From the NCBI GenBank assembly GCA_963663545.1, contig OY760505.1, forward strand, positions 2,773,664-2,837,663: a stretch of DNA of 64,000 nt, given 5' to 3'. Made by a program: the position numbers and the translations under genes. The notes below the pieces were generated by a model. That model was not told the origin of the DNA. It saw only the letters and a list, made by a program, of their open reading frames with translations, and did no database searches. The DNA is from Candidatus Delongbacteria bacterium (GTDB taxonomy: Bacteria > CAIWAD01). The first letter of the stretch is position 1, and each line of letters begins with the position of its first letter. Shown here piece after piece: positions 1-64,000 of this stretch.

Positions 1-1
1 G

Positions 2-307
2 ACCATTTCCACCAAACCCTTTGAGTACATGGCCTGCGGCATGCCTGTGATCATGTCCGACTTCCCTTATTGGCGGCAGACCTTTACGGAGTACGCCGAA
101 TTCGTCAACCCGGCTGATCCGGTTGCGCTGGCGGAGAAGATTGATTTTCTGCTGCAGCATCCGAAATATGCCCGCGATCTGGTCGACAGAGCCAAGAGTT
201 GGATGGAAGCGCACTACTCCTGGGAACGGGAGGAACAGAAGCTGCTGGCCCTCTACCGGCAACTTGAACGCGGCAAGTTGAGCGCGGAAGGTGAGAGTCT
301 TGCCTGA
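2..307 (+). CDS. glycosyltransferase family 1 (GT4-type), C-terminal fragment; 5' end lies outside the window
   Basis: Open frame from window edge to stop at 305-307; translation ...KPFEYMACGMPVIMSDFPYW... resembles the conserved C-terminal region of GT1/GT4 enzymes. Confidence 0.55.
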   Translation, partial: TISTKPFEYMACGMPVIMSDFPYWRQTFTEYAEFVNPADPVALAEKIDFLLQHPKYARDLVDRAKSWMEAHYSWEREEQKLLALYRQLERGKLSAEGESLA

Positions 308-1304
308 GCCCGTCATCTCCCTCATCATCCCGACCTATAACGAGGAAGCCTTCATCGGCCCCTGTCTGGACAGTCTGCTGCGGTGTGATACACCGTATCC
401 GCTGGAAATTCTTGTGTTGGATGGTCGCAGCAATGACCGCACACCAGCTGTTTTGGCTGAATATCAGGCTCGCTATCCGCAGCTTCGCGTGTTGGAAAAC
501 GAAGATCGTGTGCAGGTCAAGGGGCTAAACCAGGGCATTCGCGAGAGTCGCGGACGCATCGTGTTACGCTGTGACGCGCACTGCGAGTACCCGCGAGACT
601 ATATCCGCAGATTGGTGGAAGTGCTTGAACGCGGCGAAGCGGACAACGTCGGTGGCACCATTGAAACGTTGCCTTCTGGCGATTCGCTGCAGGCGCGTGC
701 CATTGCCTGGGCGATGAATCATCCCTTCGGAGTCGGATTGTCCTTTCGCACGCGCAAGCTGGGTAGCGATTCTGTTGAAGTCGACACGGTTCCGTTTGGA
801 GCTTGGTATCGCACGACGCTACAGAAGCTCGAGGGCTTCGACGAGAGTTTTGTGCGCGCTCAGGATCTGGAATTGAACCTGCGCATAAGGCAGAGCGGAG
901 GTCGCGTTCTTCTGCTGCCAACACTGGTGACCCGGTATTTTGCACGCAGTAGTTTGCAGAAGTTGCTGCGCCTCGCTTGGCAGATGGGCTACGCGAAAAT
1001 GCAGGTGGCCTACAAACATGGGCGCGTCGGCAGTCTGCGGCAGCTCTTTCCCCCGCTGCTGGCGTTGGGGCTTCTGCCTGCGCTATTCTGGTGGCCGTTG
1101 GCTTCTGCCTATCAACTCTATCTGGCGATGGCGATGCTGATTGCTTTGTGGGGGGGAATCCGGCTGCACAGCCTGTTGGCCGTGCCGATTGTGTTTGCCG
1201 CCTTCCTGAGCATGCACTTCAGTTACGGTGCTGGCTATCTGCTGGGCTTCGTCGAGTACTTTCTGCTACGGAAGGGGCGCAGTCAGTGGCAGGCGACACG
1301 CTGA
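291..1304 (+). CDS. glycosyltransferase family 2 with C-terminal transmembrane region
   Basis: 337-aa ORF (GTG start); N-terminus IIPTYNEE...LDGRSNDRT...RCDAH typical of GT2 fold; hydrophobic C-terminal helices; overlaps upstream gene by 17 nt. Confidence 0.75.
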   Translation: MRVLPEPVISLIIPTYNEEAFIGPCLDSLLRCDTPYPLEILVLDGRSNDRTPAVLAEYQARYPQLRVLENEDRVQVKGLNQGIRESRGRIVLRCDAHCEYPRDYIRRLVEVLERGEADNVGGTIETLPSGDSLQARAIAWAMNHPFGVGLSFRTRKLGSDSVEVDTVPFGAWYRTTLQKLEGFDESFVRAQDLELNLRIRQSGGRVLLLPTLVTRYFARSSLQKLLRLAWQMGYAKMQVAYKHGRVGSLRQLFPPLLALGLLPALFWWPLASAYQLYLAMAMLIALWGGIRLHSLLAVPIVFAAFLSMHFSYGAGYLLGFVEYFLLRKGRSQWQATR

Positions 1305-1350
1305 TGATGTGATACGGTGTGATTCAACCTGTTGTGTCACAAGGCGACCG

Positions 1351-2346
1351 TCAGGAGCGATTGGCACCCCACAGCCGCTGTTTCAGATCCACCAACGAGC
1401 GCGCCGTGTTACGCATGGTTTCCAGTAGCGGATAGCGTGATACACGCCCCCACGGTACAGCGATTTCCCGGCCACCATATTTGCGCTTGTACTCGCCTGC
1501 ACCACCCATGTCATAGCTGCTGATACCGCGCTCTTTCCAGTAGCGGATGGCAAACCACTGCAAGGCTTCGTTTGGCCGCAGGTTCTGGTCAGCGCGCCAG
1601 CTGGCACCGCCCCAGAAATACATCATCTGGTTGATGCCGGGAAAGATTCCCGTGGCGATACAATTCCCTTCGGGATCGCGTGCCCGCACCAGCAGCAGGT
1701 TTCCCGTGGGCAGCAGGTGTTTGATGAGTGCCGCAACGCGCTCGCGCTTGTAGGTCGGGACCAGCTTCTGCTTGGCAAACACATCCTGGAGCTGGTTGTA
1801 GAAGTCATCCACGAAGGCTTCATCACTGGCGGCCTCGAGGATCACGCCCGACTTCTCGGCCTTGCGAATGCAGCGCCGGCACGCTGAGTTCATCTCGTTG
1901 AAGATTTCATCTTCGCTGCGTTGCAGGTCAATTTCGAATCCGCTGACGAAGCGATAGCGGAACCCCAGGGCGTCGTAGTCGGCGGGTGTCAGGGCGCGAT
2001 CCATCACTTCCAGATGCGCACAGCCTAGTTTGCCGAAAGCGAACTCGGGTAGCGCAGCCAGAGCTTTGCGGCGCTCAACACCTGGTCTCAGATTGAAACC
2101 CATGTAGGCCGTTGTCCAGCCGGGAAGAGGTGAGCCCAGCATGCGCAGCAGGCCGAATTTGCGCAGCATCAATCCGCGAAACTGCCCTACGACCTTCCCG
2201 TGCTCGCGCAGCTCGGCGAAGATCGGTTCGGCGCCCTGTGTCTCTTGCACGAAGTTCAACCAGGCCTGTGTCTGGCAGATGTAGTGGTCGTCGAATTCCT
2301 CGACCGGACAAAGGTTTTCAGCGGCTACGCGGTGCATCTCAATCAT
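1351..2346 (-). CDS. FemAB-like / GNAT-superfamily acyltransferase
   Basis: 331-aa ORF; length and sequence pattern resemble FemAB/BioF2-like acetyltransferases common in exopolysaccharide loci; assignment by eye only. Confidence 0.45.
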   Translation of the reverse strand: MIEMHRVAAENLCPVEEFDDHYICQTQAWLNFVQETQGAEPIFAELREHGKVVGQFRGLMLRKFGLLRMLGSPLPGWTTAYMGFNLRPGVERRKALAALPEFAFGKLGCAHLEVMDRALTPADYDALGFRYRFVSGFEIDLQRSEDEIFNEMNSACRRCIRKAEKSGVILEAASDEAFVDDFYNQLQDVFAKQKLVPTYKRERVAALIKHLLPTGNLLLVRARDPEGNCIATGIFPGINQMMYFWGGASWRADQNLRPNEALQWFAIRYWKERGISSYDMGGAGEYKRKYGGREIAVPWGRVSRYPLLETMRNTARSLVDLKQRLWGANRS

Positions 2347-2450
2347 AAACGCGCTCGGTCTGTTCTCTCAATTCTCTGGTATCTGTGATACAGCCATCAG
2401 TGTGCATCGCAGGATCGATTGTGGTGATGAAAGGTGATACGTGGCCATGT

Positions 2451-3401
2451 TTACGATGTACCACGTGTGGCGAACTTGTTTGCAAACCACTGCCATTCCA
2501 GGCGTGTGCGCTCAATCGTTGTGATACAATGTTCACCGCGCTGCTCGCGGATATAGTCAAGCAGTGTAGAGACAGGCACAAACCAGCCGTCGCGGGCGGC
2601 AAGATCCTCCATCAGCCCTTGGAAACGTGCGTCAAGTCTACCTTGTGATACAAAGCCAGGTGCACCCAGATGAGCATACATGATGCACGCGCCGCCTTCA
2701 TTCTCGAGGCGTAGCTGATTCTCTTCGGAGACTGTGCGACAGAAGGAGTCCAGTGTACCGCCTTCTGCCGAGGCGAACCACTGCTTGACCAAAGGACGCA
2801 GAGTATCGTGATACGGCATCTGAGGGCAACACTTGAGCGTGTTGATGTCCTTGAAGACGAAATTGCGCACGTACTCAATGTGCTGCTCGCACAAGTCACC
2901 CCAGAAGTACTCGCTACCCCGCACCTCTCCCTGGAAACGATGGAGTTTGCGAAAGCGCGTTGCCAGCGTGTAGGCCAGACGGAAGAGCCCGCTTACGCGC
3001 TTGTGTCCCCAGTACAGGCAGTCGCGGCAATCGGAATGGTTCACTTGAATGCGGGGGAAGCTGCCGTAGATGCTGAAGTAGGTATCAAGCCCGGCCACGA
3101 TCTGGGCACGCGGCGAATTGTTGTAGGTCACATTGTGTAGCGCAATTTCGAAGCCGTCCTGCTGCAGACCGCGCGTCCATTCGCGATACTCAGCTTCCTC
3201 GCAAGTCGAGCCCCCCACCTTGGCTTCGCCGACACCCTTGATGGGCCAGACGGATTTGCTTGTCCGCATGCCCAGCGATTTGAGGAAGTCGTAGATCACG
3301 GGCCCATTCTCCATGGTGGTGTGGTCCGTGTCATCGAAAATGGTGAAGGCGAACTTCTTCCCTTCGGGCCAGCGTAGACGAGGTTTGCTTTGCGTTGACA
3401 T
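2451..3401 (-). CDS. conserved hypothetical protein, possibly polysaccharide deacetylase-like
   Basis: 316-aa ORF with N-terminal FAFTIFDDTDH block reminiscent of deacetylase/hydrolase motifs; no confident family assignment. Confidence 0.35.
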   Translation of the reverse strand: MSTQSKPRLRWPEGKKFAFTIFDDTDHTTMENGPVIYDFLKSLGMRTSKSVWPIKGVGEAKVGGSTCEEAEYREWTRGLQQDGFEIALHNVTYNNSPRAQIVAGLDTYFSIYGSFPRIQVNHSDCRDCLYWGHKRVSGLFRLAYTLATRFRKLHRFQGEVRGSEYFWGDLCEQHIEYVRNFVFKDINTLKCCPQMPYHDTLRPLVKQWFASAEGGTLDSFCRTVSEENQLRLENEGGACIMYAHLGAPGFVSQGRLDARFQGLMEDLAARDGWFVPVSTLLDYIREQRGEHCITTIERTRLEWQWFANKFATRGTS

Positions 3402-3482
3402 GCGGAAAAGTTCGGGATATCACCGCTCTTCGGCAAATCCCCTCGCGTATCAGCACGGCAGCAGTGGGCGCCTCCTACCGCT

Positions 3483-3514
3483 AAAAACGAGAAAAGCCCC
3501 GCGATTTGCGAGGC
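3483..3514 (-). terminator. rho-independent terminator downstream of tRNA-Asn
   Basis: Minus-strand hairpin gcctcgc-aaat-cgcggggc (plus 3496-3514) followed by T-run (plus-strand A-run 3483-3495). Confidence 0.6.
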
Positions 3515-3522
3515 TTCCTTAG

Positions 3523-3595
3523 CTCCTGAGGAGGGACTTGAACCCCCAACCTAGTGGTTAACAGCCACCCGCTCTACCGATTGAGCTACTCAGGA
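3523..3595 (-). tRNA. tRNA-Asn (anticodon GTT)
   Basis: Cloverleaf folded by hand on minus strand: 7-bp acceptor stem tcctgag/ctcagga, D-arm gctc/gagc, anticodon stem ggtgg/ccact with loop ctGTTaa, T-arm ggggg-ttcaagt-ccctc; CCA not encoded. Confidence 0.85.
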
Positions 3596-3796
3596 CTGAA
3601 TCACCGTTTGGCGATAGGACGGCCAATATATAGGGCAACCAGCAAAGTGTCAAGCTATGCGAAGTCATTTTCTTTGGCCTACATGCCTTGCAAGCCGAGC
3701 CCGATGGAGCTGCGCGCGTCTGCTGCGCAGATGCTGTCGATCCCTGCTGCAAACCTTACCTTTGGTTCTTTGGTGGAAGACGAACCGGAGGGCGCC

Positions 3797-4411
3797 ATGA
3801 GCGAGGCGAGTTACCGTTGGATCCAGGAGGGGGACCAGAAACAGGTTGTCGATCTGCTGATGCAAGTCAGACCAGGACTTGCTGGCATGTCGAGTCGACC
3901 CGTCTATCGTGCTTTTACTCACGATGCCCTCAAGTACGACAACACCTTTATCATCGTTGCGCTTTGGGGTGAGAAAATCGTCGGTTACGGAATCGCCGTT
4001 CGCGGCTGGGCCGAGTTCAAGCGCCTGTTCATCAAGCGGCACCCATTTGTATCCCTGCTTTCGATCCCGGCACGCATTCTGCGAACCTTCAGGTACATGC
4101 GCGCTGGCAAACCGCAGCCGAAGCAGATCCCCGAGGGAATTCAGGAGCGGGTGAAGGGGTATTCCTGGAATGACAGTGATCCCTCCATTACCAAGTTGCT
4201 GCACGTTGGCGTGGACAAGGACTATCGCTCCCACGGGCTGGGTACCGAACTCTACGCAGAGTTCTTTAGCCATTTGGCCAAGGAGGGCTTCCGTCGGGCG
4301 GACGGCTGTGTCAACCCTGAAAACTTGCCCTCAATTCGGATGGTGGAGAAAAACGGCTGGACCTTTACGCGCGACGGTGACCGCTACTTCATCTTCAAGG
4401 AATTCGAATGA
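3797..4411 (+). CDS. GNAT family N-acetyltransferase
   Basis: ORF trimmed from track start 3554 (which overlaps the tRNA) to ATG 3797 preceded by ggaggg; GNAT-like core IVGYGIA...HVGVDKDYRSHGLGTELY; start uncertain. Confidence 0.55.
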   Translation: MSEASYRWIQEGDQKQVVDLLMQVRPGLAGMSSRPVYRAFTHDALKYDNTFIIVALWGEKIVGYGIAVRGWAEFKRLFIKRHPFVSLLSIPARILRTFRYMRAGKPQPKQIPEGIQERVKGYSWNDSDPSITKLLHVGVDKDYRSHGLGTELYAEFFSHLAKEGFRRADGCVNPENLPSIRMVEKNGWTFTRDGDRYFIFKEFE

Positions 4412-4570
4412 AACAGCCGATGCGGCTGATCGGAGCTGGTGCCTCTCTCCGCTGAGTGAGAGTAGCCGGACCTTTGTGTCACGTGATTGCCTTCCGCCCC
4501 TTGATGACCGCTCCGCATGAGTACTTCCTGACATCTGCGCCTGAGTTTCCAGTAAGTGAAAGGCCCCTGC

Positions 4571-5854
4571 ATGGAGATCGGTATCCTTGTAACACACGGC
4601 ACAGATACATTGGCCTGGACTCTGCCCTACATCCGTTACGCGTTAAAGAACTTCCCTTGGAATGTTTGTCTCACGGGAAGTCAGGCACCGATGGAAAGCG
4701 CCTTCGCGCGCAGTGACGGTTACCAGAACATTCACGGAGCCGTGCGCTTCATGTCGGTGCTTGATCCACCCAACGTCTTCTGCGTGTTCAACAACGGCCT
4801 GAACGCTTACAGCGATTCGCTTGCCAAGCTCGAACGCTGGCGCCTGGATGCTTTTACCGGCGATCCCATTGCCACTATGGAGTGGGACGAGATTCAGCAT
4901 CGCTCTGGTGACGCGCGACTGCGCGAGCCCATTCGCTTTGACGAGCTGCACCTGATTACCACTGGTGGAACGATTGAGAGCGAGGCTGGCGAAGATGGCC
5001 TTACGCCCGGCAGTGGCAAGGTGGAGGAGTTTCTCAAACTGACCTTGGCCGATTCCTTTGAGAACGTCTTTGTGCATCGAATCGCCCGTGTTGATTCGGC
5101 GGAACTGGATGTATCACACATGGAGCGTTTTGCGCGCGCCATTTTCGATTGTGGCACCGGGCGCTGTCCGAGCGAATCGATTCGTCCTGATGCCGACGCG
5201 GATGCCGTGAATGTGACCTATGGCCAGCGCGGTGAGCTGCGGCAATCGTGGGAAGATGGACAGCAGCCGGCAAGTCTGGATCTGTCCTTTGCTCGTCACG
5301 TACCCCTTGTTTACTGTGACCCGTTTCGTAGCGCGTCAAGTTACCGGCGTGAAGTATACGCGGCCAAGGCTGTTGTTTTGGCTGGTTATGGTGGCGGCAA
5401 TGCGAACGCCAACCCCGATCTGCCTGGAAGCGTGATACCGGCACTGATGGATGCGGTGGAGAAGGACTGCCTTTTTGTGCTTAGCAGCCAAGTGCCCATC
5501 GGACCCGTGGACTTTGTCTACGAAACCGCCACCAAGTTGATTCGGCGTGGCGCGCTTTCAGGAGTGGATTTGAGTCTTCCTGAGTGTCAAGTGCGGCTGA
5601 TGTATCTGCTTGGACATGAAGAACAGATTGAAGGCATGGCTGAGCGTCTGCAGATTGAGCCGCTTCTGCTGAAGAAGGCGCTATTCATGTCGGGGATGAA
5701 GTTCCGTAACCGGGCTTCCAAGATGAGTTTTCGCATGCTCAGCGGTGATACATTTCCGCTAATCAGGGAAGACTTGCTGGTGGGACCGGCATTCGAGCAG
5801 TGCGAGGAAATCCTGAAGCGTGCTTTTTACGGTGATACAATCAGCTTGATCTGA
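4571..5854 (+). CDS. L-asparaginase family protein with atypical (apparently permuted) motif order
   Basis: ILVTHGTDT...LTGSQ...SDG.N block at the N-terminus, TTGGTIES block around residue 136, C-domain VVLAGYGGGNAN; start taken at ATG 4571 (track start GTG 4556). Confidence 0.6.
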   Translation: MEIGILVTHGTDTLAWTLPYIRYALKNFPWNVCLTGSQAPMESAFARSDGYQNIHGAVRFMSVLDPPNVFCVFNNGLNAYSDSLAKLERWRLDAFTGDPIATMEWDEIQHRSGDARLREPIRFDELHLITTGGTIESEAGEDGLTPGSGKVEEFLKLTLADSFENVFVHRIARVDSAELDVSHMERFARAIFDCGTGRCPSESIRPDADADAVNVTYGQRGELRQSWEDGQQPASLDLSFARHVPLVYCDPFRSASSYRREVYAAKAVVLAGYGGGNANANPDLPGSVIPALMDAVEKDCLFVLSSQVPIGPVDFVYETATKLIRRGALSGVDLSLPECQVRLMYLLGHEEQIEGMAERLQIEPLLLKKALFMSGMKFRNRASKMSFRMLSGDTFPLIREDLLVGPAFEQCEEILKRAFYGDTISLI

Positions 5855-5907
5855 GGCCGCGTGACCGTTCACTACATTGGCTAGCCGAAAACCGATTGGA
5901 ATGAGTA

Positions 5908-7089
5908 ATGCAGGACTTCGTTTTTCACAATCCCACACGAATCATCTTTGGCGATGGCGTAGTGGACCAGGTGGGCGAGCAGTGTGCGCGATTCGGCAAG
6001 AAGGCGCTGATTCTGGCGGGACAGGGAAGCGCACGCAGGTGCGGACTACTGGATCGAGTTGAGCAGCGCTTGAGTGATGCTGGCGTGGACTATGTGACAC
6101 TCGAGGGAGTGCAACCCAATCCACGCTTGTCACACGCACGCGAGGCGGTTGCCCTGGCCAAGCGGGAAGGTGTTGATCTGCTGTTGGCCGTTGGCGGCGG
6201 CAGCGTAATCGATGAGGCCAAGGCGGTCTGCAGTGGCGCGCTGGTGGATCACGACGTCTGGGAATTCTACAAAGGAAGACTACCCGAGCGCTCGCTTCCA
6301 TTGCTGACGGTGCTTACGCTGGCAGCCACGGGTAGCGAGATGAACGGCGGCAGCATTCTTAGTAATGCAGAGACGAAAGAGAAGCTGCCTTTCCGGAATC
6401 CACTCTCCTTTCCCCGTGTTTCCATTCTGGAGCCGGCTCTGACGCTCAGTGTATCACACTGGCAGACTTCCTGCGGTATCAGTGACGCCTTCGCGCATCT
6501 GATGGAAGTGTATTGTAACTCACCCGATCCGCGCCCTCTCCTTCAATTGGAACTGATCGAGGGTCTGGTTCGCACGATTCGCGATTGCGCCGAAAGGCTG
6601 ATGCAGAATCTGCGAGACCTGGATGCGCGACGCGAATTCATGTGGGCGGCTACTTTGGCGCTCAACGGGTTGACGGCGGCTGGTTCAGGTGCGACGCCCT
6701 GGCCTTTGCACATGATGGAACACGCCCTTTCGGGGATCACCGATGTGAGTCACGGCGCCGGTTTGTCGGCGCTGTATCCGGGCTGGATGCGATGGCGCCT
6801 GCAGAACAATGGCGAAAGGCTGGAACAGCGTCTGGCACGTCTAGGACGTAATTGCTTCTGTATCACAGAATCGAATGACGCGCTTGCCGCCCTGCGGTGT
6901 ATCACGGAAATTGAAGATTGGTATCGCATTTTGGGCGTGCCAGCCAACTTGGATGAGGCAGGGATTCCCCGTGAACAGGATACCGAGGTGATACAAGCTG
7001 CCGCTCGGGACGCCGTAGACTGGGGATTGAAAGAGTATTCCGCGCAGGTGTTGACGGCGATCTTTGCTGCGGCGCGTGCAAGCGAGTGA
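5908..7089 (+). CDS. iron-containing alcohol dehydrogenase
   Basis: 393-aa ORF; GDGVVDQVG...LLLAVGGGSVIDEAKAV and overall length typical of Fe-ADH family. Confidence 0.85.
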   Translation: MQDFVFHNPTRIIFGDGVVDQVGEQCARFGKKALILAGQGSARRCGLLDRVEQRLSDAGVDYVTLEGVQPNPRLSHAREAVALAKREGVDLLLAVGGGSVIDEAKAVCSGALVDHDVWEFYKGRLPERSLPLLTVLTLAATGSEMNGGSILSNAETKEKLPFRNPLSFPRVSILEPALTLSVSHWQTSCGISDAFAHLMEVYCNSPDPRPLLQLELIEGLVRTIRDCAERLMQNLRDLDARREFMWAATLALNGLTAAGSGATPWPLHMMEHALSGITDVSHGAGLSALYPGWMRWRLQNNGERLEQRLARLGRNCFCITESNDALAALRCITEIEDWYRILGVPANLDEAGIPREQDTEVIQAAARDAVDWGLKEYSAQVLTAIFAAARASE

Positions 7090-7105
7090 ATTGATTGGAG
7101 TCGTT

Positions 7106-8170
7106 ATGAACAACATACAACGAGACACGCAACCCCCCGTACCGGCAGGTGGCGAACCGGAACGCAAACCCGTAATCCTCTCGGGTATTCAGCCTTCGGG
7201 GCAGTTGATGATTGGACACTATTTCGGTGCCCTGCGCAACTGGGTGGAGATGCAGCAGAATCACGACTGTTACTACATGCTCGTGGACCTGCATGCCATC
7301 ACCGTCTATCAGAAACCGGCGGATCTGCGCAAGCGCTGCCTGGAGTTCATTGCGCTCTACATAGCGGCGGGTTTGGATCCTGAGCAGAACACGGTTTTCA
7401 TCCAGAGCCACGTGCCGCAGCACGCCGAACTAGCCTGGGTACTGAATTGTATCACGCCGCTTGGACAGCTGCAGCGGATGACACAGTTCAAGGACAAGGC
7501 ACGCAAGAACGCCAAGAACCTGAACGCTGGTTTGCTCAATTACCCCGTTCTGATGGCGGCGGATATTCTGCTCTACAACGCCGACAAGGTGCCGGTAGGC
7601 GAAGACCAGAAGCAGCATTTGGAGCTGGCGCGTGACGTGGCGCAGCGCTTCAACAGTATCTACAGCCCTACATTTACAGTGCCGGAACCCTTCATTCCCA
7701 GCCGCAAAATGGGTGCTCGCATCATGAGTCTGCAGGACCCGACCAGTAAGATGTCCAAGTCAGATCCGGATCCCAACGCCTCCATCAGCCTGCTAGACCC
7801 ACCCGATGTGATACAAGCCAAATTCCGTCGCGCGGTGACCGATTCCGAAGCTTCCGTCGGCTATGATATGGAACAGCGTCCGGGCATCAGCAATTTGATG
7901 ACGATTTTCAAGTTGGTCACGGGTATGGAATTCGAAGAGCAGGAAGCGCGCTTTGCTGGTCAGGGCTATGGGCCTTTCAAAAAAGAGCTGGCCGACGCGG
8001 TGGTTGCCTATTTGGCACCCATGCAAGAGCGCTATAAGCAGGTGGTCGGTGACAAGACTTACCTGGCCGATGTGCTGAACCGCGGAGCAGAGCAGGCGCG
8101 CCGACGGGCGCAGCGCGTGCTATCCAAGGTATACCGCAAGGTTGGCTTCATAGAGGCGGGCAGGCCCTAG
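7106..8170 (+). CDS. trpS: tryptophan--tRNA ligase
   Basis: Class I aaRS motifs: SGIQPSGQLMIGHY (HIGH-like) and KMSKSDP; ATG 7106 preceded by ggag; track start 7064 would overlap the ADH gene. Confidence 0.9.
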   Translation: MNNIQRDTQPPVPAGGEPERKPVILSGIQPSGQLMIGHYFGALRNWVEMQQNHDCYYMLVDLHAITVYQKPADLRKRCLEFIALYIAAGLDPEQNTVFIQSHVPQHAELAWVLNCITPLGQLQRMTQFKDKARKNAKNLNAGLLNYPVLMAADILLYNADKVPVGEDQKQHLELARDVAQRFNSIYSPTFTVPEPFIPSRKMGARIMSLQDPTSKMSKSDPDPNASISLLDPPDVIQAKFRRAVTDSEASVGYDMEQRPGISNLMTIFKLVTGMEFEEQEARFAGQGYGPFKKELADAVVAYLAPMQERYKQVVGDKTYLADVLNRGAEQARRRAQRVLSKVYRKVGFIEAGRP

Positions 8171-8196
8171 CCGTGAACCGCATTCTGTGCTGACGA

Positions 8197-8784
8197 CTAT
8201 TGCCCTTGCGTTTGAACCAGGAGCAGGATGGCCTTTTGCGCCTGCTCCTCGGCGTGGCGGCGTTTTTCCTCATCCAAGTGCTCTTCGGCACAGTGGTGAA
8301 TGATCTGTCGCACACCGCCAAAGACGAAGTAGCGCAGAATGGCCGGATCCAGTTCGCTTTCTCCCAAGGCCAAACGCAACATGTCTCGCAGAATGTCCAT
8401 GAAGCGTGAGTACAACTCGCCAAGGTCCTCTTCCCAGCGATGCATCCAGAAGCTTTGCTCGTTCACAAAAACGCGCGCCAGGTTGGAATCGCTGTTGAAG
8501 GTCTCAAAGACCGCAGGAATCATCTTGTGCATACGCGAGGAGGCGTCCAGGCTTTCATCTTCTGCAATTTCAGTCAGATGCCCCAGGATGCTGCCCCACA
8601 TTTCACGAAAGACGGTGCGAAGGATGTCGTCTTTGTGCTCGAAGTAATTGTAAACACTACCCGTTGCCACACCTGCCACCTGAGCAATGCGTGCAACTTT
8701 TGCTGCTGAGTAGCCTTCTTCGGCAAACACCTGAACCGCTGCACGCAAGATGGCCGTGCGCTTGTCACCCGACTTCCGTCGCAT
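8197..8784 (-). CDS. TetR/AcrR family transcriptional regulator
   Basis: 195-aa ORF; N-terminal HTH KRTAILRAAVQVFAEEGYSAAKVARIAQVAGVATGSVYNYFEHKDDIL. Confidence 0.85.
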   Translation of the reverse strand: MRRKSGDKRTAILRAAVQVFAEEGYSAAKVARIAQVAGVATGSVYNYFEHKDDILRTVFREMWGSILGHLTEIAEDESLDASSRMHKMIPAVFETFNSDSNLARVFVNEQSFWMHRWEEDLGELYSRFMDILRDMLRLALGESELDPAILRYFVFGGVRQIIHHCAEEHLDEEKRRHAEEQAQKAILLLVQTQGQ

Positions 8785-9035
8785 TGCACTCTCCTATGAA
8801 TCTGGATTCAATCTGAAAAAGCTTTGAATACCTCGCAAGCATGTGCGAACAGGCTGGACTCCAGAATCATGAATCCCTCTGCCTCGAAAGTAGTGAATAG
8901 AATTCAGCAAATCACAAGTCGACTCCTCTAGATTCATCTGTGATCCAAATCAAGTTCCGTCTCCATCCGGTTTCCTAACTTAACCGGCTAGAATGCTGCG
9001 TATCTCGGCATCTACAAAGCAGGACGGGAAAAGAC
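8785..9035. promoter_or_regulatory. divergent intergenic region with inverted repeats (candidate TetR operators)
   Basis: GAATC-tg-GATTC at ~8796-8807 adjacent to TetR start, ccggtt-N9-aaccgg further downstream, and repeated gaatc/gattc elements. Confidence 0.3.
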
Positions 9036-10643
9036 GTGACATACCTCATCGTTGGCCTGGTCGCCTTGTTCCTCACCATGACTCTAACACCGTTGTTGCA
9101 GCGTCTCGCTCTGCACATCGGCGCGGTGGACGAACCCGACGGCAAGCGCAAAGTGCACAGTATCCCGATTCCGCGCATCGGTGGCGTGCTGATTCTCTTT
9201 TCCTTCATGCTTTCCTGCCTGCTCTTTCTGCCCGCAACCAATGAAATGCGTGCGATCCTCGCCGGCAGCCTGATGATCGCTGGTCTGGGCTTGACCGACG
9301 ATCTGATAGGCGTAAGGGCCTGGCTAAAATTCCTTATTCAGTGGGTCGTGGCGGGCATTTATCTGGCTGTTTCCCAACCCGAGTTGACCCTCTTCGGCGC
9401 GGAGCTCCCGATCTGGATAAACCAGCCTGTGGCGGCCTTTTTCCTGGTTGCGCTGATGAATGCCTTCAATCTGCAGGACGGATTGGATGGCCTGGCCGCA
9501 GGGTTGTCGATTATCGCCGCCATGTCCATCGGTGTCATTCTGACTTTTTCCGGCAATCCGCAAATCACGCTGACTCTGGTGGCGCTCTCGGGAGCCATTC
9601 TTGGCTTTCTGCGCGTCAACACCTGGCCAGCACGCATTTTCATGGGCGACACCGGCTCCTATCTGCTCGGCTTTGTGCTGGGTGCGTGCTTTCTGGAGGG
9701 CGTGGAACACGACAGTCTGCCCTTATGGACCGGCTTGCTCTTCTTCGCCATTCCGCTGTTTGACACGTTCCAGGTCATGGTCACGCGGTTGGTGAAGGGA
9801 CAGGGGATTTTCACTGCGGACAAGCGCCACCTGCACCACCGCCTGCTGGCCCGGGGGTACAAGCACGAACAGGTCGTTTTCATCGAATACATCCTTGCTT
9901 CCTTGCTGGCGCTGATTCCGCTGCTAACGGTTTCGCCTTTGCGTCTGCGTTGGTTCGGTTTGATCCTGATCGTGCTGGTGCTGATGGTTTTCCTGTTTCA
10001 GTACAACCTGTCTGAAGACAAGGAGGGCATCATTCGGCCACGTGTCGCCCACCGCGATGGCTATCGCAAACGAATCAAGCTGGCCATACAAGTGCTGCTT
10101 CTGTTGGCGGTTCTGGGCGTATACCTGATTCAGCTGTTTGCCGTGCGCGGGGTCACGCTCAAGTACGGACTCCTGCCAGCTTCTTTGGCCGTGTTGTACG
10201 CCTTGTGGTCGACGTGGCGACTGCACATGGCGCAACGCTCGCGTATTAGCTTTTCCATCAGTCTGGTTGTGGCCGCGCAGTTGTTCATTTTCCATCAGTT
10301 CAGCAACCAGCTTTCGCCCGTGTTGCAGAACCTGCACGAGTATCTGTGGATCGCCACGGGCGGACTCAGTGCGCTGGTGTACGCAATCCGCTGGCGCCAT
10401 CACACTCTGCTCAGCAACCCGGTGGAGTACTTCCTGATCTTCTGCACCATTCTGGTCTTCTACCTGCCGGTGGAAGTCAAGGGAGGCTTTCGCACCGACT
10501 ATCTGGCGCTTGAAATGCTGTCGTTCTACGCGTTCTACCGCGTTTCCGTGGGATTATTCGACTTGGAGAAGAACTACCGACTGCCCTTGCTTGCAGCCAC
10601 CATGCTTGCCTTGCTTGTTAGCGTGGGGATGCTGCGTGTTTAG
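9036..10643 (+). CDS. WecA/MraY-family polyprenyl-phosphate HexNAc-1-phosphate transferase with extended C-terminal membrane domain
   Basis: 535-aa polytopic membrane protein; N-terminal region ...GKRKVHSIPIPRIGGVLILFSF... typical of this family; GTG start. Confidence 0.7.
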   Translation: MTYLIVGLVALFLTMTLTPLLQRLALHIGAVDEPDGKRKVHSIPIPRIGGVLILFSFMLSCLLFLPATNEMRAILAGSLMIAGLGLTDDLIGVRAWLKFLIQWVVAGIYLAVSQPELTLFGAELPIWINQPVAAFFLVALMNAFNLQDGLDGLAAGLSIIAAMSIGVILTFSGNPQITLTLVALSGAILGFLRVNTWPARIFMGDTGSYLLGFVLGACFLEGVEHDSLPLWTGLLFFAIPLFDTFQVMVTRLVKGQGIFTADKRHLHHRLLARGYKHEQVVFIEYILASLLALIPLLTVSPLRLRWFGLILIVLVLMVFLFQYNLSEDKEGIIRPRVAHRDGYRKRIKLAIQVLLLLAVLGVYLIQLFAVRGVTLKYGLLPASLAVLYALWSTWRLHMAQRSRISFSISLVVAAQLFIFHQFSNQLSPVLQNLHEYLWIATGGLSALVYAIRWRHHTLLSNPVEYFLIFCTILVFYLPVEVKGGFRTDYLALEMLSFYAFYRVSVGLFDLEKNYRLPLLAATMLALLVSVGMLRV

Positions 10644-12111
10644 GGTTTTCTCGCCTGCAGGCTGTTTGCTGCTCTGTCTGCTATCAGCGGGCATCGCGAG
10701 CGCAACCTTTCGACCGGACCGCTTGGATCCACGCTTTGCCGCCTATAAACTCAACGCGTGGCAACACTACGATCTGCGCGGCGCCGAAAGTGCGTCGGTG
10801 AAACCCTGGGCGGTTGAGCCACAACTTCGCTGGACGAACGAAGGGAGCGATGCCGTCCTTACTGGAAGCCTGCAGCTGGACACGGGGTTCAGCGCCGATT
10901 TCCAACTCGTGGGCACTAGCCGTGATGATGGCATGCTGTGGTTGGGAAGCACCAAAGAGCGTGACACATGGACCGGGCGTCTGCAGCGCGGGCTGATCCG
11001 GTACCGCAGCCAGCACTTCACGTTGCGCATGGGGCGAGATTATCTGAGCCGCGAAACGGGCAGCATCAGCGAACTGGGACTTTCGCGAGAGCAATCCGGG
11101 GCCGATTTCCTGGAATATGTGCTTTCCACCACTTCGGGCAATCTGCAGCTGCAAGTGAGCGCTGCCAAGTTGCACGCCATCGATCGGCCTTCGTCCTTTC
11201 AGCGCTGGCTGGGAGTTCACCGCCTGGAATGGCGTCCCGGCGCCGGGCGCAATCGCTTTGCCCTGGGGGATTACATCTTGTACACGGGGCAGAATCGCGG
11301 CTTTGACTTGGCGTACTTCAATCCTTTCAATCCCTTCTTTTCGCTGAATTTCGAAGGCTATACCTGGAAGGAAGAAGTACCCGACAGTTCTGCGACTACA
11401 CACGCCGACTTCGACAACAACATGCTTTTCGCCGAATTCGAGCTGTGGTGGCCGGCGGATCCTGGGCGAGTACAGCGGCACGAATTCAGAAGCTATGGTG
11501 AGTTGCTCGTGGATGAATTCCAGATCGACGAAGAGGATGCCGCGGTCATGGACAATGTCTGGGGCGCGACCCTGGGCTTTGAGCATCGGCTGCACAATCT
11601 TGCCTACGCCAGAAGCTTGCGCACTCAAGTGGAAGTCAGCTATTGTTCGCACTGGCTTTACAACCACCCAGGCTGGGAGACCGACTGGTTCAACCGCGGA
11701 CGCCCGCTGGGGAATCAGGAAGGCGCCGATTGCCTTGAGTATCATGTCTGCCTGCAGTGGTGGCCACGAGCGGAAGCTCCCTTTCTTGGCCCGAACAGCT
11801 ACCTCGAACTCGCTCTTAGCTATTTGCGAAAGGGAAATTTGGAGGTGGGCGATCCCTGGTTGCCGGACGCGACCACCGACGAGGGCTTGTTGACGGGGCC
11901 GGAGAGCGGCTCGCTGGACCTCAGCCTTCGCCTGCAGCATCAGGTTTTCTGCTGCAAGGGTGAGGGGCTGCGTCGATCTTTGCTTCCTGCCGTGATGTGG
12001 TGGCTGGAACCCAGCCAGAGTTGGACGCGGGCGGCAGGCGGCGATCGTTGGGAGGATCGCTCAGAGCTTAGCTGCGGAATCATGCTCCAGTGGGAGATTT
12101 ATGCCAACTGA
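10636..12111 (+). CDS. secreted hypothetical protein, possibly outer-membrane (capsule-assembly Wzi-like?)
   Basis: ORF trimmed to GTG 10636, giving signal-peptide-like N-terminus FRVFSPAGCLLLCLLSAGIASA; aromatic-rich; family assignment speculative. Confidence 0.35.
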   Translation: MFRVFSPAGCLLLCLLSAGIASATFRPDRLDPRFAAYKLNAWQHYDLRGAESASVKPWAVEPQLRWTNEGSDAVLTGSLQLDTGFSADFQLVGTSRDDGMLWLGSTKERDTWTGRLQRGLIRYRSQHFTLRMGRDYLSRETGSISELGLSREQSGADFLEYVLSTTSGNLQLQVSAAKLHAIDRPSSFQRWLGVHRLEWRPGAGRNRFALGDYILYTGQNRGFDLAYFNPFNPFFSLNFEGYTWKEEVPDSSATTHADFDNNMLFAEFELWWPADPGRVQRHEFRSYGELLVDEFQIDEEDAAVMDNVWGATLGFEHRLHNLAYARSLRTQVEVSYCSHWLYNHPGWETDWFNRGRPLGNQEGADCLEYHVCLQWWPRAEAPFLGPNSYLELALSYLRKGNLEVGDPWLPDATTDEGLLTGPESGSLDLSLRLQHQVFCCKGEGLRRSLLPAVMWWLEPSQSWTRAAGGDRWEDRSELSCGIMLQWEIYAN

Positions 12112-13663
12112 CCTAATGGTTGCCTCTCTGAATCGAGTCGGCTTGCGCTTCGATACACGACTGAAGAACGGACTTCTCTTCCTGCTGGCCTTTCTGCTGT
12201 GTCTGCTGGGGGATGCGCCCTCGAACAATCCGATTTACTATTCCATTGGTGTTGGCGGCCTGCTTGTCTGCTACATATTGATCGTTGTGCTACCCCTTCG
12301 CATGGCGGTTCCTTTGCTTTTGATGCTTGCCCTTACCGGGCGCGATATCTTTACCACATCGCTCTACCAGGAAACGGTTATCAGCTGCGCGTCCATTTGG
12401 CAGATGCGCTTTGGCTTCATTCGTCCTTCCTGGGTCACTTTCGCACTGATTCTGGTACAACTCATCAAGTTGCGCGTTCTGTATATAAGCAAGCCAGTAA
12501 AGCTGTTGTTGTTATGGTTTGCGACGGTTCCTGTCGTCACAGGCTGGCTCTACGGTGGCTTTGAGGGGTATGGTGCCATGACTGAGGTCATCATCGACCT
12601 GAAGTTCGGGCTTATGCTGCTGGCAAGTCTGGTGCTGTTTAGTACTTACTTCAGGCGCCTTCCGCTCCAATTCAATTCGCTACTGATCGCGTTCTATCAG
12701 GCTTTGTTAGCGCGTCTCACCGTGAATGCCATCTACTTCCTGTTCGATTATGGTCCCTTGCTTGGGTCGGCCAATCGCGTGAGTCTGGATTCAGCAAAGG
12801 GCGTAGTCCTGTTACTGCTATTTGTAGCCATCATCTTGCTGAGTATGCGCAGGAGGGTGTTGTCCTCGACGCTCATTGGAATCGTTTCCATCATTCTGCT
12901 GATTGCCTATAACACGCGCATGTTATGGCTCGACTGTATCCTGGGATTGATCATTCTGATGGCGCTGTTGAGAAAGCGGCAAGTCGTGGTCGTGGCGCTG
13001 GGCTCTGTGGTGGTCGGTATTCTTGGCGCCTTTCTTTTGCAGGTTTACCGACCTCAAACAATGGAAACTGTCGTTGCCCGTTCACGCACTTTGCTCGGAC
13101 AACGATTGCAGCATAATTACTCAGTCCAGATGCAAGCCAATTATCTGGGAGCCGTCGATCCTGTGCGTTATGCCGAAGTGGTCAATATTTTTGACACGAG
13201 TTGGCGACGCGGAAGCCTGCTGCTTGGGAATGGTTACGGTGGATTTTTCGAAGATGCAATGATTCCTTTCCCGCAATCCCTGCGAAGCAGCTATCCGAAG
13301 AAAAGCTTCCAACTTGGCAAGTTCTATCAGCCACACAGTTACATCATGCGTGTGTTACACAAGCATGGAATTGTCGGATTGATTCTGATCTCAAGCCTCT
13401 GGGGAGTCCCGTTCTTTCGTATTGCAAAGTGGATAAGAAGGATACGTAGCCAGGCTTTACCGATCGTGAATACATGGTTTTTCTCGCTGATGACAGGTAT
13501 CACGGCTTTTCTGTCTACGGGGATCTTGTCGCTGTATTGGTCGGGAAAAGGCCTGATGATCAATGGCTTGCTCATTGCAGCTTGTGTATTCTACGTGATG
13601 AAGCTCGAAGGGGAGTATTCCTCATTAGCGCAAGTGGATGTATCACGGGTTAATGAAGAATGA
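12101..13663 (+). CDS. O-antigen ligase / polymerase-like (Wzy-type) polytopic membrane protein
   Basis: 520-aa ORF with many predicted TM helices in a polysaccharide locus. Confidence 0.45.
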   Translation: MPTDLMVASLNRVGLRFDTRLKNGLLFLLAFLLCLLGDAPSNNPIYYSIGVGGLLVCYILIVVLPLRMAVPLLLMLALTGRDIFTTSLYQETVISCASIWQMRFGFIRPSWVTFALILVQLIKLRVLYISKPVKLLLLWFATVPVVTGWLYGGFEGYGAMTEVIIDLKFGLMLLASLVLFSTYFRRLPLQFNSLLIAFYQALLARLTVNAIYFLFDYGPLLGSANRVSLDSAKGVVLLLLFVAIILLSMRRRVLSSTLIGIVSIILLIAYNTRMLWLDCILGLIILMALLRKRQVVVVALGSVVVGILGAFLLQVYRPQTMETVVARSRTLLGQRLQHNYSVQMQANYLGAVDPVRYAEVVNIFDTSWRRGSLLLGNGYGGFFEDAMIPFPQSLRSSYPKKSFQLGKFYQPHSYIMRVLHKHGIVGLILISSLWGVPFFRIAKWIRRIRSQALPIVNTWFFSLMTGITAFLSTGILSLYWSGKGLMINGLLIAACVFYVMKLEGEYSSLAQVDVSRVNEE

Positions 13664-14859
13664 AACTGCCAGTGCCATTGCCGCTTCAGGAAGCCTTTTC
13701 GCAAGCGCTTCAGAGCCATGATCTTCTTCGCTGTACTCGTGTACTTCGTCAGCAAGCGTGGCTGCTTCTGGGTTCTTACCTGAATGGAGGCATTGGACCT
13801 GCCGGTTTGTTGTTTCCTTTGCTTAGTGGTCATTCCAGAAGCCTTAGGCAGCAGGCAGGGGATTTCTGCAGCAATTGGCTACAGCTGCAAACCGTGATGC
13901 AGACTGGGTTTGGTTTCAATGCGAAGATGCAACTTCCGGAGCTTCTTGTTCAGCATTATGCAGTTGTATCACGGTTACCCGAAGAGACATCCGCAACTCA
14001 GCACTTGCTGGTGACCCGTGACAGGGAATTGTATCACACGGAGCGAGTTCCCCGCAGTTTTCTACGTGGGAATGAGCCGTTGAATTCGCTGCTGCATTCC
14101 TTCTGGGTTCATGGCTCCAGTGCAGAAGGGGAATACCGCGAAGGGTGGTCCGACATCGACACGCTGGCGATTGTGTCTCGTGATACACTAGTGTCACCCT
14201 CCTCGCTGAAAAAGCTACGCGTGCATTTGTTGCTGATGAAGGCTGCCATGCTGAAGCAGCATCCTATTCAACTTCATGGCCATTTTGTGCTGGCGGAACC
14301 CGATCTGGCGCAGCTCCCTTTGGCGTTTTTCCCGCCGGTATTGTTGCATCGAGCGCGACTCCTGCCTGGTTATCAGGGCGATCCGTTTGTGATTCAAAGC
14401 TATATAGATCGCGATCTCGCGCTAGGCATGCTTTGGTATCACGGAGTCCGTGATCTTCTGCAACACGAGAAGCGACCTCCCGAGACCAACATGCGACGAG
14501 TCGCCTTCTTGCACAGAGTCTATTTGTTGCCTTGTATGATTTTGCAGGCGAGGTCTCTAGCCGTGCACAAGGCCGATCTGTACGCAGCGTTGGCGCGCTA
14601 TTTCGACGCAGAGGACCGAGCCTTCTTGATGCGCGTCAGCGAGATCTGGCAGGAGTGGAAACCGGCAATGCAAGCGCGCCCTTGGTGGGCATCGCTGGTT
14701 GGAGCGAATCCGGTGTTGGCACAACGTACCCTGCGTGGGTGGGTGAATTCAAATGTCAGCTATCCAGCGTTTGAGCGCCGGGACTGGGCGGCGTTAACGG
14801 CAGAAGCTTCACGCTTTGCGCAGAAGCATTGGTTGGAGGAGTGGAACTCCCGTGACTAG
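13660..14859 (+). CDS. nucleotidyltransferase-fold protein (hypothetical)
   Basis: 399-aa ORF with Pol-beta-type NTase signature HGSSAEGEYREGWSDIDTLAIV; ATGA overlap with upstream stop. Confidence 0.45.
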   Translation: MKLPVPLPLQEAFSQALQSHDLLRCTRVLRQQAWLLLGSYLNGGIGPAGLLFPLLSGHSRSLRQQAGDFCSNWLQLQTVMQTGFGFNAKMQLPELLVQHYAVVSRLPEETSATQHLLVTRDRELYHTERVPRSFLRGNEPLNSLLHSFWVHGSSAEGEYREGWSDIDTLAIVSRDTLVSPSSLKKLRVHLLLMKAAMLKQHPIQLHGHFVLAEPDLAQLPLAFFPPVLLHRARLLPGYQGDPFVIQSYIDRDLALGMLWYHGVRDLLQHEKRPPETNMRRVAFLHRVYLLPCMILQARSLAVHKADLYAALARYFDAEDRAFLMRVSEIWQEWKPAMQARPWWASLVGANPVLAQRTLRGWVNSNVSYPAFERRDWAALTAEASRFAQKHWLEEWNSRD

Positions 14860-16249
14860 GCAGGAATCCGTTCGACGCGGTGTCGCCGTAACCACCGGTC
14901 TGGCTGTCGTCGGCCGTGGTGTTGGAGTGCTTGCCGGTCTGCTGATGCTTCGCGTGCTTACGGCCAGTGAACTGGGCGTGTTCATGGGAGTTCAGGCCAT
15001 TGCCATGGCTGGTTGCGGCCTTTGCGATTTAGGTCTGAGCTTTGGCTTTCGCCAACAGGTTTCGCGTCAGCCAGAGCTTCGCTCAAGCCTGTTTGTGCCT
15101 GTAGCCCTTACACAGGCCAGCTTGCTGTTTCTCTACTTGATCAGCATCAGCATCTACATGGCTTACAAGGATTTGGGCGGACTGATTCCCCTTCTGATCG
15201 CCGCCAATGCGCTTGTTTTGCAGTGGGCGCGGATTTTTGTGATCGACCTTCAGATTCGTAAGCAATTTAGTCGCGCGGGATTGCTCAATCTCGTGCCGAT
15301 TCTGGGGCTTAGCCTTGGATTGCTGATCTCATTACCCTTCAGCCACGCCCTTCCACCTTTGGTAATCGTACAGACCTTTTCGGTTGTGGTGGTGCTCTTG
15401 TTTGGGCTACGGGGCAGCTGGAGTTCCGCGCTGCAAGTGCGTCCTGGTGCTGAGTTGGCCAAACTGCGCAAGATCAGCTTTCCTTTCTTCGTTTCCATTG
15501 TGATCAGCCGGCTGGGGGAGTATTTCGGTCTCTCCTGGGTGATGGGTATGCTTGGTTCAGTTTCCGTAGGTATGCTCGGTGTGCCGACCAAAATCTATCA
15601 AACGGCCTTGTTCTTCAATGCAAACGCCACTGGCGTGACCATTCCCCATTTTCACAGTCTGGCGCATGCGGGTGATACAAAGCGACTGGGGAAGGATTTT
15701 GGCCGTCTGCTGATGCTCATGTGCTTTCTGGGTGGAAGCGTGGCTGGCATTTTCTATTTCGCTTCCGAGCCCTTAGTACTGCTGGTAGCTGGTAGTCAGT
15801 ACACGGAGTCAATTGTGTTGATGCCGCTCTTTGGCTTTGCCGTGTTTGCCAAGATGCTAGCTGTACCCGCAGGCAATTTGCTGGAAAGTAGAAACCGGCA
15901 GTGGCTGAGGGTAGTGGGACAGGCGGTCTCGACCGCCATCATTGTCGTGGGCACCATCCTTCTGCTGCCCAACCATGGTATCTGGGTTGTCGCGCTGGTG
16001 CGCTTGCTAGCCGATTTCTGGCTCTTGCTCTGGAACTGGTCCTGTAACCTCCCCGGAATGCTGCGGGAAATGCCGAACGGGAAAGCTCTACTTGCCTTGT
16101 GTTGGTTTTTGCTGAGCCTTGTCCTAGCGCGCTGGCTACCTGTAGTTCCGCTGTTGCAAGCCGCCGCCTTTACGGTAGCCTTTCTTGGTGGAATGCTTGG
16201 CTTCCGTTTGATTAGGATTGGAGATCTGAAGGGAGCGATTCGCCAGTGA
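14852..16249 (+). CDS. polysaccharide biosynthesis flippase (Wzx/MOP family)
   Basis: Polytopic membrane protein; start placed at GTG 14852 with ggagga upstream; track start 14816 is the alternative. Confidence 0.6.
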   Translation: MTRQESVRRGVAVTTGLAVVGRGVGVLAGLLMLRVLTASELGVFMGVQAIAMAGCGLCDLGLSFGFRQQVSRQPELRSSLFVPVALTQASLLFLYLISISIYMAYKDLGGLIPLLIAANALVLQWARIFVIDLQIRKQFSRAGLLNLVPILGLSLGLLISLPFSHALPPLVIVQTFSVVVVLLFGLRGSWSSALQVRPGAELAKLRKISFPFFVSIVISRLGEYFGLSWVMGMLGSVSVGMLGVPTKIYQTALFFNANATGVTIPHFHSLAHAGDTKRLGKDFGRLLMLMCFLGGSVAGIFYFASEPLVLLVAGSQYTESIVLMPLFGFAVFAKMLAVPAGNLLESRNRQWLRVVGQAVSTAIIVVGTILLLPNHGIWVVALVRLLADFWLLLWNWSCNLPGMLREMPNGKALLALCWFLLSLVLARWLPVVPLLQAAAFTVAFLGGMLGFRLIRIGDLKGAIRQ

Positions 16250-17418
16250 GTATGTGGAAGAATGATCTGCAACGACGATCCATCGAGGATTATCATCGTT
16301 TGCGGGATCGTCAGTTTGCCTTTTTCGAGCAGCAGGACGGTGTTCTTGGTTATGGAACCTTTGGAAGCATAGGTGCGCCTGGTTTATCCGATTTGGATCT
16401 GGCGGTTGTGGTAGACGACCCTCAACTGCAGAAGCGGCGTTTTCGATTGGCCGCCCCAGCGGAGATTGACTCCTACTTGATGACTCACGCCCCTTTGGTA
16501 CTTCCGCGATCGCTACTGCCGCAATTGGCTCTGTATCACCCGGTGCAGATCGAATGGGCCTGGACTAAAGAAACGCTGGAAGTACCTGAGTGTACTGCAA
16601 AGCTGACTGGACTGCATCTTCTGCGCAAAACCTGCCATCTCATGTTTCATTTGCACCTGCTAAACAAAGTGGCAAGTACTCGCAAGGCAATCATGTCACT
16701 GACTTCCTTGTTGCGATCTGTGGAGATCGCGCAACGAATCGGTCTGCATGTATCACAGGAAGCGCAGGAGTATGCCCAATCCGTATTATCACTGCGGGAT
16801 TCGTGGACAGAAGGCGCAAAAGGCGGCGACGAGCTCAGCTGTGCTTTCCCCGCGTTGATTGCACAGGCTCGCATTCAAGCACCCATCTTGCTGGAAGAGA
16901 TCTCGCTACAGCTATTCGGTGAGGAGTTCGGAAGTAGATCAGAACCGGGTGTGAGGCTTCAACTGACGCCGCTAAAACTCTTGCATTGTGTCGATGCCAA
17001 GCTGTTGCGAGAAGCCGCCTCCCGTGCTGACGATTCCCCCTCTCAGGCACAAGAACACGCCATTCTGCGTTTGATGTCGGCACGTCACATCGCAGTCGGG
17101 CCGACGGCCTGGGCATTCTTCAAGTTGCTGGCTTCGTTGGAAACGGCTAAGGGAGATAAACGTTGGCCGCGTCTATGTGCTATGAGCTCACACGAAGAGA
17201 TTTGTGATACGCTCGGCAATGAGATGTTTGATCTCTTGAGCCGGATGTTTGCGGCCAACCGAAGTTATGCCCGCTGTTTGTATCACGCTGGTTTACCGCA
17301 AGCCTATTTCGGTAGCTATTGGCGTTTGCCGCTCAAGCAAAGCCTTTTGTTCTGTGCGCTAGCCCATTTGCAGAGACTTGTCTCACGACAGCGCGACCCG
17401 AATCAGTCTGGAGTATGA
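16246..17418 (+). CDS. nucleotidyltransferase-fold protein (hypothetical), paralog-like to 13660..14859
   Basis: 390-aa ORF with GYGTFGSIGAPGLSDLDLAVVV signature; GTGA overlap with Wzx stop. Confidence 0.45.
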   Translation: MSMWKNDLQRRSIEDYHRLRDRQFAFFEQQDGVLGYGTFGSIGAPGLSDLDLAVVVDDPQLQKRRFRLAAPAEIDSYLMTHAPLVLPRSLLPQLALYHPVQIEWAWTKETLEVPECTAKLTGLHLLRKTCHLMFHLHLLNKVASTRKAIMSLTSLLRSVEIAQRIGLHVSQEAQEYAQSVLSLRDSWTEGAKGGDELSCAFPALIAQARIQAPILLEEISLQLFGEEFGSRSEPGVRLQLTPLKLLHCVDAKLLREAASRADDSPSQAQEHAILRLMSARHIAVGPTAWAFFKLLASLETAKGDKRWPRLCAMSSHEEICDTLGNEMFDLLSRMFAANRSYARCLYHAGLPQAYFGSYWRLPLKQSLLFCALAHLQRLVSRQRDPNQSGV

Positions 17419-18569
17419 GCATGAAGCAGAGCAGAGCCAAACTGAAGCTTCCTGTGTGCATCGTTAGCGGTTCCTATCCCCCCATGCGGGATGGCGTTGG
17501 TGATCATACGAGAATGCTGGCCCGGAGTTTTGCTCAGCTTTGCGGAAAGCGTGCCCATGTGCTCACCAGCGTTGAGGCTGCAAGCGACGATGAAGTAGCG
17601 CATGTGCAACCTCTGTGCGCTGGTTGGGGACTTTCTCAGATTCTTCGCGTGATACGTTACTTGCGCGGGCTTCGCGCAGGCACGGTAGTGATCCAGGCGC
17701 AGAGTAACGGCTATGGCATTGATACGGGTGTCCTTTTTCTTCCTTTTCTGCTGCGTCTTGCAATGCCGCGCGTGAAGATGGGAATTGTCATACACGAGTA
17801 CATCAGCTGCTCTTGGAAGGGGCGCTTCAGGGTACTCATGGCCTTGCCCTTTGCAAACCAGGCCTTCGCTGTCAGTCAGCAGTATTTGCCGTTGCTGCAT
17901 CGTGCCTTACCCTGGATGAAAGAACGCATCCACTACGTTCCCATTGCCAGCAATATGACACCGGTTCCGGTCAGCAAGGAGCGAGTGAATAGGTTGCGGA
18001 CTGAATTGGGTGTGGCGCAGGAGGACCTTTGCCTGGTTTTCTTTGGAGTGCTGCGTAGACGTAAAGGCTTGGATCAACTGCTTGAGGCCTTCGCTGGGGT
18101 CCTGCAACGACAACCCCATGCGCGACTACTGCTTGTCGGCCATTCTCGCGAGGACTGGTTCGATGCCGAGTTCGGACCGCTGCTGAAGCAGAGTGCCATG
18201 CGGGATCGCATTACGCTGACAGGACGCGTAGATGATGAGACATTGAGTGCTGTGTTATCCATGTGCATTCTTGGCGTGCTGCCTTTTGTCGACGGCCTAA
18301 GCACCCGACGCGGGAGTTTTCTAGCTCTGTTGGCGCACGGACTTGTGACCGTCACCACACGCCCACAGCATCCAATTCCCCAGTTTGAAGATGGTGTCAC
18401 ACTACGGTACGTAGATCCAGGTGATACACAAGGGTTGGTGGATGCCGTCTGCGAGCTGCTTGAGAACAGCGAGTTACGTGAAGCCATTGCGCGTAGACTG
18501 CCTGAGGCTGCCCGGCATTTCGATTGGGAGACCATTGCCAGCAGGATGCTGTCGCTGTTAGGGGACTAA
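17415..18569 (+). CDS. glycosyltransferase family 4 (GT1 superfamily)
   Basis: Start at ATG 17415 (ATGA overlap with upstream stop); C-terminal half ...VFFGVLRRRKGLDQLLEAF...LLLVGHS... typical of GT4. Confidence 0.7.
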   Translation: MSMKQSRAKLKLPVCIVSGSYPPMRDGVGDHTRMLARSFAQLCGKRAHVLTSVEAASDDEVAHVQPLCAGWGLSQILRVIRYLRGLRAGTVVIQAQSNGYGIDTGVLFLPFLLRLAMPRVKMGIVIHEYISCSWKGRFRVLMALPFANQAFAVSQQYLPLLHRALPWMKERIHYVPIASNMTPVPVSKERVNRLRTELGVAQEDLCLVFFGVLRRRKGLDQLLEAFAGVLQRQPHARLLLVGHSREDWFDAEFGPLLKQSAMRDRITLTGRVDDETLSAVLSMCILGVLPFVDGLSTRRGSFLALLAHGLVTVTTRPQHPIPQFEDGVTLRYVDPGDTQGLVDAVCELLENSELREAIARRLPEAARHFDWETIASRMLSLLGD

Positions 18570-18617
18570 GCGATATCCTGCATCCGTAGGCTGAATCTGA
18601 GACGAAGGGGGTTGCCG

Positions 18618-20192
18618 ATGAATTGGATTCGCACCTTGTTGTCCACGGCCTCAGGCAAGCAGAAGTCGTCGCCTTTCAAAATCCCTAAACCCGGGCCGCT
18701 GCCAGACACGCTTGAACTCAGAAAGCCCTCTTCGCACTGGGTGCCGGGAGCCTGTCGTCCCGGAGCCATGCGTGAAGGGAGCTTTTACGCTGCCGGTGTA
18801 TCGCGTCCGCTGTCGCAGCTCGCTGATTGGAAAGATCCCACGGCTGATCTGGCGTGGAGCCAATACTTGCACAGCTTCTATGATCTGATGAGGGCAGATT
18901 ACAACGACTATCAGGATCTCCACGCTTCACAGATTCAGCAATGGATGGAGGTATCACAAGAACTTCCGCATTCCGCCTGGTCACTCGATGTGACGGCAAG
19001 GCGTGTTACAAATTGGATTCGCTGGAGTTTTCGTGGTGGCGTCTTGCCCAAGGATGCGCTGGGGAGTCTTTGCCAGCAGGCGCAGTTTTTGTCTGGGCGT
19101 CTGCGACGTGCTGATGGGCAAGAGTCGGCACTGGCAAAAGCGCTCGTGTTTTGCGGATTGTTCCTGAATTGTGATACAAGCAGTGTCTGGGTACGTCAGG
19201 GAGTTGGCGTTTGGAACAGCCTTTTGAAGGAAGCACAGACCAGCGATCGAGTTCTCGTTGAGAAAGGTCCGGCGGGATTGGCCGCACTCTGCGAGGACCT
19301 CCTGGACCTGCTGAATCTTGTCAACGCCTACCGTGACGATTTTCAGCATGCCGCCGAATTCACCAGCACAGGGCACGAGAAACTGCAGCAGCTTTTACTG
19401 CACCTTCGCTTGTGCACACATCCGGATGGCGAGATCGCTTTCTTTCGTGGCAGCTGTCTAGGAGTTGCTCCCAGATTGGCCGTGCTACAAGATTACTGTC
19501 GCCGCCTGGGCCAGGAACCTCCTGAGAGGAGTGAGGCGAAAGTGGTTCGCATTGGTGGCTCCAATGTGATACGATTTCGCGGTGAGGACTCGTTACTGCT
19601 GTTCAACGCAGCTTCCACAGACAGTCGTGTGCCGGAATACGCCGATTTGCTCAGCCTGGAGTTTTCGCTGCTTAGCCAGCGAATCCTGGTAAATCAGGGT
19701 TGCATCGGCGTTGGAGATAACGCTGGCATACGAAGTGGGGTCATTCTGAATCAGCACGAAGAGCTGAGTACATCTGTATCACAACCTTCTCGGGTTCATA
19801 TTCGTGACCTCCAGCTGGACACAACGGGAGCGCAACTAAGCGCCCAGGCTGTTCACGATGCATTTCGAAGCTATCCCGGACACCCACTTGTATCACGACA
19901 GATGATTCTCAACGAGAAGGAATTGCGTATTCACGACCGCATTCTGGGCGGGTTCAAGAATGCCTGCGTGGTTTTTCTTCTTCATCCCGATCTTGAAGTA
20001 AGCTTCAACCCGGAGAACCTCTTCGGGCAGATACGGCTACCCAACGGCAAACGCGCTGGCTGGACTGTCAGCCGCGGAAGACAGAAAATTGTTGATTATG
20101 ACTGGCATCCTTCGGCAGGTGTATCACGCACGGGCAAAGGCCTTGTGATACAGTTTGCCAATGCGGAGGCCGAGTTGGCAATTAGTTGGTAA
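18618..20192 (+). CDS. hypothetical protein, possibly heparinase II/III-like polysaccharide-modifying enzyme
   Basis: ~525-aa ORF in a polysaccharide locus; ATG 18618 preceded by aggggg; family call by context and size only. Confidence 0.3.
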   Translation: MNWIRTLLSTASGKQKSSPFKIPKPGPLPDTLELRKPSSHWVPGACRPGAMREGSFYAAGVSRPLSQLADWKDPTADLAWSQYLHSFYDLMRADYNDYQDLHASQIQQWMEVSQELPHSAWSLDVTARRVTNWIRWSFRGGVLPKDALGSLCQQAQFLSGRLRRADGQESALAKALVFCGLFLNCDTSSVWVRQGVGVWNSLLKEAQTSDRVLVEKGPAGLAALCEDLLDLLNLVNAYRDDFQHAAEFTSTGHEKLQQLLLHLRLCTHPDGEIAFFRGSCLGVAPRLAVLQDYCRRLGQEPPERSEAKVVRIGGSNVIRFRGEDSLLLFNAASTDSRVPEYADLLSLEFSLLSQRILVNQGCIGVGDNAGIRSGVILNQHEELSTSVSQPSRVHIRDLQLDTTGAQLSAQAVHDAFRSYPGHPLVSRQMILNEKELRIHDRILGGFKNACVVFLLHPDLEVSFNPENLFGQIRLPNGKRAGWTVSRGRQKIVDYDWHPSAGVSRTGKGLVIQFANAEAELAISW

Positions 20193-20269
20193 CGAAAACC
20201 CCGGAGTGTTGCTCCGGGGTAGGGGTTATCGAACGTGGCCGCTTCGCGGTCTAATTCACCACTGCAGGC

Positions 20270-21388
20270 CTACTTGCGCAGCCTTCCAAGTGTATCACAG
20301 ACGTAGTCGATCTGCTCATCACTCAGCTCGGCAAACATCGGCAGCGATAGAATCTGCTCGCAGGCTCGTTCCACTACAGGGAAAGAACCGTGGCTGTAGC
20401 CCAAGTCCGCAGCTGCACGTTGCAGGTGAATGGGAATTGGGTAGTGAATCCCGCAACCGATACCAGCCTCGCCAAGACGATCACGCACTGTATCACGGTC
20501 CATGCCGAAATCATCTGTGATACGAATTACAAAGAGGTGATACACATGTCCGATTCCCGCTGGTGCTGGCGGGAGCGTTAGCCCGGGGATGCCTGCCAAT
20601 CGCTCGCAGTAACGGGCCGCGTGGGCACGACGAGCTTCGTTCCAGGCAGGCAAGTGGGGCAGCTTGACCGCCAGACTGGCCGCTGCCAGACCCGCCATGC
20701 GGTAGTTGTGACCCCAGACCTCGTGCACATTCTTTTCGGTCATACCGTGGTCGCGTAACACACGCATGCGGGCGTAGAGCTCTTCGTCATCCGTCAGCAC
20801 ACCACCACCCTCGCCGGCGGCGCCCAGGTTCTTTGCTGGATAGAAGCTGAAGCAGCAGGCCTTGCCGAAGCGGCCGACAAACTGCCCCTTGTGCGAAGCA
20901 AGATGCGCTTGGGCCGAGTCTTCCACCAGCTCCAACTTGTGCTTACGGGCCAGCTCGCTCAGGGCATCCATTTGTGCCGGAAAGCCGAAGAGATGCACGG
21001 GTAGAATCACTTTCGTGCGTTCGGCAATGGCGCGTTCTGCAGCGGCGGGATCCATGTTCAGACTATCGTCGAGCACGTCCACCAGCACCGGACGGGCGCC
21101 CGTGAGACGAATGCCTTCGACGGTGGCGATGAATGTATTTGCGGGAACGATGACTTCGTCGCCTTCACCGATTCCCATACCCCACAGGGCAAGGTGAAGG
21201 GCGGAGGTACCGTTGTTGCACGCAACAGCAAAACGCGCATTGTGGGCCTGGGCAAAGGCCTTCTCGAACGCGGCCACCGTCGGGCCCTGCACGTATTCGC
21301 CTCGCTCAAAGATCCCGAGAATGGCGGGATCCATTTCCTCGCGCAGACTTAGGTATTGTGCGCGCAGATCTACAAAGGGAACCTTCAT
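20270..21388 (-). CDS. DegT/DnrJ/EryC1/StrS family PLP-dependent sugar aminotransferase (WbpE-like)
   Basis: N-terminus MKVPFVDLRAQYLSLREEMDPAI...NGTSALHLAL typical of this family; start at ATG 21388 with aggacg RBS. Confidence 0.88.
   Translation of the reverse strand: MKVPFVDLRAQYLSLREEMDPAILGIFERGEYVQGPTVAAFEKAFAQAHNARFAVACNNGTSALHLALWGMGIGEGDEVIVPANTFIATVEGIRLTGARPVLVDVLDDSLNMDPAAAERAIAERTKVILPVHLFGFPAQMDALSELARKHKLELVEDSAQAHLASHKGQFVGRFGKACCFSFYPAKNLGAAGEGGGVLTDDEELYARMRVLRDHGMTEKNVHEVWGHNYRMAGLAAASLAVKLPHLPAWNEARRAHAARYCERLAGIPGLTLPPAPAGIGHVYHLFVIRITDDFGMDRDTVRDRLGEAGIGCGIHYPIPIHLQRAAADLGYSHGSFPVVERACEQILSLPMFAELSDEQIDYVCDTLGRLRK
20489..20544. repeat. cluster of three GTGATACR octamers within 56 bp (one inverted pair plus one direct copy)
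   Basis: ctGTATCACggtccatgccgaaatcatctGTGATACGaattacaaagagGTGATACAcatg, inside the DegT-like CDS. Confidence 0.85.
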
Positions 21389-21580
21389 TGGACGTCCTGT
21401 TGTTTTACCTGTCAAGAAATTGACAAGTTAATAGTTCCTGGGGATGCTGTGGGCATCCGCAGACCGGACGTTGCCGGCGTGTTGCAAGGTAGCGAATGAG
21501 GGATCATCCGCCCCGCGTGCGAGAGGAAGCCCGACGATCACTACCTTGTGCGCCGTGTAGATAGAAGCTGGAGGCACGAA

Positions 21581-22579
21581 GTGATCGTTGCTGTAATCGG
21601 ACTGGGCTATTGGGGCCCGAACATGGTGAGAAACTTCCTGGCCTGTCCCGGTGTGAACCGCGTGCTGGCTTGTGACCTGGACGCAGAGCGATGCGAACAA
21701 ACCGCGCGCCGCTTTCCCGGATTGGAGATTGTTGCGGACCTGGATGAGGCGCTTTCGCGTGCCGACGCTGCGGTTCTGGCAACACCGCTGTCAACGCATC
21801 ACGCCTTGGGCATGCGGGCACTGGATGCCGGTTGCCATTTGCTGGTCGAGAAGCCTTTTACCGAGACTTCTGCACAAGCGCAGGAACTGATCGACACGGC
21901 TCGCTGCCGCAAGTTGACGCTGATGGTGGATCACACCTTCCTCTATACGGGCGCTGTTCGCAAAATGGCTGCGCTGAACCAGTCGGGCGATCTGGGGCGT
22001 TTGCTCTATTTCGATTCCGTTCGCGTGAACCTGGGCCTTTTCCAGCACGACACCAATGTGATCTGGGATCTGGCGCCCCACGACCTTTCCATTATGGATC
22101 ACATTCTGGGCGGTGCTCCTGAGGCCGTGCAAGCTGTGGGCGCGCGCCATTACTACGAACACGAAGACATGGCCTACCTGACTGTGCGTTATCCGAATGA
22201 TCTGCTGGCGCATATTCACGTCAACTGGATTTCACCGGTCAAGGTGCGACAGATTCTGGTGGGTGGAAGCAATCGCATGCTCATGTACGATGATATGGAG
22301 CCAAGCGAGAAGATCAAGGTGTACGACAAGGGCGTGGAGATCAAAGACCGCGAACAAGTCTGGGAGACGCTGGTTTCCTACCGCACCGGCGACATGTGGG
22401 CACCGCGCTTGGAACAGGCCGAGGCTCTTAGTCTTATTGCGCGTGAGTTTATCGCTTCCATCAAAGAGGGCCGTCGACCGCTGACCGACGGCGAAAGCGG
22501 TCTGCGTGTAGTACGCGTGCTCGAAGCAGCGCAAAAGAGCCTGACACAGGGCAACGTGTTCGTTCCTCTGGCGGACTGA
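21581..22579 (+). CDS. Gfo/Idh/MocA family NAD-binding sugar oxidoreductase (WbpB-like)
   Basis: Rossmann N-terminus VIVAVIGLGYWGPNMVRNF; start at GTG 21581 after ggagg; track start 21548 is the alternative. Confidence 0.8.
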   Translation: MIVAVIGLGYWGPNMVRNFLACPGVNRVLACDLDAERCEQTARRFPGLEIVADLDEALSRADAAVLATPLSTHHALGMRALDAGCHLLVEKPFTETSAQAQELIDTARCRKLTLMVDHTFLYTGAVRKMAALNQSGDLGRLLYFDSVRVNLGLFQHDTNVIWDLAPHDLSIMDHILGGAPEAVQAVGARHYYEHEDMAYLTVRYPNDLLAHIHVNWISPVKVRQILVGGSNRMLMYDDMEPSEKIKVYDKGVEIKDREQVWETLVSYRTGDMWAPRLEQAEALSLIAREFIASIKEGRRPLTDGESGLRVVRVLEAAQKSLTQGNVFVPLAD

Positions 22580-22644
22580 GGTGTCACGTCGTAACCCAGA
22601 CTGATTGTATCACGCCATTTGGCGAATTGTAATACGGAGACAAA

Positions 22645-23112
22645 GTGGAACAATACCTGCGTATCGCACCGGATGTCAAGCTGGGCGAGAATGTCCGCAT
22701 CTTCTGTTTCGTCAACCTGTACGGCTGCGAGATTGGCGACAACAGCAAGGTGGGTGCCTTTGTGGAAATCCAGAAGGGTGCCCGCATTGGCCGCAACGTC
22801 AAGATCTCGAGCCACACCTTCATTTGCGAAGGCGTCGCGATTGAAGACGATGTCTTTGTGGGCCACAATGTCAGCTTTATCAACGATCGTTTTCCGCGTG
22901 CTACAAATGTCGACGGCACACCGCAGACCGAGTCCGATTGGACGCTGGAAACTACCCGTGTTTGCCGTGGTGCCTCTATTGGTACAGGCAGCACGATCAT
23001 GTGTGGTGTTACAATTGGTGAAGGTGCGTTGGTGGGAGCGGGAAGCGTTGTGACACATGATGTCCCGCCAGGTGCTGTGGTCGCAGGTGTTCCGGCGCGT
23101 GTGATACGCTAA
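22645..23112 (+). CDS. hexapeptide-repeat (left-handed beta-helix) sugar N-acetyltransferase (WbpD-like)
   Basis: 155-aa ORF with repeated [LIV]GxxxxI hexapeptide pattern; GTG start preceded by ggagac. Confidence 0.75.
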   Translation: MEQYLRIAPDVKLGENVRIFCFVNLYGCEIGDNSKVGAFVEIQKGARIGRNVKISSHTFICEGVAIEDDVFVGHNVSFINDRFPRATNVDGTPQTESDWTLETTRVCRGASIGTGSTIMCGVTIGEGALVGAGSVVTHDVPPGAVVAGVPARVIR

Positions 23113-23642
23113 AGTAGCTGTGGGCGATGGCGATTGCCTTCGCGTTGCACGCGATCCAGAAAAGCACTCAATTCTGCTGTCCGGGCCAGACCCGCTTCAT
23201 TCAGGAGCGGTAGTTCGGGCAGCAGCTTTTTTATAGCCAGCACAAGCAGTCCGTCGCCATCGTTCAAAGGACTCACACCCAGTTCCAGAGGAAACCGCTC
23301 TGTATCACCGTTTCCGCAACTAGGAGAACGTGCCTTGAGTACGGCGCCGGCCAATCCCTTGCCAGCAAGCGCGCACAGCCTGGCGTGACACAGCGCATTC
23401 ATCGATCGGGTCCAATCCTTGGCACTGAAACGGCCTAGCAGACGGGGTAGTGATTTTGCGCCCACCAGGCTGATCGCTTCGCGGGGAACGGGCATCCCCA
23501 GTTCAAACTCCGGACACACGCTAACCAGTTGCAGTTCTGCGGGGAGCGCCAGTGCTGGAGCTGGCGACATGATTTTTCCGTCGTAACGGCATTGTTCGCC
23601 AAGCAAACACGCGCTGATGAGGATTCTGATTCTGTGTGACAT
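23109..23642 (-). CDS. DUF523-like protein
   Basis: Trimmed to ATG 23642; RILISACLLGEQCRYDGK resembles the DUF523 N-terminus. Confidence 0.45.
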   Translation of the reverse strand: MSHRIRILISACLLGEQCRYDGKIMSPAPALALPAELQLVSVCPEFELGMPVPREAISLVGAKSLPRLLGRFSAKDWTRSMNALCHARLCALAGKGLAGAVLKARSPSCGNGDTERFPLELGVSPLNDGDGLLVLAIKKLLPELPLLNEAGLARTAELSAFLDRVQREGNRHRPQLL

Positions 23643-23697
23643 GGTTTCCTGAAGAGAGGCGCCGACAGGTGATGACTGCCGGCGCCCGTGATTCGGA

Positions 23698-24159
23698 CTA
23701 ACCCGCTGCTCTTTCGAGACGCGCAAGGTACTGGTCAAACTCCTCGCGAGTCATGTCCTGGGCAGCTCCCAGCGCGAGTGTTACGGCATCAAAACTCTGC
23801 ATACGGTGACACAGGCCATTGATCCGCATGATGTCTTCCTGAGTCGGCGAAAAACGCTGGAAGCGATGGTTCGCCAGCCACTGGTTGACTTCGTCTTCGT
23901 ACTCAATGCCCCGGGTCAGCACCCAGACGCCCTTCAAATCGAAGAAGCGCGCAAGACGATCCAGCACACGCACACTCGGACTGTGATCGGGATCGTTCAG
24001 AATGCTCTGGACGCTGCCGACGCCAATACCCGCCTGCTTGGCAAGGCGAATAATGCCAATGCCCTTGCCGTCGCCAGCTTCGTTCATCAGCTTACGCAGG
24101 GTTTTGCCAATGCGGGTGTGGATCACCCTGGCTTGTGGGTCAATTCTTTTACGGTTCAT
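23698..24159 (-). CDS. hypothetical protein, putative helix-turn-helix regulator
   Basis: Trimmed to ATG 24159 with ggggga RBS; basic/helical N-terminus; no confident family. Confidence 0.35.
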   Translation of the reverse strand: MNRKRIDPQARVIHTRIGKTLRKLMNEAGDGKGIGIIRLAKQAGIGVGSVQSILNDPDHSPSVRVLDRLARFFDLKGVWVLTRGIEYEDEVNQWLANHRFQRFSPTQEDIMRINGLCHRMQSFDAVTLALGAAQDMTREEFDQYLARLERAAG

Positions 24160-24397
24160 GGTTTCCCCCGGCTCGACATACACCTGTTTATGGTTGATCA
24201 GAAAATTGTCACTGTTAATGATCGCAGTCAACTCAAAGAGTGTACAACTTGAAAAATGAACATCCTAACCAAAATGTCAGTGTTATAAAAGAATCACCCC
24301 CTTGTCAACAGGAATCCGGCGTAAGCGGGGGTCACGTCCATACTGGATTGCATAACTTAATACTGATATCTTGGCTTCCGTATCACATGGAGGAATC

Positions 24398-25450
24398 ATG
24401 ATCGATCGTATCACAACGTTATTGGGAGACGAGTCTACCTCCCTGCTCGAGCATAGCTGCCGCACTATCGAACGCAGCCGTTTGACCCTGCCGGGCCCCG
24501 ATCACGTGGATCGCGTCTTTGCCATGTCCGATCGCAACAATCGGGTACTGGGCAACCTGCAGTGGATGCACAGTCATGGTCGTCTGGGAGGAACGGGCTA
24601 TCTGTCCATCCTGCCGGTGGATCAGGGCGTGGAACACAGCGGCGGCGCCAGCTTCTCGCCGAATCCGGACTACTTCGATCCGGAGAATATCGTTCGACTG
24701 GCTGTGGAAGCCGGTTGCAGCGGTGTTACAAGCACTCTTGGCGTCCTCGGAATTGTAGCACGGCGTTGGGCGCACAAGATTCCCTTCGTGCTCAAACTCA
24801 ACCATAACCAGCTGCTGAGCTATCCCAATCAGGCTGAAATGACCATGTTCGCTCAGGTCGATCAGGCACTGGATATGGGAGCTGCTGGCGTGGGTGCCAC
24901 CATTTACTTCGGCAGCCAGGACAGCAATCGTGAGATCGTCGAGGTGGCCGAGGCTTTCGCTTACGCACACGAGCTGGGATTGTACACCATTCTTTGGTGC
25001 TATCTGCGCAACGATGCTTTGAAGAAGGACGGCGTGGACTATCATACCGCCGCCGATCTCACCGGCCAGGCCAATCATCTTGGCGTCACGTTGCAGGCGG
25101 ACATCATCAAGCAGAAGGCGCCCAATTGCAACGGTGGCTATCCGGCGCTAAAATTCGGCAAGAGTGACAAGCGCATGTACGGCGAGCTGATTACTGACCA
25201 TCCGGTGGACATGGTGCGCTGGCAGGTGGCCAACTGCTACATGGGCCGCTGTGGCTTGATCAATTCCGGCGGTGCTTCCGGCGAAAACGACATGGCTGAC
25301 GCGGTTCGCACTGCCGTGGTCAACAAACGCGGTGGCGGCATGGGGTTGATCTTGGGGCGCAAGGCCTTCCAGCGTCCCATGCGCGAAGGCGTCGAGCTGA
25401 TCAATGCTGTGCAGGACGTCTACCTTTGCCCGCAGGTCACCATCGCCTGA
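24398..25450 (+). CDS. fbaB: class I fructose-bisphosphate aldolase
   Basis: Near-colinear with E. coli FbaB as recalled: ...LPG.D.VDRV...[39 protein letters not shown]...; ATG 24398 preceded by ggagga. Confidence 0.9.
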
Positions 25451-25656
25451 TTCGAATCCAGCTTAGGCTGTGCGTCTTTGCGGTGCTTTTTCGCAGGTGG
25501 AATCGCAAACAACGCTATCCATCAACAGCTTTGAAAGCGCCCTCGATCCGGGGGCGTTTTTCTTTGCGGAATTCGATACGGAAAGCTGCGTTGGCCTAAA
25601 TCCTCAGGTGTCGCACTCCGATACTCCATCGGCTACAGTGATATGCTGGACGGGCT

Positions 25657-27315
25657 ATGCGCGAGCAACAAGAAGCGAATGCGAATCACGTGGGCAACGG
25701 AATGCCACCGACAATGACGGGGCCTATGAGCCAGGAAACAGGCAGCAACGCACTAATGGCGGCCATGTTGGAACTTCTTCCCATGGGCCTGTTGCTGGTG
25801 GATGCTCAACGTCGCGTTCATACGCAAAACGGGCGCTTTCGCGAGCTGGTGGGCCAAGGCCAGGACCTGCTTGGTGAAGCGGTGCAGCAGTTGCCCTTTG
25901 TGCAAAGCGTCGGTTTGCAGCAGGAGCTGCAACTGCTGCTGGGCAACAGCATGCCCTTTGATCGCGAATTCGAGATCATCGGGCAGGATGGTCGTCTGCG
26001 AGTCTGCCTGTTGCGCGGTTTGCCTCTGACCGTCGGCGTCGACTATACAGGCTTTCACTTGCTGCTGCTCGAAGATGTGACTCACGTTCGTCATCTGGAG
26101 GGGGAGCGTCGCAAGCTGCAGATTCAACTGGACAGCAGCCAGCGCATGGAATCCTTCGGTCTGCTGGCGGCGGGCATTGCCCACGACCTGAACAATGTGC
26201 TGGCCTGCATTCTGGGCTCCAGCGACATCCTAATGGCGACTTCCGAGGAGGGCAGCCAATCCGAGCGCCTCGCGGACCAGATCAGCCATGCTGCTCGCCA
26301 GGGCGCAGAAATGACCCACAAGGTGCTGCGCTACAGCCGCGGTGATGATCTTGAACGGCAGGCGGTCGATGTGAACCACGCGGTTCGCGAGATGATGGTG
26401 CTGTTGCGTCGCAGCATTGATCCGCGCATCGAAATTGAAATGCTGCTGGATGCCAACGAGCACGTTGTCTCTGGAAGTCCCACGCTGATTCACCAAGTGC
26501 TGATGAATCTGGGTGTCAACGCCCGCGACGCCATGCCTGCGGGTGGCGTACTGCGTGTGCGTACGCTGAACCTCCTTGCCGATGGTTTGCAGGGTGAGTT
26601 GGCGCGTCATTCGGATGAAGATGCTTTTCCGCGTAATGCGCGCCGCCGCCTCACCAGTTTGTTCGAGGAGCACAATGAATTGATCGTTCTTGAGGTTGAG
26701 GATACAGGAACTGGCATTGAGGCCCGGCATATGGAGCGGGTCTTCGAGCCTTTCTTCACCACAAAACCCCTGGGTGAGGGCACCGGCCTGGGACTGCCGA
26801 TGGTGCGCAAGGCCGTCCACGACATGGGCGGAATCATTACTGTGCATAGTCAACCGGGAGCGGGCAGCTGCTTCAAGGTGTACATGCCGGTCTCGCGAGA
26901 GGGGCGTGGTAAACCAAAGCAACCGGAACGGGAGCGACAATTGGTCAAGGGAAAAGGACGCATTCTGCTGGTGGACGACGACGAGGTCATTCGTTCGACA
27001 ACCAGCGAAATGCTGACTCATCTTGGATATGACGTACTCACCGCCGAAGATGGCCTGGCAGCCGTAGAGACTTTCCGCCGTGAATCGTGCCGCTTCGATC
27101 TTGTGCTGCTGGACCTGATGATGCCGCGGATGGATGGAATCGAGACCCTGCGGCGAATCCTGTCCTTAAAGCCCGAGCAGTCGGTGCTGGTGGCCACAGG
27201 CTTTGCCAACGATACGATTCTGGCCGATCTGACGCGCATCGCGGATGTGCCGGTGATGTACAAACCTTTCAGCTTTACCGAGTTGAGCAAGCGGGTGGCC
27301 GAGCTGGTTCAGTAG
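25657..27315 (+). CDS. hybrid sensor histidine kinase / response regulator
   Basis: HisKA H-box FGLLAAGIAHDLNNVL, HATPase region (DTGTGI...GTGLGL), C-terminal receiver ILLVDDDEVIR...DLVLLDLMMPRMDG; exact start uncertain. Confidence 0.8.
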   Translation: MREQQEANANHVGNGMPPTMTGPMSQETGSNALMAAMLELLPMGLLLVDAQRRVHTQNGRFRELVGQGQDLLGEAVQQLPFVQSVGLQQELQLLLGNSMPFDREFEIIGQDGRLRVCLLRGLPLTVGVDYTGFHLLLLEDVTHVRHLEGERRKLQIQLDSSQRMESFGLLAAGIAHDLNNVLACILGSSDILMATSEEGSQSERLADQISHAARQGAEMTHKVLRYSRGDDLERQAVDVNHAVREMMVLLRRSIDPRIEIEMLLDANEHVVSGSPTLIHQVLMNLGVNARDAMPAGGVLRVRTLNLLADGLQGELARHSDEDAFPRNARRRLTSLFEEHNELIVLEVEDTGTGIEARHMERVFEPFFTTKPLGEGTGLGLPMVRKAVHDMGGIITVHSQPGAGSCFKVYMPVSREGRGKPKQPERERQLVKGKGRILLVDDDEVIRSTTSEMLTHLGYDVLTAEDGLAAVETFRRESCRFDLVLLDLMMPRMDGIETLRRILSLKPEQSVLVATGFANDTILADLTRIADVPVMYKPFSFTELSKRVAELVQ

Positions 27316-27339
27316 GGTCACCGACGGACGTTTCGCAAT

Positions 27340-28767
27340 TCACGAAGCCTCCGGTTTGGCTTTCAGCGCGAGTGAGGCAGCCAGGGCTGGAGCCTGCCAG
27401 GGCAGCCAGCGCACGGTAATCACCAACCCCACACCTTTGTAGACTGCAGAAGCAAGGATGGCCAGCCAGACAGCGGTCATTCCCAGCCCCGTCCACTCGA
27501 CAAGCATCCACGCCAGCGGAATGCGCAGCAGGTTACCCGGCAGATTGACTCGTAATGGCCACGAGCTCACTCCCGCTCCCACCAGGCTGTCGCCCAGAGT
27601 CACTTCCAGCAGTTGAAAGAGATTGGCGAAAGCGGCTAGGCGCACGTAGATCGAGCTCAATCGAATCAACTCCGGGTCGCTGGTGTAAATGCGACACAGC
27701 CATTCGGGAATTAGCAGCCAGGCGGCGGAGAAGAGCAGGGCGACGGGGAGCGCAGCCAGCAGACTGTGACCGGCGGCGTGATACACGGGCTGCAGGATGC
27801 TCCGCAGTTCCTGCTTGTCTGTGGGAACGCCCTGATTTGCAGGATGACGGGCCGCTGCGCGCCCGATGGCTTCGCCTGAGATCGCCGAGCTCGCAGCACC
27901 GAAGCCGACCAATACCATGAAGCCGATAGACTCAATGCCGCGAATGCCGATGCCCAAGACCGCGAAGGCTTCCTGACCGAATTGGGCCAGCAGGCGGTTC
28001 AGCACCATGAAAATTGAGGCGTAGAAGAGTGTCGACAGGCTGGACGGCAGACCCACACGCAAGATCTCGCGCCAACGGTTAAGCCGGGGACGCAACTGCA
28101 GTGCGCTGGGGAAATGCAGGGCGCCTTCGGCCAAACGGTGACGGAAGATGTACAAGCCAACCAGAGCGCTCAGAAAGCGTGAAGCAATTGAGGCCAGCGC
28201 GATGCCACTTAACCCGGCGGAAAACAGCAGCACCGCACTCGCGTTCAACGCCGTATTCAGCGCGACACCCAGTAGCTGCAAACGAAAGACGGTCTTTGTA
28301 TCACCAAGACCAATGAACACGCCGTCGACAATGGCGGCCATGGACATCAGCGGATAGCCCAGGTACATCAGGCGCAGGTAGAGAATGGCCAGCTTGAGGG
28401 TTTCGCCCTCGCCGCCCATCAGCCCCAGCACCCAGGGCGCAAGCACCCAGCCAGCAGCAAGAATGAGCAAGGAGCACAGCAGATTGAGTGTCAGGCCTTG
28501 CGCTGCAGCCATGGCGATGCCACGGTGATCCTCCATACCGCGCAGACGTGCTACAAGCGAGAGCACACCCTTTTGCACCATTGCGCTTAACCCGTAGTTG
28601 AAAATCAGCACCATCATGCACAAGCCGATAGCGTTGATTGCAGTCGGGCTGATGCGGCCTGCCCAGAAGAAATCGTTGATGGCGTAGAGGGTGCCCAGAA
28701 TAAAACTGCCCGCAGCGGGCAAGGCAATCTGATACACACGTTTCAATAGCGGACGGTCGACGTTCAA
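27340..28767 (-). CDS. MATE family efflux transporter
   Basis: 475-aa 12-TM-like protein; N-terminus LLKRVYQIALPAAGSFILGTLYAINDFFWAGRIS typical of MATE. Confidence 0.8.
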   Translation of the reverse strand: MNVDRPLLKRVYQIALPAAGSFILGTLYAINDFFWAGRISPTAINAIGLCMMVLIFNYGLSAMVQKGVLSLVARLRGMEDHRGIAMAAAQGLTLNLLCSLLILAAGWVLAPWVLGLMGGEGETLKLAILYLRLMYLGYPLMSMAAIVDGVFIGLGDTKTVFRLQLLGVALNTALNASAVLLFSAGLSGIALASIASRFLSALVGLYIFRHRLAEGALHFPSALQLRPRLNRWREILRVGLPSSLSTLFYASIFMVLNRLLAQFGQEAFAVLGIGIRGIESIGFMVLVGFGAASSAISGEAIGRAAARHPANQGVPTDKQELRSILQPVYHAAGHSLLAALPVALLFSAAWLLIPEWLCRIYTSDPELIRLSSIYVRLAAFANLFQLLEVTLGDSLVGAGVSSWPLRVNLPGNLLRIPLAWMLVEWTGLGMTAVWLAILASAVYKGVGLVITVRWLPWQAPALAASLALKAKPEAS

Positions 28768-29501
28768 TGGCTACCTCGCAGGAAGAGCAAACGCCAGAGG
28801 GATTCCGGCAAAGAGCGCAATAGACGCATGATGTAGTACCAGCGACGCGGCGTGTAACACACGTTCTGCCCAAGATCGAGGGCCTGCCACGCATCGCGGG
28901 CGACAAGATCGGGATTTACCGCAAAAGGCAAGGACATTCCAGCGGTCATCGGAGTACGCACTGGTCCGGGTTTGATCATCAGCCAGCGATGTCCCGCCTC
29001 CTGGAATACGACGCGCAGACGCATCACCTCTTCTTCCAACTGTTGTTTGGAAGCGCCGTAGTGCCAGTTGCTACTGCGCAGGCGGTCCCCGGCCACAGAG
29101 CCGAGCACCAGGAAGCGGGCCGGTTGTCCTGCTTCTGCAAGTCGCGATGCCAGGACTCTCAGCCAATTGACGCTGCCCAGGTGGTTGACGGCGGCCATTG
29201 TGTTACGGGCAGCAGAATCGGTTTCGGGTAGCATTTGTCCCCAGGCCAGGAGAATCGTGTCAGGGAGCAGGTGTGCTGCTGCAAGAGTACGAATCAACTC
29301 GTTGGGGCCGCTGCCATCGGTCGCCTCTGCAGGTAGCAGAACGGTTTCCACTCCCTGTTCACGTGATACACCGGCCAATTCAGCCAACTCGCCGGGACGA
29401 CGTGCTGCCAGCACTAGCGCCTCCGGGGGGCACTCCCGCAGTCTGTGCTTCACCATGGCTTGCGCGATGGCCGACCCGGCTCCCAGTACAAGAAGTTTCA
29501 T
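28764..29501 (-). CDS. short-chain dehydrogenase/reductase (DprE2-like)
   Basis: Trimmed to ATG 29501 giving MKLLVLGAGSAIAQ Rossmann N-terminus; ATGA overlap with upstream gene stop. Confidence 0.55.
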   Translation of the reverse strand: MKLLVLGAGSAIAQAMVKHRLRECPPEALVLAARRPGELAELAGVSREQGVETVLLPAEATDGSGPNELIRTLAAAHLLPDTILLAWGQMLPETDSAARNTMAAVNHLGSVNWLRVLASRLAEAGQPARFLVLGSVAGDRLRSSNWHYGASKQQLEEEVMRLRVVFQEAGHRWLMIKPGPVRTPMTAGMSLPFAVNPDLVARDAWQALDLGQNVCYTPRRWYYIMRLLRSLPESLWRLLFLRGSH

Positions 29502-30814
29502 CGACGCAGTCCCAGCCTTCGCGCCATCAGCCCCCCCATGATGCCCTGCGGATCGATGGTGGAAAGCAGCTGCAGAAACTCCTCGTAAGCCGGATACATG
29601 CGCCGGAAGACTCCGGCATCTAGCAGTGCATCCTTGGCCAGATACACGCGCCCTCCGTTTTCGGCGCACTCGAAATTGAGCTTGCGTACCACTTCAACAC
29701 TAGCCGTAGTACGTGGCAAATCGGCAGCCAACGTGACACCCGCAGCACCAAAGGCGAGCGGTCCGCCGCCGGGGTTCTCACCCATGATTTTCAGCACCGT
29801 CAGCGCACTTCCGCCGCAGGCTTCGCGCATCTGCGCCAGTGCGTGATACAAGAAATGACGAGATGAGTTACGGTTGCTGGCGTTCCAGGGAAGCAGACAC
29901 TGATACTGAAGGAAGCCCGCTTTTCCGTAGGCGCGATTCCAGTTGTCCACCGCATCCAGAGGCCAGAAGAAGGGCTGGATGTGCTGTAAACTGTGAGCCT
30001 CGGGGCGAGCTGGAGAAGTAGCCCAGACAAGGGTGTTGAAGGCGCGCAGGCTGAGCGCGTTTACCAGGCTGATGGGTGGTCTCAACGGAAGGCTGACCGT
30101 CATGCTGTCTTTCAACTCACCGGCACGATCGGCGGGATCTCCCAGGTGCAACAGCCCTCGTCCGCAGCCTGATGATCCATCAACCCAGGCAACCGACCAG
30201 GTGGCGTTACGGGTTTCCACCTTTTCCAGCATCTCCTCAAGATCCCGACAGCGGAATGTGATACGACGGACCCAGGCGCCTTGCGTTGGAACGAGCTGCA
30301 GTGTTGCACGAAGAATGATGCCCGTTAAGCCCATTCCGCCCATGGTGGCCGTGAACAGATCTCCCTGCTCCTGGTCACTGCAATGGAGGATCTCCCCGTT
30401 CGGGGTCAGGAGATCAAAGCCTGTGACACATGAGTTGAAGGAGCCGCTGTTGTGGTGATTCTTCCCATGTACATCTGCGGCAATCGCCCCGCCTACGGTT
30501 ACATGGGCTGTGCCGGGTAATACAGGCGGCCACCAGCCGACGGGAAACGTGTGCGCCATCAGCTCACGCAGGCTGACTCCGGCTTCCACTGTGATACAAC
30601 CGGTGTCTTTGTCGAAGGATAGAATGCGTCTGTTTTGGCGCATGGGAATCAGATCTGCCGCCAGCGCTGCATCGCCATAACTGCGGCCCATACCCCAGGC
30701 GAGTAAGCCCTTCTGTGATTTCGGTAGAAGGGCGTGTCCGGTGTCGAGTTCGTGCAGATTGGCCAGCAGTGTTGGATAGTACCCCCAACCCGCCATTGGC
30801 TGTGTGTGACTCAT
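29498..30814 (-). CDS. FAD-binding oxidoreductase (DprE1-like)
   Basis: ~438-aa ORF with GMGRSYGDAAL FAD-binding block; start at ATG 30814 overlapping UbiA-like stop (ATGA). Confidence 0.6.
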   Translation of the reverse strand: MSHTQPMAGWGYYPTLLANLHELDTGHALLPKSQKGLLAWGMGRSYGDAALAADLIPMRQNRRILSFDKDTGCITVEAGVSLRELMAHTFPVGWWPPVLPGTAHVTVGGAIAADVHGKNHHNSGSFNSCVTGFDLLTPNGEILHCSDQEQGDLFTATMGGMGLTGIILRATLQLVPTQGAWVRRITFRCRDLEEMLEKVETRNATWSVAWVDGSSGCGRGLLHLGDPADRAGELKDSMTVSLPLRPPISLVNALSLRAFNTLVWATSPARPEAHSLQHIQPFFWPLDAVDNWNRAYGKAGFLQYQCLLPWNASNRNSSRHFLYHALAQMREACGGSALTVLKIMGENPGGGPLAFGAAGVTLAADLPRTTASVEVVRKLNFECAENGGRVYLAKDALLDAGVFRRMYPAYEEFLQLLSTIDPQGIMGGLMARRLGLRR

Positions 30815-31665
30815 TTCAACAACCACCATGTGCTCAGTACCCAAAGACCTGTAGTGATGGCAAGGGGTAAATCAAGCAGCAGCGAGCGCGAGCTCCCTAA
30901 ATTGTGATACACGCGATGCAGATAATGCAACAGCGCGTAGGCCACAAAGGGCACGGTTAGAATCAGTGATACACCTTCCCGATGGACGTTGAGTTCGCTG
31001 CAGTACAAGCTGTACAGGATCAGTGCGGCGACAAGTGAGAGGCTGAGCACCTGGTCGAGAAATCGTAGTGAGTCTGCACTTCCACCTGCCGCTGAACCTT
31101 CCGGCTCCATGCGCCTTTTCGCCGCAGAGAGGAACAGGGCCAATGCGCCTGTGCAGAGAAGAATCCAGTCGCTGGCAGCTACGCCTACGGCTTGTGTTCC
31201 AGCCAGTACGCGTAATACAAAACCCGCCGATACCAGGCATAGATCCAGAGCGGGTACGCGCTTCAACCCCAGCGAGTAGCCCACATTAAGCAACAAGTAA
31301 AGGCCTAGCACCGGGGCGAGTTCAGGCATAAGTGTGAAGGTAGCTGCTAACAGCAGTGCCAAACCACCTAGTAGCATTGCGCCTACTTGCCTGCGTGATA
31401 CAAGCCCTGCTGCCAGCGGTCGCTGTGCTTTCGCCGGGTGCAGGCGATCCTGCGCTTCATCACACAAATCGTTGAAGAGATATACTAGCGATGAAGCGAT
31501 GCAGAAGAGCAAAAAAGCCAGTGTGCTTTTTAGCCAGGGCTGATTACCTGTGTGATACAACTGTACCGCTGTTGCCTGATTGGCAAAGCGGGCAAAAAAG
31601 GGCCCTGCGAAAACCAGCAGGTTCTTGGGCCATTGCTGTATGCGAAATTGATCGAACCAGTACAT
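30811..31665 (-). CDS. UbiA-family prenyltransferase (decaprenyl-phosphate phosphoribosyltransferase-like)
   Basis: 284-aa polytopic protein with NDLCDEAQD (NDxxDxxxD) motif. Confidence 0.7.
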   Translation of the reverse strand: MYWFDQFRIQQWPKNLLVFAGPFFARFANQATAVQLYHTGNQPWLKSTLAFLLFCIASSLVYLFNDLCDEAQDRLHPAKAQRPLAAGLVSRRQVGAMLLGGLALLLAATFTLMPELAPVLGLYLLLNVGYSLGLKRVPALDLCLVSAGFVLRVLAGTQAVGVAASDWILLCTGALALFLSAAKRRMEPEGSAAGGSADSLRFLDQVLSLSLVAALILYSLYCSELNVHREGVSLILTVPFVAYALLHYLHRVYHNLGSSRSLLLDLPLAITTGLWVLSTWWLLK

Positions 31666-31743
31666 TGTCTACAAAGTAAGATTCGCACTGCGCAACCTGC
31701 GCGGGTAACGACGCTGTCTGCAGTAAGAGTTCGGGAGAACGAG

Positions 31744-32046
31744 ATGGAATGGATTCAGGCAAATCCTTGGGTCTTTGGTATCGGTCTACTGTTGGCTGTA
31801 GTACTGGTGTACATGATGATTAAGCGTTTGTTCAAAATAGCGCTGCTCGTTCTGCTTCTGCTTGTCGCCATTCTGGTTTGGGCGCGCATGACCGGACACA
31901 AGTTGCCCAAGGATCTCGAGCGCCTGAGCCAACAGGGTCAGGAGCTTCTGGAGGATGCCGTAGAGCAGGGGAGCGAACTGATTGACGAGGGGAAGGCACA
32001 GGTGGGGGAAGTCAAGAAGAAGGTTGAGGACGCCCTGGATAACTGA
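31744..32046 (+). CDS. small membrane protein (hypothetical)
   Basis: 100-aa ORF from ATG 31744 (gggaga RBS); two hydrophobic helices then charged C-terminus; track start 31552 would overlap the UbiA gene. Confidence 0.4.
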   Translation: MEWIQANPWVFGIGLLLAVVLVYMMIKRLFKIALLVLLLLVAILVWARMTGHKLPKDLERLSQQGQELLEDAVEQGSELIDEGKAQVGEVKKKVEDALDN

Positions 32047-32061
32047 AACATCGCTGCTTCA

Positions 32062-33144
32062 TCAATCACTAGTGACCAGTAGTAGATGCCCGTCGCGTAT
32101 CACAGCCAGTCGACCGGGGCCTACAAGCGCTGGGTCGCCGCATCCGCTGCCCAGGTGGTGTCGCAGAATGCAATCGCCGCGCGGTGTAAACACCAGCAGC
32201 TCATCCTGGCAAATCAGGTGCGCACAGCCTTTGCCATCCACGGCGGGAAAAGTGCTGCTGCCCGGTAGGTCGTAGCGCCACAGGACTTCGCCCCGCGATC
32301 CCAGGCAGACCAGGTGATCGTGTGCTACACCAAACCAGCCACCGTCCGGTCGCTCAGCTAGCTTCAGATCCCAGTCGTAGTGTGAAGTTGGCTTGCCAGC
32401 CTCGTTAAAAAACAGCGTGGCGCCCAGCCCATCGCAGGCGGCGCAGGAATCCAGCTCATCCAGGACTACGGGGCGATCGGTGCGCACATTGGGGCCTTGC
32501 CACATGATTTTGCCGTCGTGGGCCACGCGTCGCAGTCCATTCAAGTCTGCCAGTGCAAGAGTGCCATCGGAGTAGACCGCAGGTACGGCAGCGCAATGCT
32601 CGCCGGGTTCGGCTGGCATGCGGCGTGTACGTGCGATCATCAACACTTTGTCACCCAGCAGCAGATCCGTCTCGCCGTTGGTCGTCGTCACAACCAGTTT
32701 GCCGTCGGGGGTTGCGTTGGGCGAGTGCAGAACTTGCAGTCCGCTATCATCGCCACTCATACCGTGGTCGATGTTGCCGGTCATGTCGAAGAAGGCAAGG
32801 TGCGGTCCAAAGCAAATGGCGCACAAACCATCCGCCAGCATGATGGGAGCCGAGAAGGCTTTGTGTCCACCTTCCTCGTGAGGTGCAGCCAGAGGAGTGC
32901 AAAAGCCAGGAACACCGATGTGCGAAAAGGAAAGCAACCAGCTGCCATACTGTACCAGAATACTGCCACCCGGTGCACTGATGCAGCTTCCGGTTTTGCC
33001 GCCGTTGCGCGGTAGAGCCAGTTGTAACACACGGCTCACTCGGTCCAGGCCCCCCACGCGAGTCATGCGCCCGTTGCGAGGATTCCCTTCGCGACGCGGC
33101 CAGGGCATTAAAGCGATGGAATAGGGAAACAGCGGGATGTTCAT
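32062..33144 (-). CDS. beta-propeller repeat protein (PQQ/BamB-like)
   Basis: Trimmed from track start 33426 (which would overlap tRNA-Gln) to ATG 33144; repeated W/G-rich blades e.g. GKIMWQGPNV, GEVLWRYDLPGS. Confidence 0.45.
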   Translation of the reverse strand: MNIPLFPYSIALMPWPRREGNPRNGRMTRVGGLDRVSRVLQLALPRNGGKTGSCISAPGGSILVQYGSWLLSFSHIGVPGFCTPLAAPHEEGGHKAFSAPIMLADGLCAICFGPHLAFFDMTGNIDHGMSGDDSGLQVLHSPNATPDGKLVVTTTNGETDLLLGDKVLMIARTRRMPAEPGEHCAAVPAVYSDGTLALADLNGLRRVAHDGKIMWQGPNVRTDRPVVLDELDSCAACDGLGATLFFNEAGKPTSHYDWDLKLAERPDGGWFGVAHDHLVCLGSRGEVLWRYDLPGSSTFPAVDGKGCAHLICQDELLVFTPRGDCILRHHLGSGCGDPALVGPGRLAVIRDGHLLLVTSD

Positions 33145-33306
33145 TCTCGTCCTGTTCACTTCCGGAATACAGCTGACAAGGTAGGGAATCGCAGGAATCC
33201 ACTTTGCCGACCTTTGACGGAATAAGAACGACGATTTCCAACGAAATTTCGACGGGGTCATCTTGCGCAATTGATCCTGGCGCTTTAGATTTAGGGTTCC
33301 TTGTTC

Positions 33307-33377
33307 TGGCCCATCGTCTAACGGCAGGACATCGGATTCTGGTTCCGAGAATTGGGGTTCGAATCCCTGTGGGCCAG
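33307..33377 (+). tRNA. tRNA-Gln (anticodon CTG)
   Basis: Hand fold: acceptor tggccca/tgggcca, D-arm gtct/ggac, anticodon stem tcgga/tccga with loop ttCTGgt, T-loop ttcgaat; CCA not encoded. Confidence 0.8.
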
Positions 33378-33386
33378 CTAGCCCAA

Positions 33387-33420
33387 GGCCCTGTGCACCT
33401 GCCGCACGGGGCCTTTTTTT
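33387..33420 (+). terminator. rho-independent terminator downstream of tRNA-Gln
   Basis: Stem ggccctgtgc / gcacggggcc (one G-U), loop acctgcc, then 7 T. Confidence 0.7.
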
Positions 33421-33487
33421 ATGCACAGGAACAAATTAGCCGAACCTAAGTTTGAGTGCCTGATCTTAACTCGGAAAGGAGTTTGGA

Positions 33488-34339
33488 ATGCGGCTCTTCT
33501 TCTTAATGGTTCTTGCGACTGCCCTACCCGTGTTGGCACAGATCAGTGCTGATCATAGGGACGATTTCGCTGCCGGTAGTTCCCACGACTGGGAGCGCGG
33601 CACTGTAAGCAACGGGCATCTTATCCTGACCGCCGACGGATCGGGAGAACACGGCAAGCTGGTCACTTTCGCCCAAGGAGACTGGGCGGGTGATTACACC
33701 AGTGCCGGTATTGATTCCATTCGTGTCACATTCGAGAATCCCAGCGGCCGCGATCTTGAGATGCGCATTGCGCTTGGAACCGGCGATGACCCGCGTAGCG
33801 GCACGTGGTACAGTTCGGTTGAGTCCATTTCGCTACCTGCTGGTGGATCCCCTGTAACCGGAAGTTTCGGTCTGGACGCAGCCGCCCTCATGAGGGTTGA
33901 GGGCAGCTCCAGTCTGGAGTCGGTCATGAGCAGTGTGGCAACGCTCCGCATCCTTCACAGCACAACGCCAGATGCTCGCGGACCGAACATTACTGCCAGC
34001 GTCTATTTGGATGATATTACCGCGATTTCCAATCTGGATGTATCACCGACTGGCGTCGTCGAGAGTGCGCTGCTGCTTTCTTCCTATCCCAATCCATTCA
34101 ATCCATCGACCCTGATTCGCTTCACGTTGCCCGACGCCGATGCGGTTCAAGTGCAAGTCTTCAACCTGAGCGGACAGCTGGTGAGCACGCTGCTGGAGGC
34201 TCAGCTTCCCGCCGGTATGCATCAGCTACAGTGGAATGCGCAGGACCAGCAGGCGCACGCCTTGCCGAGCGGCGTCTACTTTGCACGGGTTTCCACTTCC
34301 CGTGAATCTGCCGTGCAGCGCATGACTCTGCTGCGTTAG
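33488..34339 (+). CDS. secreted protein with T9SS-type C-terminal sorting domain
   Basis: Signal peptide MRLFFLMVLATALPVLAQ; C-terminus ...LSSYPNPFNPSTLIRFTLPDADAVQVQVFNLSGQLV...GVYFARV... matches Por-secretion CTD pattern. Confidence 0.7.
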   Translation: MRLFFLMVLATALPVLAQISADHRDDFAAGSSHDWERGTVSNGHLILTADGSGEHGKLVTFAQGDWAGDYTSAGIDSIRVTFENPSGRDLEMRIALGTGDDPRSGTWYSSVESISLPAGGSPVTGSFGLDAAALMRVEGSSSLESVMSSVATLRILHSTTPDARGPNITASVYLDDITAISNLDVSPTGVVESALLLSSYPNPFNPSTLIRFTLPDADAVQVQVFNLSGQLVSTLLEAQLPAGMHQLQWNAQDQQAHALPSGVYFARVSTSRESAVQRMTLLR

Positions 34340-34536
34340 TTGCCCTGCGACAGCGCGTGCTGGCATATCGGATTCCCATTGTGCATCCCCCGTTGGCTTT
34401 AGCTTGCGGGGGATGCGCTTTTCTACTCAAATCACACACTATAACTACGCAACAGAAGCGGCTGGCAGAGGGCTTTGCTACTTTATCACCGAACCTGATC
34501 CACGAGCAGAATCATCCAGATCCAAAAGGCGAGGCG

Positions 34537-36453
34537 ATGAAATACATCCCACTGGCGGAAGCCACGCCCGAGTACTACGAACAGATCGGGCTGAAATCAG
34601 GTCTGGAAATTCATCAGCAGCTACTCACCGACACAAAGCTCTTCTGTCGCTGTCCTGCCGGCATCTACTGCCGCGATTGGGATGCGGAGGTGCTTCGTCA
34701 CATGCGCCCGACGTTGTCGGAGATGGGCGAGTACGACGGTACGGCGCTGATGGAATTCAAGACACGCAAGGAGATCGTCTACCGCATCAAAAACGAGACG
34801 GTCTGTACCTACGAGTTCGATGACACGCCGCCCTTCACCGTTGACGAGAAGGCGGTGGACATTGCCATTGAGGCTGTGATGCAGCTGGGTGGAAGCCTGG
34901 TCAGCGAGATTCACATCACGCGCAAGCAGTACCTGGACGGCTCCATTCCCACGGGTTTTCAGCGCACGACCATCGTCGGCGTTGGCGGCCGCATTCCTTA
35001 CAAAGGTCGCTGGATCGACATCATCCAGTTGAGCCTTGAGGAAGACAGTTGCCGCGAGATCAGCGATTCCGGCCACCGTCGCGTGTACATCACCGACCGC
35101 CTGGGCATGCCGCTCATCGAGACCGTGACCGATTGCCAGATGCATACGCCCCAGGATGTTGCCGGTGTGGCGGAAGTGCTGCGCCGCCTGGTTCGTGCTA
35201 CAGGCAAAGTGCGAACGGGTTCGGGTGCGGGGCGCGAGGATACCAATGTCTCCGTACGCGGAGGCGAGCGCTGCGAAATCAAGGGTGTCGGCTCGATCAA
35301 ACTGATTCCCATTCTGGTGCACAACGAGGCGTTCCGTCAAGTGCAGTTGCTGGAGATTCGTGAAGAGCTGCTGCGTCGCGGTATCACGGAGGATAGCTTC
35401 TCCTGGCGCAGTCAGGATCTGAGCGATCTGGCGGCCGACCTCCCTACCGATGTCGAGCTGGCATTGCAGACTGGCGGAAGCATGCATGCTGTTGTGCTGG
35501 AAGGCTTCGCCGGACTGCTATGCAAGGAGCTGAGTCCCGGACGCAACTTCCTGAGCGAGATTAGTGACCGCGTCCGTGTCATTGCCTGCGTCGACAGCAT
35601 TCCCAATGTGCTGGGCAGCGACGGCGCCGGTGATACGGATCACCCGGGGTTGTGGCAGAAAGTGCGTGCGGCCATGCAGGCCGGAGACGAGGACGCTGTG
35701 ATACTCGTTTGGGGGCCTGCGGCTGATATGGCAACCGCTGTCAGCGAGATCTCCATTCGTGCTCACGAGGCGATTGTTGGCGTGCCACGTGAGACAAGAC
35801 AGCCCATGCCGGACGGTACGACGCGTTTCGAGCGAGTCCTGCCGGGAGCCGATCGCATGTATCCGGATACCGATCTGCCTCCGCAGGCAATCGAGGACGA
35901 ACGCATCGAGCGCATTCGTGCCGGTTTGCCGCTTCCCCCTTGGCAGGTGTACGAAGAGGCCATCGGTGACGGATTGCATCACGAGCTTGCTGCCCGCATC
36001 TCCATTTCGCCCTACGCCGGGCTTTATCGGCGATTGCGTGATACACAGCCTGAACTGCCTGCCAACTTGCTGGCACAGTGCCTTTGCGAGTGGACCGTCG
36101 ATGCGCGTCGTCGCGGCGCTGCGGCATGGAAACTCAGCGACGCTAGTCTGGGCGAAATGCTGGTGGAAGTGGCCACGGGCCGGCTTCTACCAGCCGGGTT
36201 GCATCTCATGCTGATTCGTGATACAAAGGCTGACAGCATTCAGGAGGCAATTGACGAGCTCGGGTTGAATCCAGCAAGCGATGCGGAGATTCTGTCTGCC
36301 ATCGATTCTGCACTGAAGCAGGTGCCCCGCAACAGCGATCCTGCGGCGCGTCATCGCTTCACCATGGGCGAAGCCATGCATCGTTTGCGTGGGCGTGTAA
36401 TGGGCAGAGTCCTTGCCGAGCGGATCAGCCAAGAATTGGAGGCACGCGCGTGA
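34537..36453 (+). CDS. gatE: glutamyl-tRNA(Gln) amidotransferase subunit E (archaeal-type GatE)
   Basis: 638 aa from ATG 34537; GatB/E-type N-terminus GLKSGLEIHQQL...KLFCRCP; length and pairing with downstream GatD-like gene favour GatE over GatB. Confidence 0.75.
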   Translation: MKYIPLAEATPEYYEQIGLKSGLEIHQQLLTDTKLFCRCPAGIYCRDWDAEVLRHMRPTLSEMGEYDGTALMEFKTRKEIVYRIKNETVCTYEFDDTPPFTVDEKAVDIAIEAVMQLGGSLVSEIHITRKQYLDGSIPTGFQRTTIVGVGGRIPYKGRWIDIIQLSLEEDSCREISDSGHRRVYITDRLGMPLIETVTDCQMHTPQDVAGVAEVLRRLVRATGKVRTGSGAGREDTNVSVRGGERCEIKGVGSIKLIPILVHNEAFRQVQLLEIREELLRRGITEDSFSWRSQDLSDLAADLPTDVELALQTGGSMHAVVLEGFAGLLCKELSPGRNFLSEISDRVRVIACVDSIPNVLGSDGAGDTDHPGLWQKVRAAMQAGDEDAVILVWGPAADMATAVSEISIRAHEAIVGVPRETRQPMPDGTTRFERVLPGADRMYPDTDLPPQAIEDERIERIRAGLPLPPWQVYEEAIGDGLHHELAARISISPYAGLYRRLRDTQPELPANLLAQCLCEWTVDARRRGAAAWKLSDASLGEMLVEVATGRLLPAGLHLMLIRDTKADSIQEAIDELGLNPASDAEILSAIDSALKQVPRNSDPAARHRFTMGEAMHRLRGRVMGRVLAERISQELEARA

Positions 36454-37838
36454 GCGATCAGGAAGTCTACAAGGGATATCGTGAGCCGACTCTTTCACTG
36501 CTGAAACAGCACGGCGTACGCGTGTGGAGTGAAGTCGATATCGAGAGTTCGCGAGGCCGCTTCTCGGGTTTGATTCTACCGCGCAGCGAGACCGCCGACG
36601 AGGTTCACATTGTTGTCAAGCTGGCCACCGGCTACAACATTGGTCTGCGCTACGACACCATCCAGTCTATTACTGAGAAGGGCTATAAGGAAGCTCACTA
36701 CAAGATTCCTGAAAAGGAGTTTCCCTACTCACCCAACAAGCCGCGCGTCAAATTGCTGGGAACCGGTGGCACAATTGCGTCCAGACTGGACTACCGCACC
36801 GGTGCTGTGATACCGGCGTTCTCACCCGGTGAACTCTACGGAAGTGTTCCCGAACTGGCAGACATTTGCAATCTGGAAACGGAGAAACTCTACGGCGTTT
36901 TCAGCGAGAACATGGGACCGGAACAGTGGATGGGTGTAGCACGCGCCATTGGCGAGGAAATCGAACGCGGCGTGGATGGCATTGTCATCGGGCATGGTAC
37001 CGATACAATGCATCACACGGCGGCGGCGCTTTCCTTTATGGTGCAGAACACACCGGTGCCCATTGTAATGGTAGGCAGCCAGCGCAGCAGCGACAGGCCG
37101 TCCTCCGATGCAGCGCTTAATCTGATGCACGCCACCCTGACCGCAGCCAGTAGCGATATCGCTGAAGTCATGGTTTGCATGTTCGGTCCTACTTCAGACC
37201 AGTATGGCTTGCTGCATCGCGGTACGCGAGTGCGTAAGATGCACAGCAGCTATCGTAGTACATTCCGCACTCTTGGTGATACACCGCTAGCTATGGTCAA
37301 TCGACAGGAAGTGACTCCCATTAAAAAGGAGTATGCACACCGTCGTCAGGACAAGAATGTGCAGATCAAGGCTGCCTTTGAAGAGCGTGTTACAATTCTC
37401 TACTACTATCCCAACATGCATCCCGATATGGTCGACAGTCTGGTGGACCGGGGCTACAAGGGTATTGTGATTGCCGGCACTGGTTTAGGCCACGTCAACA
37501 AGCCGCTTTACAAGGCGTTGGGACGCGCTTGCGAGCAGGGCGTCTCGGTGTGCATGACTGTGCAGACCCTATGGGGCTATGCGCAGATGTACGTTTACGA
37601 GACGGGACGCGAGTTGATGGAGTTGGGCATTTATCCGCTGGCGAATATGCTTCCGGAAGTGGCCTACGTCAAACTGGGCTGGGCCTTGGGGCAGAGCAGC
37701 GATCCGGTTGAAGTGCGCCGCATCATGGAGACGCCGATTGCCCATGAAATCACACCACGCGAACCCCACAACGGCTATCTGGTTTACCAGGGCGGAATTC
37801 CCGAGGTCGAGGAGTTCATTCGCAACTACCGCAAGTAG
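36450..37838 (+). CDS. gatD: glutamyl-tRNA(Gln) amidotransferase subunit D (archaeal-type GatD)
   Basis: 462 aa; N-terminal extension then asparaginase-like domain LLGTGGTIASRLDYRTGAV and IVIGHGTDTMHHTAAALS; GTGA overlap with gatE stop. Confidence 0.78.
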   Translation: MSDQEVYKGYREPTLSLLKQHGVRVWSEVDIESSRGRFSGLILPRSETADEVHIVVKLATGYNIGLRYDTIQSITEKGYKEAHYKIPEKEFPYSPNKPRVKLLGTGGTIASRLDYRTGAVIPAFSPGELYGSVPELADICNLETEKLYGVFSENMGPEQWMGVARAIGEEIERGVDGIVIGHGTDTMHHTAAALSFMVQNTPVPIVMVGSQRSSDRPSSDAALNLMHATLTAASSDIAEVMVCMFGPTSDQYGLLHRGTRVRKMHSSYRSTFRTLGDTPLAMVNRQEVTPIKKEYAHRRQDKNVQIKAAFEERVTILYYYPNMHPDMVDSLVDRGYKGIVIAGTGLGHVNKPLYKALGRACEQGVSVCMTVQTLWGYAQMYVYETGRELMELGIYPLANMLPEVAYVKLGWALGQSSDPVEVRRIMETPIAHEITPREPHNGYLVYQGGIPEVEEFIRNYRK

Positions 37839-37850
37839 CCGATCGACAGC

Positions 37851-37884
37851 AAAAAGAAAAGCCCCGCATCACGCGGGGCTTTTT
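37851..37884. terminator. bidirectional rho-independent terminator between convergent gatD and PPIase genes
   Basis: A-run, hairpin gccccgc-atcac-gcggggc, T-run. Confidence 0.75.
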
Positions 37885-37904
37885 GTATCACAGCCTTGAG
37901 TTGG

Positions 37905-39743
37905 CTAGTAGTCAAATCCGAAGTGCGAACGATGATCCTCAACCGAAGAACGTTCTTTGATCCACGCAGCCCAAACACCATAGCTTCCGTTTTGCATGCG
38001 TGTGTAGAAGTCGTTGCGACGCGCTTCGGCTTCTTCGGCATAGCTGGCCGTCAGCTCAGCAACTGGTGTCACGGTGATACACTCGATCAAGTACAGGCCC
38101 TTCTGTCCCTCAATCGGAGCCGAAACCGTTCCCGGCTGCATGGCGAAGAGGGCGGTGGTGAAGTTCAGATCGCGACCTACGTCACCGCGCACATACTGAT
38201 TGATGCGAATCTCTTCCTCGATGGCTCCGAACTTGGCACCATCTACAGCCATTGTGCTGTCAAGGGTTGTCGGAGTGCCATGCGTAGCCAGCCAGGACTG
38301 AAGTGCACCTTGAGCGTCGGCGGTCTGCAGCTGTTTCGTGACAGCATTGTAAACCACATCACGACGGGCCTCGAAGGGCTCAACGCCTGCAGGATTGACC
38401 TTGGTTACGCTGATGACGTACCAGCCACGATCGGCGACATAAACGGGCTGTAACACATCACCCTCGCTAGCAGCGAAGATGAGGGCACTGGCGCGCTCGT
38501 TACGTCCGACTCCAGGAATGGAACCTTCTGCGGTGAAGGGACGGCCATCACTGATCTTCATCTCTCGCAGCTCGGCAACCCGTGCAAGCGGCGTAGTCTG
38601 CGCCTCATCGTAGATGGCGTCGGCTTTGGCTCGCAGATCACTGTACGTCATGCTACTGGCTTGAACCTTGATCAGGATGTGCTGCGCGTTGACCATGTCC
38701 TCACGCTCACCCTGCTCGTTCTCGCGCTCTTCGTGACCATTGACCTTGATCAGGTGGAGACCGAAGCGTGTCTCAATGGGACCAACAATGCTGCCGATCT
38801 CGGCGTCAAAAGCCGCATCGGAGAAGGGCTTGACCATACGGTTCCGGTTGAACCAGCCCAAGTCACCGCCATTCTCGCTGTTGCTTTCGTCACCACTGTG
38901 GTAACGGGCCAGGTCGCCGAAATCCTGTCCATCAGCAAGCTGCTGCTGCAGGAAATGAATCTGGTCCCGGGCATCCGCGCTGTCCTCGGCACTCGGCTCG
39001 ATTTTCAACTGTACGTACTGGATCTCGCGGGTCTCGTCCACCTTGTACTCCTCGCGATGCTCGCGATAGTACTGCTGCAGCATGTTGTCCGTGATACGCG
39101 AAGAGTCAATCTTATAATCCGCGAAGGGGAAGAGTAAATAGCGCGCAGTGGCCGTCTGATTGCGCGAAATGTACTCGTCCATCAGGTCTGCTTCGCTGGG
39201 GATCATGGACGCAGCGAACCGTTCGCGCAGCTTCTCGAGCGGCATTGTCTCGCGGAAGCTCGCTTCGGTATTGGCGATCCAGTTGGCCATCTGCGGGTTA
39301 CGCAGAAAGTCTTTCCACTTCAGCGTGTCAAAGACACCGGCGGTCTGTAAGCTGCTATCACGGGTAACCCACGCAGGAGGAGCGTAAATCAGGCGATCGC
39401 TGATCTCTTTCTCGCTGCTGCCGTAGCCGACCTCATCGATCACCTGCTGCTCAAGCGTCAGATTGACCAGATCGTTCCAACTACCGCGACGGGCTTCACG
39501 AATGGCATTCTCGTCAGCTCGGGTACCGTTTTGCTGCTCTTCGCGCTGCAGGCGATTGCGTACGATCTGCTCGTAGCGCTGCAAATCCACCTTTTCGCCG
39601 TTGATCACGGCCACGGTGGTGTTGTTGCCCTTCTGTACAGTGCTGAAGCCGCCCATACCCCAACTGAAAACGATGGTGGCGACGAAGGCAAGAACCAAAA
39701 TCCAAAGCACAACCTTGGTGTTCTCGCGCATTTTGCGAATCAT
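37905..39743 (-). CDS. periplasmic peptidyl-prolyl isomerase / chaperone (PpiD/SurA family)
   Basis: 612-aa ORF; N-terminal membrane anchor VVLWILVLAFVATIVF; parvulin-like region ...FGLHLIKV... Confidence 0.7.
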   Translation of the reverse strand: MIRKMRENTKVVLWILVLAFVATIVFSWGMGGFSTVQKGNNTTVAVINGEKVDLQRYEQIVRNRLQREEQQNGTRADENAIREARRGSWNDLVNLTLEQQVIDEVGYGSSEKEISDRLIYAPPAWVTRDSSLQTAGVFDTLKWKDFLRNPQMANWIANTEASFRETMPLEKLRERFAASMIPSEADLMDEYISRNQTATARYLLFPFADYKIDSSRITDNMLQQYYREHREEYKVDETREIQYVQLKIEPSAEDSADARDQIHFLQQQLADGQDFGDLARYHSGDESNSENGGDLGWFNRNRMVKPFSDAAFDAEIGSIVGPIETRFGLHLIKVNGHEERENEQGEREDMVNAQHILIKVQASSMTYSDLRAKADAIYDEAQTTPLARVAELREMKISDGRPFTAEGSIPGVGRNERASALIFAASEGDVLQPVYVADRGWYVISVTKVNPAGVEPFEARRDVVYNAVTKQLQTADAQGALQSWLATHGTPTTLDSTMAVDGAKFGAIEEEIRINQYVRGDVGRDLNFTTALFAMQPGTVSAPIEGQKGLYLIECITVTPVAELTASYAEEAEARRNDFYTRMQNGSYGVWAAWIKERSSVEDHRSHFGFDY

Positions 39744-39966
39744 GGTGAGACACTCTCCGATTCAGGACTTCTTAAACCTCTAATAATACCTGATCGCTTG
39801 ACGTAAAGCAAGAGTCTTGTTTGCACAGGCAAAAGCCTTGAAAATGGGTTCCGGTACCAGAAAACCGCGCTGTACACTACCTTCAAGAGCTGCTTGTGAA
39901 AGTCCGTGCACATAACGGAATCTGCGCAGTACCGGTGTGCAGAAACACGCCCAGTTTGGAGGTCCT

Positions 39967-40785
39967 GTGAGCAATTTGCTGCAACGAATTCTGACCGCTG
40001 CGATAGCAGGCCCCATTTTTCTACTGCTGATCTGGCTTGGTGGCTGGTGGTTAATGCTGCTTATGCTGGGCTGTTCCTGTATGGCTTTCTTCGAGCTGCA
40101 CGAATTGTATCACAGAAAAGGAGTAGGTCACTCAGTGGCCTGGGTTCTGCCCTTTGTCATTTTGCTGCCTTTGGCAGCGGGCGTAAGCAAGACCGATTTC
40201 CTTAGCGTCTTTGGCACGTTGAGTTTCGGCTGGTTCCTGCTGTTGCTGCTGCGAGAGCTGTTCTCTTCGCGCTCCTCTGTGCTTGTCAGCCTGGGAGCAG
40301 CGGTTCTTACCGGTGTACTGGCTTGTCTGCCCTTTGCCTCTGTGGTGGCGCTGGATACAATTCTGCATCCGGCAGGGTTACGCAATCTTCTACTTCTGGT
40401 AGTGCTTTCGACCTGGGTGATGGACAGTGCCGCCTATTTTGGTGGGATCAACTTCGGGCGACATAAACTCTTTGAGCGTGTATCACCAAAGAAAACCGTC
40501 GAGGGATTCCTGTTTGGCATCGTTGGTGCGCTGATGTCGGGAGCGCTTGCCGGCTTGCTGATGGATTCGATTCCCTTGAGAGCTGCGCTGATTGCTACGG
40601 GCCTTGTTGGCGTGTTTGGACCGCTGGGCGATCTGCTGGAATCCCGCTTAAAGCGTGATGCAGGCGCCAAGGATAGCTCAACTCTGCTTCCCGGCCATGG
40701 CGGCCTATTGGACCGTTTCGACTCCTGGATTTTCGTAATGCCGGCCCTCTACCTTCTCTGTTCAAGTGGCCTTCTGTTGAAATGA
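39967..40785 (+). CDS. cdsA: phosphatidate cytidylyltransferase
   Basis: C-terminal signature ...GDLLESRLKRDAGAKDSSTLLPGHGGLLDRFDS; start at GTG 39967 after ggagg (track start 39937). Confidence 0.85.
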   Translation: MSNLLQRILTAAIAGPIFLLLIWLGGWWLMLLMLGCSCMAFFELHELYHRKGVGHSVAWVLPFVILLPLAAGVSKTDFLSVFGTLSFGWFLLLLLRELFSSRSSVLVSLGAAVLTGVLACLPFASVVALDTILHPAGLRNLLLLVVLSTWVMDSAAYFGGINFGRHKLFERVSPKKTVEGFLFGIVGALMSGALAGLLMDSIPLRAALIATGLVGVFGPLGDLLESRLKRDAGAKDSSTLLPGHGGLLDRFDSWIFVMPALYLLCSSGLLLK

Positions 40786-43382
40786 AAAGAGCCTTATCCA
40801 GCTGGCCGACCTGGGTCGGTGTTTTGTTGATGGTGTTGGCACGAGTTCCTTCACCACAGTACGGTGACGTGCTGCAGATCCCGCTGAGCTGCCTAGGTTT
40901 GCTATTCCTCTTCTACGGGTTGCGGCAGGCGCTCACGGAATATGCTGAGAAGGTCCGCGCCGTCGAAGCCCATCTGCCGGTGCTCTTCCTCGTGTATCAC
41001 GTTGCGAAGACCTGGGCCAACGACCTTGATGGTCCTCTGTTCTACGCAATCAGCTCTGTGTACGTATTGCTGCTGCCGGTGCTGTCCACACTGACTGTTG
41101 CCTGGTTTGTGATACGCTGGCGCGAAATACGTCCGATGAAGAAGGGGAAGCCGCATCGCTTCTTCACTGCCATCGCTTTGCTCTTCGCGCTTCTGGGTTT
41201 CTTTGCAGGTAGTGTCACACTGTTGATTCCCGCAGTGATTCCCGTCGTCTGGGACTGGATCCGTCGCCCTGCAGTGCAGGCCAGACTGAAGTATTACACG
41301 CCGCTGCTGATTCTGACAGCCGTTTTCCTGATCGTGGGACACATCAATCCCGGCCTCGAAGAAAGCAGCCAGGGTGGCGCGAGTCTTGTCAACGACATTG
41401 GCAACAACACGGAGAGCTTGCTGGGACAAGCGCCATTGCACACGCTGAACGCGCTAAGCGAGTGCTGGCTCTTTCTTGTGACCTGGCTATCGGTGCTGGT
41501 GCTAATTGGAAGTCTCGTGAGACACGCGGGCATTCGCACCAAGCTGACAGCGAACGCAATGCTCTCAAGTCTGCTGCCCATGGGAGTGTTGCTGGGTGTG
41601 GCGACGACGATTGCCATTCTCATGATGGGCGCATACAGAGCGCGCCTGGTGCTCATGCAGAGCGAACAGCAGTTGGAGCAACACCAGCTGGTTACCAACT
41701 GGTTCGCTGAGGCGATGGAGAACCCGCTGGATCAGGATGCGCGTCGCCGATTCGAACGCCAATTGGGCAGTCTAACCATTGGCGTACTACCGCAGGCGTT
41801 CTTCAGTCTATACTTGCCCGATGGTGATGCGGCCAAAGAGGATAGTCTGGATCATTGGCGACATCTGACTTCCACTTGGCAGCGCCCAAGTGATTTCGAA
41901 ATGCAGGAAATCAGCCTGCCGTGCAATCGTGATACATTGGACCGTGACGGTCTAATGGTCATCAATCAGCATCTCTATTCCGTCTCACTCGTAGAGCGCA
42001 GTGGCCTGCTTGCTGTTGGCTACTTTCTGCGAAGCCAGGAAAACCTGGAGGAGGTTGGCGGCGAGCTGGCAGCGGCGTTACGCATTGACGAGATCGCCGA
42101 CGGGGATCTGCCCAAATACGCGCTCTACCGCATGGGATTTGCCAAGCAGCCTGCGCGCACGCAGCTTGTTGCCACACCGGATTACCCCGAGCACACTCGC
42201 AGCCTGTTGCAGCGATTGCGCGTGGCTGGCATGACCCGACTGGACAACGACAACTTCGTCCTTGACGACCCCCATACTGCGCTTGTGGCAACGGTGCAGT
42301 CCTTTCCACAGCAGATGATGCGCAACGTCCTTTTTCAGAACGAAATCATCGGTGCCAGTTATATGCTGCTCATGTTCGTCGAACTGATGCTTGTGTTACC
42401 GCTTTTGCTGGGCGGCATTTGGGTGGCCTGGCTGCTCAACCGCCAGATTGACCGCAGTGTGCACCAGTTGAAGCGTGGAACCCACGAGTTGGCGCAGGGT
42501 AATCTGGATCACGTGATCGAGGTAGAAACCACAGACGAGCTCGGACAACTCGCAAGCAGCTTCAACAACATGAGTCGCCGCATTCGTGCCAATATCGACG
42601 AGCTGGCGCAGAAGGAGCGTCTTGAGCGAGATCTTGAGTTGGCGAGACGCATTCAGCGTGGCTTGTTGCCGCAAGTAGCGCCGCGTATCACAGGACTTGA
42701 TGTGGCCGGTGTCAATCGCATGGCTCAGGCAGTAGGCGGCGATTACTACGACGGCATCAGTCTGGATGATCGCGAACTCGTACTGGCACTCGGTGATGCA
42801 TCGGGAAAAGGGGTACCGGCTTCACTGTTGATGTCTAATTTGCAGGCAGCCTGGCGTGCATTGGCCACCGGGGGGCTGGAGTTGAACGAGGTAAATCGTC
42901 GTTTGAATGAACAGCTTGCTGCCTCCACAACCGACGAGATGTTCGTCACCTTTTTCCAATGCCGTTTCCGCAGACGTGATACAGGTGGCTTTCACTTGTG
43001 TTACAGCAATGCAGGCCACAATCCGCCTATTCTGCTGCGAGGCGGCGAGACCCACGAGTTGGGAGAGGGCGGCTTGGCGCTGGGCATGTTTGGCGGGATG
43101 GCGTACACTCAGGGGGAATTGGATTTCCTTCCAGGCGACCGGCTGCTACTCTATACCGACGGCATTAATGAAACCATGAATCCAGTCGGCGAAGAGTATG
43201 GTGAAGAGCGCATTCGCGAATACCTGCGATGCTGTTCCAGCAATAGCGTGCGCCACATGGTGGACGGATTGATGATTGATGTAGAGCGCTTCCAGGCGGA
43301 AGCCCCGACCTATGACGACCAGACGCTGCTGGCAATTCATTGCACGGAAGACAGTGATACATCATCTGCTACCGGGGAGTGA
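40782..43382 (+). CDS. membrane sensor with HAMP domain and PP2C/SpoIIE-type serine phosphatase domain (RsbU-like)
   Basis: 866 aa; N-terminal TM region; HAMP-like ...ELAQGNLDHVIEVETTDELGQLASSFNNMSRRI; phosphatase region GGDYYDGISL...LGDASGKGVPASLLM...LLLYTDGINE. Confidence 0.75.
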   Translation: MKRALSSWPTWVGVLLMVLARVPSPQYGDVLQIPLSCLGLLFLFYGLRQALTEYAEKVRAVEAHLPVLFLVYHVAKTWANDLDGPLFYAISSVYVLLLPVLSTLTVAWFVIRWREIRPMKKGKPHRFFTAIALLFALLGFFAGSVTLLIPAVIPVVWDWIRRPAVQARLKYYTPLLILTAVFLIVGHINPGLEESSQGGASLVNDIGNNTESLLGQAPLHTLNALSECWLFLVTWLSVLVLIGSLVRHAGIRTKLTANAMLSSLLPMGVLLGVATTIAILMMGAYRARLVLMQSEQQLEQHQLVTNWFAEAMENPLDQDARRRFERQLGSLTIGVLPQAFFSLYLPDGDAAKEDSLDHWRHLTSTWQRPSDFEMQEISLPCNRDTLDRDGLMVINQHLYSVSLVERSGLLAVGYFLRSQENLEEVGGELAAALRIDEIADGDLPKYALYRMGFAKQPARTQLVATPDYPEHTRSLLQRLRVAGMTRLDNDNFVLDDPHTALVATVQSFPQQMMRNVLFQNEIIGASYMLLMFVELMLVLPLLLGGIWVAWLLNRQIDRSVHQLKRGTHELAQGNLDHVIEVETTDELGQLASSFNNMSRRIRANIDELAQKERLERDLELARRIQRGLLPQVAPRITGLDVAGVNRMAQAVGGDYYDGISLDDRELVLALGDASGKGVPASLLMSNLQAAWRALATGGLELNEVNRRLNEQLAASTTDEMFVTFFQCRFRRRDTGGFHLCYSNAGHNPPILLRGGETHELGEGGLALGMFGGMAYTQGELDFLPGDRLLLYTDGINETMNPVGEEYGEERIREYLRCCSSNSVRHMVDGLMIDVERFQAEAPTYDDQTLLAIHCTEDSDTSSATGE

Positions 43383-43386
43383 TACT

Positions 43387-44187
43387 GTGTCCAAAAACTC
43401 ATCTGCACAACCCGAGAGCATTATGCTTGCGGACGATCTGTGCGACGTTTGGCGGCTGGAACACTTGGCTGATGTCGATTCCACCAATCAGGAACTGTTG
43501 CGCCGGGTACGCGCTGGTACAGCGTATCACGGCCAGGTTCTTCTTACCGATATGCAAAACGAAGGACGTGGGCAGTTCGATCGTCGATGGGTGTGCCCGA
43601 GGGGCGAAGGACTGCTGGTTTCCTGGTTGCTTGAACTCAGACTACCTGGGCCAAGTCTCTCATTGTTGAGCCCGCTGACAGCGCTCGCTGTAGTGGATGC
43701 GCTGCGTGATACAGGTGTTGTTGCTTGGTGGAAGTGGCCCAACGATATCATGCTGCTGCACGGTGGCGGGGCCAAGGTGGGCGGTATTCTGATTCAGACC
43801 ATTCATCAAGGCGAGCAGTGTCACGCCGTTTGCGGACTAGGGTTGAACCTTGCACAAGAGAACCTGCCGGCAGAGTTGCGACAGCCCGCATGCTCTTTGC
43901 GTAGCGCAGGCCTGGACGTGGTTGGTAGAATTGAACTGCTCGAAAGTGTGTTACGCCATATTCATGGAACACTACCTCTTCTGCAGGATCCCGCACGTCT
44001 GTTGATGCGTCTCGATAGTGTGGATCTGCTGCGAGAAAGAACGGTTCGCCTGGTGCGTGGCGATGAAGTCCGCGAGTGTAAAGTGCTGGGTTACACCGAT
44101 ACCGGAGGTGTACGAATTGGTGACACAAAGGGCGAGACTGTGTATCACGCCGGTGAGATTCACTTGTTGCCTGACAGGAGAAACTGA
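43387..44187 (+). CDS. birA: biotin--[acetyl-CoA-carboxylase] ligase
   Basis: BPL catalytic-domain pattern ...GRGQFDRRW...KWPNDIMLLHGGGAKVGGILIQT; start at GTG 43387 after ggggag (alternative ATG 43423). Confidence 0.7.
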   Translation: MSKNSSAQPESIMLADDLCDVWRLEHLADVDSTNQELLRRVRAGTAYHGQVLLTDMQNEGRGQFDRRWVCPRGEGLLVSWLLELRLPGPSLSLLSPLTALAVVDALRDTGVVAWWKWPNDIMLLHGGGAKVGGILIQTIHQGEQCHAVCGLGLNLAQENLPAELRQPACSLRSAGLDVVGRIELLESVLRHIHGTLPLLQDPARLLMRLDSVDLLRERTVRLVRGDEVRECKVLGYTDTGGVRIGDTKGETVYHAGEIHLLPDRRN

Positions 44188-44189
44188 GC

Positions 44190-45032
44190 ATGTTGCTGGT
44201 CGTGGATATTGGTAATACAAACATCGTGCTAGGCATTTTCGACAAGAGTATGCTGCGGGCTTCCTGGCGCCTGGCGACCGACAGTACTCGAACGATCGAC
44301 GAGAGCTGGGTCATGCTGAGCAGCCTGCTTTCCACCATGCGTATGGATCCACGCATTATCACGCAAGTGGCTATCTCGTCGGTTGTGCCGGATTTAACCT
44401 ACCTCTGGAGCAAGCTCAGCGAAAACTATCTGGACGTGAAGCCACTGCAGGTGAGACACGACACGCCGGGTTTGCCATCCATCCGTTACGTGGACCCGCG
44501 ACAGATTGGCGCTGATCGCTTGTGCACCACCATGGCCGCCTGGCACTATTTGCGCGGACCCGCCATTGTTATTGATTTCGGCACTGCGACCACATTTGAC
44601 GCCGTGGATCACAACGGTGCCTTCATCGGGGGCCTGATTCTTCCTGGACTGCAAACGGCCATGCGCATTCTGCATTCCAAGGCCGCACGTTTGCCCAAGA
44701 TCGAGTTTGCCTTTCCAAGCAAGGTCATTGCCACTTCCACAGAAGAAGCCATGCAATCGGGCTTGCTCTACGGGACCGTTGCACAAGTGGAAGGCTTGGT
44801 GCAACGCATGCGCGGGGAGATGGCGGCACACGGCGTACCGGGAGAAATCCCTGTGCTGACTACCGGCGGCCTTGGACGCATGATCAGTAGACATTGCGAT
44901 GTGATCCATCGCCATTTGCCCTATCTGGTGCTCTTCGGGCTTGCCCTGATTCACGCCCGATGCACAGGTTGTGAGACAGAGCTGAATGACAGGGAACTCC
45001 GTAATCAACTGGAAGAGCTGGGACAATCGTGA
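44190..45032 (+). CDS. coaX: type III pantothenate kinase
   Basis: N-terminus MLLVVDIGNTNIVLGIF and length (280 aa) typical of CoaX; follows birA. Confidence 0.88.
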   Translation: MLLVVDIGNTNIVLGIFDKSMLRASWRLATDSTRTIDESWVMLSSLLSTMRMDPRIITQVAISSVVPDLTYLWSKLSENYLDVKPLQVRHDTPGLPSIRYVDPRQIGADRLCTTMAAWHYLRGPAIVIDFGTATTFDAVDHNGAFIGGLILPGLQTAMRILHSKAARLPKIEFAFPSKVIATSTEEAMQSGLLYGTVAQVEGLVQRMRGEMAAHGVPGEIPVLTTGGLGRMISRHCDVIHRHLPYLVLFGLALIHARCTGCETELNDRELRNQLEELGQS

Positions 45033-46534
45033 TTCGTGTAGCACGGCTCCTGTTAACACTACTATGCCTGACACTTCCGTTACGGGCCTGGCAACCACTG
45101 GAGCTACCGGGAGGTGTGATTCTGTGTCACCCGCGCCCCAATGCCGGTGACACACTCTTGCGCTCAACGGACATGGACAGCATCATGGTCAACGGTCATC
45201 TGCGCGGAGCCGGAAGCCTGTGGTTTGACCAGTACCAGATACGCGTACTCGAGGACGGACGCTTTGCCGCGCAGCTTCCTTTTCCCGAGGATCGTCTCTG
45301 GTCAGTGCGCGTAGAGGATCGTGATACAACTCGATTCGAACTGCCTCTACAACGGCCTGGCGGTGTCCCCGGTCCGGTGAGTGATACACAGGACTCAGGT
45401 TTGCTCGTGCCAGAACTTCCTGCCTGGGTTGAGCTTGGGGCGAACGCGGTACTTTCGACTGCGCCCGAGGGCAGCTATTGGCTCTTTCCGTTGGAAGGAA
45501 CACGCCTGCAGGCTAGCGCGCGTTATGGACAGTGGCTTCGCGTAGAATTGGGTGGCGGACGGTATGCCTGGACCAGCCTACGCCGCTTGGCTGGTTTTAT
45601 CGCCAACCCGCCCGGCGACGATCTGCACAGTAGCGGATCGATGCTGCAACTTGTCGAGGAGACAGAGCAAAGCCTGCGATTTGCGCTGCGTGTCACGGGC
45701 GGCCCGCCAGTGTATGAGCTGGACGCCGACGCTGGTACTATGCGTATCCGCTTATTCAATACACGCTGCCGACTTGATTGGGCGCAACTGCCGGCAGACG
45801 GCAGTGTGTCACACATCGATTGGCGTCCGACGGCCTCGGGTGAGCTGGAATTGGTGTTACAGGTTCAACCTGATGCTTTTCAGGGGCTGCGTGTGAAGTG
45901 GGATTCGGCCGGGCTGTTGGAACTGGAACTGCCACGGCAGCAGCAACGGTCGCGCGGCTGGCTGGGCTTTGGGAAATCACATCGACTTGAGGGCGTCCAC
46001 ATCATGCTCGACCCCGGTCATGGCGGACGTGATACAGGCTGTATCGGTGCATCGGCAACGACCGAGGCTGAGCTGAATTTGCGGCTGGCACAACAACTAG
46101 CGCGGCAACTGCGCAAGCGTGGAGCCCGCGTGACACTCACACGCGACGCGGACCGGGATCTGGGCTTATATGAGCGCGTGCATCTAGCGGACAGCCTGTA
46201 CGTCGATTTCTTTCTCTCGCTGCACTACAATTCGGTTGGAGAGCGCGAGAACCCGTGGAATCAGCAGGGCTTCAGCAGCTTCTACTACACGCCCTTTTCG
46301 GCGTCGGCGGCACGATGCTTGCATTCCGCTTATACCAAAGGTGTGGATCTGCCGGACGATGGCTTCAACTGGCGAAGTCTCGCAGTTTGCAGGCAATGGA
46401 GCTGTCCGGCGGTTTTGTTTGAGGCCGGCAGTCTGATTCACCCGCTGGAAGAGAAGAAGCTGCTGCGCGAGCGTTTTCAGCGCAGGCAAGCCAAAGCCCT
46501 TGCCCGTGGAATCGAAGACTGGTTCTGCAACTAA
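45029..46534 (+). CDS. N-acetylmuramoyl-L-alanine amidase (Amidase_3 family) with N-terminal extension
   Basis: C-terminal catalytic domain HIMLDPGHGGRDTGCIG...LHYNS...; signal-like N-terminus; GTG start overlapping coaX stop. Confidence 0.8.
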   Translation: MIRVARLLLTLLCLTLPLRAWQPLELPGGVILCHPRPNAGDTLLRSTDMDSIMVNGHLRGAGSLWFDQYQIRVLEDGRFAAQLPFPEDRLWSVRVEDRDTTRFELPLQRPGGVPGPVSDTQDSGLLVPELPAWVELGANAVLSTAPEGSYWLFPLEGTRLQASARYGQWLRVELGGGRYAWTSLRRLAGFIANPPGDDLHSSGSMLQLVEETEQSLRFALRVTGGPPVYELDADAGTMRIRLFNTRCRLDWAQLPADGSVSHIDWRPTASGELELVLQVQPDAFQGLRVKWDSAGLLELELPRQQQRSRGWLGFGKSHRLEGVHIMLDPGHGGRDTGCIGASATTEAELNLRLAQQLARQLRKRGARVTLTRDADRDLGLYERVHLADSLYVDFFLSLHYNSVGERENPWNQQGFSSFYYTPFSASAARCLHSAYTKGVDLPDDGFNWRSLAVCRQWSCPAVLFEAGSLIHPLEEKKLLRERFQRRQAKALARGIEDWFCN

Positions 46535-46576
46535 AGGCCACTGGACCCGGGCTGCAGCTTCCCTTTGGAGGGCAAA

Positions 46577-47536
46577 ATGTTCCGGAATCCTCGTTCCATC
46601 CTGCTGTGCATCCTGCTGCTGTGTTGCTCATGTGCAAAGCGCGAATTCACGCCCGACGGGACGCTGACGCATCCCTTGCAGTTGGAGCAAAATGCAGAGC
46701 TGGTCACGCTAGTCGCGCAGTTGAACGGCGAGTACAGACATGACCTTGCCAGGCTGCAATTGCGCGAGGATCTCCTGGGTGAACCACGCTATCTGGCCGA
46801 TGGCCGCTGGCTGCTACAGCTGGCCAATGAGCGAGGGCAGTTCCTCTATTGTGTCACACCGGGTGAAGGCCGCGAGAAACAGCAGCCAGTACTTCTGGCA
46901 AACGCCGACAGCATTGCCCTGGTCAGCCTGCGGCAGAGTGATTCGCGCCAGTGGCCCTGGCAGTTGCTGTTGCGCGAAGAGCGTGCTGAGACGGTGGAAG
47001 TGCTGCAAGTGGCTCCCGACGGGCGCCGTCGCAGTCTGCAAAAGGGCGTGCGCGGCAATCTGCATTTGTTGCAGGATCCGTTACGGCTGCGACTGCCGCA
47101 GGAAGAGGCACACAGCCAATTCCACGAGGAGCCGGGCAGCATGCATCTCGAGATTGATGTCCCGCTGATGGAGCATCGCGATGGTTGGGTCCTGGGGGAC
47201 CCGCTTCCCGTGGAAAACTCGTACCGCTGCCTCAACCGTTTCATCGAAGCCGTACGTCGTGGCAAATGGTCGCGCGCCGAGCGCAATGCCGATCTTGCCC
47301 TGATGCTGGCACTTCCGAACGGCGGCCATAGCCCGCGACTGGCGGCAAGTATGAAGTTGAGTGAGCCCGAGCTGCTGGACCGCAAGCTAAGCTTGCGGGC
47401 TCCCGCCTATGGTCCATTGCGTCGCTTCAGCAGCATGGATGGCCGTTTCTCTTGGGTTGTCGACTTCCGCAGCATGCCCGACAAGCACGGCAGCATGCGG
47501 TACCTCATCACGCGTTTGGAGCGAGTGCGAAAGTAA
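46577..47536 (+). CDS. hypothetical lipoprotein
   Basis: ATG 46577 after ggaggg; N-terminus MFRNPRSILLCILLLCCSCAKR (signal plus lipobox-like Cys). Confidence 0.5.
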   Translation: MFRNPRSILLCILLLCCSCAKREFTPDGTLTHPLQLEQNAELVTLVAQLNGEYRHDLARLQLREDLLGEPRYLADGRWLLQLANERGQFLYCVTPGEGREKQQPVLLANADSIALVSLRQSDSRQWPWQLLLREERAETVEVLQVAPDGRRRSLQKGVRGNLHLLQDPLRLRLPQEEAHSQFHEEPGSMHLEIDVPLMEHRDGWVLGDPLPVENSYRCLNRFIEAVRRGKWSRAERNADLALMLALPNGGHSPRLAASMKLSEPELLDRKLSLRAPAYGPLRRFSSMDGRFSWVVDFRSMPDKHGSMRYLITRLERVRK

Positions 47537-47658
47537 CCGCGCGCGTCACGCTCGACCCAGGATGGGCGCATTTTTATCCAAACAGAAGCAGAAGTCTGTG
47601 TTGTTGCTCAGAGGAGAGCTCCATGCTACCTTGAAAACGCGTACAAAGGAAGGAAAGC

Positions 47659-48690
47659 ATGGCCAACACTCGAGAATCAGTTCGTAAGCTGACAGAGCTG
47701 CGCGAGGCGGTCGCTGTGACACGGCGTATTCTTGTCGTGACACACGATAACCCCGACCCCGACAGCGTGGCCAGCGCGGCGGCCTTCCAGCAGATTTTCC
47801 GACACATGGACAAAGAGGCTGACATCGGCTCAGGAGGTGAGTTGGGGCGCAGCGAGAATCGCACCATGTGCCGCTTGATGGGATTTGATCTGCAGTCGAT
47901 CTATGACATCGACTTGAAGTCCTATGATTTTTTTCTGTTTGTCGATACCCAACCCGGCAGCGGGAACAACTCGCTGGTGATGCCCGAGGGAAGCCGCTTC
48001 GGCATTATCGATCATCACATTCTGGGCACGGACTGGCCGCACGATCCTTCCTTTGCCGATGTGCGCGAGAATTACGGAGCCACCGCCACCATCGCCTACG
48101 AATACTTGCTGGCGCGCAATTTGAAAGTTGATGTGCCCCTTGCTACTGCTTTGTATTACGCCATTCGGACTGAGACCAGCGACATGGGACGCGGCGGGAC
48201 GAAGGCCGATCGCGACGTCTATCTCAAGCTCCATTCCAAACTGGATTGGGAAGTTCTGCACGAAATCGTGCAGAGCCGTGTTACAGCCAACTACTTCGTT
48301 ATGATGAAGGAGGCTGTGGAGCGCGCGCGTCGCTATGGCCAGGCTCTGGTGGTCGACATCGGCCCCGTGCGACACCCCGACATCGTAGCCGAGGTCGCGG
48401 ACAGTTTCATGCGGCTTGAGGCCATTAACTGGGTCATGGTCTGGGGCTGGCGTGAGCAGGGCATCGTCTTCTCACTACGTCATCACTTGGAGCCGCACGC
48501 GGGGCGACTTGCGAGGCGGCTGGTTGAGGGCGTGGGCAGTGCCGGCGGTCACACGCAAATGGCCGGTGGTCAGGTTCCCGTTGAAGGCGCTGACCTGGAA
48601 GAGCGCCGTTTGCAATTCAGACGCGTGATCGTTCCCGCCTATCTGAAGGCGGTGGGGCAGCCAACAGACAATGGCATACCACTAGGCTAA
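47659..48690 (+). CDS. DHH-family phosphoesterase (NrnA-like)
   Basis: Motifs ILVVTHDNPDPDS, DTQPG, IDHH; ATG after aaggaagg. Confidence 0.7.
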   Translation: MANTRESVRKLTELREAVAVTRRILVVTHDNPDPDSVASAAAFQQIFRHMDKEADIGSGGELGRSENRTMCRLMGFDLQSIYDIDLKSYDFFLFVDTQPGSGNNSLVMPEGSRFGIIDHHILGTDWPHDPSFADVRENYGATATIAYEYLLARNLKVDVPLATALYYAIRTETSDMGRGGTKADRDVYLKLHSKLDWEVLHEIVQSRVTANYFVMMKEAVERARRYGQALVVDIGPVRHPDIVAEVADSFMRLEAINWVMVWGWREQGIVFSLRHHLEPHAGRLARRLVEGVGSAGGHTQMAGGQVPVEGADLEERRLQFRRVIVPAYLKAVGQPTDNGIPLG

Positions 48691-48710
48691 TGCGCAGAGA
48701 GGATGATTTG

Positions 48711-49664
48711 ATGAAAGTGCCCCTCCAGCTGCTTGCACTACTGCTTCTCATCGGCACTCTATCGGCTCGGGAACGCCATGGCGGCGATTTCATGCGCGTG
48801 GATGTTGGTGTGGCTGCGATCGGGCGTGGGCAAACCGGCCTTCTTGCTACGGATTCGGGTACAATGGCTTGGTGGAATCCCGCTCTGCTGGCGGCGGATC
48901 CCGAAGAGGCTCTGGCCTTTCAGCACAGCGAGCGCTTCGAAGGTTTGCTCAGCCAGGATTATCTGGCCTACAATGGTCGTTTCGGCAATCGACCCGTCGG
49001 CGTCTACGTGTTACGTCAGGCGGTCGAGGACATTCCCATCACCAGTCGGCTTGATGGCGCGCCCAGCCTGGAAGAAGGCGGCCTGCCGGTCATCAGCGAT
49101 ATGGCCACCGCCAGTGACTGGATTCTTGGCGCAGGTATCGGCAATCATATCAGCGAAAAGCTGGCTGTAGGGTTGACACTCAAGTTCATCCATCGCGATC
49201 TGGTGACCGTCAGCGGATGGGGCCTAGGGCTGGATGCGGGGCTGAGCTATCAGGCGTTTCAAACGCTGCGACTGGGCCTGGCCGCGCGCGATGTCGTTAC
49301 CAGTGTGATCCTGTGGGACGATGGCGAAAGCCAGATCGTGCTGCCCGAGCTGGCCGCTGGTTTTCTGTGGGAGCCGCAGTGGCAGTGGGCGGGAGCCCGT
49401 TTCACCTTGGCTGCGGATCTACGCAGCGAGCTGGAAGGCGAAAGCGCCAGTGCCGACGGCACATGGCGCCAGGTATGGCTGGAGAGCGGTCTGGCGGTTC
49501 ATGTGGGTCGCCTTCTGGAGCTGCGCGCGGGTTGGGCCGATGACAGGCCTGCGGCGGGAGCGGGTCTGGTTTTGGGGCGCTTCAGCGTTGATTATGCCTG
49601 GCGGCCCCACGAAGATCTGGGAGATAGCCATCTGGTATCTCTGGGCGTAAGAATCTTCCGCTGA
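48711..49664 (+). CDS. putative outer-membrane beta-barrel protein (hypothetical; possibly T9SS-associated)
   Basis: Signal peptide MKVPLQLLALLLLIGTLSA; alternating amphipathic pattern; C-terminus ...LGVRIFR; family uncertain. Confidence 0.35.
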   Translation: MKVPLQLLALLLLIGTLSARERHGGDFMRVDVGVAAIGRGQTGLLATDSGTMAWWNPALLAADPEEALAFQHSERFEGLLSQDYLAYNGRFGNRPVGVYVLRQAVEDIPITSRLDGAPSLEEGGLPVISDMATASDWILGAGIGNHISEKLAVGLTLKFIHRDLVTVSGWGLGLDAGLSYQAFQTLRLGLAARDVVTSVILWDDGESQIVLPELAAGFLWEPQWQWAGARFTLAADLRSELEGESASADGTWRQVWLESGLAVHVGRLLELRAGWADDRPAAGAGLVLGRFSVDYAWRPHEDLGDSHLVSLGVRIFR

Positions 49665-49684
49665 TCCTCTGCAAGGAGGGGCGC

Positions 49685-50683
49685 ATGCCCACCCGAATCG
49701 TAGGAATTCGCAACGCCATCCTGTTCAGTCTGTGCGTGCTGTTGGCTGGCACGCTGGGCTATATGTCCATTGAGGGCTGGAGTCTCTCCGACGCTCTTTA
49801 TATGACCGTGATCACGATTACGACGGTGGGCTTTGGCGAGGTGCGCGAGCTCAGTACTGGCGGCCACGCCTTGACCATTGTGCTGATTTTTCTGGGTGTG
49901 GGCAGCATCGGGTTTACGGGTACTGCGCTGACGGCCAAGTTGATTTCGGGCGAGATTCACCAACAGATGCGGGGGCAACGTATGGAACGCAGAATTGCCA
50001 GGCTGAAGGATCACACCATCCTCTGTGGCTTCGGCAAGATCGGTCGGGCCATTGCGCGCGAATTCCACGAGCGCGACGAACCGCTGTGCGTCATCGATAC
50101 CAATGAGCGGAAAATTGAAGATGCGCTGGACAATGGCCTGCTGGCGTTGGTGGGCGATGCTACCGATCCGGATTTGCTGGCGCGCTGCGGCATCAAACGT
50201 GCGCGCGGTCTGTTGACGGCACTGCCCAAGGATAGCGACAATCTCTTCGTCGTGTTGACAGCGCGCGACCTGGCCCCCGAGATCCAGATTGTAGCACGCG
50301 GCCTTGAGCCGGGAGCCGAAGGGCGTCTGCGGCGAGCGGGCGCGGATCACGTGGTCAGTCCGTATTCCATTGGCGGAAGGCGCATGGCCACGCTGCTGCT
50401 GCATCCCGAGGTTGTGGATTTTGTGGATGTCTTCACCGAGCGCGACCGCGACGGCTATAGCCTGAGCCAGCTGGAGGTCCGCGAGAATAGCGCTTTGGCG
50501 GGGCGGCGCCTGCAAGAGAGCCAGTTCCGGCAGAATAGTGGCGGGGCGATGATAGTGGGCATTCGACGCGGGAGCACGAAGATGGAAATACCCACTGCGG
50601 AAACTGTGATTCAGACTGGTGACCGGCTGGTAATTCTAAGCACAGACGACATGCTCGAGCAAATCAAGCATTCTGGCTTTTAA
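49685..50683 (+). CDS. potassium channel protein with RCK/TrkA domains
   Basis: Two TM helices flanking pore sequence TITTVGFGEV; TrkA-N Rossmann ILCGFGKIGRAIA; ATG after aaggaggg. Confidence 0.75.
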   Translation: MPTRIVGIRNAILFSLCVLLAGTLGYMSIEGWSLSDALYMTVITITTVGFGEVRELSTGGHALTIVLIFLGVGSIGFTGTALTAKLISGEIHQQMRGQRMERRIARLKDHTILCGFGKIGRAIAREFHERDEPLCVIDTNERKIEDALDNGLLALVGDATDPDLLARCGIKRARGLLTALPKDSDNLFVVLTARDLAPEIQIVARGLEPGAEGRLRRAGADHVVSPYSIGGRRMATLLLHPEVVDFVDVFTERDRDGYSLSQLEVRENSALAGRRLQESQFRQNSGGAMIVGIRRGSTKMEIPTAETVIQTGDRLVILSTDDMLEQIKHSGF

Positions 50684-50712
50684 TACTGACGTTGTGACAA
50701 AACTGCTAAGCT

Positions 50713-50757
50713 GGGTCTGACACCGCTCTGACCCCCACCTGACCCGTGTCAGACACC
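50713..50757. promoter_or_regulatory. inverted-repeat element GTCTGACAC ... GTGTCAGAC (candidate operator) upstream of gene 50934
   Basis: gggtctgacacc (50713-50724) and cgtgtcagacacc (50745-50757) are inverted copies with ~22-bp spacer; same 9-mers recur at 63256-63299. Confidence 0.4.
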
Positions 50758-50933
50758 CCGCGATTATCTCGCATACAGCACTCTACCCGATTCGCCGCAA
50801 AAGTCGATACGAAATTGCTTCGACGGCCCTGTTAAAATTCGAACAGAAGTTATAAGTTAGGCGCACAAAAGAACGCTATCCGGGCAAAACAAAAAGATGA
50901 TAGCGTTAAATAATAAGTCTTAACGGAGCGCCT

Positions 50934-52064
50934 ATGAGACATACACATTTTCTACTAACAGGACTGCTTCTTCTCGGGTGGCAATACGCACAGGCCGAGC
51001 AAGTGGTCGGTAATCCGGTTCTGGATGCCAATGTGACCATGCAAGTACAGCACTTCAATGGTGAGAGCTTCGAGGCGTTCAGTGGCTATGCTTCCGGTCC
51101 AACAAGCAAGTACTCACTACGACATGCCTCACTGGGAGTTAGCGGCTGCTTGGCCAACAGGGTTCATTACGAGTTCCGCGCCGGTTCGGCCACCTGCCTG
51201 GCGGGTGGCGCCTTTACTTTGATGGATGCCAGCGTGCTCTATGAGGTCGTGCCGGGAATACAGGTGGGATTCAAAAAGGGCGAGATTCTGCGCGGCTTTG
51301 AGTTCTACGATGAGTGCGTCGACGTGTTGACAGCGGAGAAACCGCGCTTTGCCAACGTCTTCGCTCCATGTCATCCGCAGGGAGCGGTGTTTGAGCTGCA
51401 GCGAGAGTTTTCCACGGGCTACGAGCTACTGATGCAGGCGGCCTATCTGGATGGAAGCGGCGAAGACCTGGATGAAGAGCATGAGCTGAATCTGGGCATT
51501 CAGCTTCGCACGCCTGTTTCCGGGATTACGGTAGGCGGCTTCTTCACGGCCATTCGTCGACGCTACGGCCCTGGGCTGGACAACGAAATGGTTCAGGATG
51601 CCGGGTTGCGCTGGGGCTTAGGTACCGATTGCCGTCCGGGTAATCTTGTGTTACGCGCAGAGTACTACGGATTGAAGGGGAATTACAACAACCCCTATTC
51701 GGGCACACTTTATCGCGAAGCAAACGATCCCGGTTCCTACATCGAATCCCCGGATCTCAAAATGCAGGCCTGGTACGCGGAGGTTGGCTATCGCGTTGCG
51801 ACGGGCATTTCTGCGCTGTCGTGTATCACACCCTATCTGCGATTTCAGTCCTGGGACAAAGGCACCAATGCTGCTGGCGATCACGAATTCAGCTATTACA
51901 CAGCCGGCCTTTTACTCTCGCTGGACTCCCGTGGTGACACATTGCTGCGCATCGATTACGAAGACAGCGTTTCCACGCCAGCAGGGCAGGCTGAGGATGC
52001 CTCGCTACTGATCGTTCGGCTCCAAGCCAGTGGAGCCTGGTTGCTTGCGCTTGCCGGAGAATAG
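50934..52064 (+). CDS. secreted hypothetical protein, porin-like
   Basis: Signal peptide MRHTHFLLTGLLLLGWQYAQA; Gly/aromatic-rich alternating pattern; no confident family. Confidence 0.35.
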   Translation: MRHTHFLLTGLLLLGWQYAQAEQVVGNPVLDANVTMQVQHFNGESFEAFSGYASGPTSKYSLRHASLGVSGCLANRVHYEFRAGSATCLAGGAFTLMDASVLYEVVPGIQVGFKKGEILRGFEFYDECVDVLTAEKPRFANVFAPCHPQGAVFELQREFSTGYELLMQAAYLDGSGEDLDEEHELNLGIQLRTPVSGITVGGFFTAIRRRYGPGLDNEMVQDAGLRWGLGTDCRPGNLVLRAEYYGLKGNYNNPYSGTLYREANDPGSYIESPDLKMQAWYAEVGYRVATGISALSCITPYLRFQSWDKGTNAAGDHEFSYYTAGLLLSLDSRGDTLLRIDYEDSVSTPAGQAEDASLLIVRLQASGAWLLALAGE

Positions 52065-52073
52065 GAGGATATC

Positions 52074-52925
52074 ATGTGGAAGAAGTTCACTCTTTCCCTG
52101 CTTGTAGTTGTATCACTTGGAATTCGAGCGGTCAGTGGTGATACAATTCAGCTTTCCCCAAGTGACGACATGTACACCGACCCGGATCACACCACGGCTC
52201 ACCCCGTTGCGGAATTGTGGACGGCAGACTGGTCACCGCTGAGCAACTTTCAGCGAATCTGCATGCGCTTCGATGTCTCCGGCTTCAACAGCGAGGAAAT
52301 CGAATCCGCTACACTTCATCTCTATCGTTTCTACGGATGTCCTTCCGGCGAACCCACAGTGACCGACGTGTACGCGGTAACCTCCGATTGGAGTGAGGAG
52401 AACTGGCCCGAGAACCAGCATCTACCTCACGGTGATACAAGCTGGGCCAGCTACGTTTTTAGCGCCAATGGTTGGGCGACCATTGATCTTACATCGTTGA
52501 CGCAAGCATGGTGTGATACAAACCTGGAGAATCTCGGTTTTGTAATCGTGGCTGATCAGAGCAAGTTTTCCAAAGTGTACTCGAAGGAAGCGGCGAATAG
52601 CAATCAGCGGCCCTATCTGGAACTGACCACTACGACAGGATTAGAACGCGCCGTATCACAGCCGGAAGCCCTGCGGCTCGTGGCTTATCCCAATCCTTTC
52701 AACGGCGCACTGAGCTGCCAACTCCAGCTGACGCAGGCGGCTCACACGCGAATGGATCTGATCAATGCAAGAGGACAGTCTGTGGCGAATGTCTTCTATG
52801 GTGCCTTGCCATCGGGGACCAGTTCGATTTCCTACAGAACAGAAGGCTTGCCCTCTGGCCTGTACTTCCTGCACGTGAAAGCAGGCGCGGTCAGCAATAC
52901 GCAACGAGTGCTGCTGGTGCAATAA
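52074..52925 (+). CDS. secreted protein with T9SS-type C-terminal sorting domain
   Basis: ATG after aggagga; signal peptide; C-terminus ...VAYPNPFNGALSCQLQL...GLYFLHVKAG...LLVQ. Confidence 0.65.
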   Translation: MWKKFTLSLLVVVSLGIRAVSGDTIQLSPSDDMYTDPDHTTAHPVAELWTADWSPLSNFQRICMRFDVSGFNSEEIESATLHLYRFYGCPSGEPTVTDVYAVTSDWSEENWPENQHLPHGDTSWASYVFSANGWATIDLTSLTQAWCDTNLENLGFVIVADQSKFSKVYSKEAANSNQRPYLELTTTTGLERAVSQPEALRLVAYPNPFNGALSCQLQLTQAAHTRMDLINARGQSVANVFYGALPSGTSSISYRTEGLPSGLYFLHVKAGAVSNTQRVLLVQ

Positions 52926-52930
52926 CTCGC

Positions 52931-53743
52931 TCAGGTGCCTGGGAATCGCCAGGCACCTCTTACATCGCGTAATACATCCAGCTTGCGTCGGAATTCATCA
53001 ACCGCATCCAGATCGAAGCTGAATTCTGCGCAGATCGCCTTTGTGGGAGCCAGCAGTGGATTCGGGTTTTCCGGTCCCCAGGCTACGCTGCCTCCGCAGA
53101 AATCCGTGTTGCCGCTTCGCCCACGCCGATTGCAGCTGATCACCAGCAGGCCATTCTCGATGGCGCGCGCCCGCAGCAGCTGACGGTACGCGTCGTGACG
53201 CTTCAGCGGAAACTGCGCCGGATGCAGGATCAGTGTAGCCCCCTGCATAGCCATCGTGCGCCACAGCTCGGGAAAACGCAGGTCGTAACACACCGCAATA
53301 CCCACACGCACAGACTTTCCGGCCAGTTGTGTATCACAAACAAAGGGCGTATCACCAGCGCGCACCCAGAGCTGCTCGTCCATTTGCGTGAAGAGGTGCA
53401 TCTTGTCGTAGACGCCAAGCATTCCTCCCGCTTGCAGCAGACAGGAACGGTTGGCCAGCCGCGGTTCATCGGCATCGGAGGCAACCCGTACCGGCAGACT
53501 GCCCGGGCAGAGCAGACAGTGTGGATGCGCGCGACTATAGTCCAGCAGCGGATCGAGAAAGGACTCCAGGTCCGCCACTTGTCCGGCGCGCAGACTTCGT
53601 CCGTCAAAACAAGCGTTCCACAGCTCCGGAAGTAGCACCAGATCAGGCTCGATCGAACGAGCATCCAGCAGTTCTCGTACACGGGATGGGGTGGGCGCTT
53701 CTTCGGGATCCAACTGAAGGACCAGTCCCTGCAGCATCGCCAT
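52931..53743 (-). CDS. carbon-nitrogen hydrolase family protein (nitrilase/amidase superfamily)
   Basis: 270-aa ORF; ...VRVGIAVCYDLRFPELWR... contains the catalytic Cys context typical of CN-hydrolases. Confidence 0.7.
   Translation of the reverse strand: MAMLQGLVLQLDPEEAPTPSRVRELLDARSIEPDLVLLPELWNACFDGRSLRAGQVADLESFLDPLLDYSRAHPHCLLCPGSLPVRVASDADEPRLANRSCLLQAGGMLGVYDKMHLFTQMDEQLWVRAGDTPFVCDTQLAGKSVRVGIAVCYDLRFPELWRTMAMQGATLILHPAQFPLKRHDAYRQLLRARAIENGLLVISCNRRGRSGNTDFCGGSVAWGPENPNPLLAPTKAICAEFSFDLDAVDEFRRKLDVLRDVRGAWRFPGT
52934..52959. other. perfect 10-bp stem hairpin at a convergent gene junction
   Basis: aggtgcctgg-gaatcg-ccaggcacct; 9 bp after the stop of gene 52074..52925 and overlapping the last codons of the minus-strand hydrolase gene; no T-run. 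Confidence 0.3.
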
Positions 53744-54133
53744 TGCTTCTCCTGTGTTGGTTTCGATACATCAATATAGGAGAGCATTCGCCATCGCGAC
53801 CAGATCAGGGTTTAGGGCTGGACCACCGCCCTCCATTGGGCCAATCATGTGTCACAGCAAAGCGTCGGAGTGTGGGACAGGCACCGATCGCCCTGCGATC
53901 GCTATACGGCATCCGGGAGTTCGTTGGATGACAATTCCAGCTTTGCAGCGGACTCTTTTCCCCCATACTCCGAGGCAGGGAAGGGAGTCTTTTCCTATAC
54001 TCATCGGTTATGCCTGAACCTTAACCTGGCTAGGTCGTGCTCCCGTCAGGCGGATACCGCTGCACGACCGATGAGTGAGAGTCTGCCCCGGCGTGGAGAT
54101 GAGTGCGCCAATAGGCCTTACAAGGAGGATTCC

Positions 54134-57703
<3,570 letters not shown>

Positions 57704-57725
57704 TTCCAACTGCCTTGTATCACAA

Positions 57726-57755
57726 GCCCCCGCCGTGTGCGGGGGCTTTCTTTTT
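57726..57755 (+). terminator. rho-independent terminator after PFOR gene
   Basis: Hairpin gcccccgc-cgtgt-gcgggggc followed by tttcttttt. Confidence 0.8.
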
Positions 57756-57807
57756 GAAACCCCACACGTGGTTCGCACTCTTGCCGTGATACAAACACGG
57801 AGGCATC

Positions 57808-58692
57808 ATGCAGGAACAGAGCAAGTGGAGAGTAGAGCTGGCCCGTGAGTTGGCAAAGGTCTACGCCGATAGGCCGGGTTTGCGGATGATGGTGCTGGGC
57901 GGATCTGCATCGCGTAACCGTGCCGATGAATTCTCCGACCTGGACATCGTCGTCTATTGGGATGAGCTAGATGAGGATTTCATTCGCAGCCTGCCCTTGA
58001 AAGCACGCGGCGCGGAGAAGGCGCTGGTCTTTCCCCATGGTCCCGGCGTGCTGATTGAGGAGTATTACTTCGATGGCCTCAAGGTAGATCTGGGACATCT
58101 GCGCATGGAAGCCTGGGAGCAGATGCTGCAGACGGTGCTTGTGGATCACAAACCGGACATGGATGTGATCGGATCAATCGATGGAATGTCTCACGCGATA
58201 CCCTTGCTGGAGGAGGAGGAAGTCCTGCGTCAGCAGGAGCGACTGCTGGAGTATCCGGAGGAGCTGGCGCTGAATGTGATACGCAGACATCGGCGCTTCT
58301 TTGTGGGCGGTTGCCTGGAAAACCAGGGCTGGGCGCGTAACGAATGGCTCTTTTACTGGGACGCTGTCACGGCGACACTGAAGAATCTGCTGGGCATGTT
58401 GAGCGGACTCAATCGCGTGTATTACAGCCCCGGCGAGCCGCGCTGGTATCGGCCCTTTCTGGAGGAGCTGAAAACGGCCCCGCCCGACATGGCCACTCGT
58501 GTGGATCACATTTTGACCACTCCCGGACCCGAAGCCTTGACTGAACTGCGGCTCCTGCTGCTGGATACCTTGGAGATTGTGCGTGCGCAGTATCCGGCAG
58601 AAGTCTCTGATCGCATGCTGCAGGCTATTGGCGGAAACAGCGTGAATGCGGTGTCACGTCGGCCGGATGTGCTTGCGAATGGCTGTGTGTAA
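57808..58692 (+). CDS. nucleotidyltransferase-domain protein (hypothetical)
   Basis: 294 aa; NTase signature MMVLGGSASRNRADEFSDLDIVVYW; ATG after acggagg. Confidence 0.5.
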   Translation: MQEQSKWRVELARELAKVYADRPGLRMMVLGGSASRNRADEFSDLDIVVYWDELDEDFIRSLPLKARGAEKALVFPHGPGVLIEEYYFDGLKVDLGHLRMEAWEQMLQTVLVDHKPDMDVIGSIDGMSHAIPLLEEEEVLRQQERLLEYPEELALNVIRRHRRFFVGGCLENQGWARNEWLFYWDAVTATLKNLLGMLSGLNRVYYSPGEPRWYRPFLEELKTAPPDMATRVDHILTTPGPEALTELRLLLLDTLEIVRAQYPAEVSDRMLQAIGGNSVNAVSRRPDVLANGCV

Positions 58693-58815
58693 CACAAGGA
58701 GCCGCTTCGACGATCACGAGCGCTGAATACTCCCAACGTCTGTCGCGCGGTGTCCTTTGGTTCTGTCGTCTCAGTCTGGACGAATTGTATCTTGTGGCAC
58801 CAACAAGGAGGACCC

Positions 58816-59067
58816 ATGGCCACACTATACGTCTATTCCACCCCGTGGTGCAGCGATTGCCGTAACCTGAAACGCTTTCTCGAGGCTGAGGGCGTCGCCT
58901 TTACGGAAATCAACATCGACGAGAACGAGGCGGCCGCCAGTGAGTTGGTGGAGAAGACTGGCAAGCGCGGGATTCCTTATCTGAAGTACGAAGATCGCTG
59001 GATCAAGGGATATCCGCTGGTGCCGGGTGCTTATCGCACCTTGCTCCGCGAACTGGGGCTTCTGTGA
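58816..59067 (+). CDS. glutaredoxin-like / NrdH-like redoxin
   Basis: 83 aa from ATG 58816 (aaggagga RBS); N-terminus TLYVYSTPWCSDC with CxxC motif. Confidence 0.6.
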   Translation: MATLYVYSTPWCSDCRNLKRFLEAEGVAFTEINIDENEAAASELVEKTGKRGIPYLKYEDRWIKGYPLVPGAYRTLLRELGLL

Positions 59068-59711
59068 GCAAGGGTACGCTAACTGCCGCCAAGCTGGCAG
59101 AGGGCGCGCGTGTACTGAGTGCGAGTGATCCTTTGCTGGGAGAATGGATCACGCGCATCGGGAGCATCAAGTTGAACAAGCCTTCTGGTGCCTATTCCGT
59201 GCTGGCACAATCGATCATTGCACAACAGCTTTCCGACAAGGCCGCCGGGACAATTGCCGGTCGTGTGATACAGTTGCTGGGCGATTTGCAAGATCCAGGA
59301 AACATGTGTCGTCAGTGTGATACGGAGGAGGGGCGCGAGGCGCTGCGCGCCTGTGGTGTGTCACGTCCAAAGATCGGCTATCTGGCAGGTTTGGCAGACG
59401 CCTTCGGCAGTGGAGTGCTGAGCGACGCTGTTCTAGCTCGCATGGCCGATGCGGAAGTAATCGAGCACCTGGTGCAGCTGAAAGGGCTAGGTCGCTGGAG
59501 TGCGGAGATGTTCCTCATCTTCGGCCTGCGTCGTCCCGATGTCTTCAGTCCCGGCGATCTGGCACTGCGCCGCGGCATAATGCGGTTGTGTGATACACAG
59601 GAGATGACTCCGACCCAGTGTGACGAGTACGCAAAGCGCTGGACGCCATGGAGGACGGTGGCGAGCCTGTATCTGTGGCGGATTGCGCACGTGGCGCCCA
59701 ACCTTAGTTGA
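59064..59711 (+). CDS. HhH-GPD superfamily DNA glycosylase (DNA-3-methyladenine glycosylase II-like)
   Basis: 215 aa; helix-hairpin-helix block LVQLKGLGRWSAEMFLIFGLRRPDVFSPGDLALRRG; GTGA overlap with upstream stop. Confidence 0.7.
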   Translation: MSKGTLTAAKLAEGARVLSASDPLLGEWITRIGSIKLNKPSGAYSVLAQSIIAQQLSDKAAGTIAGRVIQLLGDLQDPGNMCRQCDTEEGREALRACGVSRPKIGYLAGLADAFGSGVLSDAVLARMADAEVIEHLVQLKGLGRWSAEMFLIFGLRRPDVFSPGDLALRRGIMRLCDTQEMTPTQCDEYAKRWTPWRTVASLYLWRIAHVAPNLS

Positions 59712-59795
59712 GCATAAAGAGAACCCCGATCCGACAAGTCGAACCGGGGTTAATGCACAAGCGTGCTACAGACTCTTGCTAGCCGCGAACAAGAG

Positions 59796-62700
59796 TCATT
59801 TCAGCAGCACCATCCTTCTGGTCTGACGCTGCCCGGCACTCTCCAGTGAGTAGAGATAGATGCCGCTGGCGAGCTTGCTGCCGTCAAAGGGCAGGCTGTG
59901 GCTGCCGCTTGCGCGCTCCTCGTCCAGCAATACTTCGACAAGTTGCCCCGTCAGATTGTAGACTTCCAGGCGCACGCGCTCTGGCTGCAGCAGCTGGAAT
60001 TCGATTTGTGTCACAGGATTGAATGGATTGGGGAAGTTCTGCGCCAGCTTGAAGACCTGTGGCTGCCCAGTCTCCGGATCCAGACTGGTGGTGGAAAAAT
60101 CGATGTTGCAAGTATAGACGTCTTTGTGTTCTTCCTTGCCCGAGGCGCGCATGTCGATCCAACTCACGTAAGCACCGTCTGCCTGATTGTAGCTGACATA
60201 GGGAGCGCGCTGACTGAAATCGATTTCGGCAATCGCATCCGCTTGCCAGGGGTGAACAGGGTTCTCTTGCGGCGTGCCACCTGTCGGTGATACATGGTAC
60301 TCCCTTGCCCACAAATCGCGATACCCATACTGGCTGTCAAGCTCTTCCATTTCTGCCACGATTAGCAGACCATTCCAGTTGCCGCGAGGGATCACAGTCG
60401 CGGAAACTCCCTGTTGATTGCCAGCGCCAACAAAGACATCGCCGTTTTGGTCTTCCCATTCCAGCGTGCCATCCGCCAGTAAGTGGCGCATGCCTATATC
60501 ATAGTCCCCATTGGGAGAAATACTGGTGAACACCACGAAAGCGCCATCGTGACGATCCGCGAGGAGCGCAGCTGGTCGATAGCTGTTCCCTTCTGTTACT
60601 ACGCTGGTTGTCCAGAGCGTTTCTCCATCAGCATCAACGGCCATGGCAATCAGATCTGCCTCACTGCCAGTTCCAGGGTAGTCACTCCAGAGGACAATGA
60701 AGCCACCGGCGGAATGTGATACAACCTGGGCATCAGTTTGTCTATCTTCAGCGTTTATCAGAATCCGACCCCCATCTTCCAGCAGACTCGCACCATTCCG
60801 GTCCACATGCTGCATCCGCAGGGAGTACGCAGTCCAGATTCCGCCTCGCCAAATCACCCAGGCGCCGCCCGCTCCATCGGCGATCAATGCCTCCAATCTC
60901 TCCACTTCTTCGTCAGTCGATGTGATACGAATCCCGTTTTGGTCCCAGCAACGATTCCCGTTGAGGTCGAAACACTGCATGTTGACATCGGGATAGAAGA
61001 GGCTGAACTCCGTATCCACGCCTGACCAGGCGACTATCAGCCGATCGCCACTGCGTATCACTTTGGCGTTTGTCTGGTAGGCCAGACCGGACTCCTCATC
61101 AAAATCCTGTGTCACGGGTTGGGCTGCATCCCAGAGCCGGTTGCCTTGCCCATCAATGTGGGTCAGGTAGCTTCGCTGAGCGCAGTAGTTGCCCACTTCC
61201 AGCAGCACATAGGCACCGCCGTTATCATCGGCGAGGAGGTCGTACGCGTACTGACCTCCATCCAGTGTAGGCTCCAGTGGCACACCATTCGGCTCCAGCA
61301 GGCATTCGCCCTCGGCCTGAGTCAAGTGCTGCATGAACACGTGCGGGCCATTCCCGAGGGCGGGGTCTGTCCAGAAGACAAGACAGCCCTCGTCTATCGC
61401 CAAGTTCTTCACCTCGTTGGCGTTTCCCCCGATTCCCTTGACAGTAGTATCACCTGTGTTGCCAAAGCTCAACTCCCCTGAAGCGTTGAGGTGCTGAGTG
61501 CGTATCTCTGCAGCATAGCCAGGGATTGCTTCCAGCCAGGAGACGAATACACCCCCTTCTTGATCCAGCCGCAGCGTGGGGTAAACCGACTGCGCCTCCG
61601 CGGGGGCAAGTGATACAACTGGTATGCCATCCGTTGGCCAAAGTGTTTGACCGTTCTCATCCAGGCTTTGGGCGTAGATGGAAACTGCATTCGATGCGCG
61701 AAAGTCCTGCCAGGTCAGAAAGGCAATACCAGCGTCGTTCACAACCGCTCTTGCCTCAACTTGAAAGTCCTCGGCCTGTGTCACCGGCACGCCGCCACTT
61801 TCCCAGACGCTCGCGTTGTCAACACTCAGTTTCTGGCAGTATAGATCACTCTCGACGTTGTTCGGATCATTGCGGGCATCTTCCCAGGTCAGCAGTGCGC
61901 TGCCAGCACCCGCTGTCGTCAGTTGCGGATTCTGCTCCGTGATGTTCTGGCCGTTGGAGACCGGCGTACCGTTCTCGGCAAAGGAGGCGTTCAGTTCTGA
62001 ATCGAAATGCTGCACAAGAATATCGCCGGCGTTATCATCTGCGTACTCACGGAAGGCGACGAAGCATCCGTCAATGCCATCCCAACACGCGCGCACTGAG
62101 GATTGGAAACCCACCCGGTTTGTAACACACTGGCCATCGCTTCCACTCGCCAGACTTCCATCCGCATACACATGCTCGATGTAGATGTTCTGGTCCGCCT
62201 GAACCCGACGGTCGGTCCAGGCCAGGAACACCCCGCCATCGCCATCCTGATCCATGCTGATGCTTTGCTGATTCCCCTGCAGGGTGCAGATGGCAAGGCC
62301 GTTATCGCCAAACAGGGGATCTACATGGCCATCGGCGTCCACGTGGCTGATGAAGACATCAAGACTGGAGTTGCGGTAATCAGACCAGGCGATCCATGCG
62401 CCACCGTTCTGGTCAGGACAAACCTGATGATCAATGCCCACATAATACTCCGGATCGAAGGAGTAGCCCACGCACTCCGTGCACAACACAACGGGATGCT
62501 GCCAGGCCAGAGCGCCGCCGCCCTCTCCGTCGATGATGTAGTTGATGTAAAGGTCGCCAGCAGGATCCTGCCCGTAGTCGACATAGCTGATGAAGGCACC
62601 GCCGTTTCCATCGCTGCAGAGGGCGGGATCTTCCTGGCGTTTGTCCGCGCCGCTCACCAGCAGACCATCGATGGGATTCGAACCACTGGCATCACTCCAC

Positions 62701-62972
62701 AGATGCGGCGATGCGGGATTGGCCAGCGAGAGCTTTTGTGCGTAGACATCGCGCATGCCGAAGCGTGTGTCCGACCAGGCGACAATCACTTCGCCCTGAT
62801 TGCCCATTGTCACACTGCGGTACCACTCAATGTGATACCCTTGCCGGACGGGAGTTCCGGCCGGATCGTCCCAGAGTAGGGGGACTTCTGCCGAAGCCGT
62901 TTGCTGAAAGGCGCTAAGTAGACATGCTGCAGTCAGGACTAGCGCAGGTGCCAACCTTCGTCCATGTTTCAT
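59796..62972 (-). CDS. large secreted repeat protein with T9SS-type C-terminal sorting domain
   Basis: Start trimmed to ATG 62972 giving signal peptide MKHGRRLAPALVLTAACLLSAFQQTASA; internal repeats; C-terminus ...FPNPFNPVTQIEFQL...LEVYNLTGQLV...GIYLYSL...MVLLK. Confidence 0.7.
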   Translation of the reverse strand: MKHGRRLAPALVLTAACLLSAFQQTASAEVPLLWDDPAGTPVRQGYHIEWYRSVTMGNQGEVIVAWSDTRFGMRDVYAQKLSLANPASPHLWSDASGSNPIDGLLVSGADKRQEDPALCSDGNGGAFISYVDYGQDPAGDLYINYIIDGEGGGALAWQHPVVLCTECVGYSFDPEYYVGIDHQVCPDQNGGAWIAWSDYRNSSLDVFISHVDADGHVDPLFGDNGLAICTLQGNQQSISMDQDGDGGVFLAWTDRRVQADQNIYIEHVYADGSLASGSDGQCVTNRVGFQSSVRACWDGIDGCFVAFREYADDNAGDILVQHFDSELNASFAENGTPVSNGQNITEQNPQLTTAGAGSALLTWEDARNDPNNVESDLYCQKLSVDNASVWESGGVPVTQAEDFQVEARAVVNDAGIAFLTWQDFRASNAVSIYAQSLDENGQTLWPTDGIPVVSLAPAEAQSVYPTLRLDQEGGVFVSWLEAIPGYAAEIRTQHLNASGELSFGNTGDTTVKGIGGNANEVKNLAIDEGCLVFWTDPALGNGPHVFMQHLTQAEGECLLEPNGVPLEPTLDGGQYAYDLLADDNGGAYVLLEVGNYCAQRSYLTHIDGQGNRLWDAAQPVTQDFDEESGLAYQTNAKVIRSGDRLIVAWSGVDTEFSLFYPDVNMQCFDLNGNRCWDQNGIRITSTDEEVERLEALIADGAGGAWVIWRGGIWTAYSLRMQHVDRNGASLLEDGGRILINAEDRQTDAQVVSHSAGGFIVLWSDYPGTGSEADLIAMAVDADGETLWTTSVVTEGNSYRPAALLADRHDGAFVVFTSISPNGDYDIGMRHLLADGTLEWEDQNGDVFVGAGNQQGVSATVIPRGNWNGLLIVAEMEELDSQYGYRDLWAREYHVSPTGGTPQENPVHPWQADAIAEIDFSQRAPYVSYNQADGAYVSWIDMRASGKEEHKDVYTCNIDFSTTSLDPETGQPQVFKLAQNFPNPFNPVTQIEFQLLQPERVRLEVYNLTGQLVEVLLDEERASGSHSLPFDGSKLASGIYLYSLESAGQRQTRRMVLLK

Positions 62973-63279
62973 CTGTTTCCCCGCTTTCGCTGATTCGCCC
63001 GTGCACCACGCACCGGCTGAATGGGTGTACGCCATCGACCCCAGGTTGTATCACGAAAACAGGTTCAGACTCATGCTTGGCTTTCGCGACTTCGGGGAAG
63101 CTGCGTGTGTCACAGTCCCGAAGGAGTAACTCGTCGTGGCTTCATTGCCAGCACGAATGAAGGTGGCTTTGCCGAAGTGGATGCACAATGAAAAAGGAGC
63201 CTCGCCTTTCGAGTGTCAATTTGCATGGACAGAATCGGCATTGAGGTGCCAGACGGGGGTCAGACACTTGCCTGGCACC

Positions 63280-63299
63280 GGTCTGACACGTGTCAGACC
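63280..63299. promoter_or_regulatory. perfect 20-bp palindrome ggtctgacacgtgtcagacc (candidate operator)
   Basis: Self-complementary 20-mer in the ~340-bp intergenic region upstream of the minus-strand T9SS gene; adjacent GTCAGACAC copy at 63259 and flanking inverted repeat GGTGCCAG (63245-63252) / CTGGCACC (63272-63279). Confidence 0.45.
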
Positions 63300-63308
63300 C
63301 TGATTCGA

Positions 63309-64000
63309 TCAATGATACCTTGCGCGAAACACACCGCGTGATCCAAGCGCATTCATCGGCTGGAAGACTTCTTGTGGACCATCCAGTGCCAGGACCTCAA
63401 TCAGCGGGATCCATTCGTCGCCGTCCTGTTGATAGATCGTGTAGATGCCTCCCGGGGCTCCCCCAGAAAGAAGAAATGTGATCCCAAGCGGGCCGCTTTC
63501 AATGTGTAGCTCGGGTATCGCCAGCTCATCCACAGCAGGAAAGGAATATAGGCCGTAGCCTTCGGCGCCGCCACTGGCCGTCGCCAACACTCTGCCGCGC
63601 TCTATCTGCATGTCCAATGGTCCATTGCAATCCATCATGCCACTTAACTGAAACTGCCCATCCTCTGCCAATGCGACGTGTGTCACGATCCCCATGTAGT
63701 TTTCGGATCCGGTTGTATATACCCCGCTCGAAGAGAGGTACAGATCCGCAACACCGCCGAACAGTTCCATGCTACCAAGCTGAGTGAAATCGGGCAAGGA
63801 GAAGGAGTACAGCGTTGTACTGGTGGAAACCAGCATGAGATCTTCGCGGAAGACGACGCCGGTAACCGATCCATTGGACCACTCAAACACTGACTCAGGA
63901 AGCTCCGTGTCCGCCATGTTCCAGACCTGGAGGGAGTAGTTATAGCCGGAGCTTCGTCGAAGTGCAGCGAGGTAATCGCCGCCGATGGCAAGATCACTGA
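63309..64000 (-). CDS. hypothetical protein, 3' portion; 5' end beyond window edge
   Basis: Minus-strand frame stays open from 63917 to position 64000; Gly/Ser/Tyr-rich beta-strand-like sequence; no family assigned. Confidence 0.4.
   Translation of the reverse strand, partial: SDLAIGGDYLAALRRSSGYNYSLQVWNMADTELPESVFEWSNGSVTGVVFREDLMLVSTSTTLYSFSLPDFTQLGSMELFGGVADLYLSSSGVYTTGSENYMGIVTHVALAEDGQFQLSGMMDCNGPLDMQIERGRVLATASGGAEGYGLYSFPAVDELAIPELHIESGPLGITFLLSGGAPGGIYTIYQQDGDEWIPLIEVLALDGPQEVFQPMNALGSRGVFRARYH

What the first reader, a model, noticed from the sequence alone, without database searches (positions are those of the whole stretch)
28764..31665. DprE1/DprE2/UbiA-like three-gene cluster suggesting a decaprenyl-phospho-arabinose-type lipid-linked sugar pathway
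A UbiA-family prenyl/phosphoribosyl transferase (NDxxDxxxD), an FAD-binding oxidoreductase (GRSYGD) and a ~246-aa SDR are tightly coupled with ATGA stop-start overlaps, next to a MATE transporter. This gene triad mirrors the mycobacterial DPA route, which would imply arabinofuranose-type glycans in a non-actinobacterial lineage.
Basis: partly seen in the sequence, partly recalled or inferred. Interest (0 to 1): 0.45.

Follow-up and report, generated by a model that had tools for sequence, protein, structure and literature searches.

The report
Lipid-linked arabinofuranose donor synthesis operon
Three tightly packed genes in an uncultured non-actinobacterial bacterium encode the enzymes that, in mycobacteria and Pseudomonas, build a lipid-linked D-arabinofuranose sugar donor; the reading is right, but this module is widespread in bacteria and already described, so it is an ordinary new member.

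Summary
On the minus strand lie a UbiA-family gene (31665-30811, 284 aa, NDLCDEAQD), an FAD oxidase (30814-29498, 438 aa, GRSYGD), an SDR (29501-28764, 245 aa) and a 12-TM MATE gene (28767-27340), joined by ATGA, ATGA and TTGA overlaps.

Each of the three enzymes matches decaprenyl-phosphate phosphoribosyltransferase (Rv3806c), DprE1 or DprE2 best or near-best, far ahead of other UbiA, FAD-oxidase or SDR families, and keeps the catalytic residues. So the triad most likely makes polyprenyl-phosphate-D-arabinofuranose from PRPP.

This is not unusual. DprE1 homologues number more than 8000 in the protein database and occur in at least 598 species genomes across many phyla. DprE2 is adjacent in 48 of 55 informative loci and UbiA lies directly upstream in 30. 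The same minimal triad is experimentally established in Pseudomonas aeruginosa, and the concept was generalised by Kelly et al. 2024.

The MATE gene is probably a bystander. Its orthologues sit in the same MATE-kinase-DeoC synteny in relatives that lack the triad.

No 5'-phosphatase, GtrA/SMR protein or GT-C transferase is in the window, so the acceptor glycan is unknown.

Verdict: new member of a known kind, low interest. A side observation, a roughly 70-fold over-represented 8-mer TGTATCAC, may deserve more attention.

The parts
30811..31665 (-). Polyprenyl-phosphate 5-phosphoribosyltransferase (PPPRS; Rv3806c/UbiA-type), 284 aa, no fused phosphatase domain
   Evidence: Pfam UbiA 71 bits. 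NCBIfam best hits are the decaprenyl-phosphate phosphoribosyltransferase models, 164/156/128 bits, below the equivalog cut-offs of 234/207/474. The only PDB hit is Rv3806c 8j8j, 103 bits. NDLCDEAQD at residues 65-73 and KRRME at 183-187. Seven hydrophobic segments.
29498..30814 (-). DprE1-like FAD-dependent polyprenyl-phospho-ribose 2'-oxidase, 438 aa, no signal peptide
   Evidence: NCBIfam DprE1 NF053785 346 bits (cut-off 500), next family 63 bits. PDB DprE1 247/232 bits against 44 for the next fold relative. GRSYGD 43-48, DVHGKNHH 114-121, FLQYQ 301-305 and K394 aligned to M. smegmatis K425 / Mtb K418. Ala363 stands at the position of the benzothiazinone-target Cys.
28764..29501 (-). DprE2-like short-chain dehydrogenase/reductase (2'-keto reductase), 245 aa
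   Evidence: NCBIfam PRK07102 121 bits and DprE2 NF053786 112 bits (cut-off 250). Best PDB hit is DprE2 chain 21gq_C, 68 bits against 39 for the next. GAGSAIA 7-13, GSVAG 134-138, Y148-x-x-x-K152. An SDR of this kind lies directly downstream of DprE1 in 48 of 55 informative loci.
27340..28767 (-). True MATE-family (MatE, MOP superfamily) transporter, 475 aa. Packed against the triad but probably an older resident of the locus; a role as lipid-sugar flippase is possible but unsupported
   Evidence: TIGR00797 matE 188 bits, above the cut-off of 147. Pfam MatE 137 bits. TTGA overlap with the SDR stop. Orthologues at 47-58% identity keep the MATE-kinase-DeoC synteny without any triad. A MATE gene near the triad occurs in only 2 of 81 loci.

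Best explanation
The three genes form a self-contained module that makes a polyprenyl-phosphate-linked D-arabinofuranose donor on the cytoplasmic face of the membrane.

1. [quoted passage not shown] The lipid is probably undecaprenyl-P or another resident carrier, and its length is not shown.
2. A phosphatase encoded elsewhere removes the 5'-phosphate.
3. The DprE1-like flavoenzyme oxidises the ribose 2'-OH to a ketone.
4. The DprE2-like SDR reduces the ketone with NAD(P)H to the arabino configuration.
5. The donor is then flipped and used by a membrane GT-C-type arabinofuranosyltransferase encoded outside this 64-kb window. This transferase decorates a surface glycan or protein.

What is shown: gene order, family assignment and residue conservation. 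What is inferred: all chemistry, the lipid, the flipping step and the acceptor. The adjacent MATE gene is most likely co-transcribed by accident of insertion and is not a dedicated component.
For: - Specific best matches of all three proteins to Rv3806c, DprE1 and DprE2, in NCBIfam and among solved structures, with large margins over other families.
- Conserved catalytic and cofactor motifs. The KRxxE motif corresponds to residues R366/E369 that Kelly et al. targeted for alanine replacement in C. youngae ORF15 (PMC11127046).
- Translational coupling through ATGA overlaps.
- The same UbiA-DprE1-DprE2 order recurs across phyla. DprE2 is adjacent in 48 of 55 loci and UbiA lies directly upstream on the same strand in 30 of 55.
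- In other lineages the triad sits with the expected accessory genes: GtrA in 18 of 81 loci, stand-alone HAD phosphatase in 13, divergent PAP2 in 7, and HAD-UbiA fusions in 18 of 44.
- In P. aeruginosa Pa5196, the UbiA homologue 6246 plus DprE1 and DprE2 are the minimal set for D-Araf pilin glycosylation, the phosphatase is not essential, and the transferase TfpW is encoded in an unlinked locus (bioRxiv 10.1101/2020.04.19.049825).
- DprE1/E2 homologues accompany Araf-containing Gram-negative glycans (PMC11127046).
Against: - All three proteins score below NCBIfam's equivalog cut-offs (164 < 234, 346 < 500, 112 < 250), so orthology in the strict sense is not certified.
- No phosphatase, GtrA/SMR or GT-C gene was found in the 64-kb window, so the pathway is incomplete as seen.
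- The polysaccharide locus 9-22.5 kb away has its own Wzx/Wzy machinery and no demonstrable link to the triad.
- No biochemical or glycan data exist for this organism.
Confidence: 0.8

Rival explanations
1. Four-gene system: the 12-TM MATE transporter is the dedicated flippase that moves polyprenyl-P-arabinofuranose (or its ribose precursor) to the outer face. It would replace the GtrA/SMR-type proteins found next to the triad elsewhere.
For: - There is a 4-nt TTGA overlap (or at most a 27-nt gap) between the DprE2 stop and the MATE start, and the same junction occurs in L001.
- The window has no GtrA or SMR candidate.
- MATE belongs to the MOP superfamily along with the Wzx and MurJ lipid-sugar flippases, and several orthologues also carry precomputed MurJ Pfam hits.
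- The flippase for this donor is unresolved in P. aeruginosa.
- Kelly et al. assign a transporter as the second component of such systems.
Against: - Orthologues at 47-58% identity lie in the same MATE-kinase-DeoC or MATE-DeoC-GFO-DegT synteny in relatives that have no triad upstream (L082/L083, L086). In L086 the MATE start overlaps an unrelated Fer4/TPR gene by 4 nt.
- A third orthologue, L084, also lacks the triad.
- Among 81 DprE1 loci a MATE gene is near the triad only in L001 and, 5 kb away, in L022.
- The transporter called 'MATE' by Kelly et al. is a 4-helix EmrE/ArnE-like protein, not a 12-TM MatE.
Confidence: 0.13
2. The module makes a lipid-linked pentofuranose other than D-Araf. 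Examples are the 2'-keto intermediate used for another modification, or a different epimer. Alternatively it supplies polyprenyl-P-ribose as the actual donor.
For: - Scores lie below the equivalog cut-offs, and identity to the mycobacterial and P. aeruginosa DprE1 proteins is only about 33-40%.
- Kelly et al. show that related systems deliver Ribf or Xylf depending on the epimerase present.
Against: - Xylf systems use a different single SDR epimerase (an ORF13 homologue), whereas DprE1/E2 pairs were found with Araf-containing glycans.
- The DprE1 catalytic Lys, the FAD motifs and the DprE2 Ser-Tyr-Lys triad are intact.
- No aminotransferase or other tailoring gene is adjacent.
Confidence: 0.08
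3. A small secondary-metabolite or quinone cluster: an aromatic prenyltransferase, a tailoring FAD oxidase and a reductase, with a MATE efflux pump exporting the product.
For: The generic Pfam labels (UbiA, FAD_binding_4, adh_short, MatE) would fit such a cluster.
Against: - Aromatic, haem and quinone prenyltransferase models score 32 bits or less against 164 for DPPR synthase.
- The only solved-structure match of the UbiA protein is Rv3806c.
- The oxidase scores 346 bits for DprE1 against 63 or less for other oxidases.
- The MATE gene predates the triad at this locus.
Confidence: 0.02

Closest known systems
Pseudomonas aeruginosa Pa5196/PA7 D-arabinofuranose biosynthesis cluster (PsPA7_6245-6251; 6246 = Rv3806c homologue, 6248 = DprE1, 6249 = DprE2)
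   Same: Both are non-actinobacterial and have the same three core enzymes. That triad is the experimentally defined minimal set for D-Araf pilin glycosylation. The transferase (TfpW) is encoded in an unlinked locus, as must be the case here. The UbiA enzyme is short and unfused. The window's DprE1 is 40% identical to the P. aeruginosa-group protein P0075.
   Different: P. aeruginosa has a PAP2-type phosphatase (6245) and a GtrA-like protein (6247) inside the cluster. The window has neither, and has a 12-TM MATE gene downstream instead. The acceptor here is unknown.
Mycobacterial decaprenyl-phospho-arabinose (DPA) pathway: Rv3806c (UbiA), Rv3807c, DprE1 (Rv3790), DprE2 (Rv3791), Rv3789
   Same: All three enzymes match it best among solved structures. 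The window proteins keep the NDxxDxxxD motif, the DprE1 Lys418 equivalent (K394), His/Lys of DxHGKNHH, the QYQ motif, and the DprE2 Ser-Tyr-Lys triad.
   Different: In mycobacteria dprE1-dprE2 and ubiA lie in separate parts of the arabinogalactan locus together with the emb/aft GT-C genes (established knowledge). Here the three genes are a single overlapping operon with no GT-C nearby. The benzothiazinone-target Cys387 is Ala363 here, as in most non-actinobacterial homologues (consensus). The lipid is probably not decaprenyl.
Three-component extracytoplasmic pentofuranose glycosylation systems (Kelly et al., PNAS 2024, PMC11127046; Citrobacter youngae O1/O2 prototype, GT136)
   Same: Both start with a PPPRS that uses PRPP to make a polyprenyl-P-pentofuranose donor. 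Auxiliary epimerases set the sugar identity, and the paper notes DprE1/E2 homologues wherever the glycan contains Araf.
   Different: The prototype PPPRS carries a fused HAD phosphoribose-phosphatase domain, and its locus contains a 4-helix EmrE/ArnE-like transporter and a GT136 GT-C. The window's PPPRS is unfused, and no phosphatase, small transporter or GT-C is present within 64 kb.

Membership tests
Polyprenyl/decaprenyl-phosphate 5-phosphoribosyltransferase (Rv3806c-type UbiA) | UbiA-superfamily polytopic membrane fold | tested here: met
   Pfam UbiA 71 bits, above the 34.2 cut-off. Seven hydrophobic segments.
Polyprenyl/decaprenyl-phosphate 5-phosphoribosyltransferase (Rv3806c-type UbiA) | Asp-rich NDxxDxxxD motif and the downstream KRxxE motif (Arg and Glu targeted for alanine replacement in C. 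youngae ORF15) | tested here: met
   NDLCDEAQD at 65-73 and KRRME at 183-187, aligned to NDVRDVEAD and KRYAE of Rv3806c. Residues as listed in PMC11127046.
Polyprenyl/decaprenyl-phosphate 5-phosphoribosyltransferase (Rv3806c-type UbiA) | Closer to DPPR synthases than to any other UbiA subfamily | tested here: met
   164/156/128 bits to the DPPRS models and 134 to the HAD-UbiA model, against 32 or less for all other prenyltransferases. The only PDB hit is 8j8j/8j8k.
Polyprenyl/decaprenyl-phosphate 5-phosphoribosyltransferase (Rv3806c-type UbiA) | NCBIfam equivalog score cut-off | tested here: not met
   164 bits against a cut-off of 234 for NF008977. The models are built mainly on actinobacterial sequences.
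Polyprenyl/decaprenyl-phosphate 5-phosphoribosyltransferase (Rv3806c-type UbiA) | Transfers ribose-5-P from PRPP to a polyprenyl phosphate | not testable with these tools
   Needs an enzyme assay.
DprE1 (polyprenyl-phospho-ribose 2'-oxidase) | FAD_binding_4 domain with the vanillyl-alcohol-oxidase-type C-terminal cap | tested here: met
   PF01565 70 bits and a weak ALO match. End-to-end alignment to DprE1 structures, query residues 31-436.
DprE1 (polyprenyl-phospho-ribose 2'-oxidase) | Catalytic Lys (Mtb K418) and active-site His132/Lys134, Gln334/Gln336 | tested here: met
   K394, H116/K118 and Q303/Q305. All are invariant in a 31-sequence alignment. The roles of these residues are taken from established knowledge of Mtb DprE1.
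DprE1 (polyprenyl-phospho-ribose 2'-oxidase) | Cys387 (covalent target of benzothiazinones) | tested here: not met
   Ala363 aligns with M. smegmatis Cys394. From established knowledge, this residue is not needed for catalysis. It predicts benzothiazinone insensitivity.
DprE1 (polyprenyl-phospho-ribose 2'-oxidase) | NCBIfam equivalog score cut-off | tested here: not met
   346 bits against a cut-off of 500 for NF053785. The next family scores 63 bits.
DprE2 (2'-keto-pentofuranose reductase, SDR) | Classical SDR with a Ser-Tyr-Lys triad and an N-terminal dinucleotide-binding Gly motif | tested here: met
   GAGSAIA 7-13, S135, Y148 and K152. Pfam adh_short.
DprE2 (2'-keto-pentofuranose reductase, SDR) | Encoded immediately downstream of, and coupled to, dprE1 | tested here: met
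   ATGA overlap. An adjacent SDR of this kind is present in 48 of 55 loci.
DprE2 (2'-keto-pentofuranose reductase, SDR) | NCBIfam equivalog score cut-off | tested here: not met
   112 bits against a cut-off of 250. The generic model PRK07102 scores slightly higher at 121 bits. DprE2 is the best solved-structure match.
Three-component pentofuranose glycosylation system (Kelly et al. 2024) | Phosphoribose phosphatase (HAD PRP domain or a separate phosphatase) with the synthase | tested here: not met
   The UbiA protein is 284 aa and unfused. HMMs of the HAD and DUF212/PAP2 neighbours from other loci find nothing in the window.
Three-component pentofuranose glycosylation system (Kelly et al. 2024) | Dedicated transporter for the lipid-linked donor | tested here: inconclusive
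   A 12-TM MatE gene is adjacent, but it is conserved without the triad in relatives. No GtrA-type gene was found in the window.
Three-component pentofuranose glycosylation system (Kelly et al. 2024) | GT-C glycosyltransferase (GT136 or other) in the locus | tested here: not met
   The polytopic proteins of the window are WecA-like, Wzy_C-like, a divergent Wzx, CdsA, SpoIIE, UbiA and MATE. The rest of the genome could not be searched.
MATE (MatE) transporters | Two MatE repeats, about 12 TM helices, score above the family cut-off | tested here: met
   TIGR00797 188 bits, above the cut-off of 147. Pfam MatE 137 bits in 3 stretches.

The most novel reading that the evidence does not exclude
In this lineage a bona fide 12-TM MATE (MOP-superfamily) transporter, translationally coupled to dprE2, has been recruited as the flippase for polyprenyl-phosphate-arabinofuranose. 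That step has no agreed catalyst in mycobacteria or Pseudomonas. If true, this would be a tractable candidate for the missing translocase and an example of a drug-efflux-type MATE acting on a lipid-linked monosaccharide.
Probability: 0.12. Interest if true: 0.5.

Novelty: new member of a known kind. Interest (0 to 1): 0.2.

Why it matters
The finding predicts that an uncultured, probably FCB-superphylum bacterium decorates some surface glycan or protein with D-arabinofuranose. This sugar was long thought typical of mycobacteria.

That adds one more lineage to a distribution already known to be broad, so it changes little. Its practical value is as an annotation: the three genes can be named with fair confidence.

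The only part that could matter more is the MATE gene, because the flippase for this donor is still unresolved. The synteny evidence here argues that the linkage is accidental.

Tried and rejected
1. **Source genome.** I looked up the exact DprE1 protein to find it. It is not on record in the gene-position index, although an identical protein exists on a 3.72-Mb NCBI/ENA contig. The organism's name was never obtained.

2. **Missing pathway parts in the window.** HMMs built from the GtrA, HAD, DUF212/PAP2 and unannotated polytopic neighbours of the triad in 80 other loci found nothing. Direct phmmer of unannotated neighbours from L088-L090 also found nothing.

3. **The 477-aa, 10-TM ORF at 14816-16249 as a possible GT-C.** Rejected. 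A profile of its family matches a teichoic-acid subunit flippase and the WzxE Lipid III flippase structures. Seven of 20 relatives hit Polysacc_synt, so it is a divergent Wzx.

4. **The unannotated roughly 550-aa polytopic proteins next to the triad in Bacteroidota (A3) and others (A4).** I tried to show that they are GT-Cs by profile search of the PDB. There was no significant match.

5. **Signs of recent insertion.**
   - There are no flanking direct or inverted repeats beyond chance.
   - There is no integrase.
   - GC3 of the triad genes (0.56-0.64) is at or a little below that of the neighbours (0.63-0.71).
   - tRNA-Gln at 33307-33378 faces away from the triad.

6. **Promoter/terminator scan.** Counts are at chance level. 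A terminator-like hairpin at 28722-28706 lies inside the MATE 5' coding region and is not interpretable.

7. **Rfam.** It found only two tRNAs.

8. **Secondary-metabolite reading.** Rejected on family scores.

Full report
**What is there.**

Between 31665 and 27340 the minus strand carries four ORFs with no intergenic space.

- A 284-aa polytopic protein, 31665..30811.
- A 438-aa protein, 30814..29498, starting at the ATG of an ATGA stop-start overlap.
- A 245-aa protein, 29501..28764, again with an ATGA overlap.
- A 475-aa protein, 28767..27340. It has a TTG start in a TTGA overlap, and a GTG 27 nt further on is the alternative.

Pfam assigns them to UbiA, FAD_binding_4 (with a weak ALO tail), adh_short and MatE, all above gathering scores.

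**Which UbiA, which oxidase, which SDR.**

They do not.

- *UbiA protein.* Against NCBIfam it scores 164, 156 and 128 bits to the three decaprenyl-phosphate phosphoribosyltransferase models, and 134 to the HAD-UbiA fusion model. Every ubiquinone, menaquinone, haem or tocopherol prenyltransferase model scores 32 bits or less.
- *Oxidase.* It scores 346 bits to DprE1 and 63 bits to the next family.
- *SDR.* It scores 121 bits to the generic PRK07102 model and 112 bits to DprE2.

All three are below the curated equivalog cut-offs (234, 500, 250), so strict equivalence is not certified.

Among all solved structures:

- The oxidase matches DprE1 at 247 and 232 bits. The next protein, a cytokinin oxidase, scores 44.
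- The UbiA protein matches only Rv3806c, at 103 bits.
- The SDR matches DprE2 best, at 68 bits against 39.

Residue-level alignment gives the following.

- The DprE1 catalytic lysine is kept. K394 aligns with M. smegmatis K425, which is Mtb K418.
- The DVHGKNHH and FLQYQ motifs are kept, and all are invariant in a 31-sequence alignment.
- The benzothiazinone-target cysteine is Ala363.
- The SDR has GAGSAIA, Ser135 and Tyr148-x-x-x-Lys152.
- The UbiA protein has KRRME at 183-187, aligned with KRYAE of Rv3806c. Kelly et al. targeted this Arg and Glu for alanine replacement in the Citrobacter enzyme.

**How common is it.**

- The DprE1-like protein has at least 8000 significant relatives at about 40% identity. 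They come from Bacteroidota, Gemmatimonadota, Gamma-, Alpha- and Betaproteobacteria, Kiritimatiellota and others, and JGI routinely labels many of them 'decaprenylphospho-beta-D-ribofuranose 2-oxidase'.
The 80 best come from about twenty phyla or classes.
- I called ORFs in those loci and searched them with the window's four proteins. A DprE2-like SDR was found in 72 of 81 loci and a UbiA protein in 62 of 81.
- Among the 55 loci with at least 2.5 kb on both sides, the SDR lies directly downstream in 48. UbiA lies directly upstream on the same strand in 30.
- The window's gene order is therefore the commonest form of a widespread module.
- Clustering the other neighbours showed the expected accessory genes: GtrA in 18 loci, a stand-alone HAD phosphatase in 13, a divergent PAP2 in 7. 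In addition, 18 of 44 UbiA genes are about 480-aa HAD fusions.

**What is already known.**

- In P. aeruginosa Pa5196/PA7, homologues of Rv3806c (6246), DprE1 (6248) and DprE2 (6249) are the minimal set needed to glycosylate pilin with alpha-1,5-D-Araf.
  - The phosphatase homologue is not essential.
  - The GT-C enzyme TfpW is encoded in an unlinked locus.
  - No flippase has been identified (bioRxiv 10.1101/2020.04.19.049825).
- Kelly et al. (PNAS 2024, PMC11127046) generalised this to 'three-component systems'. These comprise a polyprenyl phosphoribose synthase, a transporter and a GT-C. The systems add pentofuranoses to Gram-negative glycans. The authors state that DprE1/E2 homologues accompany the systems wherever the glycan contains Araf.
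- The inference 'arabinofuranose-type glycans in a non-actinobacterial lineage' is therefore sound but not new.

**The MATE gene.**

It is a genuine MatE protein: TIGR00797 188 bits against a cut-off of 147. It is not the 4-helix EmrE/ArnE-like protein that Kelly et al. call MATE.

Its subfamily is small, with about 25 proteins at 47-58% identity, a few at 32-37%, then a drop to 27% or less. I looked at the genomic context of three orthologues.

- In L082/L083 the gene is followed by the same hybrid histidine kinase and DeoC aldolase as in the window. It is preceded by a toxin-antitoxin pair and rhodanese/MauE genes.
- In L086 it is followed by DeoC and, further on, the same Hexapep-GFO-DegT genes. 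Its start overlaps an unrelated Fer4/TPR gene by 4 nt.
- In L084 neither flank resembles the window.
- None of the three has the triad.

The conserved downstream synteny with a variable upstream side indicates one of two histories. Either the triad was inserted in front of a resident MATE gene in the lineage of the window and L001, or it was lost from there in the others. It also shows that a 4-nt overlap at this MATE start is not specific to DprE2.

Across the other 80 DprE1 loci, a MATE gene is near the triad only once, 5 kb away. I therefore treat the MATE gene as a probable bystander and give the flippase reading about 0.12-0.13.

**What is missing.**

- HMMs of the GtrA, HAD, PAP2 and unannotated polytopic neighbours from other loci find nothing in the 64-kb window.
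- The window's polytopic proteins are a WecA-like initiating transferase (9036-10643), a Wzy_C-like protein (12101-13663), a 10-TM protein at 14852-16249, CdsA, a SpoIIE phosphatase, UbiA and MATE.
- The 10-TM protein was my only GT-C candidate. A profile of its small family matches a teichoic-acid subunit flippase and WzxE Lipid III flippase structures, and its relatives hit Polysacc_synt. It is therefore a divergent Wzx.
- So the transferase, the phosphatase and the acceptor are encoded elsewhere or are unrecognisable. This has precedent in P. aeruginosa.
- A Wzx/Wzy-type polysaccharide locus lies at about 9-22.5 kb. It could supply the acceptor, but nothing links it to the triad.

**The organism.**

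- Three proteins carry type IX secretion sorting domains. SurA, CdsA and amidase genes mark it as a diderm bacterium, and PFOR suggests an anaerobic or facultative lifestyle.
- Only one close relative is on record (L001, DprE1 66% and GatE 84% identical). Everything else is at or below about 57% even for GatE.
- It is thus a deep, poorly sampled lineage, probably within or near the FCB superphylum. This placement is an inference, and the name was not obtained.

**Verdict.**

The cluster is a new member of a known, widespread module for making a polyprenyl-phosphate-D-arabinofuranose donor. The chemistry, the lipid, the flipping step and the acceptor are inferred, not shown. Interest is low, at 0.2.

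**Side observations.**

- *Over-represented word.* While reading the operon I noticed a recurring word.
  - TGTATCAC occurs 74 times in the window on both strands, against 1.0 expected.
  - The 7-mer GTATCAC occurs 109 times and is the most frequent 7-mer of all.
  - GTATCAC lies in all three sense frames and in the two antisense frames that do not create a stop. It is not enriched between genes.
  - The flanks of the 8-mer show no extended consensus.
  - GTATCAC occurs at 1.7 per kb here and 1.46 per kb in L001. It occurs at 0.34-0.5 per kb in L082/L086 and 0.08 per kb in 83 unrelated loci.
  - This is the signature of a DNA-level signal such as a DNA uptake sequence. It deserves its own look.
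- *GatD/GatE.* The window also encodes archaeal-type GatD and GatE above equivalog cut-offs, close to a tRNA-Gln gene. Such GatE genes turn out to be common in uncultured bacterial phyla.

Noticed in passing
whole window (e.g. 385, 6450, 20120, 27778, 29363, 30904, 30966, 40479, 59590); also L001: The 8-mer TGTATCAC occurs 74 times on both strands against 1.0 expected, and GTGTATCAC 23 times against 0.27. The 7-mer GTATCAC (109 copies) is the most frequent 7-mer in the window. GTATCAC lies in all sense frames and in both antisense frames that avoid a stop, and it is not enriched in intergenic DNA. The flanks of the 8-mer show no extended consensus. Density of GTATCAC is 1.7/kb here, 1.46/kb in the close relative L001, 0.34-0.5/kb in L082/L086 and 0.08/kb in unrelated loci. 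It resembles a DNA uptake sequence or another genome-wide DNA-level signal.
   Followed up: partly
window 34540-36453 (+) and 36450-37838 (+); tRNA-Gln(CTG) at 33307-33378 (+): Archaeal-type Glu-tRNA(Gln) amidotransferase GatE and GatD score above the NCBIfam equivalog cut-offs (485 against 456; 508 against 310). They lie about 1 kb downstream of a tRNA-Gln gene, with a T9SS-tail protein gene (33488-34339) in between, in what is otherwise a bacterium. The homologue search shows GatE is common in uncultured bacterial phyla (Elusimicrobiota, Krumholzibacteria, Latescibacteria, Aminicenantes), so this is less odd than it first looks.
   Followed up: partly
window 14852-16249 (+): A 465-aa, 10-11-TM protein with no Pfam or NCBIfam hit. 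It has only 16 relatives at E < 1e-10 among 1.8 billion representatives. A family profile matches a teichoic-acid subunit flippase and WzxE Lipid III flippase structures, so it is a very divergent Wzx-type flippase of the neighbouring polysaccharide locus.
   Followed up: yes
window 9036-22579: A Wzx/Wzy-type surface polysaccharide locus. It holds an unusually long (535 aa) WecA/MraY-like initiating transferase, a weak Wzi-like protein, a Wzy_C-like protein, two nucleotidyltransferase-like unknowns, a GT1, a heparinase II/III-like protein, a DegT aminotransferase and a GFO oxidoreductase. It could supply the acceptor for arabinosylation, but no link was shown.
   Followed up: partly
L055:7487-9142, L073:7202-8887, L078:7161-8870, L079:7210-8949, L035:1754-3415 and others (alignment A3); L011:12065-13693 (A4): In Bacteroidota genomes a conserved protein of about 550 aa lies divergently next to the UbiA-DprE1-DprE2 triad. 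It has no Pfam family or solved relative, 5-9 predicted TM segments and a soluble C-terminal third. This is a GT-C-like architecture, making it a candidate arabinofuranosyltransferase family.
   Followed up: partly
window 28706-28722 (-): A terminator-like hairpin (TTGCCCGCTGCGGGCAG followed by TTTTATTCTG) lies 42-58 nt after the DprE2 stop, inside the first 20 codons of the MATE ORF. The scan as a whole is at chance level, so it may mean nothing. It could also attenuate read-through from the triad into the MATE gene.
   Followed up: no
window 33488-34339, 52074-52925, 59796-63035: Three proteins with type IX secretion C-terminal sorting domains. One also carries a CBM96/disaggregatase-like domain, and one is a 1079-aa protein with no other recognised domain. 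They mark the organism as FCB-like.
   Followed up: no
window 3522-3595 (-) and 4556-5854 (+): A tRNA-Asn gene lies about 1 kb from a second, divergent asparaginase/GatD-like ORF (432 aa). This echoes the tRNA-Gln/GatDE pairing further along.
   Followed up: no

What the first reader, a model, noticed from the sequence alone, without database searches (positions are those of the whole stretch)
34537..37838. Archaeal-type GatE-GatD amidotransferase pair in an apparently bacterial genome
A 638-aa GatB/E-family protein is translationally coupled to a 462-aa protein with an N-terminal extension plus asparaginase-like domain (GTGGTIAS, HGTDT), which is the GatD architecture. GatDE is regarded as the archaeal route to Gln-tRNA(Gln), while the surrounding genes (T9SS sorting domains, TetR, CdsA, BirA-CoaX, intrinsic terminators) look bacterial. 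Either an inter-domain transfer or a lineage with unusual tRNA-dependent amidation.
Basis: partly seen in the sequence, partly recalled or inferred. Interest (0 to 1): 0.6.

Follow-up and report, generated by a model that had tools for sequence, protein, structure and literature searches.

The report
Archaeal-type GatDE amidotransferase in a bacterium
This bacterial genome really does carry the two-subunit enzyme (GatE plus GatD) that textbooks call archaea-only for making glutamine-charged tRNA, but it is one member of a large, already database-annotated bacterial clade rather than a one-off oddity.

Summary
gatE (34537-36453, 638 aa) and gatD (36450-37838, 462 aa) overlap by 4 nt (GTGA), with a GGAGG 7 nt upstream of the gatD start. 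Both pass NCBIfam's curated equivalog cut-offs for GatE and GatD and fall far below those for GatB and asparaginase. Catalytic residues are conserved. An AlphaFold model of GatE best matches the two solved archaeal GatE structures and keeps the AspRS-like insertion domain. The contig is bacterial: T9SS genes, PpiD, CdsA, BirA, CoaX, a murein amidase and a bacterial TrpRS.

The pair is not unique. At least 594 bacterial species-representative genomes encode close relatives, and gatE->gatD order holds in at least 72 of the 80 loci examined. These include Ignavibacteria, Kapabacteria, Calditrichia, Aminicenantes, Elusimicrobia, and Latesci-, Krumholzi-, Fermenti-, Zixibacteria and Cloacimonadota. 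NCBI already names them GatE/GatD.

Bacterial sequences form one clade (GatD 91-97/100, GatE 100/100) nested within archaeal GatD, closest by identity to Asgard sequences. This suggests an old archaea-to-bacteria transfer. The nearby tRNA-Gln is fully bacterial (U1-A72, G73), and the tRNA-binding modules of GatE are its most diverged parts.

Reviews to 2022 still call GatDE archaea-only. Whether these bacteria also keep GatCAB or GlnRS could not be tested.

The parts
34537..36453 (+). gatE: the kinase/amidotransferase and tRNA-binding subunit of Glu-tRNA(Gln) amidotransferase GatDE (638 aa).
   Evidence: NCBIfam NF003107 scores 485 bits (cut-off 456) and TIGR00134 scores 425 bits (cut-off 320). 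It aligns over residues 13-635 to the PDB GatE chains 1zq1_C and 2d6f_C. His26, Glu168 and Glu195 align with the Mg2+ ligands His15, Glu157 and Glu184 of the M. thermautotrophicus enzyme, and are invariant in 61 bacterial homologues. The AF2 model has pLDDT 86.9; its top Foldseek hits are GatE at E about 1e-39, and partial AspRS hits mark the insertion domain.
36450..37838 (+). gatD: the glutaminase (asparaginase-fold) subunit with the GatD-specific N-terminal domain (462 aa, GTG start).
   Evidence: NCBIfam NF003217 scores 508 bits (cut-off 310) and TIGR02153 scores 503 bits (cut-off 324). Pfam finds GatD_N, Asparaginase and Asparaginase_C. PDB GatD chains 1zq1_A and 2d6f_A match at E about 1e-115, against about 1e-42 for the best asparaginase. 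The catalytic motifs are GTGGTIAS (104-111), HGTDT (182-186) and RKMH (262-265).
36438..36453 (+). Translational-coupling junction: GGAGG (36438-36442), a 7-nt spacer, then the GTG start of gatD overlapping the TGA stop of gatE (GTGA, 36450-36453).
   Evidence: Read directly from the sequence. Tight gatE->gatD spacing recurs in most of the 72 bacterial loci that hold both genes.
37857..37883 (.). GC-rich hairpin flanked by A and T runs, lying between the convergent gatD and ppiD-like genes. It is a likely bidirectional intrinsic terminator that ends the gatED unit.
   Evidence: Terminator scan and the sequence itself.
34384..34415 (+). Hairpin (CATCCCCCG, 14 nt, CGGGGGATG) followed by a T-rich tail, downstream of the T9SS-tail protein gene. 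It suggests that gatED is transcribed on its own.
   Evidence: Sequence inspection. The automatic scan did not call it because its loop exceeds 8 nt. This is an inference.
33307..33378 (+). tRNA-Gln(CUG), the presumed substrate type for GatDE. It has bacterial identity elements: U1-A72, G2-C71, G3-C70, G73 and G10.
   Evidence: ARAGORN and Rfam both call it. The sequence was read. The identity set is taken from PMC9976931. Linkage to gatED is not conserved: 0 of 60 other loci have a tRNA-Gln nearby.

Best explanation
This is a functional two-gene operon, gatE-gatD, encoding a heterodimer-type, tRNA-dependent Glu-tRNA(Gln) amidotransferase (GatDE) in an uncultured bacterium that carries T9SS genes and is probably of the FCB group.

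The inferred mechanism follows the archaeal enzyme. A non-discriminating GluRS first charges tRNA-Gln with glutamate. GatE binds Glu-tRNA(Gln) and phosphorylates the gamma-carboxyl, using Mg2+ and ATP. GatD hydrolyses Gln or Asn to release ammonia. The ammonia passes to GatE, which amidates the activated intermediate to give Gln-tRNA(Gln).

The operon belongs to a single large bacterial GatDE clade. That clade most likely descends from an ancient archaea-to-bacteria transfer, with Asgard-like sequences the nearest by identity. It was then inherited mostly vertically, with some transfer between bacteria. The GatE tRNA-binding modules have since diverged to fit bacterial-type tRNA-Gln (U1-A72) in place of archaeal A1-U72.

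Shown here: family membership, intact catalytic residues, the fold, the bacterial host, the breadth and monophyly of the bacterial clade, and the bacterial type of the tRNA-Gln. Inferred: enzymatic activity, the ND-GluRS partner, the direction and age of the transfer, and adaptation to U1-A72.
For: - Family membership: both proteins pass the equivalog cut-offs. The domain architecture includes GatD_N.
- Similarity to solved enzymes: both align over their full length to the solved archaeal GatE and GatD sequences, with the catalytic His, Glu, Glu (GatE) and Thr, Thr-Asp, Lys (GatD) conserved.
- Fold: the AF2 model matches GatE structures at E about 1e-39 and TM 0.75 (normalised to the target), against GatB at E about 1e-21 and 17% identity. 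AspRS-like insertion hits are present.
- Purifying selection: 91 GatE columns are at least 90% conserved and identical in both the bacterial and archaeal sets. Bacterial GatD sequences average 79% identity across phyla.
- Operon structure: a 4-nt overlap, an SD sequence and a downstream terminator.
- Bacterial host.
- Breadth: at least 594 related stretches in GTDB species representatives, and the best 80 are all from bacterial MAGs. The top 120 GatE hits that carry names are all bacterial. The gatE->gatD order holds in at least 72 of 80 loci, with no other conserved neighbour.
- Phylogeny: the bacterial GatD clade has 91/100 support, or 97/100 with the divergent bacterial lineages included. 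Bacterial GatE has 100/100. Archaeal GatD never forms a clade excluding the bacterial one (0 of 300 replicates), and the bacterial clade nests at least 4 nodes deep.
- Nearest archaeal relative: Ca. Sigynarchaeota, at 49% GatD identity, with the same gatE->gatD order.
- Substrate tRNA: the tRNA-Gln has U1-A72 and G73.
- Pattern of divergence: the GatE insertion and tail domains share only 23-35% of consensus residues with archaeal GatE, against about 45% in the catalytic cradle.
Against: - No activity data exist for any bacterial GatDE, as far as the searchable literature shows.
- The rest of the genome could not be read. It is therefore unknown whether GlnRS or GatCAB are present, which would make GatDE redundant or differently specialised, and whether the GluRS is non-discriminating.
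- The sister relation to Asgard GatD is weakly supported (17-50/100).
- GatE shows no special affinity to Asgard GatE: 34% identity, against 32-34% to euryarchaeal GatE.
- The trees are neighbour-joining, with one asparaginase outgroup and many unlabelled representatives.
- Pfam's GAD model and its YqeY gathering threshold are not met by the window's GatE.
Confidence: 0.8

Rival explanations
1. The bacterial GatDE clade was not acquired from archaea. It is a vertically inherited relic of a GatDE already present before the bacterial-archaeal split (the LUCA scenario discussed in PMC9499178, citing Sheppard and Soll 2008), and most bacteria have lost it.
For: - Bacterial GatE sits on a long branch roughly equidistant from the Asgard-type and euryarchaeal GatE. 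Mean distance is 1.38-1.39, against 1.09 between the archaeal groups.
- Identity to any archaeal GatE is only 32-34%, while archaeal GatEs are 40-52% identical to each other.
- The clade spans many deep bacterial phyla and largely groups by host lineage.
Against: - Rooted on an asparaginase, the bacterial GatD clade nests at least 4 nodes deep inside archaeal-type GatD in 300 of 300 bootstrap replicates. Archaeal monophyly is never recovered.
- Bacterial GatD sequences are very similar to each other (mean 79%), against 38% among the archaeal representatives. That argues for a younger radiation.
- The distribution is patchy, at least 594 of 185,579 species representatives.
- The long GatE branch is equally explained by adaptation to a new tRNA.
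Confidence: 0.12
2. The bacterial enzyme has changed or broadened its job. It might act as the sole amidotransferase for both Glu-tRNA(Gln) and Asp-tRNA(Asn), replacing GatCAB. Alternatively it might serve a specialised or regulatory role alongside GatCAB or GlnRS, rather than being the main route to Gln-tRNA(Gln).
For: - In this genome both tRNA-Gln and tRNA-Asn carry U1-A72 and G73. That is the shared determinant used by the dual-specificity bacterial GatCAB (PMC9976931).
- The GatE tail domain, which reads the D-loop in the archaeal enzyme, is poorly conserved even among bacteria (0.33-0.49 column conservation).
- No gatB-like gene lies within the 64-kb window or within 10 kb of gatDE in the 80 loci.
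- One relative sits next to asnA.
Against: - Archaeal GatDE is strictly a Glu-AdT (PMC2330236).
- The catalytic cradle is strongly conserved with the archaeal enzyme.
- Absence of gatB from about 1.3 Mb of flanking DNA says almost nothing about whole genomes.
- No experimental data exist.
Confidence: 0.2
3. The finding is an artefact. Either the contig is archaeal or a chimeric assembly, or the large protein is a bacterial GatB with an insertion sitting next to an ordinary asparaginase.
For: None was found. The only weak point is that Pfam's GAD model does not hit the insertion, and GatB_Yqey scores below its gathering threshold.
Against: - Bacterial genes flank the pair on both sides within a 3.72 Mb contig. 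An independent assembly (ENA ctg7355l) has the same arrangement.
- GC content is uniform across the region.
- The same cassette lies on bacterial contigs of up to 2.1 Mb in many phyla.
- GatB models score at most 132 bits against cut-offs of at least 315, whereas the GatE equivalogs pass.
- GatD_N is present, and GatD hits are 73 orders of magnitude better than asparaginase hits.
- The predicted fold retains the AspRS-like insertion.
Confidence: 0.01

Closest known systems
Archaeal GatDE, the heterodimer-type Glu-tRNA(Gln) amidotransferase (structures: M. thermautotrophicus 2D6F, P. abyssi 1ZQ1)
   Same: - The two subunits and the domain order match. GatE has cradle, AspRS-like insertion, and helical/tail domains. 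GatD has the N-terminal domain plus both asparaginase domains.
- The catalytic residues are the same.
- The sequences align over their full length and pass the equivalog HMM cut-offs.
- The predicted fold matches.
- The gatE->gatD gene order is the same as in the Asgard locus L085.
   Different: - The host is a bacterium.
- GatE is only 32-34% identical to archaeal GatE, lower than archaeal GatEs are to each other.
- The insertion and tail domains, which contact the tRNA, are the most diverged parts. Pfam's GAD and YqeY models no longer reach threshold.
- The cognate tRNA-Gln has U1-A72, not the A1-U72 that the M. thermautotrophicus enzyme reads.
Bacterial GatCAB, the heterotrimeric Asp/Glu-tRNA amidotransferase
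   Same: - It does the same overall chemistry on the same type of bacterial tRNA-Gln (U1-A72).
- GatB and GatE share the catalytic cradle. GatB chains are hit at E about 1e-17 by sequence and about 1e-21 by fold.
   Different: - The glutaminase subunit is unrelated: GatA is an amidase, whereas GatD has the asparaginase fold.
- GatDE has no GatC.
- GatE carries the AspRS-like insertion that GatB lacks.
- GatB HMM scores fall far below their cut-offs.
The database-annotated bacterial GatE/GatD proteins in MAGs (Elusimicrobiota, Aminicenantes, Latescibacteria, Krumholzibacteria, Ignavibacteria and others)
   Same: - They belong to the same clade, with GatD 73-78% and GatE 50-57% identical to the window's proteins.
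- They have the same gatE->gatD cassette.
- NCBI already names them GatE/GatD.
   Different: - The window's pair belongs to a separate, unnamed lineage. Only one relative reaches 84% GatE identity and the next are at 57%.
- A tRNA-Gln gene lies 1.1 kb upstream here, which is not seen in the 60 other loci scanned.

Membership tests
GatE (Glu-tRNA(Gln) amidotransferase subunit E) | The sequence scores above the curated equivalog thresholds for GatE and below those for GatB. | tested here: met
   NF003107 scores 485.4 bits (cut-off 456) and TIGR00134 scores 425.5 bits (cut-off 319.55). The best GatB model scores 131.7 bits (cut-off 338).
GatE (Glu-tRNA(Gln) amidotransferase subunit E) | The three Mg2+-coordinating catalytic residues of the kinase site are present (His15, Glu157 and Glu184 in M. 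thermautotrophicus; PMC2330236). | tested here: met
   They align with His26, Glu168 and Glu195 of the window protein. All three are invariant in the alignment of 61 bacterial homologues.
GatE (Glu-tRNA(Gln) amidotransferase subunit E) | An AspRS-like (GAD) insertion domain lies within the cradle domain. GatB lacks it. | tested here: met
   The Pfam GatB_N match spans residues 21-458 for a 277-position profile, which implies an insert of about 160 aa. The insert is modelled at pLDDT about 90. Foldseek gives partial matches to AspRS (4ah6 and 1eqr, probability 0.99-1.00) and full-length matches to GatE. Pfam's GAD sequence model itself is not hit, so the feature is met by fold and not by sequence profile.
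GatE (Glu-tRNA(Gln) amidotransferase subunit E) | A C-terminal YqeY-like helical and tail domain that binds the tRNA D-loop. | tested here: inconclusive
   GatB_Yqey scores 21.2 bits, below the gathering score of 27. The region aligns to the tails of the PDB GatE chains and is modelled as an all-helical domain at high pLDDT. It is poorly conserved among bacteria. D-loop binding was not tested.
GatD (Glu-tRNA(Gln) amidotransferase subunit D) | A GatD-specific N-terminal domain precedes the asparaginase fold, and the sequence scores above the equivalog thresholds. | tested here: met
   PF18195 GatD_N scores 44.1 bits (cut-off 25.7). NF003217 scores 507.9 bits (cut-off 310) and TIGR02153 scores 503 bits (cut-off 324).
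GatD (Glu-tRNA(Gln) amidotransferase subunit D) | The asparaginase-type catalytic residues are present: the nucleophile Thr plus the Thr-Asp-Lys triad. | tested here: met
   GTGGTIAS is at residues 104-111, HGTDT at 182-186, and the Lys of RKMH at 263. All align identically to 1zq1_A and 2d6f_A.
GatDE holoenzyme and pathway | The two subunits are co-encoded or co-occur, so that the alpha2-beta2 enzyme can form. | tested here: met
   The genes are adjacent and overlap. The pairing is conserved in at least 72 of 80 bacterial loci. A natural GatE-GatD fusion protein exists (P0122). Physical complex formation was not tested.
GatDE holoenzyme and pathway | It converts Glu-tRNA(Gln) to Gln-tRNA(Gln) in an organism that lacks GlnRS and has a non-discriminating GluRS. 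| not testable with these tools
   Only 64 kb of the 3.72 Mb genome is available, and it contains no glnS, gltX or gatCAB.
GatDE holoenzyme and pathway | It recognises the archaeal tRNA-Gln identity elements (A1-U72 and the D-loop shape). | tested here: not met
   The tRNA-Gln(CUG) in the window has U1-A72, G2-C71, G3-C70 and G73, the bacterial set. This concerns the substrate and not family membership. It implies altered recognition of the first base pair if the enzyme is active.
GatDE holoenzyme and pathway | Restricted to Archaea (an 'archaeal signature protein' according to reviews). | tested here: not met
   The host contig is bacterial. At least 594 related stretches occur in bacterial species-representative genomes. 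Reviews that state the archaea-only distribution are PMC2330236, PMC8007984 and PMC9499178.

The most novel reading that the evidence does not exclude
In this and hundreds of other bacterial lineages, an archaeal-derived GatDE has displaced GatCAB as the Glu-tRNA(Gln) amidotransferase. Its tRNA-binding modules have been re-tuned from archaeal A1-U72 to bacterial U1-A72 tRNA-Gln, and it might even act on Asp-tRNA(Asn), which shares that determinant here. This would be a natural, replicated experiment in the co-evolution of an amidotransferase with its tRNA. It would bear on two long-standing questions: why archaea keep a dedicated Glu-AdT, and why tRNA-Gln identity differs between the domains.
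Probability: 0.3. Interest if true: 0.65.

Novelty: new member of a known kind. Interest (0 to 1): 0.45.

Why it matters
Reviews up to 2021-2022 still describe GatDE as an archaeal signature enzyme found only in archaea (PMC2330236, PMC8007984, PMC9499178). The models of how glutamine entered the genetic code, and why GlnRS never invaded archaea, rest partly on that distribution.

A large, monophyletic bacterial GatDE clade working with bacterial-type tRNA-Gln shows that the distribution claim is out of date. It also offers a ready system for testing how GatE reads the first base pair and the D-loop.

For this particular window, however, the pair is an ordinary member of that clade. Annotation pipelines already recognise it. 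The news is for textbooks, not for databases.

Tried and rejected
- **Conserved tRNA-Gln linkage.** I looked for a conserved link between tRNA-Gln and gatED. None of 60 related loci has one, so the proximity in the window is not a general feature.
- **Conserved neighbours.** I looked for GluRS, gatCAB, glnS or asnS near gatED by clustering all ORFs from 80 loci. Nothing beyond gatE and gatD recurs. A tblastn search with GatE found no GatB-like paralogue in about 1.3 Mb of held DNA.
- **Naming the source organism.** I tried exact-sequence look-ups of ten window proteins. All are unnamed entries from one 3.72 Mb NCBI/ENA contig.
- **Placing the lineage with TrpRS.** It is clearly bacterial, but the nearest named hits (about 64% identity) are spread over KSB1, 'FCB group', Marinimicrobia, Acidobacteria and Polyangium. 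The phylum stays unresolved.
- **RNA elements.** An Rfam scan of the window found only the two tRNAs, with no leader or riboswitch near gatE.
- **Literature.** Five full-text searches found no paper describing bacterial GatDE. The Caldithrix genome paper does not mention the amidotransferase. Sheppard and Soll 2008 (PMC2366055) is not held.
- **Asgard donor.** This is tempting from GatD identity (49%) and the shared gene order. Bootstrap support is weak (17-50/100) and GatE shows no such affinity, so I do not claim a specific donor.


Full report

Yes. One search lists a + strand ORF at 34357..36453. Its in-frame ATG at 34537 gives a 638-aa protein that is identical to a public gene call (P0001). 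A second + strand ORF at 36450..37838 gives 462 aa from a GTG start.

The two genes overlap by 4 nt (GTGA, 36450-36453). A GGAGG lies at 36438-36442, 7 nt upstream of the GTG. This is the classic layout for translational coupling.

A GC-rich hairpin at 37857-37883, flanked by A and T runs, sits between gatD and the convergent ppiD-like gene. A hairpin with a T-rich tail at 34384-34415 follows the upstream T9SS-tail gene. gatE-gatD therefore looks like a self-contained transcription unit. GC content is uniform across the region.

**2. What are the proteins?**

*Sequence profiles.* Pfam finds GatB_N in the large protein. In the small protein it finds GatD_N, Asparaginase and Asparaginase_C. NCBIfam is decisive:

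| Protein | Model | Score (bits) | Cut-off (bits) |
|---|---|---|---|
| GatE | NF003107 | 485 | 456 |
| GatE | TIGR00134 | 425 | 320 |
| GatE | best GatB model | 132 | 338 |
| GatD | NF003217 | 508 | 310 |
| GatD | TIGR02153 | 503 | 324 |

*Solved structures.* The best sequence hits are the archaeal GatDE chains. GatE matches 1zq1_C and 2d6f_C at E about 1e-90 over residues 13-635. GatD matches 1zq1_A and 2d6f_A at E about 1e-115, against about 1e-42 for the best plain asparaginase.

*Catalytic residues.* The Mg2+ ligands of the M. thermautotrophicus GatE kinase site are His15, Glu157 and Glu184 (PMC2330236). They align with His26, Glu168 and Glu195 here, and these are invariant in 61 bacterial homologues. 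In GatD, the nucleophile Thr, the Thr-Asp pair and the Lys are all conserved.

*Predicted fold.* An AlphaFold2 model of GatE is confident (pLDDT 86.9, pTM 0.85). Foldseek ranks the two archaeal GatE structures first, at E about 1e-39 and TM 0.75 normalised to the target. GatB chains follow at E about 1e-21 and 17% identity. Partial hits to AspRS show that the GatE-specific AspRS-like insertion domain is retained.

**3. Is the host bacterial?**

Yes. Both flanks carry bacterial genes:
- T9SS sorting-domain proteins and a PorV/PorQ-family protein
- a PpiD/SurA-type PPIase
- CdsA, BirA and a type III pantothenate kinase (CoaX)
- an N-acetylmuramoyl-L-alanine amidase
- two-component sensors and a TetR regulator
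- a bacterial-type TrpRS (TIGR00233, 354 bits)

The window's proteins are found on a 3.72 Mb contig in NCBI/ENA. A second, independent assembly shows the same gene order. Every TrpRS relative that carries an organism name is bacterial. About 20 unnamed close relatives (68-78% identity) define an uncultured lineage. The nearest named hits (about 64%) are KSB1, 'FCB group', Marinimicrobia, Acidobacteria and Polyangium. The phylum is unresolved, but an FCB-type bacterium fits the T9SS genes. The "archaeal or chimeric contig" alternative is rejected.

**4. The pair is not unique to this genome.**

The best 80 are 73-78% identical and all come from bacterial MAGs. They are labelled Elusimicrobia, Zhuqueibacterota, Ignavibacteria, Melioribacter, Kapabacteria, Calditrichia, Aminicenantes, Zixibacteria, Latescibacteria, Krumholzibacteriia, Fermentibacteria, Aegiribacteria, Cloacimonadota and others. 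Their contigs reach 2.1 Mb.

The top 120 GatE relatives are 50-57% identical, apart from one at 84%. Those that carry names are bacterial and are already called "Glu-tRNA(Gln) amidotransferase subunit GatE" by NCBI and JGI.

In at least 72 of the 80 loci, gatE lies immediately upstream of gatD. Most exceptions are contigs cut off upstream. Nothing else is conserved around the pair. It behaves as a two-gene cassette in variable contexts.

**5. Where did the bacterial clade come from?**

*GatD representatives.* An exhaustive search of 1.84 billion cluster representatives with GatD gave only a few close representatives. A long tail at 35-45% identity followed. Labels are:
- Ca. Sigynarchaeota (Asgard): 48% identity, 49% over the trimmed alignment
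- Thermococcus
- Nitrososphaerota
- Bathyarchaeia
- Methanosarcina
- Thermoplasmata

*GatD tree.* In a neighbour-joining tree of 150 GatD sequences, the core bacterial sequences form one tight clade (91/100). With four more divergent sequences the support is 97/100. One of those four (P0121) lies in a clearly bacterial context, with HisKA_3/GerE genes, an LPS heptosyltransferase and ZnuABC.

Rooted on an asparaginase, the bacterial clade is nested at least 4 nodes deep within archaeal-type GatD in all 300 bootstrap replicates, under two distance corrections. Archaeal GatD never forms a clade that excludes it.

*Asgard comparison.* The Asgard locus has the same gatE->gatD order, with an 11-nt spacer. 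However, the sister relation to the Asgard group is weakly supported (17-50/100).

*GatE tree.* All bacterial-context GatE sequences group at 100/100. They sit on a long branch equidistant from Asgard-type and euryarchaeal GatE.

*Within bacteria.* GatE mostly groups by host lineage. Krumholzibacteriia, Fermentibacteria with Aegiribacteria, Melioribacter, and the Ignavibacteria/Kapabacteria block each hold together. Aminicenantes and Calditrichia show some scatter.

*Reading.* I read this as one old archaea-to-bacteria transfer, followed by largely vertical descent and some transfer between bacteria. An origin before the domains split cannot be excluded with these methods, and I give it about 12%.

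**6. How it most likely works.**

By homology to the archaeal enzyme (PMC2330236, PMC9499178), the steps are:
1. A non-discriminating GluRS makes Glu-tRNA(Gln).
2. GatE binds it and phosphorylates the gamma-carboxyl.
3. GatD releases ammonia from Gln or Asn.
4. The ammonia is channelled to GatE, which forms Gln-tRNA(Gln).

The catalytic machinery is intact, as shown in section 2. The activity itself is inferred.

There is one informative difference from archaea. The M. thermautotrophicus enzyme reads the A1-U72 pair and the D-loop of archaeal tRNA-Gln. The tRNA-Gln(CUG) 1.1 kb upstream of gatE (33307-33378) has U1-A72, G2-C71, G3-C70, G73 and G10. This is exactly the bacterial identity set (PMC9976931).

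GatE, the tRNA-binding subunit, fits this picture:
- It is only 32-34% identical to any archaeal GatE, whereas archaeal GatEs are 40-52% identical to each other.
- GatD is much less diverged, at 44-49% identity to archaeal GatD.
- The divergence is concentrated in the insertion domain (about residues 281-400) and the C-terminal tail (about 481-638). These share 23-35% of consensus residues with archaeal GatE, against about 45% in the catalytic cradle.
- Pfam's GAD and YqeY models, which hit every listed archaeal GatE, mostly miss the bacterial ones.

I infer that the bacterial clade re-tuned tRNA recognition after the transfer. This is an inference and has not been tested.

**7. What could not be settled.**

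The central biological question is whether these bacteria use GatDE instead of GatCAB, alongside it (as many archaea do, with GatCAB making Asn-tRNA), or redundantly with GlnRS. Answering it needs whole genomes. Only 64 kb of this genome is available, and it contains none of gatCAB, glnS, asnS or gltX. No GatB-like gene lies within 10 kb of gatDE in the 80 loci, which is uninformative at the scale of whole genomes. tRNA-Asn in the window also has U1-A72 and G73, so a broadened specificity cannot be excluded.

**8. Novelty and verdict.**

The enzyme family is well known and structurally characterised. The window's pair meets its curated membership thresholds, and hundreds of bacterial homologues are already annotated as GatD/GatE in public databases. 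For this locus the right label is "new member of a known kind".

What is not reflected in the searchable literature is that GatDE occurs in bacteria at all. Five full-text searches found no paper describing it. Reviews from 2008 to 2022 state that it is archaeal-only.

That gap, together with the switch in tRNA identity, makes the bacterial clade a worthwhile subject for comparative and biochemical study. The finding is moderately rather than highly surprising.

Noticed in passing
window 4556-5854 (+): A second, very divergent asparaginase-family ORF (432 aa). Pfam's Asparaginase N-domain match starts at profile position 79, so the usual N-terminal nucleophile motif is missing. HGTDT lies at residues 13-17, and a TGGTI-like motif (ITTGGTIES) appears later, at about residues 143-150, ahead of an Asparaginase_C domain. 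The protein could be truncated, rearranged or inactive. It lies about 1 kb from tRNA-Asn(GUU).
   Followed up: partly
window 33307-33378 (+) and 3522-3595 (-): tRNA-Gln(CUG) appears to have a 4-nt variable loop and G37. It is followed by a strong terminator hairpin (33385-33415). tRNA-Asn(GUU) shares U1-A72 and G73 with it. The proximity of tRNA-Gln to gatED is not seen in 60 other bacterial loci.
   Followed up: partly
L086 8001-10832 (protein P0122): A 943-aa natural fusion of a GatE catalytic region with a complete GatD (GatB_N, GatD_N and the Asparaginase domains). It lies next to a Ser/Thr kinase-TPR gene and an MFS transporter gene. It supports a physical GatE-GatD partnership in this clade.
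   Followed up: no
L083 and L084 (protein P0123): A divergent GatD (50-51% identical to the window's) lies about 0.8 kb upstream of asnA (aspartate-ammonia ligase) on two independent contigs.
   Followed up: no
L013 and L058: Two separate gatE-gatD loci come from one Aminicenantes MAG (MFD05942.bin.3.222, contigs CAVSAI010000030 and CAVSAI010000039). This is either a duplication or mixed strains within the bin.
   Followed up: no
window 28764-31665 (-): A DprE1-like FAD oxidase, a DprE2-like SDR and a UbiA-family phosphoribosyltransferase lie together. This resembles the decaprenyl-phosphate arabinose pathway best known from mycobacteria, which is unusual in an FCB-type bacterium.
   Followed up: no
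L081 versus window 40782-43382: The 866-aa HAMP/SpoIIE sensor-phosphatase gene of the window is split into three gene calls (556, 146 and 183 aa) in the independent ENA assembly. These are probably frameshift errors in that assembly.
   Followed up: no
bacterial GatD across L001-L080: GatD is unusually conserved across very distant bacterial phyla (mean 79% identity, range 71-95%), while its partner GatE is only about 50% identical over the same genomes. The reason for the asymmetry is not established.
   Followed up: partly
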